From contig NC_083278.1 in assembly GCF_963506605.1 (NCBI RefSeq), positions 4,526,001 through 4,590,000 on the forward strand: DNA of 64,000 nucleotides. The letters are read 5' to 3'. Positions 1-64,000 of this stretch are shown here, in pieces (position 1 is the stretch's first letter; each line of letters opens with the position of its first letter). Source of the DNA: Zootoca vivipara. Its lineage: Eukaryota. The position numbers and the translations under genes are program-made. The notes under the pieces were generated by a model. It had not been told where the DNA came from, did not search any database, and worked only from the letters and a program-made list of their open reading frames with translations.

Positions 1-486
1 TACACAAACGACATGCATTTTAATCAAATGTGTAGCCCATTTATGCTGAAAATTGCATAGTTTGTTTTTTTGCTGCACCAATCTCTGCTTTGAAACCATA
101 GCCAATCATATGACAACTGAATGTGAAGATTGCTACTCTGTATGGTTTGCTACATGGAAACAGCTTATCTGTAGGACTTTTGTAACATGTAAAGCAACAC
201 AATGTTCTCAACTAGAAAAGGTGCATACTGTATTCAGAAAAGGTTGCTTTGCAGATAGGAATAAACTAATTAACAGCAATGCTAGAATTTCATAGTTGAG
301 AGATGCAAAATATACAGACCACATGCCACAATTCTGTTTGGCCTTAAGGACTCCTGAATACTTTATGAGAATCTTGATGATTTTTGAAAATTTACATTTC
401 TTGCTATTATAGTTTTGAAGAAAATCTTGACAGCCTGGCTTTCACAGGTGGTCTGACAAGAATGAGGGTGGGTTTAGGAGCTAGCC

Positions 487-614
487 CAGCCTCCCTCAAC
501 CTTGAGTCCCCAGATGTTGTTGAACTACAACGCTTGTCACCCTGGACCACATAGCTAGGGATGGTGGGAGTTGTAGTCCAACAACACCTGGGGACTCGAT
601 GCTGAGAGAGGCTG
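487..614. mobile_element. Palindromic non-autonomous hAT (Charlie-type) MITE
   Basis: CAGCC...GGCTG inverted termini, internal palindrome (aactacaac...gggagttgtagtcc), degenerate 8-bp flanks agctagcc/ggctagac. Confidence 0.7.
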
Positions 615-842
615 GGCTAGACTATGCCTGAAATTCTGGAATGGAGCGGATTGTCATACTAACTGGCTGGAAGGACCCAAATAAGAAGCCAGAGCAGCTA
701 AAGATATGATGACACTATGATATCCTGATGTCCTCTCTGGCCAAGAACCACCTTAAAGAACAAGGTGAGGCATGTTTGATGGGCAAATACATCGCACATA
801 ACGGCGTTTTCCAAAAGTAGCATACAAGACTAATAAAGGCAC

Positions 843-977
843 AGAATTGTAGTTGGAAGGGACCACAAGGGTCATCTAGTCCAATCCCCTGCAATGCAGG
901 AACATGCAACTGTCCCATACGGGGATCAAACCTGCAATCGTGGCATTATCAGCACCACGCTCTAACCAACTGAGCTA
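843..977 (-). mobile_element. tRNA-derived SINE with CR1-type 3' tail
   Basis: Minus strand reads tagctcagttggttagagcgtggtgctgataa... (A/B-box-like head) and ends ...ggtcccttccaactacaattct; further copies at ~12250, ~16430, ~27130, ~51110. Confidence 0.75.
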
Positions 978-1742
978 AACAACTCCATTATTCTTATGTG
1001 AGTAGTGGAGCCAACCACAAGAAGACGCACACAGCCCAGCAGCTGATGCATTCGCAACAGCTCACTTCTAGGAGCTGGAAACCTACGATACCCCATTCTT
1101 CACCTAACTGAACTATGACCAACAACACCTGGTGCAGAGTGGCCAAGAACAGGTGTCAGACTCAGTCCCAGGGCCCAAGTAAGTAACACAGAGTGGAGGT
1201 AACACAGCAAAGTTTGTAAAAGGAACTTAAGGTGATGCAATTGTAGAACTGTACAGAAGAAGAATAAAGGAGCAGGGAAGGAAATACATGGGCTAAATAT
1301 ATCCAAGGGTAAGTTAACACAAACGGAATAAGGCAACCTCCAATTCTTTCTAGCTAATAGGAGAGATGGCATGCATGACTGCATGAGACTCTCATGTTCA
1401 AACTAATGAAAACTGATGTTTAAGGTTTTTAAAAATTTAAATCTTTTTTTAAAACCCACATAATTTGGGTCTTTAAAAAAGCAAATTATTTGTTAACTCC
1501 GTTTCTTACAGGGGAAAAGACACATGGGATTTCTATAACCAACACATTTAACAGTCCTAATTTTGTTCTTTAAATAGCATGCATGAGAGAGGCAATCACA
1601 GCACTTGGGGAGGGAGCCTTTATCTCTTTTCCCCACACTGTGTGGTCCTGATGGAAACTACCCTCTTTAGCCCCAGGACAGTTTTCTCCACTCATGGCTG
1701 CTGCTTATGGAACAAAATGCAGACATGCTAACCATTACATAC

Positions 1743-1802
1743 ATTTAACATCATGGCTAGTTTGTCCCACAGTAGTTTCCACATACCACATCTATAATGC
1801 CA
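1743..1802 (-). CDS. Candidate downstream exon of the novel gene (WHYRCGMWKLLWDKLAMMLN)
   Basis: Acceptor tgttgtttttctAG, 60 nt open in phase 0, donor AAT|GTATGT; shares LWDK with the 10.4-kb exon; speculative. Confidence 0.3.
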
Positions 1803-2482
1803 CTAGAAAAACAACATTTCAAGACCCAAATCAAACATATGAAAGGTATCAGATTCAAAAGATATTTCAGCAACCATTGTTGTAGGCGAAGGCATGAAGG
1901 CTGGGCGATACTCCAATTTACTGTCTGAAACTGGGATGGTGTTCACTCCCCAGCCACCATGATGGATCGGGAGCTCAAATTGCCTTTGCACAAGCAGGCA
2001 AGCTGCACCTTTCCTCTTGGGTCAGTTGGTCGCTCCAGGAAGAAAGACGCAGTCTGCCCACTCAGGTGAATGTGCTTCTCAGGCTCCGTGCCTGCCTGCC
2101 TTTGCCCGGGAGGGCAGGCTGCATCTTTAATCCCGGAGCAACCACCCACTCCAAGAGGAAAGACAAAGCCCGCCCGCTTGGGCAAAGGCAGGCAAGTGCC
2201 TTTGAGGGAGTTCCAATGCCCTACCAGCTTGCGTATGAGCCAGAGCGGAATCAGGGCCACCCTCGAACTGCTCAGCTGGGCAGGGGGAAGCCTCTCGACC
2301 CCCAGCTGAGCAAGCGCTGACACCTTTCCAGCTCGTGACAGAGCTTCCTTGAACCACTCAATTGGGAGGGAAGCATAGACGCTCACTTAGCTGTGGGGCA
2401 GAAGGCTCTCCCCTCAGCTGAGCAGTTCAAGGAAGTCCTGGGCTCGTGCAAACTGGAGAGGCATTGGGGCTCACTCACCATG

Positions 2483-2638
2483 TAGGGCTGGGCAATGTAT
2501 CTCAGCTGCTTTTTCCATCCTAAGATGGGGAGGAAGAAACAGCCTAGACACATTCAAGACATCATGCTATATCAGCATATCGCAGTATTTAGCTGCTGAT
2601 ATATCACAATGTGGAAAGCCAGGTATTGCCCAGCCCTA
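2483..2638. mobile_element. hAT-like non-autonomous DNA transposon remnant
   Basis: Perfect 14-bp TIRs TAGGGCTGGGCAAT / ATTGCCCAGCCCTA; no clear TSD. Confidence 0.55.
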
Positions 2639-3800
2639 CTAGGCTTCTTCATAGCTGTAGGTCTTCCTCAAACGTTAGAAAGACATATTGCAAACTGACA
2701 CTGTATTTTGTTTCTTACCCTCACAAAGCAGTTCTCTCTTTCCAGCAGGGCCTGGGTGGAACCAACAACATCCTGTCTTTCATTAACTATAGCCTAATAA
2801 AATACCAGCAAAATCTGTGAAGTAAAACTGCTGAATGAAAAGCAGTAATTAAGAATTAATTCTATGAGCAGGACAGCACTGTAGGATAAGTAGATCCATG
2901 ATTAAAGAAGACACAGGAAATAAAGCTACATAAACATCTTTTAAAAATTAATGGGATTTGGGTGCAACTTTGAGGCTATATTGAATTATAGATAATCTTG
3001 GAGTAGAATAAAAAGTGCAAAGAGAAACAAAAAGTGGTGAAAGAAGTTGCCATTATTACTTCTTGTACAGATCAGAAGGTTAGAAGGAAAGCAGACTTTT
3101 CTGGTTGGAGCTATTAATCCAACATGCTTTAAGATATTTTATATTAATTTAGAATAAGTAGAATACATATTTAGAATATTTAATACTATTAGTATTTACT
3201 TTGAGAATACATCCTAAAATTGTATAATAAACATATAAATAAAACATTCTTATTTTGAGTTTTAGCACAAGTCAAAAAAAATTCCCCAGAGTCTACAATA
3301 GTGTGCTCCACTTCAATCCTATTTTAGAAATGCTGCACCACTGAATCAAAAGGTCAATAATTTGGTGATAAGCATCTATTCTTAAGGAAATTCAGGGGCA
3401 AACTTACAATCTTTCTTTTGCAAAGCAGACCCAAAATAATTCTAGTCATTAAATCGTCCTGTGGGAAGGATCCTGGTGTCTTTTTATTTTTTTTGTTGCT
3501 GTTTTAAATTGTGTTTTAAAGCTTCTTGTAAACCATATTGGAAATATTGCAGAACATAAACAACTGTAATAAATGAATAAATAACTTGCAGTCCTACATA
3601 CATATATTATTTACCCAAATAGATGTCACATTTAAAAAGTTGTTTCATTTTAATTTTAAAAAATAATTAAAATATAACTACAGTATAAAAATCCCCATGC
3701 AGAGCAGACAAGAACTGAGCTTTATCTGAACCCCAAACTATATGGAACTCAAAGTACAGATGACTTTACAACAACAAAGTGGCTGTCAGTCCTTGTGTAC

Positions 3801-3941
3801 CTTGTAGTAATATATTTTGTCAGCCTCATGCTCTACGAAACCTCTTAACAAGAGTATCCACCTTCTCTCCAAAGCTGAGAAAGCTTTATTAGAGTAGTGC
3901 CAGTACTGATTTCTTACTACTGCCGCCAAACTCAGGTGTAC
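3801..3941 (-). CDS. Candidate exon of the novel gene (VHLSLAAVVRNQYWHYSNKAFSALERRWILLLRGFVEHEADKIYYYK)
   Basis: Acceptor ctgaaacatttttccatagcgcAG, 141 nt open phase 0 to phase 0, donor AAG|GTACAC; lies inside ORF 3786..4127. Confidence 0.4.
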
Positions 3942-4172
3942 CTGCGCTATGGAAAAATGTTTCAGCCAGTTTTCAGAATCTTTGGTCCCTCCAGGTTGAA
4001 GACTTCTGCCAGCCTTGCTGGGTGATCTACTCAAGGGTGTAGAGACTGCTGGAAGAGACTTACAAGAAAGCAGGGTGGAGTGAGGAATCACAGTGAATAC
4101 ACCATATTCTATCAACCCAAGATTCAAATTTGCCTACACAAAGTATTATCCTCAGCATTCATCCAAAAGAAA

Positions 4173-4557
4173 ATAAAAAAATTTCTTCAGTAGCACCTTA
4201 AAGACCAACTAAGTTTTTATTTTTTTTATTTTTTTGGTCCCTCCACTACCATGGAGGGACCTGGTTTGAACAGAGATATCGGATTCTTATCTCATTATAC
4301 ATGATAAGCGATCTTCAGCCATCTCAACCCTTGCTTTTTCATGCAAAACCATTTGCAGTCGTTTTCGGTCATCAACAGCTATCGGTCCACCACCCTTCTG
4401 AGTGATCCCCCATCCCCACCCCCTCCCCACCCCTTCTCTACATAAGTGCCTGGGGACTCCTATTTCACTGTATCTGAAGAAGTGTGCATGCACACGAAAG
4501 CTCATACCAAAATAAAAACTTAGTTGGTCTTTAAGGTGCTACTGAAGGAATTTTTTT
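4173..4557 (+). mobile_element. Penelope-like element 3' fragment with inverted terminal segment
   Basis: GIY-YIG C-terminus (MEGPGLNRDIGFLSHYT*); ~4175-4230 is the reverse complement of ~4508-4557; 12-bp direct repeat ATCCAAAAGAAA on both sides (4161-4172, 4558-4569). Confidence 0.8.
4470..4507 (+). ncRNA. Minimal type I hammerhead ribozyme motif (PLE-associated)
   Basis: gtat-CTGAAGA-a-GTGTGCATGCACAC-GAAA-GC-TC-atac: conserved core, palindromic stem II, very short stem III, stem I gtat/atac. Confidence 0.7.
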
Positions 4558-4864
4558 ATCCAAAAGAAAGTTGAGAAGGATGGAACACTACATCCTGAAA
4601 TCTTTTGCTTTCAGTTCAGTGCAGTCAGTACTTAAATGAAATGTAATTCCTTTCCCATGTCTCTAGAAAATGGAGTGCCCCTCTCCAAATGGAAACAGGG
4701 CCACATGTAGGCCACCATAGTCTTCTTGCTCACACCAGAATCTGGCCACCATTTCAGGGCTATAATGGTCTGGCAGCCACATTCTGCAACCACTGACACA
4801 CCTGCACTTAATCAACTGACCTGCTTGATTTTTCTTAAAGAAAAGACTAGCTTAAGACTAGCTT

Positions 4865-5030
4865 TCCCACCCACCCCCACCACCCTCTGTATATATACAT
4901 AAGGGTCTGACTCTTCTGTTTCAAGTGTATCTGACGAAGTGTGCATGCACACAAAAGCTCATACCAAAATAAAAACTTAGTTGGTCTTTAAGGTGCTACT
5001 GAAGGAATTTTTTTATTTTGCTTTAGACTA
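4865..5030 (+). mobile_element. Penelope-like terminal repeat fragment with mutated hammerhead
   Basis: Near-identical to ~4420-4557; core CTGACGA...AAAA (GAAA lost). Confidence 0.75.
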
Positions 5031-5968
5031 CTGTATGACTTACAAAGTAACCACATAAACATTGTGAATAAATAAAATCCTGTGCATTTCTCTGCTACTA
5101 CAAACATTTGGAAACTAAACAGGACTCTTTTTTGACATGATGAGTAATTATATAAATTGCCTTCAATATATAACTGCCTTAGCTTAGCCACCGATGGAGC
5201 TGACAGTCCATTAACAGGAAAAGCATGCAGCTCAATAACAATGCTCAGCATTTGTACAGTACTTTGAGTCTAATTCCTTGCAATCCCTGTCACCCCCCTG
5301 TGTCCGATGGGGGCCTGAGGCTGAGAGAGAAAAGCGTGGCCAAGGCCATGTGATGCAGTCATGGCAGAGGTGACATTCAAAGCCAGGATGCAAATGCTTA
5401 GCTCAGTGCATTATTTTTATTATTTATTTCAAGTATTTATATACCACTTTTCATCTGAAAATTTCCCAAAGGAGTTCAATAGCCATTGTGTTATGCCTGC
5501 TTGTAAATATGAAGATAACCCTTCTGAGCAGGATAAGGAAAATTTCCCCAGATTCTTATTTATATTCCAGCTTTTCTCCAAGGACCTCAAAGTGGTGCAC
5601 ACACTTTCCCCTCCCCTCTCTGTTTTATCCTCACAGTGACCCTGTGAGGTAGGCTAGACTGAGAGACTGTGAGTGCCCCACGGTCATCTTTGGGGAAGAG
5701 TGGGGATTCAAATCCTGGTTCCCCTGGTCCATCACTCTTGCCAGTACACCACCATTGGCTCTTTTGAAATGTAAAGAATCAAGGTCTAGCTAAGGAATTT
5801 GGCTACTTATGTTGAAATCAGTTGACCTCACAATGGGAGTTTTAGATTTATTAATTTTTTAAAGAAACTTAATTAAATCAAAATGAAACGCTGTTTTAAC
5901 TGTTTTGCACAGCACTGCCTATTTTGTGATAGTGGATATGGTCCCACGTTAAGCACCTAGTCACTCAC

Positions 5969-6073
5969 TTGTTTCCGCTCCGCCCTCATCTGCTCCATTT
6001 GGGCCCTTGGACAGCGAAGTCTTATGAGCCACTCCAAGTCTGTACTTTCCTGCCTTGGCACTCCAGGATAGAC
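5969..6073 (-). CDS. Novel gene exon (VYPGVPRQESTDLEWLIRLRCPRAQMEQMRAERKQ)
   Basis: Pyrimidine tract + catcctAG acceptor, 105 nt open phase 0, consensus donor CAA|GTGAGT; paralogous to the exon at 9373-9483. Confidence 0.75.
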
Positions 6074-6695
6074 CTAGGATGAAATGGTTAACTTTGCAAA
6101 AAGGGAAAAAAAAGAGCCCACTAGTCTTAACAAACAAAAATATCCAGAGGCCTTTAAAGAATATACTGGCTCCTCTCAACAGCTCCAGATCACAGCTTGT
6201 CAAGCCAGACGTCAACTTTCTAATAACTCACTCTAAAACTATATGTATCTTGTAGGCTACTGAGTGGAATGGGGAGCCTGCACTTAGTACAACAGAACTT
6301 CTCTACAATAGACAATAAGTGTTCCAAAGTTAGGTCATAGGACTGTGACATCAGTCCTGAATTCCAACTTATTCAATTCTTTGTGATGCTTTTCTTTATT
6401 CCCTAAAAGTTCTTTCTACCTGAAAGAACATGGCATAATAGCAAAGGATATGTAGAAATTAGATAAGGTGACTAAGCAGAATGTATTTGGCATAGTGTTA
6501 TGGAAAGTGCTGTATCTTAGAAGTACAATGCACACATACAGTGCTTCCCAAAATTCTCGTCTTCTGCTATAGTTCTGAGAAACTAAGAAACAGGCCAATT
6601 ACAGCACAAACATGCAATACATCCTTAATGATACATAAGAAACTAGTTTAACAATGTTTCTATGTAGCTATCACACTAAGATTTAAATAGCTGTA

Positions 6696-6926
6696 CAGTA
6701 GTACCTCGGCTTACGAACAGTCCTGCTTACGAACGCTTCGGGTTACAAACTCCACAAACCCGGAAGTAGGTGTCCCAGGTTGCAAACTTTGCCCCAGGAT
6801 AAGAACACAATCTGCTTCCGGGGCCGCAGGAGGCCTATGTAGGGAATGCACACCTCGGATTAAGAATGCTTTGGGTTAAGAATGGACTTCCGGAATGAAT
6901 TAAGTTTGTAACCTGAAGTACCACTG
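6696..6926. mobile_element. TcMar-Tigger-type MITE
   Basis: TA-CAGTAGTACCTC...GTACCACTG-TA termini with TA duplication. Confidence 0.8.
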
Positions 6927-7948
6927 TAAACGACTGCATTACCACATCTCAATTTTTATGCTTTTTTTTTTAAGATGCTCTGGGAGCTACAACCAAAAAA
7001 ATGGCTAATACTGTATATGTTTTAAACATATAAATAAATAGTCCTTAAGGGAGCTGAAAGGGGGTGAAAAGAATTACAGCTTCCCATGTTTAATTTGCCT
7101 CACTTATAACACTTTCAAACAGATGTTCCAAGTTTTGTAATCAACACAAAACCCGTAAAACCTATTTGTTGAGTTGAAAGTTAAATGTATAAACAACCAA
7201 CAAACCATAATTCATTTCCAAATCACCAGCTCTAAAAATACTAGCATCTGTCACCAACCTTAGCCACAACAGGTTTCTGAAAATTAATTTCAGTTTAACT
7301 TGTATCTGTTTCCCTTCACATAACATGTGATAAAGAATATATAACAAATAAGTAAATGATTATTTTTTAACAATATCCAGCTCCTTCTTATCATTTATCT
7401 TTAATTGCCAGTTTAGTTTACTTATAGAATGTGTTGGCTGCTTTTCCATCCAAAGGTGCCCAAAGACAATATTTATTGCTATTTATTGAGCAGATGAAGT
7501 TTTGTGGTACATTCTGTCTCTTTAATGTTATTGTTGCTTACTAAATTTGTATACCACCCTTCTTCCATAGATCTCAGGGCGGTACACAACATAAAACAAG
7601 ATACAGAGGATTGCTTCATGGGATCAGTAGGAAACTAAGTAGCAGTGCTCTCTGAAATCCCCCTCCCAAATCAGACACAGCTTCTCCTAACAAATTTCAG
7701 GAGACAATAAAAGCCATGTATTTAAGAAGGGATAGCATTTTTGAAAATTTTAGAAGCATTGTGGAGACATATATAACACAAATCTTAAATATTGTGAAAG
7801 AAAGGAAAAGCAAACAGAAGAAGGCTCTTATGAACTGATGCACTGTTACCATCATCATATCCATCAAGAATTAAAAATCAGTATGTCTGGAATTCAGAAT
7901 GCATCAGCTTTATTGCATTTATTCAAGAAAACATTTGACCTTCTGTAC

Positions 7949-8032
7949 CTGGTAAGGTGTAATGGGCATCCATTCTGTAAGCGCTATAAAATCCTCTTCT
8001 TTATCCAAATGTGAGAATCCAGTCTTTGTAGG
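7949..8032 (-). CDS. Novel gene exon (PTKTGFSHLDKEEDFIALTEWMPITPYQ)
   Basis: Acceptor atcattacAG, 84 nt open phase 0, donor CAG|GTACAG. Confidence 0.6.
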
Positions 8033-9372
8033 CTGTAATGATATTTGATGGATAAATTTGAAGTAAAAAAAGCATCTAAAGCAATGCTTGCTTGAGAGTA
8101 TGTCTCATTGTCACATCTTTCTGACTTAAGAGTGAGCAGTGACAGGCTGATGTGCTTTAAGTTCCAAGAGATCTCCCAGTTTCCTCAAAACAAGTGTGTT
8201 TCTTTAAAAAGCGTGAGAGCCAATGTAATGCAAGTATCACACAAGGGTTTTTTTTTCTTTCCTCTCCTCCCTCCTGAGTCCTCCCAACCCCCTCAAACAA
8301 GGGGGCTAGATGCAGAAGAGAAACTGAAAATCATGTTGCACAAGCTGATTTCCGTTGAACAAAGGGACATACTGTATATCACCGCATGTTACCCCAAGAG
8401 TATAAACTTAGTTTCTTTCAGTCATTAAAAATATCATTTAATTGGCTTGGGGAAAATGCCAAAAAATTTCACCTTCACAGGACAACCAAGCACTGAGGAA
8501 AATAAAGTCAGTGTTGGAGTAGGAATTTTTAAAAAAATCTGAGTAGAAAAATTGTCTTCTAAATCAGATGCTTTAAAAAATCAGACTATATGCATTTTAA
8601 AAATCATACTATATGGTTGGAGATATTGTGTGTGTGTGTGCATCTGACGTGGCACAGCCCTTACTACTTTATGCTCACAAGGTAAAGGAAGCCCCAGCTG
8701 ACACAGTGTCCAGGCGAATTAAGCAGATGTGCAAGAAGAGGGTAGGTAGAGCCCCTTAGGTTAATTAAGTTTATTAAAATAAACAGTGAGACAGCTCAGA
8801 ATAGTAAGGGCATTATGTGCCAAGACCCAAATCTAGGGGGGAAAAACTTTTAACTCAGGAGCTAAATTCTAAGGGTAGGAAGTCTTGAGAAAAGCTCTCA
8901 GGGGAGGGGAGTTCTCACATGCCCATGTGCTGCTTGCAGGTTTCCCACAGACATGTGACTGGCCAGATCCGGCAGAATCTTATGTTCGTATGACATGGGA
9001 ATTTCATGGTGTCTCCTACATTTTCATGTATCATATTAAATTTATTTTGAAATATTCAGTGTTGTTAAGATGCTATACTTTTGAACTGCATATGCAGTCA
9101 ACTGGATCCAGAAGGAATTTAGAGCAAGAGGAAATGAGTTTATCCCAACTGCATGTTGAGTATATGTGGCACATGAATTTGGCTAATTTTTAAAAGCAAA
9201 ATCTAAATATAGAGGCAGAATTCGATCAATTATGTAGTTCTTTACTAAATCAACCCAATGCCCAATTATCCAGGTTGCACACTGAGAACTGTTGTGTCAC
9301 AAAGGTTCATACACATTGTTGTCCTCTTCTCAAGTCTTAGATACATAAACGTCAGGTTACTAAAATATTGAC

Positions 9373-9483
9373 CTTTTTTGCTTGGGCATATCTACGATAT
9401 CGATGCCGGGCTTTTGGACAGCAAACTTTTATAAGCCAGTCTTCTCCTGAGTTGTCACTATCTAAAGATGTTGCTGAATCAGT
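9373..9483 (-). CDS. Novel gene exon (TDSATSLDSDNSGEDWLIKVCCPKARHRYRRYAQAKK)
   Basis: Strong acceptor tgtttgttgttttttctAG; only the phase-0 frame is open (111 nt); donor AAG|GTCAAT. Confidence 0.75.
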
Positions 9484-9723
9484 CTAGAAAAAACAACAAA
9501 CACATTAAAGTGAATGATAAACAATGGAAACTTTCTGCATAGATGGCTTTCCCCAACCAACTAGAACTGCCATTTGTAGAAATGCCGGTTTGTTTAGAAG
9601 CCTACAAAGAATGTTCTTGATAAAATTCTTCTCAGATGTCAACTGCTAAAAGTAATGGGGAAATCCTCATAACTAAATAATCAGGTGTGATCCCTACCTC
9701 TTGCTGAACTGCCCATTCTAGAA

Positions 9724-9853
9724 CAGGGATGGGGAACTTGAGGCCCTCCAAAGAGTTCCTGGGACTACATGCCTCACCACTGGCCATGCTGATGAGGCCT
9801 GCTGGGAACTGAAGGCCATGGAGATCTGGAGGACCAAAGGTTCCCCATCCATG
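9724..9853. mobile_element. hAT-Charlie-type MITE
   Basis: CAGGGATGGGGAAC...GTTCCCCATCCATG inverted termini with tctaga-like flanks. Confidence 0.6.
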
Positions 9854-10401
9854 TTTAGAACAATATCATTTATAGAGGGAGTTGGGTTGGGAACACGACT
9901 ACCTCAGTGCTTACCGAACATACGTAAGCTGCAGGGATACATACACCACTTTGAGAAAATCTGCTGTCTACTTCATGGGGGTGGGGGAAGAAAAAAACCT
10001 CTTTGCGTATTCATGTTATCACTAGCAGGGTATTTATAACAATGATGATTTTGCAGCTTCTGATGTTTTGTTGTTTATTATTACATTTTTGTGCTTGTAA
10101 TTATGTATTTTTTCACATGGCTTTATCTATTGAAAGGCGGCTAAGGAATAAAACGATGAATGGATGGGTGTAAAATACAGATACTTTAGATTATCTGTGC
10201 AATTATGTGCATGTTTCCTCAGAAGTCAGCCCCACTGTACTCAATAAGATCCCCCCCCCCAGGTTTAAGATTGGAGCTCGTCACCGTTTGCCCTTTGTAG
10301 TTTTAAGCACACATGTAAATATTTTGCCCAAGCTATGTGCTTTTATGGTTCTGAGACTCTTAGCCCCGAGTTTAAACTTTTATGTCAGTGGTTTCCTCAA
10401 C

Positions 10402-10464
10402 CTGCCTTGCCTTGTAGATACAAAGGAAGGTCTTATCCCAAAGATGCTTCGTGTGGTTTAAAAT
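10402..10464 (-). CDS. Novel gene candidate exon 2 (ILNHTKHLWDKTFLCIYKARQ)
   Basis: Acceptor cattctgtcgcttgcAG, 63 nt open phase 0, donor CAG|GTTGAG (or in-frame GC donor AAG|GCAAGG ending at 10411); W..C..KAR echo of the repeat motif. Confidence 0.45.
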
Positions 10465-10968
10465 CTGCAAGCGACAGAATGTGATGCTTGTACCTTTCAT
10501 GAACTTCAGATACTTGCTTAGATATGCTTTTAGTAGCAATGTTTACTCGTTTTTGGAAGCCAGCAAGTTGCCCAGGAAGCCAACTACACAACTTCAGATG
10601 AAATGTGCAATGGGTAGTGCCTAATACCAGTATATCGGCATTTCTTTTAAATCAGGATTGGTTTAAACTTAAATGGGGCTTATGGTAAGTTATCTTGCCA
10701 GTGGTGTTTTAAGTATTACACATGGATTTTATTATAGTTTTTGAGTGGAAGCATAACTGTAATTCTGCTTCCAGCTGGTTATGGATGGGCAATGCTTCAG
10801 CAGTGCTAAAGAGTCCTAGTGCTCAAATGACCGAAATCTACCGGTAGTTTGTGTGTGACAGACAGCAGAGCCAGAGTCTCAGAAATTCCAGCAGAGGGCT
10901 GAAGCCTCTCTCTGATTGGCTACCCAGCCAGCCTGCCAGGTGGAGCCAGCAGAATTGTGGCATGTGGT

Positions 10969-11185
10969 TAGGGTTGCCAGACTTAAGAGAGGACAGGACT
11001 TCTCTGCCTTTAATTGCCCTGCTCTCTTTTGAATCTGGAAACCTTAGAGAAACCAGCAGACCCTTTGTTTGGAAATTAAACAAAGGGTCTGCTGGTTTCT
11101 CTTTAAGGTTTCCAGACTCAAAAGAGAGCAGGGCAATCAATTAAAGGCACAGAAGTGCTGTCCTCTATTGAGTCTGGCAACCCTA
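10969..11185. mobile_element. Foldback hAT MITE
   Basis: TAGGGTTGCCAGACT...AGTCTGGCAACCCTA, near-complete palindrome, perfect 8-bp TSD CATGTGGT (10961-10968 / 11186-11193). Confidence 0.9.
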
Positions 11186-11433
11186 CATGTGGTCTGTATA
11201 TTTTGCATCTCTCAACTATTAAATTCTAGCATTGCTGTTAATTAGTTTATTCCTATCTGCAAAGCAACCTTTTCTGAATATGCACCTTTTCTAGTTAAGA
11301 ACATTGTGTTGCTTTACATGTTACAAAAGTCCTAAAATAAGCTGTTTCCATGTAGCAAACCATACAGAGTAGTAATCTTTGAGGGGTCAGACAGGGTTCA
11401 GGCTGAGAAATAGGGCTTGGTCTGAGATGGGAG

Positions 11434-12149
11434 GGTGAAAGAGGAGAGCGCAAAATATGGTCTGAAGCTCAACATCAAAAAAACCAAGATCATGGCCACT
11501 GGTCCCATCACCTCCTGGCAAATAGAAGGGGAAGAAATAGAGGCAGTGAGAGATTTCACCTTCTTGGGCTCCTTGATCACTGCAGATGGTGACAGCAGTC
11601 ACGAAATTAAATGACGCCTGCTTCTTGGGAGAAAAGCAATGACAAACCTAGACAGCATCTTAAAAAGCAGAGACATCACCTTGCCGACAAAGGTCCGTAT
11701 AGTTAAAGCTATGGTTTTCCCAGTAGTGATGTATGGAAGTGAGAGCTGGACCATAAAGAAGGCTGATCGCTGAAGAATTGATGCTTTTGAATTATGGTAC
11801 TGGAGGAGACTCTTGACTTGAGAGTCCCATGGACTGCAAGAAGATCAAACCTATCCATTCTTATGGAAATCAGCCCTGAGTGCTCACTGGAAGGACAGAT
11901 CCTGAAGCTGAGGCTCCAATACTTTGGCCACCTCATGAGAGGAGAAGACTCCCTGGAAAAGACGTTGATATTGGGAAAGATGGAGGGCACAAGGAGAAGC
12001 GGACAACAGAGGACGAGATGGTTGGACAGTGTTCTCGAAGCTACGAACATGAGTTTGACCAAACTGCGGGAGGCAGTGGAAGACAGGAGTGCTTGGTGTG
12101 CTATGGTCCATGGGGTCACGAAGCGTCGGACACGACTAAACAACAACAA
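11434..12149 (+). mobile_element. BovB/RTE LINE, 5'-truncated
   Basis: RT C-terminal peptides (RVPWTARRSNLSIL...KLRLQYFGHLMR...HGVTK), (CAA)n tail, 12-bp TSD CTGAGATGGGAG (11422-11433 / 12150-12161). Confidence 0.92.
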
Positions 12150-12249
12150 CTGAGATGGGAGAAAGGGATGAGGGGAGTGTCCCAGACGTGGTTGGACTAC
12201 AGCGCCCATCATGCACTGCGGTGGGGGGGAGGTGCAGCCCAAGGGCGGC

Positions 12250-12385
12250 CCAGCTGCTTAGAGCGCAGGTGCTGAACACGCCGAGGATGCAGGTTCGATC
12301 CCCGTGTGGGACAGCTGCTTCTTCCTGCCTTGCAGGGGGTCGGACTAGATGTCCCCCAGGGTCCCTTTCCAACTCCACCGTTCTA
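12250..12385 (+). mobile_element. tRNA-derived SINE (CR1-tail family), CpG-rich copy
   Basis: gcaggttcgatcccc B-box-like motif and ...ggtccctttccaactc tail; similar to 843-977. Confidence 0.6.
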
Positions 12386-13110
12386 AGGTTCTGTGCCCTC
12401 TGAGGAACCGCTTCTCAAGACTGAGAAGGGCCGGTCCGCAGGGGCGGCTGCGGAGATTCGGCGGCCTTAGGAAAGCGAGGCTGAGCCGGTCAGCCCGGCC
12501 CCGGGGGTCCCTCTGGCCGTCGCCACTCACTCGGTCGGGGAGGCCCGGAGGAGGATGGTGCTCTTTGGGCGTGGATGTCATTGGCCCCCGCTTCCCTCCG
12601 GGGCTCTCGCTTCCCTCGGGGGCCTCCATGCCCGCCGGCCCGGCCCGGCCCGGCCTCGCCCAGCACAGCACAGCCCGCCGGGGTTGGACGCCTCTTCGCC
12701 GCGCGCCGAGGAAGGACGCCGCGCGCCGGCCTCGGAGCGTCCCTCCGCCGGGGAAAAAGAGTCCCTCGGGTTCTCCTTCCTGGAACTCCCTACGGAGTTC
12801 CGTGGCCCCCGCGAAAGGCTTCTCCCGGGTAGTGGTTGCCTCTTACCGGGCTGGGAACGGGGCTTCGGTTGGAAACACACGCGAGTCCCACCAGCCCCAA
12901 GAAGAAAACGGCAAGTCGCCTTGCTGTATTCATCCGCGCAAGGCGGCATCGTAGCCATGGCGATTTGGGGCGAGGAAGGAGCTCCAATCAAAAGGGAGCG
13001 CGCTGCCTGAGGAGCCAATCGCTGGCCTCTGCCATTCATCCGCTGAAGAGGCTCGTGGTTGCAGCGATTGGCTTTGGAGAGACGACGGGGCGGGCTGGTC
13101 CTGCAATCCG
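12300..13110. promoter_or_regulatory. CpG island promoter of the novel gene with three CCAAT (NF-Y) boxes
   Basis: High GC/CpG density; CCAAT at 12984 and 13015, ATTGG at 13067; GC-box-like ggggcggg at ~13087. Confidence 0.75.
12847..12933 (-). CDS. Novel gene coding exon 1: signal peptide / signal anchor (MNTARRLAVFFLGLVGLACVSNRSPVPSP)
   Basis: ATG at 12933, basic n-region + 14-residue hydrophobic core, consensus donor CCG|GTAAGA in phase 0 matching all downstream exons. Confidence 0.65.
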
Positions 13111-16100
13111 CTTGCATGTACTTTACTGTAATTATTTATCACTCAGCCGGGGATGGTGCGCCTGAGCATGTGCAGAGAGCCAGCCCCTCCCCAAGTGCCT
13201 CCCTGAAACAGCTGGCAGCAAGGATGTGGGGACTAGCCACTTGATAACTAGTTATAAATTATCTGGAGAAACCAGAGTTTCCATAGCAGTGGAGACGCCC
13301 AGCGGACACATACGGACATTACCCAAACATCATGGATAAACAACAGGAAACATTGATTGATCTGAGGTGACTGTTTAATTTCACAAAGTCACAGTGTTCT
13401 CTTGCAGTGTGTTGGCCGGGTATTGCACAAATAGGTAAGAGTTTGCAGAGAAAGAAGATAGTTGGGTTTTGGATTTGCATCAGCAAAACCCTGACAGAAA
13501 TGAGGTTCTGGCCAATCAACCTTTTGTGGGCTATGCTTTCTCAAGCAAGCAATTAAAAAAAAAACATGTGTTCCAATTATTGCTTCCAAAACTAATGAAG
13601 AACTAGATAAAGAAGTTTCATCTTGGGGAGCTTTGAAGACCTATGCTATACCAGCCCATCCAGTCAACCAGTGTTGTTACCTTGCTGGCCTTGTCGCCTA
13701 ACCTGTGCAACAGCAAGCAGGCCATCCGAATACTGGTGGTGAATTGGTGACCATGAATAAAAACTATCCTTCACAAACTTTTGGCTGCCCCCTCTTTTCC
13801 TCTTGCTCATATCCTTCATTTACGTTGCTGTTTCTCAGGCCTATCTTCCTTTAGAATGACCCTTCCTGAGCTCCCTGCCTATTTGCTTCCTTATCTCACC
13901 CTTCTTCCTTGACTTTCCCGTTCCTGCCCGCAATGCTACTTCTTTCTTTGGGTTTGTTATAAGCAAAGTGGCCTTTCATGGTTCTATCATCAAGAAGCCA
14001 ACTTGCCTATGATGCCTGATTTGATTTACAGTAATTGATTTATTATATTTCTTTGCCGCTTTCCATTCACATGAACCGCAAAGCGGCTTATAAACAAAAA
14101 ATAAAAATAGCAGAATAGAACATAACAAATATAACATAAATCACATAGAATAATTAACAAATCATTAGTATAATGATTACAAATCACCAGTAAACCAAAT
14201 ACAATCTATATAGCACAAAACAAAACAACAACAAAGCTAATCAGCACATTTACAACAAAAGTTATTAAAGCTTTCTGCACCCAGGGATAGAAAGATGCAG
14301 AAAGCTTTAATGGCTTGGAAAAATAGCCAAGGGGACTGGGTTGTCAGCTGAGGAGCCTCTCAGGAAAGAAGAAGGAACACCAGATAGCTATGCTGAACTA
14401 AAGTAAACCCACAGAAAACAAACACTCCCGCAGCCTTGGAATTAGTAAGAAGGGCAGCACTATGAAAAGAAGAAAATGAAAAATATTTTGATAAAATGAA
14501 CGCACAGAATAAAACTCATGTGTTGTAAGAGGAAGGGGTATGTTGCTGTTGACCATGGAGAGGAGTGCTGAAAGAAAGTCAATTTTGTGAATCTGCAGCC
14601 CTTTTCCACCTGCTGCACCCTGGAAAGCTTTCAAAGCCACCTTGAGACAGGAAATGAGTTGCAATCCAGACACTTAATGGCCAATTCTGGATCAAACTTA
14701 AGGCCATGTTCATATGTCAGGTTTTCATGCTGCTTGGTAAATTTGGTGAGGGGTGTTATTTTGGGGGGTGGGACACAGTTGACTGACAGTTCCTTCTCAT
14801 ACTAACATTCCTCCCATTGCTTCAGACTGAATGATTGTGTTTATACAACCAAATACTATTTTTAAAAATGGAGTGTGGCAGACAAGAGAGTTTGTGAAGC
14901 TGCATAGGATATAAACATCTGAATTACAGTAGGATGTGGTAGCAATGCAGTTTTTGTAAAGCAGTGAGATGTTCAACAAGTGTGCAGATTCCAAGGGGGT
15001 GAAAGACCACATAGGAAGGCTCCAACTAGATCAAAACCATGGGCAAAGAGTTGATGTATTGCTGCACTTTGCCATTTGAAACAATAATTCTACCATGGAA
15101 TCTGAACGGTTGACCATTAATAATATCAACCAGGATCCTATTTCTAAGAGCTTCCTGCAAAATCTCATCTTGGGATCTCAATGGGATCACATTATTAAAA
15201 AAAAATGCTTTGAAAGAATTATTGGTATTACTTCATCTCATGAACATTACATGTGTATCAAACAAAATTATTGGGGGGGGGGGGCTTACACGTGAAATGT
15301 GTCTGGAAACATTTACAGTCTTCTTCCATTATTTATACTTTACACCAAACACTTTTCAAGAGCATTTGTTGCACACATTTCATTTTTGGTGGTTTTAGTT
15401 TTGACATATCTCAGTCCTGGGCTGAGCTTTAAAGGTTTTTGCGTAGGCCAAAATTATCTCTCTCTCTCTTTACATTTCATACCCTCATAATGGGATGAGA
15501 TGAAAAATTGAAATTTGGACGGCATGAGGTAACAAAGTTGGATCACTTGATATGGAATGACCCAGATAGCAGAACTTGCAAACATAGATTTGACACAAAG
15601 ATTGCAATGTAGCCACAGGTAGATGAGATGCAGGCTATGATCTGAATTGTGATGATATATGTAGAATGCTGATAAAACAGCAGACTAATTATTCATCTGT
15701 TGAATTTTAAAACTTTTCCCTTTAGCTGAACTCTGGAAAGTGTAGTCTGCTGACACTCTGGAATTGCTTAGTGGAATGCTGATCAAGGGGAAAACCCATT
15801 CCAATGGGCAACAAAACAATGGAGAAAACCACACACATTTTAACCTAGCCAATGTTTTTCTGCTGACATAAACATTGTGGCCAAATTAACCTGTGGAGGA
15901 AGATTTGTAGGGCCACAGATTTACAACTCCTTCATTCCCAGATAGGAAAGTACTTGGACAGGTGATACCTCTCTCCCAATAGCACCTGAGATTCTGGGAA
16001 GGATTCGGCTGAGGGATTCCTGGGGAACAAATGGTGGTGGGCTGGCTCCTAGGATCGAAAAGAGGCAGGTGAAAGATCTAGCACTAGTGTGGGTTGCCAA

Positions 16101-16426
16101 CCACAACATAGCCTGGGAGTAGCAGATATTGCAGAATGGCTGAAGTGATGCAGGTTGGAAGAAAGACCACTGACCAGGGCTGGCCCACCCATCAGGCCGC
16201 TGCTTCAGGCAGCAGGATCCACAGGGTCAGAAGGTCCCAATGCAGCCCTTCATTCACCCCTTGTGCCTAAAGTAGGTCGTCACTCTCTTCTTCCTCCCTG
16301 ATGGGGAGAGGGGCACCATTTTGTGGTTCACCTCAGGCACCAATATGTCTTGGGCTGGCCCTACCACTGGGAGCTCCATGAAAGAGCTGGCTGTCGCTTC
16401 CTCCCTTAATGTCATGCTTAAATAAT

Positions 16427-16560
16427 AGAATTGTAGAGTTGAAGGTACCATGAGAGAAATCTAGTTCAACTCCCCTACAATGCAGGAATCTTTTGCCCAA
16501 CATGGGACTTGAACCCACGACCCTGAGATTAAGTGTTTCATGCTTTGCCCACTGAATTAT
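16427..16560 (-). mobile_element. tRNA-derived SINE with CR1-type tail
   Basis: ggtcgtgggttcaagtcccatgttgggcaaaagattcctgcattg... on minus strand; same family as ~27126-27232. Confidence 0.7.
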
Positions 16561-16727
16561 CCTCCCATTCCAGCATTTGCTTCCGGCCTCAGTATCTTTT
16601 TGTGTCGTATGACAGAGAGGTAGACTCCAATAAAGACAGGATACATTTTGAAAAAGTGAAAAATTATCCTGCAATGGAAAAGTTAAAAACTGTTTTGAGT
16701 CCCCCTTTAAAACAAAAATACCGAAAC

Positions 16728-17165
16728 TTTATTTATTTTATTTATTTATTTATTAGATTTATATACCGCCCTTCATCATAAGATCTCAGGGCAGTTCATA
16801 GAATAAAAAACAGGATAAAAACAAGTAAATAATTAAAAACAAAACAGCAAAACAATAACCCCCCTTCCCACAGACACATTTAAAAGACTGTAGAATATTA
16901 ATCAGCCAAAGGCCTGGTTGAAGAGGAAAGTTTTTGCCTGGCGCCTAAAATATATAATGAAGGCATCAGGCAAACCTCCCTAGTGAGAGCATTCTACAAA
17001 CAGGGAGCCACTACAGAGAAGGCCCCGTTCTCATGTTGCCACCCTTTGGGCTGCACATGGAGAACGGCCTCAGATGATGAACATGGAGTCCAGGACGGTT
17101 TATATGAAGAGAGGTGGTCCTTCAAGTATTGCGGTCCTGAGCCATTGAAGGCTTTATAGATCAAA
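16728..17165 (-). mobile_element. L2-clade LINE 3' end
   Basis: YKAFNGSGPQYLKDHL...AFSVVAP peptide and (TAAA)n tail; homologous to 57530-57900. Confidence 0.75.
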
Positions 17166-17857
17166 AGCTGAGGAGGTCTTTGTCTCCTACCCAATGTGTG
17201 TTTGATTTGGTCACCAAACTTTGTTTTAAAAGTACAGTTTACACCCCTCTCCATAATACTGGGAGACAGCGGTCTTTTGTCTCCCAGAAGCCCTGCATTA
17301 TTGCATCCTTCTAGCTCAAGAGCTTTTGGTGTTTCCTTTCAGTCATAAGGATGCTTAGGAAAAATATTTCTACTACAGTACACTTATGAAGAAGTTGTGC
17401 TCCCCCCCCCCCGTACTTTACAAACACGTTGTATCATACCTATACGAGTCCTTCACACTTTAATCTGTTTCTTTCTTCCTTGTAGCATCATCCTGTTATC
17501 TCTCCTACACAGAAGGGCGGCCTTGGTTTGGGACAAAACACAAATGGGCAGCCTGGAGTTGACAGTGCCAACACTTAGGTCCTTCTTCCTTTCCTGTTGG
17601 AAAGGACAAAATGGGCTACCTACGTCTGCCTGCATACTGGTAGGAGCCATCTCCTAGGGCTGAGGTTCCTTCTTCCTCCACCCCAATAAAATATTTGAGG
17701 GGGGATTGCCATTCAAATGGTGTGTGTGCACCATGTCATGTGATTATGTGGGGTGGGGCAGGGCTTACCTCCCCCAACCCCAATATTTTATTCAAGTTGG
17801 CTCCCCTGCCTGCCTGCCTAATCCTGCACTAAGGCAAGGTATATATCCAGTGTCCCA

Positions 17858-18405
17858 GGTGGGAATGGGTGATAGACTGATAGGTGTGGAAATTCGTTGA
17901 TGACTGTTAACGACGGCAATTGGTCCTACAGGAAAAAGCAAGGGGTGAGATGGCTTTATAATGAGATAATAATAACAACAGAATGAGATAATAATAATAA
18001 CAGAAGTTGCTGAACTGCAACTCATTACCAAACTTAAAACCATGGAAAGACCTGGTCTGAATAAAGACATTGGATTCTTATCTCATTATACATGATAAAG
18101 CTTTCTTTAGCCATCTCACCCCTTGATTTTCCCTGTAAGACCAATTGCAGTCATTAACAGTCATCAACGAGTTTCCACACCTATCAGTCTATCACCCATT
18201 CCCACCACCCTTCTGAGTAATACCCCCACACACCCTCTTTATACATAAGGGTCTGGAGACTTCTGTTTCAGTGTATCTGAAGAAGTGTGCATGCACACAA
18301 AAGCTCATACCAATGACAAACTTACTTGGTATCGAAGCTGCTACTGGAAGGATTTTTTTTTTTTTGTTTCAACTACGCCAGACCAACATGGCTGCCTACC
18401 TGTAT
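17858..18405 (+). mobile_element. Penelope-like element 3' end with inverted duplication
   Basis: EVAELQLITKLKTMERPGLNKDIGFLSHYT* (GIY-YIG C-terminus) at ~18003-18095; 17858-17990 is an inverted copy of ~18080-18205; degenerate hammerhead at ~18273-18310. Confidence 0.8.
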
Positions 18406-18891
18406 TTAGGACAACATGCAGGCTTAGGGGGTGTGGGGATCTCCATTCAGAAATCAAAGATTACAGATTTCAGTTCCTTTCCTAACCAGAAAATTCACAT
18501 GAAGTATAATCCTGATTACTGTAATGCTGTGATACAAGATGGTTGCTAAATATGGAAAGTGCAAATGAAATGTCTTGGTGCACTTATTTCAGGTCAACCA
18601 TTCAGACCATGATGCCCTTGTTCTCTCACTGGATTTTCCTTGCAATAGTAGCATGTGGTAAAAGCAAATAAATATAGTAGATAGAAAACTATTTTTTCAT
18701 TGGATGTGAAAAACTTGGGTTATTGTAAGTTAATGAAGTAATTTAGACAAACTTCCATATTTACCATTCAAATATCCAGTATCAGAAATCCAACAAATAT
18801 GGCATATTGACAGCAAAAATATGTGTCCTGCTATTGTACTCATTCTTAGCCTTGTTAATTTCACACTCGGCTTAAAAAAAATCTTCATTAT

Positions 18892-19144
18892 TCATTTCTG
18901 TTTATGCACTTGGATTGGCTGTGTTTGTGATATAGTGGTGCCTTGTTGTGTTTGGCACATACTAATGGAAAAGGTGTCTGGCTGCCTTTTTCTTTCAAAA
19001 CTATAACATTCAATTTTTTCTTCAGCGGAGACGGTCCTAGTGCTTATTAAACGAAATCCTTCTTTGAGTAATAAGTCAACCAGCAGGCCAAGCACATTTG
19101 TTCCATTAATCAATTTCCTCTGATCAGGTTTTATAGAAACATAT
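18892..19144 (-). CDS. KCNRG: Potassium channel regulator, coding exon 2
   Basis: Acceptor ttttttccAG; RYVSIKPDQRKLINGTNVLGLLVDLLLKEGF matches the KCNRG C-terminus; phase 2 matches exon 1. Confidence 0.93.
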
Positions 19145-19485
19145 CTGGAAAAAATCATGAATAAATGTTAGTGCCAACATGTACCCAGATAGTATACACC
19201 TACACTTGGTATTTTGCCTACCAGTGCAATAAAAATGATCAGTAGCAGTCTTGCCTTAGTTATTGCACATGCCTAAATATAAACTAGAAATGGATTAAAG
19301 CAGACAGCTGAGGTGTAAGGTATATAATGAATGTATATAATGAATGTAGTAGAATTAGGAAGAACCTATTTGTATGAAGCAGGGTTTAAAAGAGAAAGTC
19401 TGAAAAAGGTATGAACATTTGTCAGAGTTGCATGAGAGTACATATGCTATTTGTATTGTGTTAGCTTTGGAATCTAGAAAAATAC

Positions 19486-20060
19486 CTTGCTATAAACTGA
19501 TCACTGTAGTCAGTGCCACACTGGAAAATGACATCATGATGGGAAGGCCTCTCCAAAGAAAGGGGAATCAGCGACTTCTGTGAAGGGTCATTATGGCTTT
19601 TCCAAGTTGTTCCAACAAGCTTTTCTGAAAATACAGTGATTCGTCCAGCCAGTTCACCAACAGTGATGCTACAAGAGCCAAACACCCGGAAAAAAGCTTG
19701 ACTTTCTTGGAGCAAGAATCGTATTTCCAAGATCTCTAGCTTTGGTTTCAACAAACTTTCTCGACTCAGAAGGTCAGCCAGAGAGGAAATTTCATAGAAA
19801 TCAGCCTCTCTCTGCAGCCTCTGGTAGTCTGAGAAGTCACTGGGCAGAGAAAGCTGCCGTGTTCTTAAGAAGTCCAGAATATAGCTGAACAGAACTCCAT
19901 CACGGTCTATAAAGAACTGGCCATTCACCAACCTACATTCTAAGTCATTGCCACCCAACATCCTTGCCAATCTAGATTCAGGGAATTGCTGTAGCGTAGA
20001 ACGCCATGTTGTGAATTTCACTCCTCCCACATTCAAAATGCTCACATCTTGATTGTTCAT
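19486..20060 (-). CDS. KCNRG: Potassium channel regulator, coding exon 1 (BTB/T1 domain)
   Basis: MNNQDVSILNVGGVKFTT...FFIDRDGVLFSYILDFLR; donor AG|GTATTT; ~275 aa spliced; adjacent to TRIM13 as in other vertebrates. Confidence 0.95.
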
Positions 20061-21079
20061 TTTTCTCTTCTCCACAGGAAAACAGTGTCTTCTGGCAGAG
20101 TGTCTCCAAACTACATATGTAGAGGCAAAGAGCAAATCCTGTCCTGTGTTATGGGAGAGAAAGGCTGAGCAGACAGGATTCCCCAGCAACAACGTTGAAG
20201 TGTATAGTTTTGTTTACAAGGCTGGGCTGGTTGCTTGGGAACCAAAATACTGCAACTGAAATAAAGCATCATTATAAAAAAAAACATGTTGAAAGCCAAC
20301 CAGTGAGATCCTGACTGGCCAGAACGGCATCCAGTTTAGGACAGATCATGACCTACTTCCTTCACCCACCACAACAACCTACCCAAATAAGCTGCCTATT
20401 TGTGAGGCAGATATTCACAAATGCTACTATAGCTCAGATTTATAATCAAGGAGATACATAGGTCTGTCCTGGAAGCAAACAAATTTTTAAATTCCTATCT
20501 TGGGCTACAATTCTAACCCCTTACGTGGGAGTAAAGACTTACTTCTAAGTAGACATGGTGGATATTTCACTTTACAGCCTTTGGGGACAGCAGCTGATCT
20601 TAGGAACAAGTTCAACATTTTTGTTAGATAAGCAGCAATTTGGTATTGGAGTTCTCAAAGAACTCTCAGGTCACTCTAAAGGATACTAATATGCCAAACC
20701 CTGGGTATGTGTGGGGTCAGGGGATGGGTAGTACCTCTGGTGGGGGACATGTCATGTTCATTTGGGGGCAGTTTGTCCACCTCTGGGCCCCACCCTGTAC
20801 TTCGCTCTTACCCGCAGCTCCTAGCTGTCAGCATGAGAGTGGCCACAACTCAGGAAATGCCTTCGACTTGCCAGTTAATCCAGGTAGGGGTAGCCAATGG
20901 GTCTCAAAATCCTTTGTGGGTTAGGGGCTTCCTTTGCATGTGAAGACTGCCTCCAGTAGATTAAGCAGACAGGAATAATAGTGGGTCCAACAGTCAAGGA
21001 GGTGGTTTCTGCACATGCAAGTGAGGGGCAGATGGGGGTCGTCAGTCTGGGAAGGGAGCCCATGTACTCATCTAGGAGG

Positions 21080-21300
21080 ACAACTCTCTGATCCTAACCA
21101 TCTGCTGACTTGTAGGATATCTTTGGGAGAAGAATAAGTTAATGTGGAGAGGACTAAGATGGCTTCTTGTATGCCTCCTTCCACAGTTCCTGCAGCCAGG
21201 CTGATGCCAAACATAGTGCTCTGCTTTCCTTTGGACCCCATCAGTGAGGCCGGTGGGTGGGTTTGTCTGGACAGCGCTGGACCTCCAGACCCCCTTCCCC
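21080..21300 (+). repeat. Unclassified interspersed repeat (second copy ~54300-54530)
   Basis: Shared blocks ctgatcctaacc, gctctgct..cctttg.accNcatcagtga. Confidence 0.45.
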
Positions 21301-22487
21301 GCTATGCTGGCAATCAGCCCAACACCATCAAGTGACAATAATGGGTCTGACTCAGAAACAAATGGATCCCAAGCTGGCTGAGTGTCTCCCAGAATGCCCC
21401 ATTTTGGAGCTTCCCATCAGCGGTATTTTCACTGTACTTTTAAACTAAGGATTTCTGTACTTTATAGGACAGAGCTGTTTTGAAGAGGGCAGAGGAAGAC
21501 TTTCCCTCCATCGAAACCTCTGGAACAGTGTTTGGACAGCAGGCTAAGATGGCCTGATCAGCACCAGCAGCCTTTTTTCTTCCTCCACCTTTTAACATCC
21601 ATCCTGAAGTTTTCTCAGGAATTCAAAAGATTGCACACCACTTTGTAACAATTTGGTTGGCCTAATTTATTTCCCTAATATGAATTTAGATCATATATTT
21701 TGGGTGGCATTCACCTAAACAGACCTGTCAGCAGAATCCCTGCATAAGGACTTCCACAACAGGGCTTACCCCCTCTTCTGCCCCTGGTACTCCCTGGAAT
21801 TGGCTTGGCAGCATGAGGGAACCCCCAGAACAGCACGTGCAGGGGAAGGGGTTATCACTCTGCCTGGCAAGTTGGGAGTATTTGCACGGAATGAACAACT
21901 GGAAAAGTGTGAAGTTGAATTCCACCCTTTTGGATCAACACAGCTACCTTTAAAGCCAGCGAGACTTACTTCCAAGACGGGTACCGTATATTTAGGATCA
22001 GAGTCTAACTAGAAACTATTTTTTAGAAGTTAATAGTATGTATTTGTTCTTTCACATGTACAGCCAAATCAGAAATTGTTTTGCAATGTGCCATACTTCT
22101 GAAGTTTGGTACACCAGTGGTTATTACTTATATACTTGACCTCACAACCTATTACTTACACATTTTCTCCCCCCCCCCCAAATGTGTCCTTAACATTGAA
22201 AATCACTCAACAACAATGCACATATTTCATGAATTCTTTTACATAATCTGCAATGCCTGTTGATTCATACTGTACACAGAACTGATGCCTTTCACCTTGG
22301 GAAAAACAAGATAAATTGGCACTTTTTACCTAAGTAGGTAGCTCCTTTCAAATTCAATGTGCAAAATATTTTGAAGTATCAGTGGTTGCACCATAGAAAA
22401 ATGACATCATGATTGCTTAATCACTTTTTTAAAAACTTCCAAAGTAATCACTTCGAACATACTTTTCTTATTATACAAGGGTAGAAG

Positions 22488-23714
22488 TTACAAAATTTTG
22501 TATTTGCACATAAATTGGGCAATATTATCCAACATCACAAGGGTGTAATTTACACATGTTTCACTTAGAGTGGCGGCACCATCAGTCATCTTCTCCCAGT
22601 AGATGATAGCATGATCTGCCATCTCTGCTGTGTCTGCCAGATAACTTGTGCCAAATGCAGATATAAGTATTTTCCAGTGCTGGAGAGTGTTAGATAGAAA
22701 GTCCATAAAAGACATCTGTGTGGCAGCAAGTATAAGGAAGGAAAGCAAAACCATCACAATAAACTTATGTAAGGACAATGGAGAAAATGCCCAGTTAAAA
22801 GTACTTTTCTCCTGAGGTAAAGAAAGTTTGTCCACATCTGCAAGCTTAAATTGTTCCCACTGGCTTGTATCAAATCCTTTCATTGTGGAACTGATGTTGA
22901 CAGTAAGACAAGGCAATTTGGTTTCCTTGATCACTTTGATTTTCTCTCGGAATTCTTGCATCTGTTGCAAAAAAACAATGGGTTCAGACACCTCTTTAAA
23001 GGCTTCGGCAATATTAAAAGCGGTTCGTTGTTCTCGTATAATAGTGTTCAGTTTATTAATTTCTGGATCGTATGCCTGCATGACTGCAAGCTTCATTGTC
23101 TCAAAATCTGAAAGTATCTCATTCTTTTTTTGTTCCAATGTATACTGCAATTTCTCAAAAAAATCTTTTACTCTGTCATAGTCCTTTGTCAGCATCTGGA
23201 GGGCTTTGCGCTTGCTGGCTTCCAGGGTGTCTAGCCGAGAAAGTGCATCCCCACAACGCCATGATTCAAAACCCTGGAACAATGTTTCAAAAGCAAGTTT
23301 TTCCTGAAAATAAGCATCTTCAATAGAACAAAACACATGTTTTATATGATCTCCTCGAGTTGCACAGATACCACATATCAACTGTGTGTCTGTTTGGCAG
23401 AAAATGTTGAGAGGCTGACCGCTGTGTACTTTGCACACAGGCATCTTTGAGGTGACCTTAATCTTGTTATATTTCTCTACGATACCTTTGAGGGAATAGT
23501 TGACTTGCAGGCTGTTAACCCCTGTCACAGTGGTTTCCTTCCGACATGTTGGGCATTTGAAGAGAGACTGTCTCCAAATTACAGTCCGAGCATTTCCCTC
23601 CAAAATCCCTTCCAAACATTTCTTACAGAAGTTATGTGAGCAGGGTAGGGCTCGGGGATCCTCAAACAAACTACAACAAATGGGACATGTAAGATCTTCT
23701 TCAAGGAGCTCCAT
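22488..23714 (-). CDS. TRIM13: E3 ubiquitin ligase TRIM13 (RING, B-box, coiled coil, C-terminal TM), single coding exon, 408 aa
   Basis: MELLEEDLTCPICCSLFEDPRALPCSHNFC...; acceptor ttttattacAG just upstream (exon starts 23720). Confidence 0.97.
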   Translation of the reverse strand: MELLEEDLTCPICCSLFEDPRALPCSHNFCKKCLEGILEGNARTVIWRQSLFKCPTCRKETTVTGVNSLQVNYSLKGIVEKYNKIKVTSKMPVCKVHSGQPLNIFCQTDTQLICGICATRGDHIKHVFCSIEDAYFQEKLAFETLFQGFESWRCGDALSRLDTLEASKRKALQMLTKDYDRVKDFFEKLQYTLEQKKNEILSDFETMKLAVMQAYDPEINKLNTIIREQRTAFNIAEAFKEVSEPIVFLQQMQEFREKIKVIKETKLPCLTVNISSTMKGFDTSQWEQFKLADVDKLSLPQEKSTFNWAFSPLSLHKFIVMVLLSFLILAATQMSFMDFLSNTLQHWKILISAFGTSYLADTAEMADHAIIYWEKMTDGAATLSETCVNYTLVMLDNIAQFMCKYKIL

Positions 23715-24749
23715 TGCGGTCTGTAATAAAAGGAGAGAATTCAGAGAATTATATGATGATCACAATCTAAGAAAGTCCAGTATCTTGTCTGCCATCCTAC
23801 AGGTGTATAACTTCAGCCAAAGCAGTGAATGTTTAAACACTTTATTTTACAAGAGATGTGGATAACAGAGCAGCTAGAGGCGAGGAAGAGTGTTTTTAGA
23901 AGAGTGATAAGATTTGGCCTGGCTATTTTCTCGCTGGAAAAGCTGTAAATCTGTCTTCGGAGGAGCTATGGAGTAGAAATTTGGACATGATGTGTAATTT
24001 GTGTGCTTTGTTGGATTCAGATGACCAGCGATCAGAGGGAGACTAAAGACACAATTCCACGCAGCAACAGAAAACATTTTGGTAAAACCTGGCTGGCAAC
24101 ACAACTCAGAGGCTTGAAGAAGATTGAAGGATGTCAACAAAGACTGTTAGCAAAGGACTGCATTATTTTGGGACAATATGTGAAGGTTTATATCAGAGGC
24201 TGAATAACAAGGGAGAAATTATTAAAAGCAAATGGCAGTAGTGATTAGCAGGTAGCTCTAGAATCTGAGGCATGGGGACTCGGAAAAATTCAATATAATT
24301 AGGCATAATTGGAATGTTTCTTTTAATTAGAATTGTATAATTAATTTGGATAAAGTGTAATTGGGAATAATTTCAATGTGATTTGATGTTTAATTGGAAA
24401 ATTTAATAAAAAATATTTTTAAAAAGAGAGATGTGGATAACAAATTCTACACCTGTAAAAATTCTACATTTGCTTTTCACCTTCCTTTCTCAGAGCTAGG
24501 TAGGGCACAACAGGGATGGGGAGGGGCCTGGTTCATCCCCCCCTGATTGTGCGCCAGGGGCAACGGGCCCAACGGCAGCCTCCCCCTATTATATGCTGTT
24601 GATTCGAGCCCCCCACATTGGGCAAAAGATTCGCGCACTGCAGTGGGCTGGAGTAGATGACCCATGAGATTCCCCCCCCCCTTCCAGCTTAACACTTCGG
24701 CGATTCACTTTCGGCGCTAGGCGAAAATGTTCCCATATAACCTGTAGCC

Positions 24750-26170
24750 TTTCCGAAGCGGGTGGGGGCGTTTTTAACGCCTTTCTCTGGGGGATTTATT
24801 CTCTTCGTCGCTCTGGGCCACATAAGGAGACCCGCCCATTCAAGGAATAAAAGGAAAGTAATGTCGCCGCCCCCCCCCCCGAATGACCAGACCGGCCCTC
24901 GCGCGAGGGGCTCCTGCGGGAAGGAAAGGGAGCCGAAGGCCGCGCCGCCTCCTTACGCCCCGTCTGCCTCCTTACGCCCTCCCTCCTCCGGGCGCCGCCT
25001 CCCTCGCGTAGCCCCGCCACTTCTCCTTCCCGCTCGAGTCCAGCTCACCAGCCCGTAGCTCAGGAGGCCGCGCCGCTGAGCCGCCTCGGTCGCCCCGGGA
25101 AGCGAGTAGGCCCGTCTCTAGGCGCCTCGCCCGGCCCCGGCCTGCGCTGCTGCGCCTGCGCACAAGTGCTCCCTCCCTCTCTTCCCGCCTCAGAGATGCT
25201 TGACGTCGCGCGCGGCTCCGTGACAGCGCTGGAGCCACAGTGAAGTCCCCGTCCCACCCCCGTGGTTTGTGGCACAAAAAAACCCACGGCGACCCCTTAT
25301 AATTATTTATTCAATCATTATTAATAAATTCACATGCTGCCCTTCTGCAAGGAAACCCCTTCGGGGCACAGCGGGGAATGCGGCATGGAAGGAAAGTCCG
25401 CCGCTTAGCGACGTGACAGGGTGGGTAGCGCCTGAGTGACGCGGGGCTTCTGTGGGGATCTGGCGCAATACGGGGCTGTTCGGGGGCAGACGCGGGCCAA
25501 GAGCCTCGGGAGATGAAGGGCGAGTCGTTTCGTGGGGTCGCCCGTCCTTCGAAGCCCCCGGGAGTCAGTCTTTCGAGAGACTCAGCCCAGCCGGGGGGGG
25601 TGTCCCCGATGTCGCCGGGACTACAGCTCCCATCATCCCCGGCGGCTGGCCCTTGTCGCTGGGGTTGATGGGAGTTGCAGTCCTGGCGACGTCGGAGGCC
25701 GAGCCAGGGCACCCGCGGGCGGTCGTGTGGGACTCGGGCTCGCGCGGATACGGTGCGGGCGGCGATGCGGAGCCTCTCCCGGCAGGGCCAGCAGTACCGG
25801 GCGGGCGCCTAGGCCGGGGCGGCGAGGGGCGGAGGGCGCTTCCTCCACATGGCGGCTCCAGCTGCGCTCTGAGCGGAGAAGCCGAGGGCAGGAGAGGCGG
25901 CCATGGCGGGCTCGTCGGGCTCTTCGGCGCCCGGCCCCGTGTGGTGCTGCCTGCGCTGGGCCTGCTGCGGAGACGCCGGCGGAGGACACATTGCCCTCAA
26001 GGAGATGCCGCTCGTTCAGCTGGACACGCACAGGATGGGTAAGCGGCGGCGAGGCGGGCGAAGGGGCTCCGGAGCATGAAGAAAGAAGCCGCGCAGCTGT
26101 GGCGGGCGAGGAAGGACCCGTCGCCGTGGCCTTAAGGCGCAGTCCGGGGGGAAGGCGGCCTTCAAACACA
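24750..26170. promoter_or_regulatory. CpG island, bidirectional TRIM13/SPRYD7 promoter
   Basis: CpG-rich; NRF1-like TGCGCCTGCGCA 25151-25162; CRE-like TGACGTC 25201; candidate TRIM13 non-coding exon-1 donor (CTG|GTGAGC, minus) at 25049; ZNF143-like palindrome 25606-25695. Confidence 0.85.
25903..26038 (+). CDS. SPRYD7: SPRY domain-containing 7, exon 1
   Basis: MAGSSGSSAPGPVWCCLRWACCGDAGGGHIALKEMPLVQLDTHRM; Kozak gccATGG; donor G|GTAAGC. Confidence 0.92.
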
Positions 26171-27125
26171 CATAGCATGATCAACAACAACAATACCCCC
26201 CCCCCCATTTTTCAAACGAGCTATTGCAGCGAGCCTTGGGGTTGAGGCAAGATTTCTCTGCCCCCTGCCAGCCGAGAGCCCGACTCTCCCCACTGGGCCT
26301 CACTGCCTCCCACACTTAATATCTATCGGCTCTCAACACAGCTAAGGGATGGTGGGAGCTGTAGAACAACAACATAGTTGAGAAAGGACGGTAGATTTTA
26401 GTAATACTGTTTAATGTTAGACTAGAGTGAATAACTTTGAACACCCCCCACCACCCCAGAGGGGAGGACACACGGCCCACCTGGGGAAATGCTTCGGCTC
26501 TGGCAGGTCCTGCTCTATATTTTCTCTCAACTGCAAAGGGTGCTAGTCTGGGAGAGACAACGATAATTTCCTCCCATAAATTGTTACCCGCCCACCCTGT
26601 CATGTCAGTTGGGAGATAAATTCTTCCTTTTATTTTACACCTTCCAAGGCTTAGCAGAAGAACAGAGGCTACCTTGTTATCTTATTTATTTTATTTTTTA
26701 TTTCTTTAACTTGTACACTGTCCTTCATCTGTAGATCTTGGGGCAGTTCAAAACCTCCACTCGCACTAGGAACATCTGGTCAGAATCCCAGTTCCATCCT
26801 ATTAAAAAAATAGGTTTGATTAGCAAGAAAATTAAGTGGATGCCAATAACTGATTCAGCCCTGACTCCTCTTTTGATACCAGGCTGTGTCCAGTGGTATC
26901 TTGTGTTGCATAACCTCCAGGTTACGGCATCTTATGGTTACGGCCGCGGCAAACCCGGAAGTGTATACTGAATCAAATTCTTTGCTGAACTTCAAATAAA
27001 CTGGATCTACTGCATTTTTCTGGTCTGGAGCACTAGACACCCTCTCATTTCTATTTTCATCCACATCTTTACTTTGTTCTTTGTTCTAAGGTAGCAGTAG
27101 GGAATCTGTGATTACCCAGGTGTTC

Positions 27126-27232
27126 ATAGAATCATAGAACTGAAATGACCACAAGGGTCATCTCTGGCTCAACCCCCTGCAATGCAGGAATCTTTTGACC
27201 AATGCGAGGCTTGAACCCACGACCCTGAGATT
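27126..27232 (-). mobile_element. tRNA-derived SINE with CR1-type tail
   Basis: catagaatcatagaa tail and ttgaacccacgaccctgaga head region. Confidence 0.65.
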
Positions 27233-27904
27233 AATATTACAAGATTGAGAATCTCATAATCCCTGGCCACTGACCATGCTGTCTGGGGCTGATGGGAGAT
27301 CTGATCTGGAGGGACAGAAATTCCCTATCTCACTGACCATGGCAGGTTTGAGATAATGGGGATAAAACAAAAGGGGTAGTAATTTGAGCATCTTTTTTCT
27401 CAGCTGTGGGGTAGGCAAAGCAGAACCACACAGATCCAAAACACACTTTCTAGATCCTTCTGAAAGAGAAACTAGGAAAGTTTCATAAGGAACAAAAGAT
27501 GTCAACTGAACTGTAGTGATAATCAAAACAAAAACAAATGGGCACATAACTTCTTTCACTGCCCTGGCAGGTAAGTTTTTGATCCTTTCACTCTTGATTT
27601 GAAAGATAAAGTAGGAACTCCTGCTTTCTATTTCTTCCCCATCCGTGTTTTTTCTAGGGAAACATATTTCACAACCTGGGGACTGCTTCACACTTGTTGA
27701 ATTTCATACTCTGAAGTGATGTCTGTGTGTGCTCCTCTGTGTGTGCTCCCTTGTGTGACAACTCAAAACACCTCTTTCACAGCGTGAACATTAAAGCATG
27801 ATTGCAGATGTATACTTTTTCTACTTTTTAAATGTGGTAGGAGCAGTCAGGGTTCATTCACTCCAGGAGTGTATATAATATGTTAAATGCTATATTTAAA
27901 AAAT

Positions 27905-28037
27905 CATTCCAGTAGCATGCACACGAAAGCTCATACCAATATCAAACTTAGTTGGTCTCTAAGGTGCTACTGGAAGGGGAAAAAATTATTTTGTTTCAAC
28001 TACAGCAGACCAACATGGCTACCTACCTGTAACTAGA
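27905..28037 (+). mobile_element. Penelope-like terminal fragment (3' half of hammerhead)
   Basis: gcatgcacacGAAAgctcatacc...ttagttggtctctaaggtgctactgg. Confidence 0.7.
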
Positions 28038-29076
28038 GCTATAAAAAAATAATTGTGTAATTGTCATGTGAGCAACCATGGGCCTTCATCATGTCCAGGA
28101 GTGCCTGTCCTGTGCATATCAGGTTTCCTCATCTTGGATTTTTGCCCCCTTCTGTTACAAAACAATGTGAATTATTGCTGAACAGTGTGAGGAAAATCTA
28201 AGGACAAAACTGGAGTTATACTGGGAACAGTTTTTTCTCTGTCGAGGCGTTCCAGTCTCTTTGGATTTTGAATGCTTAACTGGAATGAATTTAGAGTACT
28301 GTAAGCGTCAACCCTGTCTTGTTTTGGGAGACTGCATGGATTTAATTCATAGACAAATGAATCCTTAGAATTTTACAGTTTAAAATTAAGGTAATTCAAG
28401 GGCACCTATAATCCTTAACAAACTATCACACAGTATAAAGACTGGGCAGAAATTGTAACTCCCTTGCCTTCCCAGGGCTTGTCCACGGTGGAATTTAATG
28501 AGGGTTTGAAGCTTTTTGGATTCTCTAATAATTTTTGTCAGCAGCAGCCTCACAATAACCTCTATCCAAGTGGCAGCCTGCTCTCCCCCCACCCACACCA
28601 AATACAGATGTTCCCACAGTTCAAGGCTACATTCTTAAACATATTTATAAGGTAGAAAGACACAATGAACATAGTATGACTTAGTTCTGACTAGATAGGA
28701 ATAGGACTGAGCTGCAGAGCTGCAATCCTAACCATACTTTAAAAAAAATTGTGACAAAAACAGAACAACAATAAAGAGGGGACATTTCTCTTGAAACTTT
28801 CATTTTGTCTTTTAAAAATTGTTTCTGTCTTTTGGGTCAGTTTTCCCATCTGCGTCATTCCATGGTAACTCATATTACATTTGACGTATGATTACAACAA
28901 TTAAGTAATATTTAAAGATAGTAATTGAGAAGCAATCTTGAATAAAATAATTGTGTATATAATACATACCTGGTTATTATAAAAGCTTATTACCTTTTTC
29001 ATATTAATTTCAAAATATGAAAAATAAAAATATGAAAAATAAAAATAAAAATTACCATCATTTCGTACTACTGTTT

Positions 29077-29968
29077 TTACATCCTTTCTTCCTGTCGACT
29101 TATTTCATCGCGGTTATAGAAATTTTCTACTTTATTAATAGTTTCAGTCCTCAATGCAGACTTAGATTGAACAGCTTTCTTTGCTAATGGTTTCTGTGAT
29201 CCTAAACTTTCAAAAAGTTTACATATAACTTTACGCTTCTTGCGTGGTGACTTGGGTAGAGCTCGACAAGCCTTAGCTCGGTCGACGGCCTCGGTCCAGT
29301 ATACCTGAAGGAGCCCCCCCCGTCTCCACCCCCATCGTTCTGCCTGGACACTGAGGTCCAGCTCCGAGGGCCTTCTGGCGGTTCCTTCGCTACGAGAAGC
29401 CAAGTTACAGGGAACCAGGCAGAGGGCCTTCTCGGTAGTGGCACCCACCCTGTGGAATGCCCTCCCACTAGAGGTCAAAGAGAACAACAATTGCCAGACC
29501 TTTAGATGGCATCTCAAGGCAGCCCTGTTTAGGGAAGCTTTTAATGTTTGATGGATTTCTGTATTTTAGTGTTTTGTTGGAAGCCGCCCAGAGTGGCTGG
29601 CGGAACCCGGCCAGATGGGCGGGGTATAAATAATAAATTATTAATTATTATTATTATTATTAGCTGTAGCCTTGCCCAGGGCAGAGTTGTATTTGAATGC
29701 TGATGGTGAGTCTTTCTTTGTCCCAATAGGAGTAACTGGGACTTTCTTCTTCAACTCTCTATGTTTGGAAACTCTTTCTCTTACATTCTTTCTTCTGGCA
29801 CTTTGCAATTTCAACTGTTCAGCCTTTGGCAACTTGCTTTCTTTGGCATTTTTCTTCTCTCTGCTTTTCTTCATAAATTCTTTTTGCTTGGCTTTGTATT
29901 CATTATATTTTCTTCTTTCTTAATTTTTCCCTCCTACGTTTCATCTTTTCAGCAGGTGTAAGGGCCAT
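29077..29968 (-). pseudogene. Decayed transposase-like ORF interrupted by an L2 insertion
   Basis: MALTPAEKMKRRREKL...SAFKYNSALGKATA / VDRAKACRALPKSPRKKRKVI...KVENFYNRDEISR; halves rejoin in frame when 29287-29661 is removed. Confidence 0.55.
29287..29661 (+). mobile_element. L2-clade LINE 3' end
   Basis: Highly similar to ~57560-57940; ends in (ATT)n. Confidence 0.85.
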
Positions 29969-30378
29969 TTTAAAATATTTGCTTTAATTCCTAAATAAAT
30001 ATAAAGAGAGCGATAAGAATGCAAAATTTGAGCACTGTAACGTGAGTTACCATAATTGCAGTAACTTACATTACACATTTTGACAGTGTTTGTAGGGCAC
30101 AAACTGCAACATAAAATTAAAATGTTTACATGATTACATTGCATCTACTGCGTAGAAGGAAAATGCAGAAAAGTTTAATTCTGAAGCTCCCATTCAGAAA
30201 GATATTCTAAAAATAACTTGTTTTGGTAGCTCATGTTACAGCTTCATAATCTATAATTAAAATCAATCAATACCAATTAAAAATGTAATTGGAGCAATAT
30301 AGACCATTTGCAATCAAAAGATGACATTTTAAGCTTTCAATATACATATTACAATAATGGTTTTGTCAGAGGGCCTGA

Positions 30379-30780
30379 TGTGGCTACTCTAGAGTAACGA
30401 CTCCAGCATGGTCTTTTTAGGCTTTTATTAAGTGCTGATTATTTACAGTGTTCAGAGCGGTTAATATACATCCTTAAGGTGAGGTGTCAGAACCTCGGAA
30501 TGGTGATTGGCGGGTTTTCCTCCAGCATAGAAGCTTTGGAAGACCCAACCTCTTCCCCCTACGTTTGCGTCGCAATTCCGGAGTTGGGGGAATTGGCCTT
30601 CCCCCCCTGCTCCCATCTTCCTGTCCCACCTGGGGCATGGGCTCCGCAACCTTGCCTGAGCCTCGGACACTACTTCCTGACTCTCCGCTGGAGGCAGAGC
30701 TCTCCTTGCTCTCTCCAGCGCTTGGGGATGGGCTGGAACTTAAGATGGGAGGGACTTCCCTGTATCCCTTGTCCCTCACA
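30379..30780 (-). mobile_element. Possible solo LTR
   Basis: ~400-bp GC-richer block bounded TG...CA with a minus-strand AATAAA near one end; no TSD found. Confidence 0.3.
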
Positions 30781-31260
30781 GGTTTGAATAGATTTTATCT
30801 TACCTTTAGTGTATGTCTAACTTCAAAAACAAAATTCATTTGCAATATGTGCTACCGGTACATTCAGGTGGTGGCCATCTTGGAATGAAGCATTCTGGGA
30901 ATAATTTGTTTTGTTGCCAAAACACTTTGATATACATATGCACACAAACTTACCATGTAAAAAAAGTATTACATTTTTTTTTACAACCCCCCCCCCCTCA
31001 TTTTCATGGAATGACCCATCTATGCAATTATCCAATTTTGCTGGTATCACTCATATACCAAATTACCGTATCTCCTAAATCTTTCTGCCTTCTGTCAAGC
31101 ATGCTGCTGATAGTAAGAATTTTAATAAGTTCTTGCTTAAATGGGAGTAAGTTCCTCTGAAATCAGTTGGACTTATTTCCAAACATACTTGTGCAGAATT
31201 GTGCTGCATGTCTTAAATGGAAGTTCAGAATGTTTCAGTTTGATGCTTTTAATTCTGCAG

Positions 31261-31377
31261 GAACAGATGTTGTCATTGTCAAAAATGGACGACGAGTATG
31301 TGGTACGGGAGGCTGCCTAGCCAATGCCCCTTTGCATCAGAACAAGAGCTATTTTGAGTTTAAAATCCAATCTACAG
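31261..31377 (+). CDS. SPRYD7: SPRYD7 exon 2
   Basis: GTDVVIVKNGRRVCGTGGCLANAPLHQNKSYFEFKIQST; AG/GT boundaries. Confidence 0.95.
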
Positions 31378-32289
31378 GTCAGTCAAAAAGTTGACGCTCG
31401 CAAAAATTCATCATGTTTTGCTCAGATTGGATTCAAGTCGCTGAGTAAAATTAATTGTTGCATGAACAGGCTCCTGCTCACACCCTGGAACTTCATCCTC
31501 CTCTCCCCTTCCATCCTGTAGCCCCTTACTGCTCTTCAATTCTGAGAATCATAGATTTATATGAATGAGAGCTGAGACACTGTTAGTGGGCAGTTTCCTA
31601 GACTGGTTGAGGACTTTTACCCTTTTCATTAAATTATTCACACCAGGATAGCAGTTCACAAGATACTTTCTAATGTAGCTATTGCAATAAAGTTTTTTTT
31701 TCCAGGGAGGTGTCACGAAGAAAGCTCCTTGCTAAGGGTGCAAGGTATCCTAGAGAGGCTTCCGCTGGTTCAGTCCTAGCACCTCTACTTAAAGGGTCAG
31801 AATGCCTGAGGCCTTGGAGAGCCACTTCCAGTCAAAGTAGAACCAGTTGGAGCTGTTGTTAGCCATGCTGATTTGCAAAATGCTTTGCTGGCAACCAAGG
31901 GTTCCTTCAACTTCCTTATGGACCCAAGTTGCAGCACCTCATTGTCCAGAAATGCTCTACAAGGTGGCATTTCTCATAATTCAGTGTAGTTGGGACCAGT
32001 TCAAGATGCGGGTTCATTAAAAAAATGGCAAGGGCTTTTTAAAGGGTTCTGTTGCAGTTGAGCAGGGGCGGGATGATAAAGGTTTAGTTTGATTTCCTGA
32101 TCAATATATGCTCATTATTTCACTTACTGTCATGACATAGCACAGTCAGATGTTGTTTAATTGGAAGTAAACTATTTGGGCAAGGCTGGGGGAATGTCTT
32201 GCACGGTACTGCACTAAAGTACATTCTCTCTCTCTCTCTCTCTCCTCTCTTCTCCCATGGCTGTGCCATTCCATTTCACCCCTCGCCAG

Positions 32290-32456
32290 GAATCTGGGGT
32301 ATTGGTGTTGCGACTCAGAAAGTCAATTTGAATCAAATTCCTCTTGGGTGTGATGTGAATAGTCTAGTACTGAGAAATGATGGAGCCCTGTACTACAATA
32401 ATGATGAGAAGAACAGGTTGCCAGCAAACAACCTTCCACAAGAGGGTGATATTGTG
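32290..32456 (+). CDS. SPRYD7: SPRYD7 exon 3
   Basis: GIWGIGVATQKVNLNQIPLG...LPQEGDIV. Confidence 0.95.
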
Positions 32457-32991
32457 GTGAGTTTCTTTCAGTATTGCTTATATGAATCTGACCAGAATTG
32501 ATGGTGTTTCCTCCTAGCCAAAGCTAACTTCACAGCAAATGTGATAATCTCTGCTATATTTTTCACCAACACAGTCCAGTTAAGCTGGTCTTTATGGAAA
32601 GTTGGACCCAAAGATCCTTAAAAGGAACCTGTTGCCATAATTCAGGCCAAAGGAAGAGCACATAATCAAATTTAATTCATAATAATAAATCTATGGCCTT
32701 TACAAGGTGGTGGGGTGCGTGGGCTTTTATGTATTTTGTATTCTCATTTTGTATTTTTATGTTGTGAACCACCCTGTGATACTCAAATGAAGAGTGCTAT
32801 ACAAAACAAACAAGGAGGGCTATGGGTACTTGATGTAGTAGGGTACTGGATGCAAGTAGCTCCCTGAAAATGTTCATATTTTTAAAGTAAGTTTGTAAGA
32901 TAATGTTGAAATGTTGTCCACAACATTCAGATTTAGCTATGTTTTTCAAAATGAATAAAAGTGGAGTCTAAATGTCACATTTCCCTTACAG

Positions 32992-33094
32992 GGAATTACA
33001 TATGACCATGTAGAACTAAATGTTTATTTGAATGGGAAAAATATGCACTGTCCAGCCTCAGGAATTAGAGGAACTGTCTTCCCTGTGGTATATG
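32992..33094 (+). CDS. SPRYD7: SPRYD7 exon 4
   Basis: GITYDHVELNVYLNGKNMHCPASGIRGTVFPVVY; donor G|GTAAGT. Confidence 0.95.
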
Positions 33095-33197
33095 GTAAGT
33101 TGGGGTTCTCAGGAGTTGTTAACACTTTGACCTCCCTACTACACAGCTTCCTATTTTCCACATAGTCCAATATTCTGAGAATGGGCTTATCTATATA

Positions 33198-33425
33198 CAG
33201 TGGTACCTCTACTTACGAATAACTCTACTTACAAATGGAGCTCCGTCCGCCATCTTGGATGCGGTTTAGATAGGATTTTTTTCTACTTACGAATTTTTAG
33301 ATAGGGTTGCTTCTACTTACGAATTTTTTCTCCCAATGCATTCCTATGGGATTCGACTTACAATTTTTTTCGACTTACAAATGTGCGTTCAGAACGCATT
33401 AAATTCGTAAGTAGAGGTACCACTG
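33198..33425. mobile_element. TcMar-Tigger-type MITE nested in the Helitron 5' end
   Basis: Long perfect TIR CAGTGGTACCTCTACTTACGAAT, TA TSD. Confidence 0.9.
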
Positions 33426-34414
33426 TATATAAAAATGTAAAAATGGTGAACTGCAGGTTCCACTTTTCTCCATAACCGCTTGACCGATCGTCCTGAAATT
33501 TTGACACAACGATCCAGGCCACTCCCCGAGCGTTGTTGGAGACAAAAATCCCTCAAATCACACACCTGCCCAGGTATAGACCTGGTTTTCCACCAAGTCA
33601 AACAGCGCCCTCAAGTGGAATTCCTCCCACAGTACACCCCCTCCCTTCCTGTGAAATCTAAGCCTCACCCACAAACCAAATGACATCATCAACCAAGCAA
33701 CTGAAACCACCAAGTCGGCCATTATCAGACCCCTAGGCCCTGCTATGCTGCTAGGCCTCCACTAGGCCCGGGGGGGGTAGATAACCCACAGCAACGCACT
33801 TGGGGGCACGGCAAGGGTTTTTACTTTACAATTTAGCACCACTATCCCCCCCAAAAAAATCCCCCACCAAATAACCACAAGACAAAAATAAATACCATCC
33901 TTCAAAACGTCATGAAATACACCAGTCATTGGGGGGGGGGGGACAAACAGAATAGATCATGGATCGGGTCACGTGGGGGCACTCACAGGGATTAGCCACA
34001 ACAACGCGCCACACCCATAAACCCCGCCTCCGCCACGAGATCCTGTAAAACAGGAGGCCTTGGCTCCATTTTACAGACTAGGCCTCAGCTCTACAGCCCT
34101 TTAAATACTATCCCGAATGGAACCCTGGGTGGGAGGAGGAGCCCAAATAGGTCATGGGCTGACGTAGGGTGGGGGGAGCAACTGTCCAACAGCCACCAAA
34201 ACAGCCATTCCACCCCAAGCCCAAAACCTCTCCCGGCGGCTGCATTAATAAACGCCTGGCAGCATTAGGCAGTCGTTCATCATTTTTCCTAACACACACT
34301 TGGGGGCACAGCGAGGGGTTTTCGCTTTATAATTTAGTGGGTGTTGTGTCACATGTGAGGCTCCGGTGGCCATTTTAAGTAAGGGCAATCGTGACCCTTT
34401 TAACCTAGGCTTTA

Positions 34415-34659
34415 CCGTGTTTCTCCAAAAATAAGACACCGCCTTATATTTATTTTTCCTTAAAAAAACCCCACATTGGCTTATTTTCAGGGGATGTCTT
34501 ATTTTTTATTACGCGTCCAGCCTTGCCTCTTCCTTGGGGCCCTCCAGAACTACGCCTATCACTATGTCTTATTTTCGGGGTATGGCTTATATCGCGCAAA
34601 TGCTTAGAAATTCTGCTATGGCTTATTTTATGGGTATGTCTTATTTTAGGAGAAACAAC
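34415..34659. mobile_element. Tc1/mariner-type MITE nested in the Helitron
   Basis: TA-CCGTGTTTCTCCAAAAATAAGACA...TGTCTTATTTTAGGAGAAAC; related to 59766-60003. Confidence 0.7.
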
Positions 34660-35149
34660 TGATTGTAAGCCTCTGTGTCTTTAAAAAAAAACAATTGCAC
34701 TTTCTCTCACCAGTTTAAGTCCTCAGATATTTGCAGTGGCCACCCCCACCCCATTTATAATCCCCTACCTTCCCCTTGCCAATTCCTGGGTTTTTTATGG
34801 AACTGAACAACTCGGGTGCTTCAGAACGCGCCTTCTGTTGCCAGGCCCTACAGGGCCCGGTCCAGGTAGATAATGTGGCCCTGTTTTTAAACCTTTTGTT
34901 ACTTTTTTCATTTTACTCATTGTGAATATGCTGACCGAGGCCCCCTTTAGATTCGGAGGCCCGCGCCAAGTGGCCCATATGACCCCCCTCCTTCTGTCTG
35001 GGCCTGTCTGTTGCTACGGGGCTATGGGGCATCGCTATTTGACCCCCCCCCCCGGGTTGGGATTCTTTAAGTAGTTCTCTGTGTCCCAGGGCGCATCATC
35101 ACCCCCGATCCTTAATCTAAATATATAGAAATGTTCACGATGCATGCAC

Positions 35150-35440
35150 AGGGGCCAATGTATGGAGACACAAGGGGGAGGGGACAACAGAGGGCTCAGA
35201 CGAAAGTAAATACTGGGAAATGGAACCCAGAAACTGACAGCTCCTTCTCCAAGGCTGGGGGCCAATGTAGGAAGATACCGGGGGTAGGGGCCAACACTCC
35301 CCAGGGACAACAGAGGGTTTAGACAAAAGTGCATGCTGGGAAATAGAACCCAGAACCTAACAGTTCCTTTTCGAGGGTGGGGGCCAAGGTATGGAGATAC
35401 AGGGGGGAGGGGCCAACACTCCCCAGGGACAACAGAGGGA
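35150..35440. repeat. ~120-bp tandem repeat (about 2.5 units) inside the Helitron
   Basis: Recurring ggggccaa...gggacaacagaggg...aacccagaa units. Confidence 0.7.
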
Positions 35441-36215
35441 AGGGTATCCTACCGAAACACAGGGATGAGCCGGGGTGGAGGGAGGAGGGGCAGGATACGT
35501 CATGGATCGTGACAGGGTGGGTGGGGGTCACAGGAAAGAACCACAGTAACGCGTGGCCGGGTCAGCTAGTATTTTAATAGAACACTCCTAGCCCCAATGT
35601 AAGGTTCCTTGTAGTCTCTAGGGTGGTCTGGTGGAGAGTTGGACAACAGCTTTTCAGTACATCCACTTGAGACTTGTTGATCAAGAACTTGGACCGATGG
35701 CCATAGCTGCTATTCTTTTCTAACCCAAAAAGGTTCCTATCATTGCTCTGCATAATCATAAGGACCAAAGGTGGTGGTTCCTTTGGGATTCAGGCCACAT
35801 CATCTTTTCCCCCTGCCTTAGCAACAACAAAAAGTAGTTCTTTGTGCTCAAGTGGGTAGTGCTGGGTGAATTTTCCTATTATGCAAAGGTAATTTGCTGT
35901 TAAGTGCTACTCGCCTGCTCACTTGTAATGTGTAAGAATTGCTTTCTGGTGTACAGGTAGAGAGGCTTTTGCAAGTTGGATGAGAACAGGTCAGCTCTTG
36001 ATGTGCCACAAATATTTGTGAGCTATTAACTTTTGCTGTTTGAGTTGCAAGGCTTTGTTAGACTCCATCCTAATTTCCAAGAGTATTGTTCTGCATTTTG
36101 TCAACATAAGTAATATTTTAATCAAGAAAACAAAGGGAAAGTCTCTGCCAAGGCTAGTTGAATGTGAAGTATGCATATATGCAAGTTTTTCACTATTTTC
36201 TTCTTCTTTTTCTAG

Positions 36216-36313
36216 TGGATGACAGTGCCATTTTGGATTGTCAGTTCAGTGAATTTTATCACACTCCTCCAGCAGGGTTTGAAAAGATACTCTTTGAGCA
36301 ACAGATTTTCTGA
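36216..36313 (+). CDS. SPRYD7: SPRYD7 exon 5 (terminal)
   Basis: VDDSAILDCQFSEFYHTPPAGFEKILFEQQIF*; spliced CDS 621 nt = 206 aa. Confidence 0.95.
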
Positions 36314-38671
36314 ATGTTCCTACTGAGGATTTACTCCCTAGCACTTTCTACAAAACCTATTCTTTCAAAGCTTCACATTATTCCTAGGACACAAACTTGT
36401 ATTTAGTAATGTTTAGGTGCTTGGGGTGGACAACTGTATTACCAGGGAAGTATGTTGCAAGTGTTAGATTTGACTATGGTTTTGTAACATGGACAATATT
36501 TCCATTTGATGTAAAGGGATGCAGTCCACTACACTGTGATCCCTGCATACCCATGGTGACACTGTGCAATACATTAGTGTTCTATGCTGTTATGTTCTTA
36601 ACAAGTCTGAGAAACCACACAACAATTTATGAATTTAAATATTGTCCACAGCAGCTCACTATTTCACTACTGTCAGGTGTTTTATCTTATTTTCTAACGG
36701 GATTTTAATAACATGTTTAGTTCTGAGTGTTCTTGTGTTAAAAAAATTAGGGCAAAATGCCAACTATAATAAGCGAAGCCAACCTCTCCCTTAAAGTCTG
36801 CTTACTGGAACAAGCAACAGTGGTGAATAAATTATTTGATTTATAAATTGTTTCTTTGGAACTCTTTAATTATTTGGGGAGGTATTTCATTTACTTTCCC
36901 CCAGAAAATAATAAAAAAAATAGGTTGCTTTTTCTTCTGTTTTTGTGAATGTTTTAGGTTGATTTTCTGTGTACTCAGAATATCAAGAATTTTGTAAAGC
37001 TAATACCTGTACTATAAATCCAGCAATCTGAAGCATGTTGTACATGGACTGCTACATTAAACTAAATACTTTTTACCTCTGAGAAAGATTTATTGGGAAT
37101 AGTACAGCAGTTTTTTTTTAAAAAAAGTTTGTACTTCAACATAGTTGCCCCCCTTTCTCTGCTATTTTTTTATTTGCTAATTGTTGAAAATTATGTCTTT
37201 ACATTTCAGACCCTTGAATATATTATCTTAATTCTGTTTGCAAGTAGATTGAAACAGCTAATTGCTTTATTGTTACAGTTAACACATATGCCTACCCCGG
37301 CAGGTTTTTCAGCCTTATGAAGGAAATTATTTTGGATTCTTTATAATCCACTGATACTAGAAATACTTATTTTTCTGTGCTATTCTCCAGAGAAGGATCT
37401 TTTCACAGCTTTATTGGACTAGTGCTAGAAGCTATGTTTATGCCAAAGGCTTATTAATCCAATTCCTATCAATGGAGAAGATATTCAGAATTCCTACATT
37501 CTGCTTTTAGAAAGATGTTTGTGCAACTACTTTTGCCCACTACTTTTAAGATTCGGCATGTATTGCAAAAAAACCCCAAAACACAACTTTACATCAGCCA
37601 GACTTTTAAGAGCTTTACTTATAATGGTGCAGGAGCTTGAATTAAAATCAGTGTACATTGCCAAGGGGGGAAAACTTGCACTAAAGCTACTGAATATGTG
37701 TTGAGTGCTTGCCCCAATGAAGCATGTGCGGCAAATGCTATTCGCTGGTTTCCTAAGCCAGGAAGGTGTTTTCCCAGGGGACAAACATATATTTACATTT
37801 TGTGTATCTCCGCATCAACATCATGAATAGCCACGTTATGACCTTGGTACAGCAGCATTTTCTTGCTACTAGCTCCCAACACCTTCAAGACTGGGACAAG
37901 CTACAAACCAGGAGGGGGGTCCAGGTTGCTGATTTGCACATTTGAGATGCACCGTATATTTATTCACAGGTAGCTGAGACATGGGTGCCAACTCCCTGGG
38001 TGCCCAAGCACCCACAAAATTCCCCCTGAAGGGCCAGGCACCCATGGTTGCAGGGCCAAGCTGGCACTCACTCCTGCTAAGAGCACTTCAAGCATTAACT
38101 CTGAATGCTCAGCTGACCCATAAATTTGGGCTGGGCACAGAACAACTTTTCAGAATATCATGGGTTTTCTTAATGCTGCACATGATGTATGCACTCATCC
38201 CTAATGCATCTCTACTTTAAAAAAAATTATTTCAAAATCTTAAAAAACTTATTTGATAGGAAAGAGGTATAAAAAGAGTGTACACATCAAAGCAAAGCAA
38301 TGCCTCTATCAGAAAAAGTTGTCTCCATTCTAAAAAGGAAACACTAGCAGTACACCAAAATGAACAAGCTGGAATGTCGCCTGTCAAAACAAAATTTAAG
38401 AACCCAGCAATTCGGGATTAAGTACCACTGGTATACATATTCCGCTTCCACTAACCTTGTTAGCTGAACACTTTGAGGGCCAGGCAGAATCTTGCATGGG
38501 TATGGAGAGCCAAATGTTTTTACTGCCCCTCAATGCTTCCCCTTCCCCTTAAAATTGAGAGTGCAAATCAAATACATGCAAACAAAGTCAAGTGCACAGA
38601 GCAGAAAGCTCCAAGGAACACAGAGAGTACAGTAATCTCATAATTTACATGGTTACATTCCAGGGGGATTG

Positions 38672-38795
38672 TAAGGTTACCAGACATCCCTGTTTCCTGG
38701 GAGCAGTCCCCGGATTTGCAAATCAGTCCCCTGACAAAATCCATTGAAGTTGAAAAGTGTCCCGATTCATTGGGGGAAAAAACCTGGTAACCTTA
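38672..38795. mobile_element. Small hAT-like MITE
   Basis: TAAGGTTACCAG...CTGGTAACCTTA TIRs. Confidence 0.6.
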
Positions 38796-38999
38796 GCCTA
38801 AAGCCAATGTTGTGTTTGGTCAAAATACATTGGGTTCATTGGCGGGCAGGATTGCAGGGTCTCACCGGATTTTTGTTAAGTAAATAAAGTTCAATGTGCG
38901 CAAGTTGTGGGCTTGCTGTGTAGTACATATTTACAGGACACATTTTGGGGAATAGTGGCTTAGTTCTGGTATTTAACAACTTGACGACCGTCTTATTAG

Positions 39000-39300
39000 T
39001 TGTTAATCTGCTACAAAAGCAGCCACCTTTGGTGCCAAAATCAGGTCCTTGAAGAATTAAGGATGTGGACATCAAATAATTGCCATTTTGCTTTATGGTG
39101 GAAGTGAAATGCCAACATTGCTCCAAGACTTTGGTGAACCCAGATTGGCAGCTGTGAAATACTGGTAGGGGAGGTGTTATTTTCATCAGCAACTCTATTT
39201 AGTGAATAAAGCTCTCCAAAAACCAACAGGCTACTATTCTAAGCGCTTATGCACCAACACTGGATGCCGATGAAGACAAAGAAATTTTTTACTTTCAGCT
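39000..39300 (+). mobile_element. Old RTE-type LINE endonuclease fragment
   Basis: ATILSAYAPTLDADED peptide at ~39230-39280 typical of RTE APE domain. Confidence 0.5.
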
Positions 39301-39521
39301 GGATTTCATTTCACATATACTACGACTGAATGCAACCCTCTGCATCTTTTTTTTTTTAAAAAAAAACACCAACCATGCACTTTCTCTCCCCAGTTTAAGT
39401 CCTCGGATATTTGCAGTGCCCAATTCCCCCCCCTTGATTTACAATCCCCTACCTTCCCCTTGCCACGTCCTGGGTTTTTTATGGAACTGAACAACTCGGG
39501 TGCTTCAGAACGCGCCTTCTG

Positions 39522-39795
39522 CCCCACAAACAGTACTTCTGTCTTGTCAGGATTCAACCTCAACCTCAATCTGTTAGCCGCCATCCAGCCTCCAACCGCC
39601 TCCAGACACTCACACAGGACCTTCACCGCCTTCACTGGTTCTGATTTGAAAGAGAGGTAGAGCTGGGTATCATCCGCATACTGATGAACACCCAGCCCAA
39701 ACCCCCTGATGATCTCTCCCAGCAGCCGCATGTAAATGTTGAAAAGCATGGGGGAGAGGACAGAACCCTGAGGCACCCACAAGTGAGAGCCCAGG
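39522..39795 (-). mobile_element. L2-clade LINE RT fragment
   Basis: [16 protein letters not shown]...[10 protein letters not shown]...LNPDKTEVL. Confidence 0.85.
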
Positions 39796-40025
39796 GGCTT
39801 ATAGCTTGTAATCCATTGTTGTGTGGGATCTTGGTGTACTGGGATTCCACATCCATAGTGGCTAGTATAGTATTGTTAGGTAGATTGTTCAAAGACTGTA
39901 TTTTCCTCAGAAGGTCTGTGGCTAGGAGTACTGATGGCATATGCTTTCAGGTTCAGAACAGAGGCCATATATCCAGAAATACCCACTGTGATAGTGCCGA
40001 TACCTGAGATGACAGGGCGCCCTAA
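39796..40025 (-). mobile_element. Penelope-like RT fragment
   Basis: [32 protein letters not shown] and upstream GRPVISG motif. Confidence 0.75.
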
Positions 40026-40027
40026 GG

Positions 40028-40476
40028 CAGTGGTTTTCAGCCAGTGTGCCATGGCACTCTGGGGTGCCTTGAATGATGTTCAGGGGTGCTGTGGGCAACA
40101 TTAGACTCTGTCCCTCTTTCCTTCCCTCCTTCCTCTGATGCCCTCTTGCTTCTCTGCCTCCCAACAGCCTGCACAACTGTTTATTGCAGCAGCCCTGGCT
40201 ACAAGCTCCCCAGGCAAATGATGCCTCTCTTTGGGGCAGGGGGGCACCTCAGAGAGGCTGTTCACATAAATTGTTACATCCACATGTAACAAGAGGACCC
40301 CCAAGGAGGGGAGGAGAGAAGCCTCCACAAGGAAGGGTGTTTGAGAAGGTTTGAGGGGGTGCCAGTTCTGCAGGCAAGGGGTGACCTAAATGGGCTTTTG
40401 AGCCCCACGGGGGCCCTGCAGAAAGAAGGTAGGTAGTCAAGGGAGCCATGGACCCAACAAGGTTGAAAACCTCTGC
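40028..40476. mobile_element. hAT-Charlie-type non-autonomous element
   Basis: CAGTGGTTTTCAGCC...GGTTGAAAACCTCTG termini. Confidence 0.6.
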
Positions 40477-40781
40477 TCTATCACATAGCATAAAGACTGG
40501 CCAGAAACTGTGACTCCCTTGCCTTTCCAGGGCTTGTCCACAATGGAATTTAATGTGGATTTGAAGCTGATTAATAATTTTTGACAGCAGCAGCTTCACA
40601 ATAACCTCCATCCAAGTGGCAGCCTGCGCTCTCCCTGCCCCCCCCCCTAGGGATTTTCCAGATCCACAGCTAATACAACATGGGGATAAAATCCAGTGTT
40701 GAAGTGCATGTTTCCCAGGGGATGGTCTATTGCCACACCCTCTACTCCCATGTTATTTCCTTTAGTTTGATGGGAAGGATG

Positions 40782-43600
40782 TGTCATGTGACAAAGACGC
40801 ATGAGAGCAGGAACAGCAAAGCAGGCTAGAATCCCAACTGTCATAACTAACTGCCTCAACTGTCATTCTAGGCTCAACTGCCAGTTCCAGGCTGTGTGAC
40901 TAAACTGAACAGTCATGTTTATCTTTGTCTCAGAGTATGTGCCAGTATAGAGCTGAGTCTGTGTTCTGTAACTGTTTACTATTTTATGAAGAACTTTATT
41001 TTAAACTTAATAAAGCTTTTATTATTTAAATGAAGTACTCTGCTTAAATAATTCTCGCTGTGCGTCAGGTTATGGGCCCAGAGTTTGTCTTTGTCACATG
41101 GAAAAGCTGGATGAGAAGGCCGACCGGGGGAGTTCCAGTCGCTCTGTCTACCAGAGACCCAGATTCTCAGGAGGAGATGGGACCAAAGTACGCTCCACGG
41201 ATCATGCCATGTTGGCGAATAAATGTTTCCAGTGTAACAAATTTGAACACATGAAGAAAAATTGAAAATCCCAGCAAGAGCGAGTGGTTCATGTGAGACA
41301 GAAAAGTGGACGCATTTCGTCTCAGCCGCTGCAAGAAAAGAAAAGAACTTTTCCCCCAGACAGCTACATTTTGGACTCTGGTTCTTCCAGAATCATAATG
41401 AACAGCCCTGACTGTTTTACCTCAGCAAATTACCAAAAGGCAAGGACAGCATTTGTCTTGCTGATGGAATGCATTGCTCAATTTCAGGTATAGGTACGGT
41501 TTTTCGACCAGGTCTAGATGTAGAATTGAGTGATGTGTTGTTTGCTGAAAAATTAGAATTTTATTTAATGTCCATTTAATGTCTTAGAAAGGTTGGTTTT
41601 GCATTTATTTTTGTGGGTGATTCTTTAACTTTACCTAGTGTTTTATTAAGAAACAGGGAAAGGCGATTACTTCTACAAAAATGGTGGATGGTTTGTACTG
41701 TTTACAGAATTTTTTGTGATGGGGTCACAGAGAGATCTAAAACTGTAAAAAAAAAAGATGTGTTAATAACTGAGCTATGTCAGCAAAACTCTAACTGCCT
41801 ACATAAAAACTGCATTCATGTTCTACACAGAAAAATGGGGCATGCAAGTTTTAAATATATGGTGAACGTGCAAAAAAGGTAAAGGTTTAAAAGTTACCAG
41901 TGCAGCACCTACCTTGATTGTGCTATTTGCAAGCAAGCAAAATCAAAGTTGCAACCAATACCAGGTATAAGTGATAGAATTTCTACACATGTTCTGCAAA
42001 TTGTTCATTCTGATTTAATTGGTCCTTTTCCAGAGAGTGAGGGAGGCTCTAGATTCGGTCTGATTATTGTGGATGATAAAACAAGATATTCATGGCTATA
42101 TTTATTGAGAAACAAATCAGAATGTGCTGATGTTTTTAAGTCCTGGAAGGTATGGGCAGGAAAATGTTTTCAAAGGCCAGACATTCAACTCCAAAGTGAC
42201 CAAGGAGGCGAATATTTAAGTAATCATTTCCAGGCATGGCTTAAAAGCCATGGAATAACACATCACCTCACATGTCTAAATAGTCCTTGGCAAAATGGGC
42301 TTGCAGAAGGACATGGGGGCATTATACAAATCGTAAAGGACAGCTTGCTAACTGATGCTGGATTGCTCTTGGCTGAGTTTGACATCCAACAAATATCAGG
42401 ATAGTTGAAATCCCACATTATTCAGGGGTAAAATATGCAGAGAAGCAGATGGAAGTTTCTTAATATGCCAAGAACAAAAGATTAAAGATTTGCTTGAACA
42501 GCTAGAAATGCAGAATTGTAATGCTGTGCTATGACTGTAGATTTTCAAAAGACTGAAAGTGATGTTTTGTTTGATCAACCAGATTTATATCAATCAGTAA
42601 TAGGATCTCTTTTGTACCTGAGGTCAAGGCCTGATATTTCTTTTCATGTAGGTATTCTAAGTAGAAAAGTGAGTAAGCCTAGTTTAAATGATTGAGCTGC
42701 TGTTAAGCGAACTTTGAGATATTTGAAGGGTACACAGAATAAGTGTATAAAATTATCTGCATCCAATTCAAATGATTTACAGGTGTTTGTGGACAGTGAC
42801 TTCGCAAATTGTCCATCCATGAGAAAATCAACCAGCGGATTAGTGGTCATGTTTAGAAATTCACTAATTGGTTGGAAATCCAAAAAGCAAGGATTTGTTG
42901 CCACATTGACTTGAGAGGCAGAATTTTATGCATTATCTGATGCGTGTAACGAAGTCACATGGTACATCCAGGTATTACATGATTTGGGATATAAAGTACA
43001 GCAGCCTGTGACAATCTATGAGGATATTAAAGCTTGTATTGCAATCGCTAATTCAGGAAACACTTCAACACGTGCAAAACATGTAGCAATTACCGTAAGT
43101 TTTTCAATGTTAAAGATTATATACAACGTAATGTGATTAAAGTTAGTTTATTGTCAATCACATGATAATTGTCTGATTTATTTACAAAAGCGTTTCCTAG
43201 AGTACAACATGGTGATTGGATTGCAAAGCCGACTCTTGTAGACAAAAGTATATACTGTAAATAAGTTAGTTTTCCATGTTTATATTACTGCTCTCCAGGT
43301 CCTTGGGGGAGTGTCGTGACAAAGACGCATGAGAGCAGGAACAGCAAGGCAGGCTAGAAGAATCCCAACAGTCATAACTGTAACTACATCAACTGTCATT
43401 CTAGGCTTAACTGCCAATTCAAGGCTGTGTGACTAAACTGAACAGTCATGTTTATCTTTGTCTCAGAGTGTCTGCCAGTATAGAGCTGAGTCTGTGTTCT
43501 GTAACTGTTTACAATTTTATGAAGAACTTTATTTTAAACTTAATAAAGCTTTCATTATTTAAATGAGGTACTCTGCTTAATTAATTACCGCTGCGTGTAA
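40782..43600 (+). mobile_element. Ty1/Copia LTR retrotransposon, internally deleted and decayed
   Basis: LTRs 40782-41067 and 43312-43600; PBS GGTTATGGGCCCAG; PPT TTGGGGGAG; TSD ggatg/ggata; domain order zinc knuckle, protease (ILDSGSS), integrase (VHSDLIGP..VDD..SDQGGEY..QNGLAE), RT/RNaseH (VDSDFA..RKSTSG..WKSKKQ). Confidence 0.93.
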
Positions 43601-43608
43601 GGATAGGG

Positions 43609-43917
43609 AAAGGTAAAGGGGCCCCTGACCATCAGGTCCAGTCGTGTATGACTCTGGGGTTGCGGCGCTCATCTCGCTCTATAGGCTGAGGGAGCCAGCG
43701 TTTGTCCACAGACAGCTTCCAGGTCATGTGGCCAGCATGACTAAGCCGCTTCTGGCGAACCAGAGCAGCGCACGGAAACCGTTTACCTTCCCGCTGGAGC
43801 GGTCCCTATTTATCTACTGCTAGGTGGGCAGGAGCTGGGACCGAGCAACGGGAGCTCACCCCGTCACAGGGATTCGAACTGCCGACCTTCTGATCGGTTT
43901 AACCCACAGCGCCACCT
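43609..43917 (-). mobile_element. Sauria SINE
   Basis: (ACCTTT)n tail on minus, body gtggccagcatgactaagccgcttctggcgaac, head ggtggcgctgtgggttaaacc. Confidence 0.88.
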
Positions 43918-44099
43918 GGGGATACTATTTATTAAAACAGCTCGCCTGGCACACACATCTTTTGCGCGAATCTGGCACATAGTAAAACCTTTTATTTCAA
44001 GGTTGTTGGTTTTAAAAGAACATTAAAAAGCATGCATGCCTAGGTCAACAATTCCCTGGGTTCAGATGTCAGGTTTCCGGACCATATTGTGTGCAAGGA

Positions 44100-45400
44100 G
44101 TGAGCGAAGGGACAGCAGCGCACCGCCTCCCTGCCGCGGCCATCGCAGGGAGCGCAGGGGCGGGAGCGAGGACCCGGGCGAGTTACCGAGCGGCGGTGAT
44201 CTCGCTTGGCGCTCGCCTCGGAGCCCCGCGGAAAGGCCCTCCGGAGGCGGCGGCGGCGGAGCCTGACGTGCCAGCGCCGGACTTGGGCCACCTCCCTTCC
44301 GGCCTCCTTCAGGCCAAAGCAGCGCCGCGCCCGGGACTCCCTCGCGGGGCTGTCGGGGAAAGACACGCTCGGCTGCATGGGGGCCACTTCTGGACGGTTG
44401 TTTGCAACCGCCTCCTGTCCCTTGGCGCTGCTTTTCCCGGCCCTGAGCCCTCTTTCTCCCCGGGCGCCACGCCCTTCGAGGGGGCCGTCCGCTCCTGAGC
44501 AGCAGCGCCCAGGGGATCCCGGAAGCGAGGCCTTGACTCAATTCCGCTGCCGCTCTGGTCTTTCTCGCTCTTCGGTAGCCACCCTGCCGTCGGGACACGT
44601 CTGCGCAGGCGCCCAGGAAGCCCCGCCCTCTCGTCACTGGGCGTCACCCCCGTTGCCCCGCCCCTGCCCGCCTTCGCTCCCGCGCGCGTGCGCGCGCCGT
44701 CTCCGCCTCAGCCCGGAGCCTCTGCCGCCTTCATGGCTGACAACGCCGCCCCCGCGGCCGCCGGCCTGGAGAACCACCGCTTCAAGAGCTTCAAGAACAA
44801 GGGCCGAGACGTGGAGGTGGGTGCCGGCCGGCCGGGCCGGGAAAAGCCGCTCTGCGTAGGCCGCAGCCTGCCTCGTGGGGGGACGGGACGGGCGCCCCGC
44901 CGGAATCTCGCTTCTCCGGCCGCCTCCCTCCCTGCCTGCCTGCCTGCCTGCCTGCCTGCTTGCCGGGGCGGCGCTGCGCCCTTTGGCGGGACCCCCAGGC
45001 GCCTCCCCGGCGCCGGTGCCGAGGCTCCCTGAGGCGGAGGCCGGGCAGCGGGGTTGGCGGGGAACCCTTTGTGCTTCTGCGCCTCCCCCCCTCCCGTGGC
45101 GGCGGGGCTTTCTTCTTTCCCTCCCGGCGCCTGGCGCTGCCCTTTCTCCCTGTCGGCGCCGGAGACGGGACCGAGGGCTCGGCCGTGTCCCTCTGGCCCT
45201 CTTTGTCCTTCGCTGTCGTCTGGGACGCCGCCTCCGGGGCTTCAATGATCCCGGGGCGCGGGAAGTGGCGGCGCCTCTGGGGGCTTCCAGCCGCCGCCGC
45301 CGCCTCTGCGCCGCTTGGGGATCCTGACAGCCAGTTTGCACCTCCACGGATCTCTCCTCGAGCTCGGCCCCATCCTCCCTGGAACTTTGGACAAATGCAC
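44100..45400 (+). promoter_or_regulatory. CpG island promoter/first intron of KPNA3
   Basis: Very high CpG density around the KPNA3 start codon; ETS-like ccggaag ~44519, NRF1-like gcgcgtgcgc ~44684. Confidence 0.85.
44733..44816 (+). CDS. KPNA3: Importin subunit alpha (karyopherin alpha 3), exon 1
   Basis: MADNAAPAAAGLENHRFKSFKNKGRDVE; donor GAG|GTGGGT. Confidence 0.93.
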
Positions 45401-47581
45401 ACATGTCCTTTCCCATGTGTTGGTTTTGACAGGCGCCCCCCCTCTCTCTCAGAATAGCGGTGTTTACTCCTACCTGGGCTGTGGGTCAGTTAAGTGCCCA
45501 ATGAACCCAGATACAGTAATACAGTAACTGTATTTTGAAGACGGGTGATATTTACTGCCTCCAAATAGCAACGCACCCCCCCCCCCCCTGGTTGTCCATC
45601 ATCACCTACAAATGTGAAAGTGAAGAAGAACCCATTCCATCTCCCTGTTAAACACTCTATTTCCAATATGCAGGATTGGTAGGAGCTGACATTTAATGGG
45701 AACTCCTTTGTTTAGCCCTGTAGGCCTCCACCCAGCTGCAGGCTGGAATATCTCAATGTACCTGGAACTGAGTTTATAGAGACACAATGTATAATGAAAA
45801 AGATAATGGTTTACTTGCTTAGGCTGCCATTGTATGCATACGTACCATATAATTTAATGTGGGTTTTCTACTTTTAGTAAGAATGCAGAGCATTGTATTG
45901 TTAGTTTTGTGATTCTAAGTAGCAGCTAGTTTACAAGATGGTCACTTTGGTGAAGAGATGGAATAGTAACAACAGAATAGCTGACTATTGCCATAGATGT
46001 CAGTGCTTCCTCTCCAACCTGCCTTTGGGTTGTTAACGGTGGATCCAGTTGGCATGGAGCTCAGTTTGGTTGCTGGTTCTCCAGTTGCTGCTCCCTATAA
46101 AAGAGAAGCAATTGCAAGGGTACAGACACACTGTACTATTTCTTTAAATTATAGCAGATCAGTAGTGGTGTTTTTTCTTTGATAAATAGATGTAGTGTGG
46201 CCCAAAGGGAATATTTGCTTCTAAGCCAAGTGATATTGTGGGGAGGGGGGCCCTATTCCACCCTACAAGGGCTCTGGAGGGCCTAAATAAAGTCAATGTG
46301 GCTTTCACTGTGTTTTCAAATTGATTGCTATAATTGATAATGCCCTCAGAAAAGGGTATATATGCATATTATTTACTAAAATATTTATACCTGCCTTTGA
46401 TTTGAATCCCTAAGGCAGCCTTCCTCAATCTGTAGCTGTCCAGGTGTTATTGGACTCTTACCAGCCTCATCCAGCATGGCCAGTCTTCAGGGGTCATGGG
46501 CATTGTAGTCCAAACCATGTGGAGGGGCCTATGTTGGGAAAGGATGTCTTCCAAGATAATCCAGAAAGATGCCAGGGTTAATGATGCAAGATTGCCTAGA
46601 CGAGCAGGAGAACCAACGAGAACGCCCCTGTCCATTTTCTACTATTGATGTTAGCGGGGTTACCAAGGCACTCTTAGTTTATTGAAGCCAGACTGAACAG
46701 CATCTAGGCTATTTTGCTTTGCTTAGTGGTGAGTATCATAACACCATACATGTTTGAAGGCAAGAACTTGTAATAGTTCTCATGTGGTACTAGCAGAGTG
46801 CATTTCTAGTAGGCTTAAGTTCTTGCCTATTCTAAATCTCAAAAACCTAGTTCTTACAATCAGTAGATGAGATGGTAAGCTTATTCCTGGAAGGTCAGGC
46901 TATTGAAATGTATTGGACAGCAGCTGGAGTGTAGGTGGCATCAGGCACACAGTGAGGACAACCAGACACACTAGGGCACATAATTGTGATTTTTGCATGG
47001 TTATTTGGGTGGCAAGAAAGCTTGCTTTGCCGCCTCAATTACATGCTCAAATTCTAGGCAAGTTTTTCCAACTGATGGGAGGATTGTTCTATATCTCAAC
47101 AAATGGGATGATCAAACCCTTGAAAGCCCATTGTGATACATTTACTGGGCCCTTTGATAACATTGGTTGCCTTCATAGGAACTTGAACACCGTGGTTGTG
47201 ACAGGTCCAAATAATGTGATAAACATATCAGCTTGTCCAGTTCCAGCTTGGTGATGTGTACAAGGTACTTAAATGACTTGCCCAAATGAAAACATGCCCC
47301 TTTGACCCTTGCCCATCTTGACCATTTCAAACTAGCTGAGGGGAGCTGACAAGGTGTTTTCACAATATGGCCAATGCTCTTTTAAGGTATGGAGAAAGAG
47401 GTGGGAGTGCATCCACTCCTAAAGAAATGTGACTTGGACCCTGTGGGTTTTTTGACAACTACTAACTTCATAGGATGGGTACTTGCGAGGTGGCCGCTCT
47501 TACATGACATAAGATCAAAGGCATGTAAGACTCCTTAGAGGTTCTGATGGTTAAGCAGCATATAAATCCTGTTCATAAATA

Positions 47582-47790
47582 CAGTTGTACCTTGGTTCTC
47601 AAGTGAAATCCATTCCGGAAGTCCGTTCGACTTCCGAAAACATTTGAAAACTCAGGCACGGCTTCCGATTGGCTGCAGGAGCTTCCTGCACTCAATCGGA
47701 AGCTGTGGAAGCCGCAACTTCCAAAAAACGTTTGCAAATTCCAGGTTTGTGGTGTTTGGGAACCAAAACATTTGAGTCACAAGGCGTAAA
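47582..47790. mobile_element. Tigger-like MITE fragment
   Basis: TA-CAGTTGTACCTTGG start, internal palindromes; right TIR not found. Confidence 0.5.
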
Positions 47791-48131
47791 TGGATCCTTC
47801 CCAATCTGGGTGTGGGACTGGACTTGGTTGTTCTTGACATGTATCACACCGTTGTTTCTGCTTGATATCTCAGAAGCTTTTAACACAGTGGTTTTCAAAG
47901 TTTTGTTCTTTGGGCCATGCTCTCAGAATAAAAATATGCTCATGCCACACCAATTTTTTAATTTATATGAAATACATTGGGAAACAAAGAGAAACAATTC
48001 CAGCTCTAGGGAAGCTACAGGATCATAGAACTGTAGAGTTGGAAGGGACCACCAGGGTCATCTTGTTCAACCCCCTGCACTTGTACTGTGGGGTGCTGCA
48101 GGGAACTGAAACTGAATTTTGAGGCCCTCAG

Positions 48132-48648
48132 ACTTCGAGAACACTGTCCAACCACCTCATCCTCTTTCGTCCCCTTCTCCTTGTGCCCTCCATCTTTCCC
48201 AACATCAGGGTCTTTTGCAGGGAGTCTTCTCTTCTCATGAGGTGGCCAAAGTATTGGAGCCTCAGCTTCAGGATCTGTCCTTCCAGTGAGCACTCAGGGC
48301 TGATTTCCTTCAGGATGGATAGGTTTGATCTTCTTGCAGTCCATGGGACTCTCAAGAGTCTCCTCCAGAACCATAATTCAAAAACATCAATTCTTCGGCG
48401 ATCAGCCTTCTTTATGGTCCAGCTCTCACTTCCATACATCACTACTGGCAAAACCATAGCTTTAACTATATGGACCTTTGTCGGCAAGGTGATGTCTCTG
48501 CTTTTTAAGATGCTGTCTAGGTTTGTCATTGCTTTTCTCCCAAGAAGCAGGCGTCTTTTAATTTCGTGACTGCTGTCACCATCTGCAGTGATCAAGGAGC
48601 CCAAGAAAGTAAAATCTCTCACTGCCTCCATTTCTTCTCCTTCTATTG
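48132..48648 (-). mobile_element. BovB/RTE LINE fragment
   Basis: ORF 48128..48631 EAVRDFTFLGSLITADGDSSHEIKRRLLLGRKAM...; near-identical to 11530-12040. Confidence 0.92.
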
Positions 48649-48898
48649 GTTGAACACAATTTGCTTTTAAAAAATTAGCCTGACTTATTTTTCATTTTTG
48701 CACAAGTTAACACCAGTCCAGGTACAGATCTATGGTGGTAACTACACTCCTCTTTTATTTTGAGAATGGTTTAATCCTGGTATTTTCCTTTTAGTTGACT
48801 AGCTCTTAACCACTTATTCTAGGTTTGTTTATTTATACAAAACTATTTATGTATACATTGTGGCCCTCTGGTAAACCTCTTAGAAAGGTCCTTTACAT

Positions 48899-49034
48899 CA
48901 ATGGTCCTCAACCTTGGGCCTACAGATGTTTTGAGACTACAATTCCCATCATCCCTGACCACTGGTCCTGCTAGCTAGGGATCATGGGAGTTGTAGGCCA
49001 AAAACATCTGGAGGTCCAAGGTTGAGGACCACTG
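48899..49034. mobile_element. Palindromic hAT-Charlie MITE
   Basis: CAATGGTCCTCAACCTT...AAGGTTGAGGACCACTG; TSD ctttacat/ctttaaat. Confidence 0.85.
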
Positions 49035-49287
49035 CTTTAAATGATGGGTTATAAAGCTGCTAAATTAACTAGGGTTTGTTTTAAACCTAGCCCAAACAGA
49101 ATGCTATTTGAGAATGCAAGGAGAAAAAAAATGAGCAGAATTTTAAAAAACACATGAAACTGTGTGGGAAGGCCAGGGAAGAGGGAGCATGAGAGCTTGT
49201 GCTTTGCTTGGGCTTATTCAGCACAGTGCTAAAACCATGGTTTAGGGTTTAGCATTATGCACAAATGTGGTCGATATAAAGTTACTC

Positions 49288-49319
<32 letters not shown>

Positions 49320-49786
49320 TAATTATCAATATAAATTGTAGTCAGACAAATCATATAAAAACATAAAACATGGAACATATGTTAATCAAATTGGGCTTTC
49401 ATCTATAGTAGAGTAAACAATAAAAACTTACTATTTTTAACTACAAAACTCAGTAAGCATGAAGTGCACAAATCGACTCAAGACAAAACTAGTAGTATAA
49501 TTAGTACAGGTCCTTTACATATAATAAACTAAAAGGAAAGGTTGTATTGTGAGCATGTGTGGGGAAAATTTTTCAGGTCAAGGGCCACATCACCGTGGTG
49601 GAAAGATGTCAGATGAATTTCAGTACCAGAAACAGCAATAGACCAAGACAAAGCTATTTCCCATGGAAGCAGGCATATACGTAATTCTTAGTAACTCCAC
49701 TCAAGTTTTATCTTCCATTTTCACTACAGACATTTCAAATAAAGTTTTTTTTTCAAAAAAGAAAAAAAGCTCCCCATACCCTTTAT

Positions 49787-49876
49787 CATAGCTGCCAAGT
49801 TTTCCCTTTTCTCGCGAGGAAGCCTATTCAGCATAAGGGAAAATCCCTTAAAAAAAGGGATAACTTGGCAGCTATG
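49787..49876. mobile_element. 90-bp hAT MITE
   Basis: CATAGCTGCCAAGTT...AACTTGGCAGCTATG, perfect 8-bp TSD CCCTTTAT. Confidence 0.9.
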
Positions 49877-50575
49877 CCCTTTATGTCCTTGCTCAACAAA
49901 TAAGTTAATAATCCCAGCAAAAGAATAGAAATAATGACACTGCAGAGTTGAACTCTAAGCACTGCCTTAAAGCTATTTAAAGCCTCAAAAATACAATTGC
50001 AGCCTAATAATTGCATGCATGTGATTGCAAAATGTGTGGCACTTTTTGCATATTTGCAAGGAATACAGATCTTCCTCTCTGTTGAGACAGTTTCTCTCAT
50101 AAGAAGAGCCTGCTGGATCAGGGCAATAATCCATCCAGCCCAGCATCCTGTTCTCACACTGGGCATGGGCAACCAGAAGGTTGCTGGAGACATGCAAGCA
50201 GGACATGAACATAAGCACTCTTTCCTCAGGTAGTTTCCAGCAGCTGGCACTCAGAGCAGCAATTGCACATTATGCACAGCACCAACACCTTCCCCTCTGT
50301 CAGGTGCTCCTTGCTGAGCAGTTGATGGGGAGGAAGGGACCAAGGGGAGAAGATTGTGTTGGGCCTATGGGTTGAAGTTTATTCACTCCTTTCTTAAATT
50401 CTTTTTTTTAGAATATTTAAATGGAGGGAATTAAAAGACAACATATATAAGCAAAACCAGAAATAGCATATATATACACACTTATACTCAATGACAGCAG
50501 AATAATAAATATTTTCATCCAAATCAATTGCTGCTGCACAGTTAAATTTTCATATCCACATACCGTAGCTGATAT

Positions 50576-50576
<1 letters not shown>

Positions 50577-50616
<40 letters not shown>
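50577..50616. repeat. (CA)n microsatellite
   Basis: ~20 CA units. Confidence 0.95.
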
Positions 50617-50618
<2 letters not shown>

Positions 50619-50908
50619 GCATTGAATTAAGGTTCTGTTCCCCTGAGGAAGGTTTCTATTAAAACACATCAGATGGTTGATCTTTTTATTAAAGTTCTTC
50701 ATATATTTTGACAACATTTTGAAGCTTGTCTCTCTTTTCTGTACTGGTTTTTTTTTATGCTGGCCTCTTCTTTCTTTTGAAGTGAATGTTTACCACCTCA
50801 TCTCCTTTTGTGTGAACCAAATGTAATTTCCCAAAACAATGGTTCAGATGTGTGTGATCTCTCCAGCAAATTTCGTACAATTATTCTACAATTTTTCTGT
50901 TGTCCTGC

Positions 50909-51830
50909 CAGGGGCGTAGCCAGGATCAAAACTAGGGGGGGGCAAGCCATGGTCATACAGGGGCGGGGCCACGAAGTGGGAATGTGGGCGGGGCTACAGG
51001 GCCAGCTGGCCTGACGAAATTGTGGTGGCGGCGGCGGGGGTGACAGGGTGGGCGAGGGCGAGGCAAGGCACGTCCGCAGTCACGACGGCTCTGAGGCGTT
51101 GCTGCATATCAGCATAATATTTCAACCATGTTGTGGGTTCAAGCCCCACCTTAGGAAAAAATTCCTGCATTGCAGGGGGTTGGACTAGATGACCCTTGTG
51201 GTCCCTTCCGACTACAATTCTATGATTCTATTGATATATTGCCATAGCATATGTATCATTCTGCTTTCTTGAATTGTCCTACTCCTAGGCATAGCAGCCA
51301 ACTCCTAGAGGCCCAGGTGCCTCTCCCCCCCCCCCAATTACTAGTAAATACCGTATTTGAAAGAGCCATCCCCCCCATCTAGATGGGCTTTCTATGTGAG
51401 GCTTATCTGCCCCCCCCGTATTTTATTAAGAATGGAAGAGGGAGGGAAGGAAGGAAGAACAGAGAGAGGGATACCTCATATTTGTGGGTGCCTCTGGGTG
51501 GTGCTGTGATGCTGGAACTCTGCAGCAAGAGGACGGGAGGGTTGGGCAGGGGAGAGGGGGTGGCAGGGCGAGGGCGAGGCAAGACAGGGCCACAGTCACG
51601 ATGGCTCCGAGGCGTTGCTGCGATGGCTCCGAGCCGTTCCTAAAGAGTCATCCCCCCCCCATGTTGATGGGCTTTCTATGTGGGGCTTATCTGCCCCCCC
51701 CAGTATTTTATTGAGGATGGAAGAGGGAGGAAAGGAAGGAAGAAATAGAGAGAGGGATAACTCACATTTGTGGGTGCCTCTGGGTGACGCTGTGATGCTA
51801 GAACTCTGCAGCAAGAGGAACACTGTACAC
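50909..51830. repeat. GC-rich DNA-transposon-like block with ~280-bp-period internal duplication and a nested SINE (~51110-51230)
   Basis: Starts CAGGGGCGTAGCCAG; 51362-51530 repeats at 51644-51820; 51050-51105 repeats at 51566-51620. Confidence 0.6.
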
Positions 51831-51876
51831 CTGTACGGGAGCCTTGTAAGCAGCTTTCTCTCTGCTTGATTTACAG

Positions 51877-52215
51877 CAGGCACGTCCAACAGGTAGATTG
51901 TGATCTACCAGTAGATCACTCGATGTCTGTGGTAGATCACTGCTAGATCACTGGCACCCCTAAAAAAAGCTCACCCAAAATTTTCCTCCTCCCTAAAAAA
52001 AGCTGATCTATGACCTGAAGCCCTAAACAAAAATGGGCCTCCCTCCCTCCTAAAAGAAGCTCAACAAGTTTGACCTAAACCCCCCCAAAACAGGGCTTCC
52101 CTTCCTTAAAAAAAACTCAACAGCTTTGACCTGAACCCCCCCAAAAGGGGGTAGATCACTCCCAGTTTTTAACTCTGTGAGTAGATCAGAGTCTCTTGGG
52201 AGGTGGCCACCCCTG
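51877..52215. mobile_element. Non-autonomous hAT element with internal tandem subrepeats
   Basis: CAGGCACGTCCAAC...GTGGCCACCCCTG; perfect 8-bp TSD ATTTACAG. Confidence 0.85.
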
Positions 52216-53279
52216 ATTTACAGTATACAGGTGCAGGAGGAGGGGCAGACTGGAACACCACTGCTTTTTATAAACATCACTGTGTCTATCAAAGCTACAG
52301 CCCCCCCTTTCTTGTTCACTTCCTTTTAGCCTTGCAGGGCCACCTTAGTCAAATTGAATCCTCTGCGCCCTCATTAAATCGCCAATAGAACTGTTTATGC
52401 GATCCCTGAATGCTCATTAACAACTCCCACTGAAGAACAATAGGGTGAATAGGGTGAACCTTGCCTGAAGGGATATTCTGCTCCATTGTCTTAACTGCTT
52501 AAGTACCAGTAGCCACCTTGCTTTATTTATTTGATGTGTTTTTGTTACAGCTGTGTTCCCGCCCCGCCCCCCGCCCCCAGCAAGTGGAGAGCTGCTCTTG
52601 CTAAAGCAAAGCCCTTTCCACTTGTTTTTGGAGGGGGAAAGTGCTGGTTATGGTCTGTAAAATACAATATTTTTTTGCTTCTGGGGGGGAGGCTGCCCCC
52701 TCCTGCCCCCCCGTCTACACCCATGTGTCCTGCATTGCTACATTTTGCATGTCTTTTTTCACCGTTCAAGATTCATATGCAAGGCAGACCAAACAAGAAG
52801 CTACATTGCTGCATTTGGTGTGTCACGATGTCAGCTGTGCCCGTTTCCTTTGAGGTGGTGCTGGTGGTAAATGCAGGCACAGCAGCACTGGGATGGGTGT
52901 ACAGAGCTCTTCCCGCATGCAAAAATTCTCCTTGAAATTTCCTCAGCTATTTTTTCTCTCAGTGAAAGTTACTTTTGGGTTCACTGCAGAAAAACAACTT
53001 GAGCAAAATAGTTTATGGGAGGATAAAATGATGGCATTAGGGATGGTTGTGGTATTCCTCCCCACCCATGTTTTACTTGAAATGGTCTCCTCACTCTGCT
53101 TTGTAGAAAATTAGTATGACCCATCTCATAATCTGTGGAATAAAGTTCTGTAACATCTAGCCTGGTGTATAGTTGTAAGTTCCCTAAAATTGGTTAAAGA
53201 GAGTTAAACTGAATCATCATAGGCTTTGGTACTATTACTTCATTTGTGTGTTGTATGTTTCTATTTTTCTCCTTTGCAG

Positions 53280-53324
53280 ACTATGCGACGACATAGAAAT
53301 GAGGTGACAATTGAACTTAGAAAG
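53280..53324 (+). CDS. KPNA3: KPNA3 exon 2
   Basis: TMRRHRNEVTIELRK. Confidence 0.95.
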
Positions 53325-54774
53325 GTGAGTACATTACTTTGATTTTTTTATGCTTTGTTTAAAGCAGCCATGGGAGGTTTCAGCTATGGAGGTTCATGTG
53401 TGACTTGGGAGAGCACTGAAACGATTGTGTCCTCACCAGACACTATTATGTCATGTATCTACAAGGAAAGCATCAAGTGCAGTATTGTGTCCAGATTTCT
53501 GAATCTGGCAGAGCAATGGTTTGTTTTTGTAAGATATTCTGCCAGAGTTCCATTATGTTCTCCGCATTTTTAATTTGTTTCTGAGGCTTTGCTTCCTTTG
53601 TCTGTGGTTGTCTGTGTTGATGGTGCCTTTCCTCTTTCTCAGAAGGACACCACCCACATTTGTGCTAAGGCCCCAAACCCCTTAAGCCTATGAACAGTGT
53701 TTCACTGGGTCAGACTTCTGAAAGAAAGAGCTGGAACTGTTTGGTTATAATCCTGTACACACTTTCCTGGGGGTAAATCCTGTTGAATGCAGTGGGATGT
53801 ACTTCTGAGCAGATATGTTTAGGATTGTACTGTGAGTAGTTCCTAAATAAAGCATGAATTAGTGAAGCAGTGTGTGAAGTACAAACAATAGTGAATACTG
53901 GCGTGATCAGTTTCACTATGTTTGCTTACACAGGATTAAGATACATAGTATTGATATCTGAGTTTGAAATACTCCTGCTCATAACTAAATTTAAATGTGT
54001 TTTTCATTACTAATGGTTTTAAATATGAATATCTAGTAAATAATTTGTTTTCAATAGACTATATACTAGTGGTCAGCAGTCGGAGGCATCTGGGCCAAAT
54101 CTCTTGCGGTCTCTGAAATAGTCAGTCAGAGGCAAAAGAAAGCTGTTGAATTGTAGCTACCTAATTTGCGATCAGACATTGGGCTTTGGGCTTTGGCCCT
54201 CTATCACTGAGTCCATTCTCAAAATGTCCCAACAGAAAATCTAATTGCTTATCAAACAAAGATCAGTTAGTTGATTAAGTAGCCCATCTAGGAGAACGAA
54301 AACTCTGATCCTAACCTTCTGCTGCCTTGCGGGAGATCTTCAGGAAACAAAAAGGCCAAGGAGTACTAAACCCTACACAAATCCGGATGGCACCTTGTTT
54401 GTCTCCTTCCAGCAACTATTGCAGCCAATCTGGTGCCAATCGTATAGCTCTGCTGTCCTTTGAACCACATCAGTGAAGCTGTGAGGGGTGTATGTGTGTC
54501 TTGTCATCTGGGCAGCCTAAGACCTCCATACACATCTCCAAGGCTTCCACCCGGAGGAGGTCACTTCGGTGTTGCTAATACAGCAGTTTGACTCCCCCCC
54601 CCAAAGGTGCACTCCATTGTCTCTCAAGACAAACAGATGCCAGCAAGTTGACCAGTTTGTTGGATTATATTGATTTAGCACTCATTTGAGACCAGTTTTC
54701 TTTCCCACTATACTTCATAAATTAACATAGTAGTAACTGAAAATCTCTCTCACAAATCTTGATTGCTCTGTATA

Positions 54775-55926
54775 ACCAGAGACCAAATAGCAAACATGCG
54801 CTGGATTATGGAGAAAGCTAGAGAGTTCCAGAAAAACATCTACTTCTGCTTCATTTACTACACAAAAGCCTTTGACTGTGTCGACCACAGCAAACTGTGG
54901 CAAATTCTTAAAGAAATGGGAGTGCCTGATCACCTCATCTTTCTCCTGGGAATCTATGTGGGACAAGAAGCTACAGTTAGAACTGGATATGGAACAACTG
55001 ACTGGTTCAAAATTGGGAAAGGAGTATGACAAGGTTGTATATCGTTTCCCTGCTTATTTAACTTATATGCAGAATTCATCATGCGAAAGGCTGGACTGGA
55101 TGAATCCCAAACCGGAATTAAGATTGCTGGAAGAAATATCAACAACCTCAGATATGCTGATGAAACAACCTTGATGGCAGAAAGTGAGGAGGAAATAAAG
55201 AACCTTTTTAATGAGGGTGAAAGAGGAGAGTGCAAAATATGGTCTGAAGTTCAACATCAAAAAATCTAAGATCATGGCCACTGGTCCCATCACCTCCTGG
55301 TAAATAGAAGGGGAAGCAATGGAGGCAGTGAGAGATTTTACTTTCTTGGGTTTCATGATCACTGCAGATGGTGACAGCAGTCACGAAATTAAAAGACACC
55401 TGCTTCTTGGGAGAAAAGCAATGACAAACCTAGACAGCATCTTAAAAAGCAGAGACATCACCTTGCCGACAAAGGTTCGTATAGTTAAAGCTATGGTTTT
55501 GCCAGTAGTGATGTATGGAAGTGAGAGCTGGACCATAAAGAAGGCTGATCACCGAAGAATTGATGCTTTTGAATTATGGTGCTGGAGGAGACTCTTGAGA
55601 GTCCCATGGACTGCAAGAAGATCAAACCTATCCATTCTGAAGGAAATCAGCCCTGAGTGCTCACTGGAAGGACAGATCCTGAAGCTGAGGCTCCAATACT
55701 TTGGCCACCTCATGAGAAGAGAAGAATCCTTGGAAAAGACCCTGATGTTGGGAAAGATGGAGGGCACAAGGAGAAGGGGACGACAGAGGACGAGATGGTT
55801 GGACAGTGTTCTCAAAGCTACCAACATGAGTTTGACCAAACTGCGGGAGGCAGTGGAAGACAGGAGTGCCTGGCATGCTATGGTCCATGGAGTCACGAAG
55901 AGTCGGACACGACTAAACAACAACAA
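54775..55926 (+). mobile_element. BovB/RTE LINE, 5'-truncated
   Basis: TRDQIANMRWIMEKAREFQKNIYFCFI...NNLRYAD...; (CAA)n tail. Confidence 0.93.
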
Positions 55927-56039
55927 GCAGAGGCTTGACAGGCATATGTCAAGAATGCTTTGATGGTGTTTCCTGTTTCACAGGGGGTTGGACTGGATGG
56001 CCTTGTGGTCTCTTCCAACTCTATGATTCCATGATTCTA
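55927..56039 (+). mobile_element. CR1 LINE 3' end
   Basis: ggttggactggatggcc...ttccaactctatgattccatgattcta. Confidence 0.8.
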
Positions 56040-56059
56040 AGGGCTGGGCAATGGGCTCT

Positions 56060-57901
56060 GCGGGGTAGTCAATGCTGCTCTCTGTGAGGGAGCATTCCCA
56101 GACCCACTGAAAGAGGCAGTCATTAAATAGCTTCTTAAAAAACATCTTTAGATCTGGCCAGTATGGCCAACTATCGCCCAGTCTCAAATCTTCCATTCTT
56201 GGGCAAGGTTATTGAGCGGGTGGTTGCTGAACAACTCCAGGCACGCCTGGAGGATGCGGACCATTTGAATCCCTTCCAATTGGGATTCAGGCCTCATCAT
56301 GGAACTGAAACTGCCTTGGTCGCGCTGGTCGATGATCTCCGGTGGGCTAGGGACAAAGGTGAGAGTTGTTTCCTAGTTCTGTTGGATCTCTCAGCAGGTT
56401 TTGACACCATCCACCATGACATCCTTCTGGACCGTCTAGAGGGGTTGGGAGCTGGGGGCACTATCATACAGTGGTTCCGCTCCTTCCTCCTGGGCCGTGT
56501 CCAGAAAGTGGTGGTGGGGGATGAGTGTTCAGACCCCTGGGCCCTCACTTGTGGGGTGCTTCAGGGTTCCATCCTCTCCCCCATGCTTTTTAACATCTAC
56601 ATGAAGCTGCTGGGAGGGATCATCAGGGGTTTGGGCTGGGTGTCCATCAATATGCGGATGATACCCAGCTCTACCTCTCTTTTAAATCGGAACCAGTGAA
56701 GGTCTTATGTGAGTGCCTGGAGGCGGTTGGAGGATGGGTGGCGGCTAATGGATTGAGGTTGAATGTTTAGCCTGGAGAAGAGAAGGTTAAGGGGTGATAT
56801 GATAGCCATGTTCAAATATATAAAAGGATGTCATATAGAAGAGGGTGAAAGGTTGTTTTCTGCTGCTCCAGAGAAGCGGACACAGAGCAATGGATTCAAA
56901 CTACAAGAAAGAAGATTCCACTTAAACAGTAAGAGCTGTTCAACAGTGGAAATTGCTGCCAAGGAGGTCTTTAAGTGGAGGCTTGACAGCCATCTGTCAG
57001 GAATGCTTTAATGGTGTATCCTGCCTGGCAGGGGGTTGGATTGGATGGCTCTTGTGGTTTCTTCTAACTCTATGATTCTATTCTGTGAATCCTGATAACA
57101 CAGAAGTACTGTTCTTGGGGGACAGGGGGCTGGCTTGTGTAGAGGACTCCCTGGTCCTGAATGGGGTAACTGTGTCCCTGAAGGACCAGGTGCGCAGCCT
57201 GGGAGTCATTTTGGACTCACAGCTGTCCATGGAGGCGTAGGTCAACTCTGTATCCATGGCAGCTGTCTACCAGCTCCACCTGGTACGCAGGCTGAAACCC
57301 TACCTGCTTGCGGACTGTCTCGCCAGAGTGGTGCATGCTCTAGTTATCTCTCGCTTGGACTACTGCAGTGTGCTCTACGTGGGGCTACCTTTGAAGGTGA
57401 CCCGGAAACTACAACTAATCCAGAATGTGGCAGCTAGACTGGTGACTGGGGGCAGCCGCTGAGACCGTATAACTCTGGTCCTGAAAGACCTGCATTGGCT
57501 CCCAGTATGTTTCCGAGCACAATTCAAAGTGTTGGTGTTTACCTTTAAAGCCCTAAATGGCCTCGGCCCAGTATACCTGAAGGAGCGTCTCCTCCCCCAT
57601 CGTTCTGCCCGGACACTGAGGTCCAGCGCCGAGGGCCTTCTGGCAGTTCCCTCACTGCGAGAAGCAAAGCTACAGGGAACCAGGCAGAGGGCCTTCTCGG
57701 TAGTGGCACCCACCCTGTGGAATGCCCTCCCAACAGATGTCAGAGAGATAAATAAGTACCTGACATTTAGAAAACATCTGAAGTCAGCCCTGTTCAGGGA
57801 AGTTTTTAATGTGTGACATTTTTATGTATTTTAATTTTTTGTTGGAAGCCGCCCAGAGTGGCTGGGGAAACCTAGCCAGATGGGCAGTGTACAAATGATA
57901 A

Positions 57902-57943
<42 letters not shown>
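56060..57943 (+). mobile_element. L2-clade LINE (RT to 3' end) interrupted by CR1
   Basis: NYRPVSNLPFLGKVIE...LLDLSAGFDTI...[14 protein letters not shown]...; (ATT)n tail. Confidence 0.9.
56765..57086 (+). mobile_element. CR1 LINE 3' fragment nested in L2
   Basis: FSLEKRRLRGDMIAMFKYIKG; ctatgattct tail; short TGAAT duplication at junctions. Confidence 0.88.
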
Positions 57944-57946
<3 letters not shown>

Positions 57947-58333
57947 ATTCTCAGAGAGGCCCACCTGGAATTTACCTGATGCTCATTCTGGTGCCAGGTG
58001 AATACTGTTTTTAAGCGCTGGGGAAATTAAAAACAAAACGAAAACCCTGTGATTTTACTTTTTTAAGATAATAAAAATGTTTAGGTGTTGTGATTTTTTT
58101 AAAAAGTAATTTGATTTTATTCTGCTAGAAATGTTTTAGACAGAGTGTTTTATGATACTGCTATTTTATCATACTGTATTTCATTATATTCTACCATATT
58201 ATGTTTGTGAGTCACTGTTACTGGGCAGTCCTGTAAAAATATAATTGTTGTTAACATTAGCATTTTAATAAATTTACAGACAAACAAACATTAAAGGCAT
58301 TCAAATGCACTATCTTGGTTCTTTGTTCTTCAG

Positions 58334-58423
58334 AATAAAAGAGATGAACATCTTCTGAAAAAAAGAAATGTGCCCCAAGAAGAAAGTTTAGAAGATTCAG
58401 ATGCTGATGCTGATTTCAAAGCA
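58334..58423 (+). CDS. KPNA3: KPNA3 exon 3
   Basis: [30 protein letters not shown]. Confidence 0.95.
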
Positions 58424-59587
58424 GTAAGATTGCATCTACATTGATGTGGCATTGATGTGTATGTGGGTCTATGTGGAATATGTATGGTATATGGTATTTA
58501 TGTGCATACACACACACACACGCCTTTTTCAAGGCAGTTCACAGCTAAAAAGCAGAGTCACTAAAAACAGAGGAAACTGTCATTAAAAACAATTAAACAT
58601 TGATAGAATTAAAACTACATACATATATAAAATTATTCACACCATGCAAATAATTAGAATTAAAACAGCACAGCACCAGCCCTTTCACGAAAATGAGCCA
58701 GTTTCCAAAATCCTCTTGGAGCAATAAAGGCTTCCCTTGCACCTGTAGGATACATGGGATTTGCATGACGATCTCCTTGTTGGGCCAACGTTGTGGGCCT
58801 GTCTAAAGTTGCAGTGAGCTCCTGGTGAGACTGGAAAAGGCAAGAGAGTCAGAGAGAGGGGTGGGCGAGGTCTTCAGGGACACTGTAGTTCTGCTCCGCT
58901 CCCATGATGAGAGCTGCCATGCTGTTGAGAATGAGGGTCTTGGGGGAGGAGGGTCTTGAGGAAGAGGAAAACATTCCCTTAGAACGGTAACCCGTTCCTT
59001 GGGGAAGAACATCTATTCTCTCATGCTGAGCGTACTTCTCTGGTAGGTGCAGGGAGTGTGCTAATTGGGCGATACGATCCTTAGGAATCCTCCTTTCCCT
59101 CCACCTAGATAGCCTGGTACATAGCGCTGGGAAGGAGTCAGTGGTCGTAGTGCATGTTGGCACAAACAACGGGGAAATGTAGTTGCGTGGTCCTGGAAGC
59201 CAAATTTAGGTTGCTAGGTAGGATATCTCCAAGATTCTTTCTCTGAAATGCTACCAGTTCCATGCACAGGGCCAGCTGAGGCAGGCACATCTTTGTGGTT
59301 TCAGTGCATGGAGGAGATGATGGGGTCAGGAGAAGCAGCTTGGATTTGCTAGGCTCTGGGGAAACATTCTGGGGCAAGTCAGGCCTGTACAAAAGGGATG
59401 GGCGCCACCTGAACTGGGATAGAACCAGACTGTTGGCAGTTAAAACCAAAACGGTCACAGAGCACCTTTTAAACTGATTGAGGGGGGAAAGCAGACAAGC
59501 TGAGGCGACTCTGGTTTGAAACTATCCTCCCTGGGATGACATAACTGATGAAAATTTAAATGGGAGTGCAGGAGCCCAGGGTAGTAA

Positions 59588-60158
59588 ATAAAGGTAAAGG
59601 GACCCCTGACCATCGTGACCGACTCTGGGGTTGCAGCGCTCATCTCGCATTATTGGCCGAGGGAGCCGGCATACAGCTTCCAGGCCATGTGGCCAGCATG
59701 ACAAAGCCACTTCTGGCGAACGAGAGCAGTGCACGGGAACGCCATTTACCTTCCTGCAGTACCTACCCTGTTTCTCATATTTTAGGACATACCCATAAAA
59801 TAAGCCATAGCAGGATTTTTAAGCATTCAAGGAATATAAGCCATACCCCAAAAATAAGACATAGTGATAGGCACAGCAGCAATGCCGGCCGCGGCAGGAG
59901 GAGGAGGAGGAAAAAAATAAGACACCCCTTGAAAATAAGCCATAGTGTGTTTTTTTGAGGAAAAAATAAATATAAGACGTGTCTTATAATATGAGAAACA
60001 CGGTATTTATCTACTTGCACTTTGACGTGCTTTCGAACTGCTAGGTGGGCAGGAGCTGGGACCGAGCAACGGGAGCTCACCCCGTCACAGGGATTAGAAC
60101 CGCCGACCTTCTGATCGGCAAGCCCTAGGCTCTGTGGTTTAACCCACAGCGCTACCCA
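59588..60158 (-). mobile_element. Sauria SINE interrupted by a mariner-type MITE
   Basis: Same family as 43609-43917; 11-bp TSD CAGGGTAGTAA (59577-59587 / 60159-60169). Confidence 0.88.
59766..60003. mobile_element. Tc1/mariner-type MITE
   Basis: CCCTGTTTCTCATATT...AATATGAGAAACACGG with TA duplication; removal restores SINE sequence gtacctatttatctac. Confidence 0.88.
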
Positions 60159-60393
60159 CAGGGTAGTAATTGTGAGAGACCAAAACACTGTAAGTTAAAA
60201 TGCAAGTGTTAAAGACACTTGAAGAGAGACAGACTGTATCTGAGTGTTCAGACACTAATGCTGGAAGCCGCTGAGCCAAGATGGGTGAACTGGAGTGCTT
60301 GGTCTTAGAGGATGACACTGATATATTTTGCAGAGAATAGTTGATTTATAATAAGAATTGTAACTAAAACTAAAATTTGTCTTTTGTTTAAAG

Positions 60394-60423
60394 CAAAATG
60401 TAACACTAGAAGCTATATTACAG
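60394..60423 (+). CDS. KPNA3: KPNA3 exon 4
   Basis: QNVTLEAILQ. Confidence 0.93.
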
Positions 60424-60511
60424 GTAAGTTGCTAAACAATATATTATTTCCTTCAGTTGAATTTGTTAATGCTTAACTCCTGAACTTACTGAAATCTATG
60501 TGGTGTTGCAG

Positions 60512-60564
60512 AATGCTACAAGTGACAACCCTATTATCCAACTAAGTGCTGTCCAAGCTGCAAG
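60512..60564 (+). CDS. KPNA3: KPNA3 exon 5
   Basis: NATSDNPIIQLSAVQAAR. Confidence 0.95.
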
Positions 60565-60644
60565 GTAGGCATCTATTTTTTTTTGTGGACTAAAAGACAT
60601 GAATGTTGTCTATACTATCTTTTTATTCACCACCTTCACTTTAA

Positions 60645-60749
<105 letters not shown>

Positions 60750-61592
60750 TAAGTAATGATTCCTTTTTCTCAGTACTTCCTCAGACATAATTTGAATGGT
60801 TATCAGCTGAGGGTTGCAGCTAGCTTGCAGTTTTGAACATTGTAACTGGGTATTTACTTTTGATATGCTTCAAACTCTACTGAAGCTTATGTCAACATTC
60901 TGGTTAGGAGCAGGTTCTACAAAGTGTCTTGCAGGTCTGACACAGTCATTCTAGAAGACTGTGCACAAGTTGTGATCCTCCAGGCCAGACGCAGCCCACA
61001 ATCCTTATATTTTGACCTGCCCAGTACTTAAGAACCCTCCTGTGTGTGTATTCTTCCCCTTCCTCACTGCCCAGAGGGCACATGAGGACTGTTTTCAGAT
61101 TCTAACCTGGGGAAGGGTTCCTCATATTAGCCCAGTCTTTGGGGCAGAAAAATCAAGCCCCCCCTTTAAAGTCTCTTGAGCTTTGGCCTTTTCCTTCACA
61201 CTTTTCCTTCTTGTTTTTGAAGAGCACCACTCTTCTATCCTTATTCAGGGGTTGTTCTGTTGTATTATTGTGACTAAATACTTAGCTTTGGAAGTCTGAT
61301 GTGAATGTCTTGTGCCAGTTTATTCTGTTCTAGGGTATTCAGGTGATGTAGCTATCAAAGAAAAAGTGTCACAAGTTTTGTATGTGTTGATGTTATGCAA
61401 AAAATCTTGATAGAAGGGCTCATAATTTTCAGAAACAATAGTTCAATGTTGGATTGCATTTTCTACCTTTATTTCAAGGAAGTTGTAGCAGGCATAAGAG
61501 GTAGAAATACATAATGGCATCTGATTACAGTATATAGAATTATTATTTCAATAGAAATTTGGCATGTACTTTTCTGCTGGTATTTTTTGTGA

Positions 61593-61775
<183 letters not shown>

Positions 61776-61789
61776 TGAAGATATAACTT

Positions 61790-61940
61790 CATAGAATCAT
61801 AGGATTGTAGAGTTGGAAGGGACCCCAAGGCTTAGCCAGCCTAACCTCCTGCACTGGAGGAACCATAGCTAAAAATCCCTGACAGATGGCCATCCAGCTT
61901 CTTCTTAAAAACCTCCAGTGAAGGAGGGTCCATCACCCAG
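61790..61940 (-). mobile_element. CR1 LINE 3' end
   Basis: catagaatcataggattgtagagttggaaggg; PSLEVFKKKLDGHLSG peptide. Confidence 0.7.
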
Positions 61941-63463
61941 CATATGGGCAGGTGAGGAAGCTGGTGGTCTGGTTTCTGGGAGCAGTTGCTAGACCTCCAC
62001 CTGCCCATTCCTCTGAGCAAGACGGAAGCTGGATTAGGAGCCTGACACTGAAGTCTCACAAGACAGAACTTCAGTTGCTGGTGCAGTGAACCAGCCTGCT
62101 CTGGATGAGGTTACTCTCTCCGCATAGGGTCGTTTTGCAGTCTGGGGTTGCTGACAGATACAGCTTTCTCAAAAGAGCCCCGGGTGGCACCTGTGACACA
62201 AAGTACTTCCCCTCCAGGCAGAGGTCACCCTGCCACAGTCACCCATGTTCTAAATTGGACTACTGGCATGTGTTGCACATGGGATTGTCTTTGAAGAGTT
62301 CTTCTTTGTAAAACTGCTGTTAGTCCAGAACAGAGCTGTTAGGCTCTACAAATGGGTACGTATCACAACCATTCTTAAACAACTGCACTGGCTGTCAGTT
62401 TGTTTCTGAACAGAAATTCAAACCTTACCCTAGAGACCTTAAAGCAAGCCGCCTGGCGGTGCATTGAGACCATCTAGTAGACATTTCGCCTGCCTTTTGA
62501 GATTAGGTGGTATCAACCTAATGCCACCTGATGTGAAATTTGTTGTTCATTTCCAGAGGAAGACCTTTTGATTTTCCAAGACTTTTTAATACAGTCCTGG
62601 TTGTTTTTAATCTTGGTTCTTTGTGCTTCTGTTGTGCTGCCTTAAGTTGTTTTCTTTTCATTTTTTTGTATCCTGTGATTGCTCGCCACTCTAGCTTTTC
62701 CATTCTGGAATACATAAAGCATTGCTGAGAGTAGCAGGCCTCGTTTTGCTCATGGCAATAGTCTTAGGGATGGCTAGTTAAGGCTCTTTATTGAGGCCAC
62801 TGCTGTAAGGTCAAGCAAGCGACTAGGTGAAACCAGCTTTTACAGACCATGCTGTACCTCAGACATCAAAGTGGAAAATGCAGTCTGGCAGAGATTCGGA
62901 TAGGGAACATTTTACCTGATCATACAGACTGGTATTTGGAAGTATGCAGGGGGTATACAAATTACTCTGACCTTGGTTAGTTCTTGGGTTGGGGTGGGGA
63001 GAAGCTTTAGAGATACATCCCTTGCAAGGTGGGAGATGGAGAAGGGAGGCACTGAGTCTGAAAGAAGTTTCTACTAGTTGAAGCCCATGGGTTTCCGATA
63101 CTTAAAATTGTCCTCCCACAGTTTGGCTTTTGAAGGGGGACATGAATAATTAATTTGAAGGGGGTGGATAGGCCCTTTGACAAAATATACACAGATCTTT
63201 GTAATGTGAGAAGACAGTTTTAACTTTCTTGAAAAGCCTTCATGTTACTTCAAATTTTCATTTAGAATGGGAATGTCAATATCTTCTTTCTGTCTGAAAA
63301 AATTAATTATGCAAAGGTGCACTTCTAGTTTAATTTTGAACAAACATCAGAATAATTTCCTGAAATTGTAACGGTATAACAGTATAATTCAGTTATGTGA
63401 AATTTATCTATCAAAAGAGCTGCATTTTATCATTTCAATGAATCGAGTTTTCTGCTGTTCTAG

Positions 63464-63550
63464 ATGCAGTACCTCTCTTCTTAAGACTGCTGCATTCACC
63501 ACATCAAAATGTTTGTGAACAAGCTGTTTGGGCCCTTGGAAATATTATTG
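63464..63550 (+). CDS. KPNA3: KPNA3 exon 8
   Basis: [29 protein letters not shown]. Confidence 0.95.
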
Positions 63551-63859
63551 GTAAGTGTCAACTATATTTTTTGAAAATAAATCACAGGCATTGAAGGCTT
63601 TTAAATCATACATTGACATTACCCCGTAAAACTATGTTTCCTCTAAATTGTCTTAATAGTCCAGTTGATTTAAATAAGAAAACACCCTCAGTTTCAAAAA
63701 CTTAGACAAAGTTATTCTACAACAAATTGTGTTCTTCAAATTTCCATTGAATCGTAACTTTTGTAGTGTTCGTAGGTTACCAGTGGGGGAAACATAGCGC
63801 ATCAGGACCCCAACATAAGTCACTGCATACATTTCAAGGTTTCTCCATCATGAATGTAA

Positions 63860-64000
<141 letters not shown>

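What the first reader, a model, noticed from the sequence alone, without database searches (positions are those of the whole stretch)
5969..12933. Unrecognised multi-exon gene for a secreted or membrane-anchored protein, in the interval that is non-coding (DLEU2) in human
Seen: a CpG island with CCAAT boxes, then minus-strand exons 12933-12847, (10464-10402), 9483-9373, 8032-7949 and 6073-5969. Each has AG/GT boundaries, is a multiple of 3 and is open in phase 0. Spliced: MNTARRLAVFFLGLVGLACVSNRSPVPSP|ILNHTKHLWDKTFLCIYKARQ|TDSATSLDSDNSGEDWLIKVCCPKARHRYRRYAQAKK|PTKTGFSHLDKEEDFIALTEWMPITPYQ|VYPGVPRQESTDLEWLIRLRCPRAQMEQMRAERKQ... Established: in human the sequence beyond KCNRG is DLEU2/miR-15a/16-1 territory, with no protein-coding gene that I know of. 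Inference: a lineage-specific or mammal-lost gene. I do not recognise the protein family.
Basis: partly seen in the sequence, partly recalled or inferred. Interest (0 to 1): 0.88.

Follow-up and report, generated by a model that had tools for sequence, protein, structure and literature searches.

The report
Lizard FAM228B gene, already annotated
The stretch is the first half of the common lizard's FAM228B-type gene, whose protein family sits in the central apparatus of sperm tails and cilia and is already annotated, so it is a real but ordinary gene and not a new secreted protein.

Summary
The gene is real, but it is already known. They are joined in an RNA contig and in raw RNA reads, and they match an existing database protein residue for residue: Zootoca vivipara 'uncharacterized protein LOC118082609 isoform X3'.

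The real first exon is 12669-12531, with its ATG at 12629. Two further exons follow at 4058-3942 and 2793-2719, and the gene then runs off the window start.

Relatives in squamates, turtles, crocodilians and birds are named FAM228B or FAM228B-like (Pfam PF28229). They match mouse FAM228B in the solved sperm central apparatus (9ijj, E about 1e-47) and, more weakly, Chlamydomonas FAP239. So the protein is intracellular and bound to the axoneme. It is neither secreted nor lost in mammals.

Two points are mildly unusual:
- In squamates the gene lies directly downstream of KCNRG, while in birds the two genes are on different chromosomes.
- Sauropsids carry a disordered N-terminal extension built from a duplicated two-exon unit with a WL[IL]xxxCP motif. 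The scan also noted this repeat as s1-850520, on this same stretch.

Interest is low.

The parts
12400..13100 (.). CpG-island promoter region with CCAAT/ATTGG boxes at 12984, 13015 and 13067
   Evidence: GC 0.62-0.75 and CpG o/e 0.75-0.97. The RNA contig begins at 12669, inside the island.
12531..12669 (-). Exon 1: at least 40 nt of 5'UTR plus CDS 12629-12531 (33 codons, starting MEAPEG...); GT donor at 12530
   Evidence: X1 contig piece 12669-12531 is joined to 9483. 33/33 identical to P0052 and 30/33 to Lacerta agilis P0019.
9373..9483 (-).
   Evidence: Joints 12531>9483 and 9373>8032. 37/37 identical to P0052. phmmer found 7 true homologues.
7949..8032 (-).
   Evidence: Contig piece 8032-7947 and 4 raw reads at joint 9373>8032. 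All 28 residues identical to P0052.
5969..6073 (-).
   Evidence: 35/35 identical to P0052 and P0019. Outside the stretch laid with reads.
3942..4058 (-).
   Evidence: All 39 residues identical to P0052. AG acceptor and GT donor in phase 0. Aligned to 9ijj_q through P0019 residues 158-172.
2719..2793 (-). The rest of the gene lies beyond the window start.
   Evidence: 24/25 identical to P0019. The motif recurs across the family. No later exon was found in 1-2718.

Best explanation
The stretch holds the promoter and first six coding exons of the lizard orthologue of FAM228B. In Zootoca vivipara it is already annotated as LOC118082609, and in related squamates as FAM228B or FAM228B-like. The gene runs on the minus strand from a CpG-island promoter about 6 kb downstream of KCNRG, and its conserved C-terminal FAM228 core lies beyond the window start. 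By homology (inferred, not shown for the lizard), the protein is a cytoplasmic component of the central apparatus of motile cilia and sperm flagella. In mouse sperm, FAM228B binds the C2 microtubule and, with KIF9, CFAP20 and SPAG16, forms the base that carries CFAP65 and the C2a projection. Exons 1 to 5 in the window encode a sauropsid N-terminal extension of about 160 residues. It is predicted to be disordered and was built by tandem duplication of a two-exon unit with a conserved WL[IL]xxxCP motif. Its role is unknown; the likeliest guess is extra contacts with the microtubule or with neighbouring proteins.
For: RNA: contig X1 record 1 joins 12669-12531 | 9483-9373 | 8032-7947 on the minus strand, and raw reads of X22 cross 9373>8032. 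Identity: window exons 1-5 match P0052 [Zootoca vivipara LOC118082609 isoform X3] at every residue (33+37+28+35+39 = 172 residues), and exon 6 is 24/25 identical to Lacerta agilis P0019. Family: 155 homologues, named FAM228B or FAM228B-like and carrying PF28229 (named 'FAM228'), occur in squamates, turtles, crocodilians and birds. PDB 9ijj_q, mouse 'Protein FAM228B', scores E 1.3e-46 and 1.1e-47, and Chlamydomonas FAP239 scores E 2e-5. Function of the family: PMC12297659. N-terminal extension: pLDDT is below 50 over residues 1-165, followed by a long helix at 166-262. The two units align over about 60 residues in a turtle (score 90 against a null of 26.5 +/- 5). The repeats are conserved in squamates, turtles and birds.
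Against: The conserved FAM228 core is outside the window, so family membership of this copy rests on exon 5 tail, exon 6, and on identity to database proteins that continue into the core. The local Pfam copy lacks PF28229 and gave no hit. Read depth on the exons is very low (0.4-2x), so minor isoforms or an upstream untranslated exon cannot be excluded. Orthology versus an old paralogue was not tested with a rooted tree. Central-apparatus localisation is known only for mouse and Chlamydomonas.
Confidence: 0.93

Rival explanations
1. One reading: a novel gene for a secreted or membrane-anchored protein that starts with a signal-peptide exon at 12933-12847, with an optional exon at 10464-10402.
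For: The 29-codon ORF has a hydrophobic core and a GT donor in phase 0, and it lies in the CpG island.
Against: Depth over 12700-13299 and 10300-10499 is zero in three RNA runs and the contig set. The transcript contig starts at 12669 and uses the donor at 12531. Every homologue starts with an ME(A/V)-type polar exon and none carries these peptides. Open AG..GT phase-0 segments are abundant by chance (1044).
Confidence: 0.02
2. The gene is not the orthologue of amniote FAM228B but an old paralogue kept only in squamates next to KCNRG, the copy at the ancestral position having been lost. That would be a truly 'mammal-lost' gene of a known family.
For: Its position differs from that of bird FAM228B: eight of eight birds have the two genes on contigs of different size. 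NCBI names many squamate copies 'FAM228B-like'.
Against: Only one FAM228 gene per squamate species appears among the hits; differently named entries of one species share the same N-terminus. The squamate proteins share the two-repeat N-terminal extension with turtle FAM228B, and repeat 2 with bird FAM228B. That is the pattern expected of orthologues. Reciprocal loss is the less parsimonious account.
Confidence: 0.05

Closest known systems
Zootoca vivipara LOC118082609 (isoform X3, P0052) and Lacerta agilis 'FAM228B-like' (P0019)
   Same: Exons 1-5 of the window are identical to P0052 at all 172 residues, and exon 6 is 24/25 identical to P0019. It is the same gene or its direct orthologue, already in public annotation.
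   Different: Nothing substantive. Isoform X3 skips exon 6 and the following core exons.
Mouse FAM228B (PDB 9ijj chain q, sperm central apparatus)
   Same: The core aligns at E about 1e-47, from the ENWL/KEWL motif in window exon 5 through the LLERENCFVR helix and onward. The protein binds the C2 microtubule under the C2a projection.
   Different: The mouse chain has only 19 residues before the aligned core. The lizard protein has about 157, with two WL[IL]xxxCP repeats. From my own knowledge and not tested here, the human genes FAM228A and FAM228B lie at 2p23.3, not beside KCNRG at 13q14.
Chlamydomonas FAP239 (PDB 7n61, 7som; central apparatus)
   Same: Weak but specific match over the helical core (E 2e-5; query 189-305). 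The paper treats it as the algal counterpart class.
   Different: It is much longer (528 aa), identity is low, and it has no N-terminal repeat module.
Turtle and bird FAM228B (for example P0042, P0061)
   Same: Same core. Turtles have both repeats and birds have repeat 2.
   Different: In eight of eight birds the gene is on a contig of different size from KCNRG, whereas in 13 of 14 squamates the two are on the same contig.

Membership tests
FAM228 (Pfam PF28229; FAM228A/B) | Sequence match to the FAM228 domain model | tested here: met
   P0052, identical to window exons 1-5, and all close homologues carry the precomputed PF28229 hit; its name is given. The local Pfam copy lacks the model and returned nothing. 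Only the start of the domain (exon 5 tail and exon 6) lies inside the window.
FAM228 (Pfam PF28229; FAM228A/B) | Significant similarity to an experimentally identified FAM228B | tested here: met
   Against 9ijj_q (mouse FAM228B), gecko P0006 scores E 1.3e-46 and Lacerta P0019 scores E 1.1e-47. The aligned part starts in residues encoded by window exons 5 and 6.
FAM228 (Pfam PF28229; FAM228A/B) | Conserved core motifs (DWLTQK-type motif, LxRENxFVR, EVDxYL...) | tested here: met
   ENWLKHF in exon 5 and LLERENCFVR in exon 6. The regex found the second motif in about two thirds of the family proteins, and it sits in a conserved alignment block. The EVDRYL exon lies outside the window.
FAM228 (Pfam PF28229; FAM228A/B) | Location on the C2 microtubule of the ciliary or flagellar central apparatus | not testable with these tools
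   Known for mouse sperm (PMC12297659). Inferred here by homology only.
   The hydrophobic ORF at 12933-12847 has zero read depth. The mRNA contig starts at 12669 and its ATG at 12629 opens a polar, proline-rich N-terminus.
Orthologue of amniote FAM228B (as against a paralogue) | Single copy per genome, with shared derived features and a tree congruent with the species tree | tested here: inconclusive
   One gene per squamate species among the hits, and an N-terminal module shared with turtles and birds.

The most novel reading that the evidence does not exclude
In the squamate stem lineage FAM228B moved from its ancestral amniote position to directly downstream of KCNRG, the place that in mammals holds DLEU2 and miR-15a/16-1. 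No miR-15/16 is present anywhere in this 64-kb window. In addition, the sauropsid-specific disordered N-terminal extension, made by tandem duplication of a two-exon unit with an invariant WL[IL]xxxCP motif, is a functional extra anchoring element in the central apparatus.
Probability: 0.3. Interest if true: 0.3.

Novelty: already known. Interest (0 to 1): 0.1.

Why it matters
This result mainly closes the finding. The candidate with first-stage interest 0.88 is an annotated member of a described family, and its 'signal peptide' is a chance ORF in a GC-rich promoter. Two general cautions follow:
- AG/GT-bounded phase-0 open segments are far too common to define exons (1044 in 13 kb).
- Absence of a coding gene at the syntenic place in human does not mean that mammals lost the gene.

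Two small points are left. The squamate-specific position next to KCNRG may mark an evolutionary breakpoint at the DLEU2/miR-15a/16-1 locus. The conserved WL[IL]xxxCP repeat module has no known function and is absent from the mouse protein whose structure was solved.

Tried and rejected
- **Pfam on the five exon peptides:** nothing, apart from one sub-threshold chance hit (OSTMP1, E 0.026) on the spurious exon 2.
- **Local Pfam on full-length homologues:** no family, because PF28229 is newer than the local copy.
- **Spurious phmmer hits:** P0004 (many PKD and bacterial Ig-like domains) and P0007 (1276 aa, no Pfam family) matched exon 2 in six short stretches each, unlike the lizard homologues. 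I dismissed them as spurious.
- **Rfam and a miR-15/16 seed pattern:** no microRNA in the window.
- **The look-up of encoding contigs:** I used contig lengths from two protein searches as a chromosome-level proxy instead.
- **Protein atlas on the N-terminal 157 residues:** scores of 0.75-0.77, below any useful level, though it gave the name of PF28229.
- **AlphaFold2 with 27 sequences:** mean pLDDT 48.9. This is too low for a fold search, so none was run.
- **Papers naming both FAM228B and KCNRG:** none.
- **Words search of the scan's notes:** nothing.
- **Importin check:** exon 1 of the importin gene at 44733-44816 gave only a weak PDB hit (E 0.13).
- **Joined model not submitted:** Window exons were searched one by one by reference, and the database proteins P0052 and P0019 served as full-length stand-ins.
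- **Not used:** Complex prediction and the third homologous-protein search.
Full report
**Observation**

They have AG/GT borders, lengths that are multiples of three, and open phase-0 frames. That criterion carries little weight on its own. The same strand of the first 13.4 kb holds 1044 AG..GT-bounded open phase-0 segments of 60-300 nt.

Two features go beyond chance:
- A CpG island at about 12400-13000 (GC 0.62-0.75, CpG o/e 0.75-0.97), with CCAAT/ATTGG boxes at 12984, 13015 and 13067.
Its local score is 45, with p about 1e-4 against both random ORF segments of the window and shuffles. The scan had also noted this repeat on the same stretch (s1-850520).

**Context**

The window carries TRIM13 as a single ORF at 22488-23714 (minus strand; RING and B-box domains). 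KCNRG coding exons lie at about 20060-19476 and 19149-19054 (minus strand; BTB_2 domain).

On the other side of TRIM13, a CpG island at 44-45.4 kb holds a plus-strand first exon (44733-44816). Its only PDB match is an importin alpha subunit, and the match is weak (E 0.13). From my own knowledge this fits the human order KPNA3 - (SPRYD7) - TRIM13 - KCNRG. The candidate gene follows KCNRG on the same strand.

No miR-15/16 is present anywhere in the window (Rfam at gathering scores; seed pattern).

**What the exons belong to**

Each was used by reference. A phmmer search with the 37-residue exon 9483-9373 against 1.84 billion representatives gave nine hits. Seven are lizard, gecko or snake proteins, five of which (296-422 aa) carry both repeats. 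The other two are spurious.

Searching with the gecko protein P0006 gave 155 homologues across squamates, turtles, crocodilians and birds. Nearly all are named 'protein FAM228B' or 'FAM228B-like' and carry Pfam PF28229. The atlas names that family 'FAM228'. The local Pfam copy predates the model, which explains the empty scans.

One hit, P0052, is 'uncharacterized protein LOC118082609 isoform X3 [Zootoca vivipara]'.

**Gene model**

Aligning the homologues back to the window gives this minus-strand model:

| Exon | Coordinates | Codons | Note |
|---|---|---|---|
| 1 (CDS) | 12629-12531 | 33 | starts MEAPEG |

All exons are in phase 0 with canonical splice sites. Exons 1-5 are identical to P0052 at all 172 residues. 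Exon 6 is 24/25 identical to Lacerta agilis P0019.

So the window comes from Zootoca vivipara or something indistinguishable from it, and the gene is already in public annotation. No later exon is found in 1-2718. The conserved core, starting EVDRYLKH, therefore lies beyond the window start.

**RNA evidence**

I laid three raw RNA-seq runs of the same species and one contig set on 7300-13299.
- Contig X1 record 1 (716 nt, minus strand) covers 12669-12531, then 9483-9373, then 8032-7947, and continues off the stretch. Both joints have GT..AG ends.
- Four raw reads of X22 cross 9373>8032. Their first mate is on the plus strand, as expected for a minus-strand RNA in a stranded library.
- Overall depth on the true exons is low (0.4-2x). 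The zero depth alone is therefore weak evidence, but the explicit 12531>9483 joint, the contig start at 12669 and the homologues all agree.

The 'signal peptide' is a chance hydrophobic ORF in the GC-rich promoter. The heavy read pile-up at 10900-12300 comes from an interspersed repeat in intron 1 with copies elsewhere in the window.

**What the protein does (inferred by homology)**

Gecko P0006 and Lacerta P0019 match PDB 9ijj chain q, 'Protein FAM228B' of mouse, at E 1.3e-46 and 1.1e-47. They also match Chlamydomonas FAP239 (7n61, 7som) at E 0.004 and 2e-5.

The aligned part of P0019 begins at residue 158. This is inside the peptide encoded by window exon 5 (ENWLKHF, against mouse KEWL), and it runs through exon 6 (LLERENCFVR) into the core.

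The paper behind 9ijj (PMC12297659) places FAM228B on the C2 microtubule of the sperm central apparatus. It is part of the base, with KIF9, CFAP20 and SPAG16, on which CFAP65 and the C2a projection sit.

The lizard protein is therefore most likely an intracellular axonemal protein of motile cilia and sperm flagella. It is not a secreted protein. This step is inference; nothing here shows localisation in a lizard.

Exons 1-5 encode about 157 residues that precede the region aligned with mouse FAM228B, whose solved chain has only 19 residues there.

In a 27-sequence alignment:
- Repeat 1 (DWLI.V.CPGA) is present in squamates and turtles.
- Repeat 2 (WL[IL]RL.CPR) is present in squamates, turtles and birds.
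- Repeat 2 is degenerate in crocodilians.

In a turtle protein the two units align over about 60 residues (score 90 against a null of 26.5 +/- 5). The alignment covers both the WL..CP motif and a downstream K..DWL.Q motif. The extension therefore arose by tandem duplication of a two-exon unit before sauropsids diverged. In the lizard only the first motif is still recognisable between the units.

AlphaFold2 predicts residues 1-165 as disordered (pLDDT 33-47), followed by a long helix at 166-262. The model was too poor for a fold search (mean pLDDT 48.9). I read the module as a disordered arm with two short conserved linear motifs. Its partner is unknown.

**Synteny**

As a proxy I compared, species by species, the length of the contig carrying FAM228B with the length of the one carrying KCNRG.

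- **Squamates:** in 13 of 14 species the two lengths are identical, including a 1.49-Mb Varanus scaffold and a 10.6-Mb Lerista scaffold. The exception is a fragmented assembly. One rattlesnake model (P0039) even fuses KCNRG and FAM228B into one protein. In this window they are about 6 kb apart.
- **Birds:** in eight of eight species the lengths differ. KCNRG typically sits on a contig of about 216-225 Mb and FAM228B on one of about 122-148 Mb.
- **Alligator:** both are on the same 486-Mb chromosome, at unknown distance.
- **Human (my own knowledge, not tested):** FAM228A and FAM228B lie at 2p23.3.

The adjacency is therefore a squamate arrangement, possibly one of all lepidosaurs. It is not a gene that mammals lost from 13q14. 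Unequal lengths could also reflect different assemblies of one species, so the bird result is a proxy and not proof.

**Verdict**

Novelty: already known. Interest: low.

Open points:
- The squamate-specific position next to KCNRG, and where miR-15a/16-1 went.
- The function of the duplicated WL[IL]xxxCP module.
- Formal orthology, which needs a rooted tree with mammalian, amphibian and fish sequences.

Noticed in passing
window 1-64000: No miR-15/miR-16 hairpin anywhere in the window, although TRIM13 and KCNRG are present. In mammals the cluster lies shortly after KCNRG (my own knowledge). Its location in this lizard is unknown.
   Followed up: partly
window 19054-20060 (KCNRG) with 2719-12669 (FAM228B); KCNRG and FAM228B share a contig in 13 of 14 squamates and are fused in one rattlesnake gene model (P0039). 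In 8 of 8 birds they sit on contigs of different size. This suggests a squamate-lineage rearrangement with a breakpoint just after KCNRG.
   Followed up: partly
window 44733-44816 (+), CpG island 44000-45400: First coding exon of an importin-alpha gene, probably KPNA3 by position. Its only PDB match is importin subunit alpha-3 residues 6-23, at E 0.13. No Pfam hit.
   Followed up: partly
window 11431-12149; copies at 55213-55926 and 48133-48647: Interspersed repeat (LINE-like 3' fragment, 94% identical copies) in intron 1 of the gene. It attracts hundreds of RNA reads from many loci, with many variant letters.
   Followed up: partly
window 10969-11185, and 126-325 vs 11186-11379: A 217-bp near-perfect palindrome (88%) sits directly beside a 200-bp segment that recurs inverted (95%) about 11 kb away, in the intron after exon 6. 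In one RNA run, reads change strand at 11069/11163. It is probably a foldback or MITE-like element.
   Followed up: no
window 918-978 (-): tRNA-like match (Rfam tRNA, 32.9 bits, model positions 7-64). It looks like the head of a tRNA-derived SINE and not a tRNA gene.
   Followed up: no
window 4415-4559, 4870-5016, 18039-18376: Three copies (75-86% identical) of another short interspersed repeat: two in the intron between exons 4 and 5, and one downstream of the KCNRG coding exons.
   Followed up: no
window 39306-39782 (-), 41949-42404 (+), 56163-56699 (+): ORFs that look like reverse transcriptase and integrase fragments, judged by eye from their translations. These are transposon remains between TRIM13 and the importin gene and inside the latter.
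   Followed up: no
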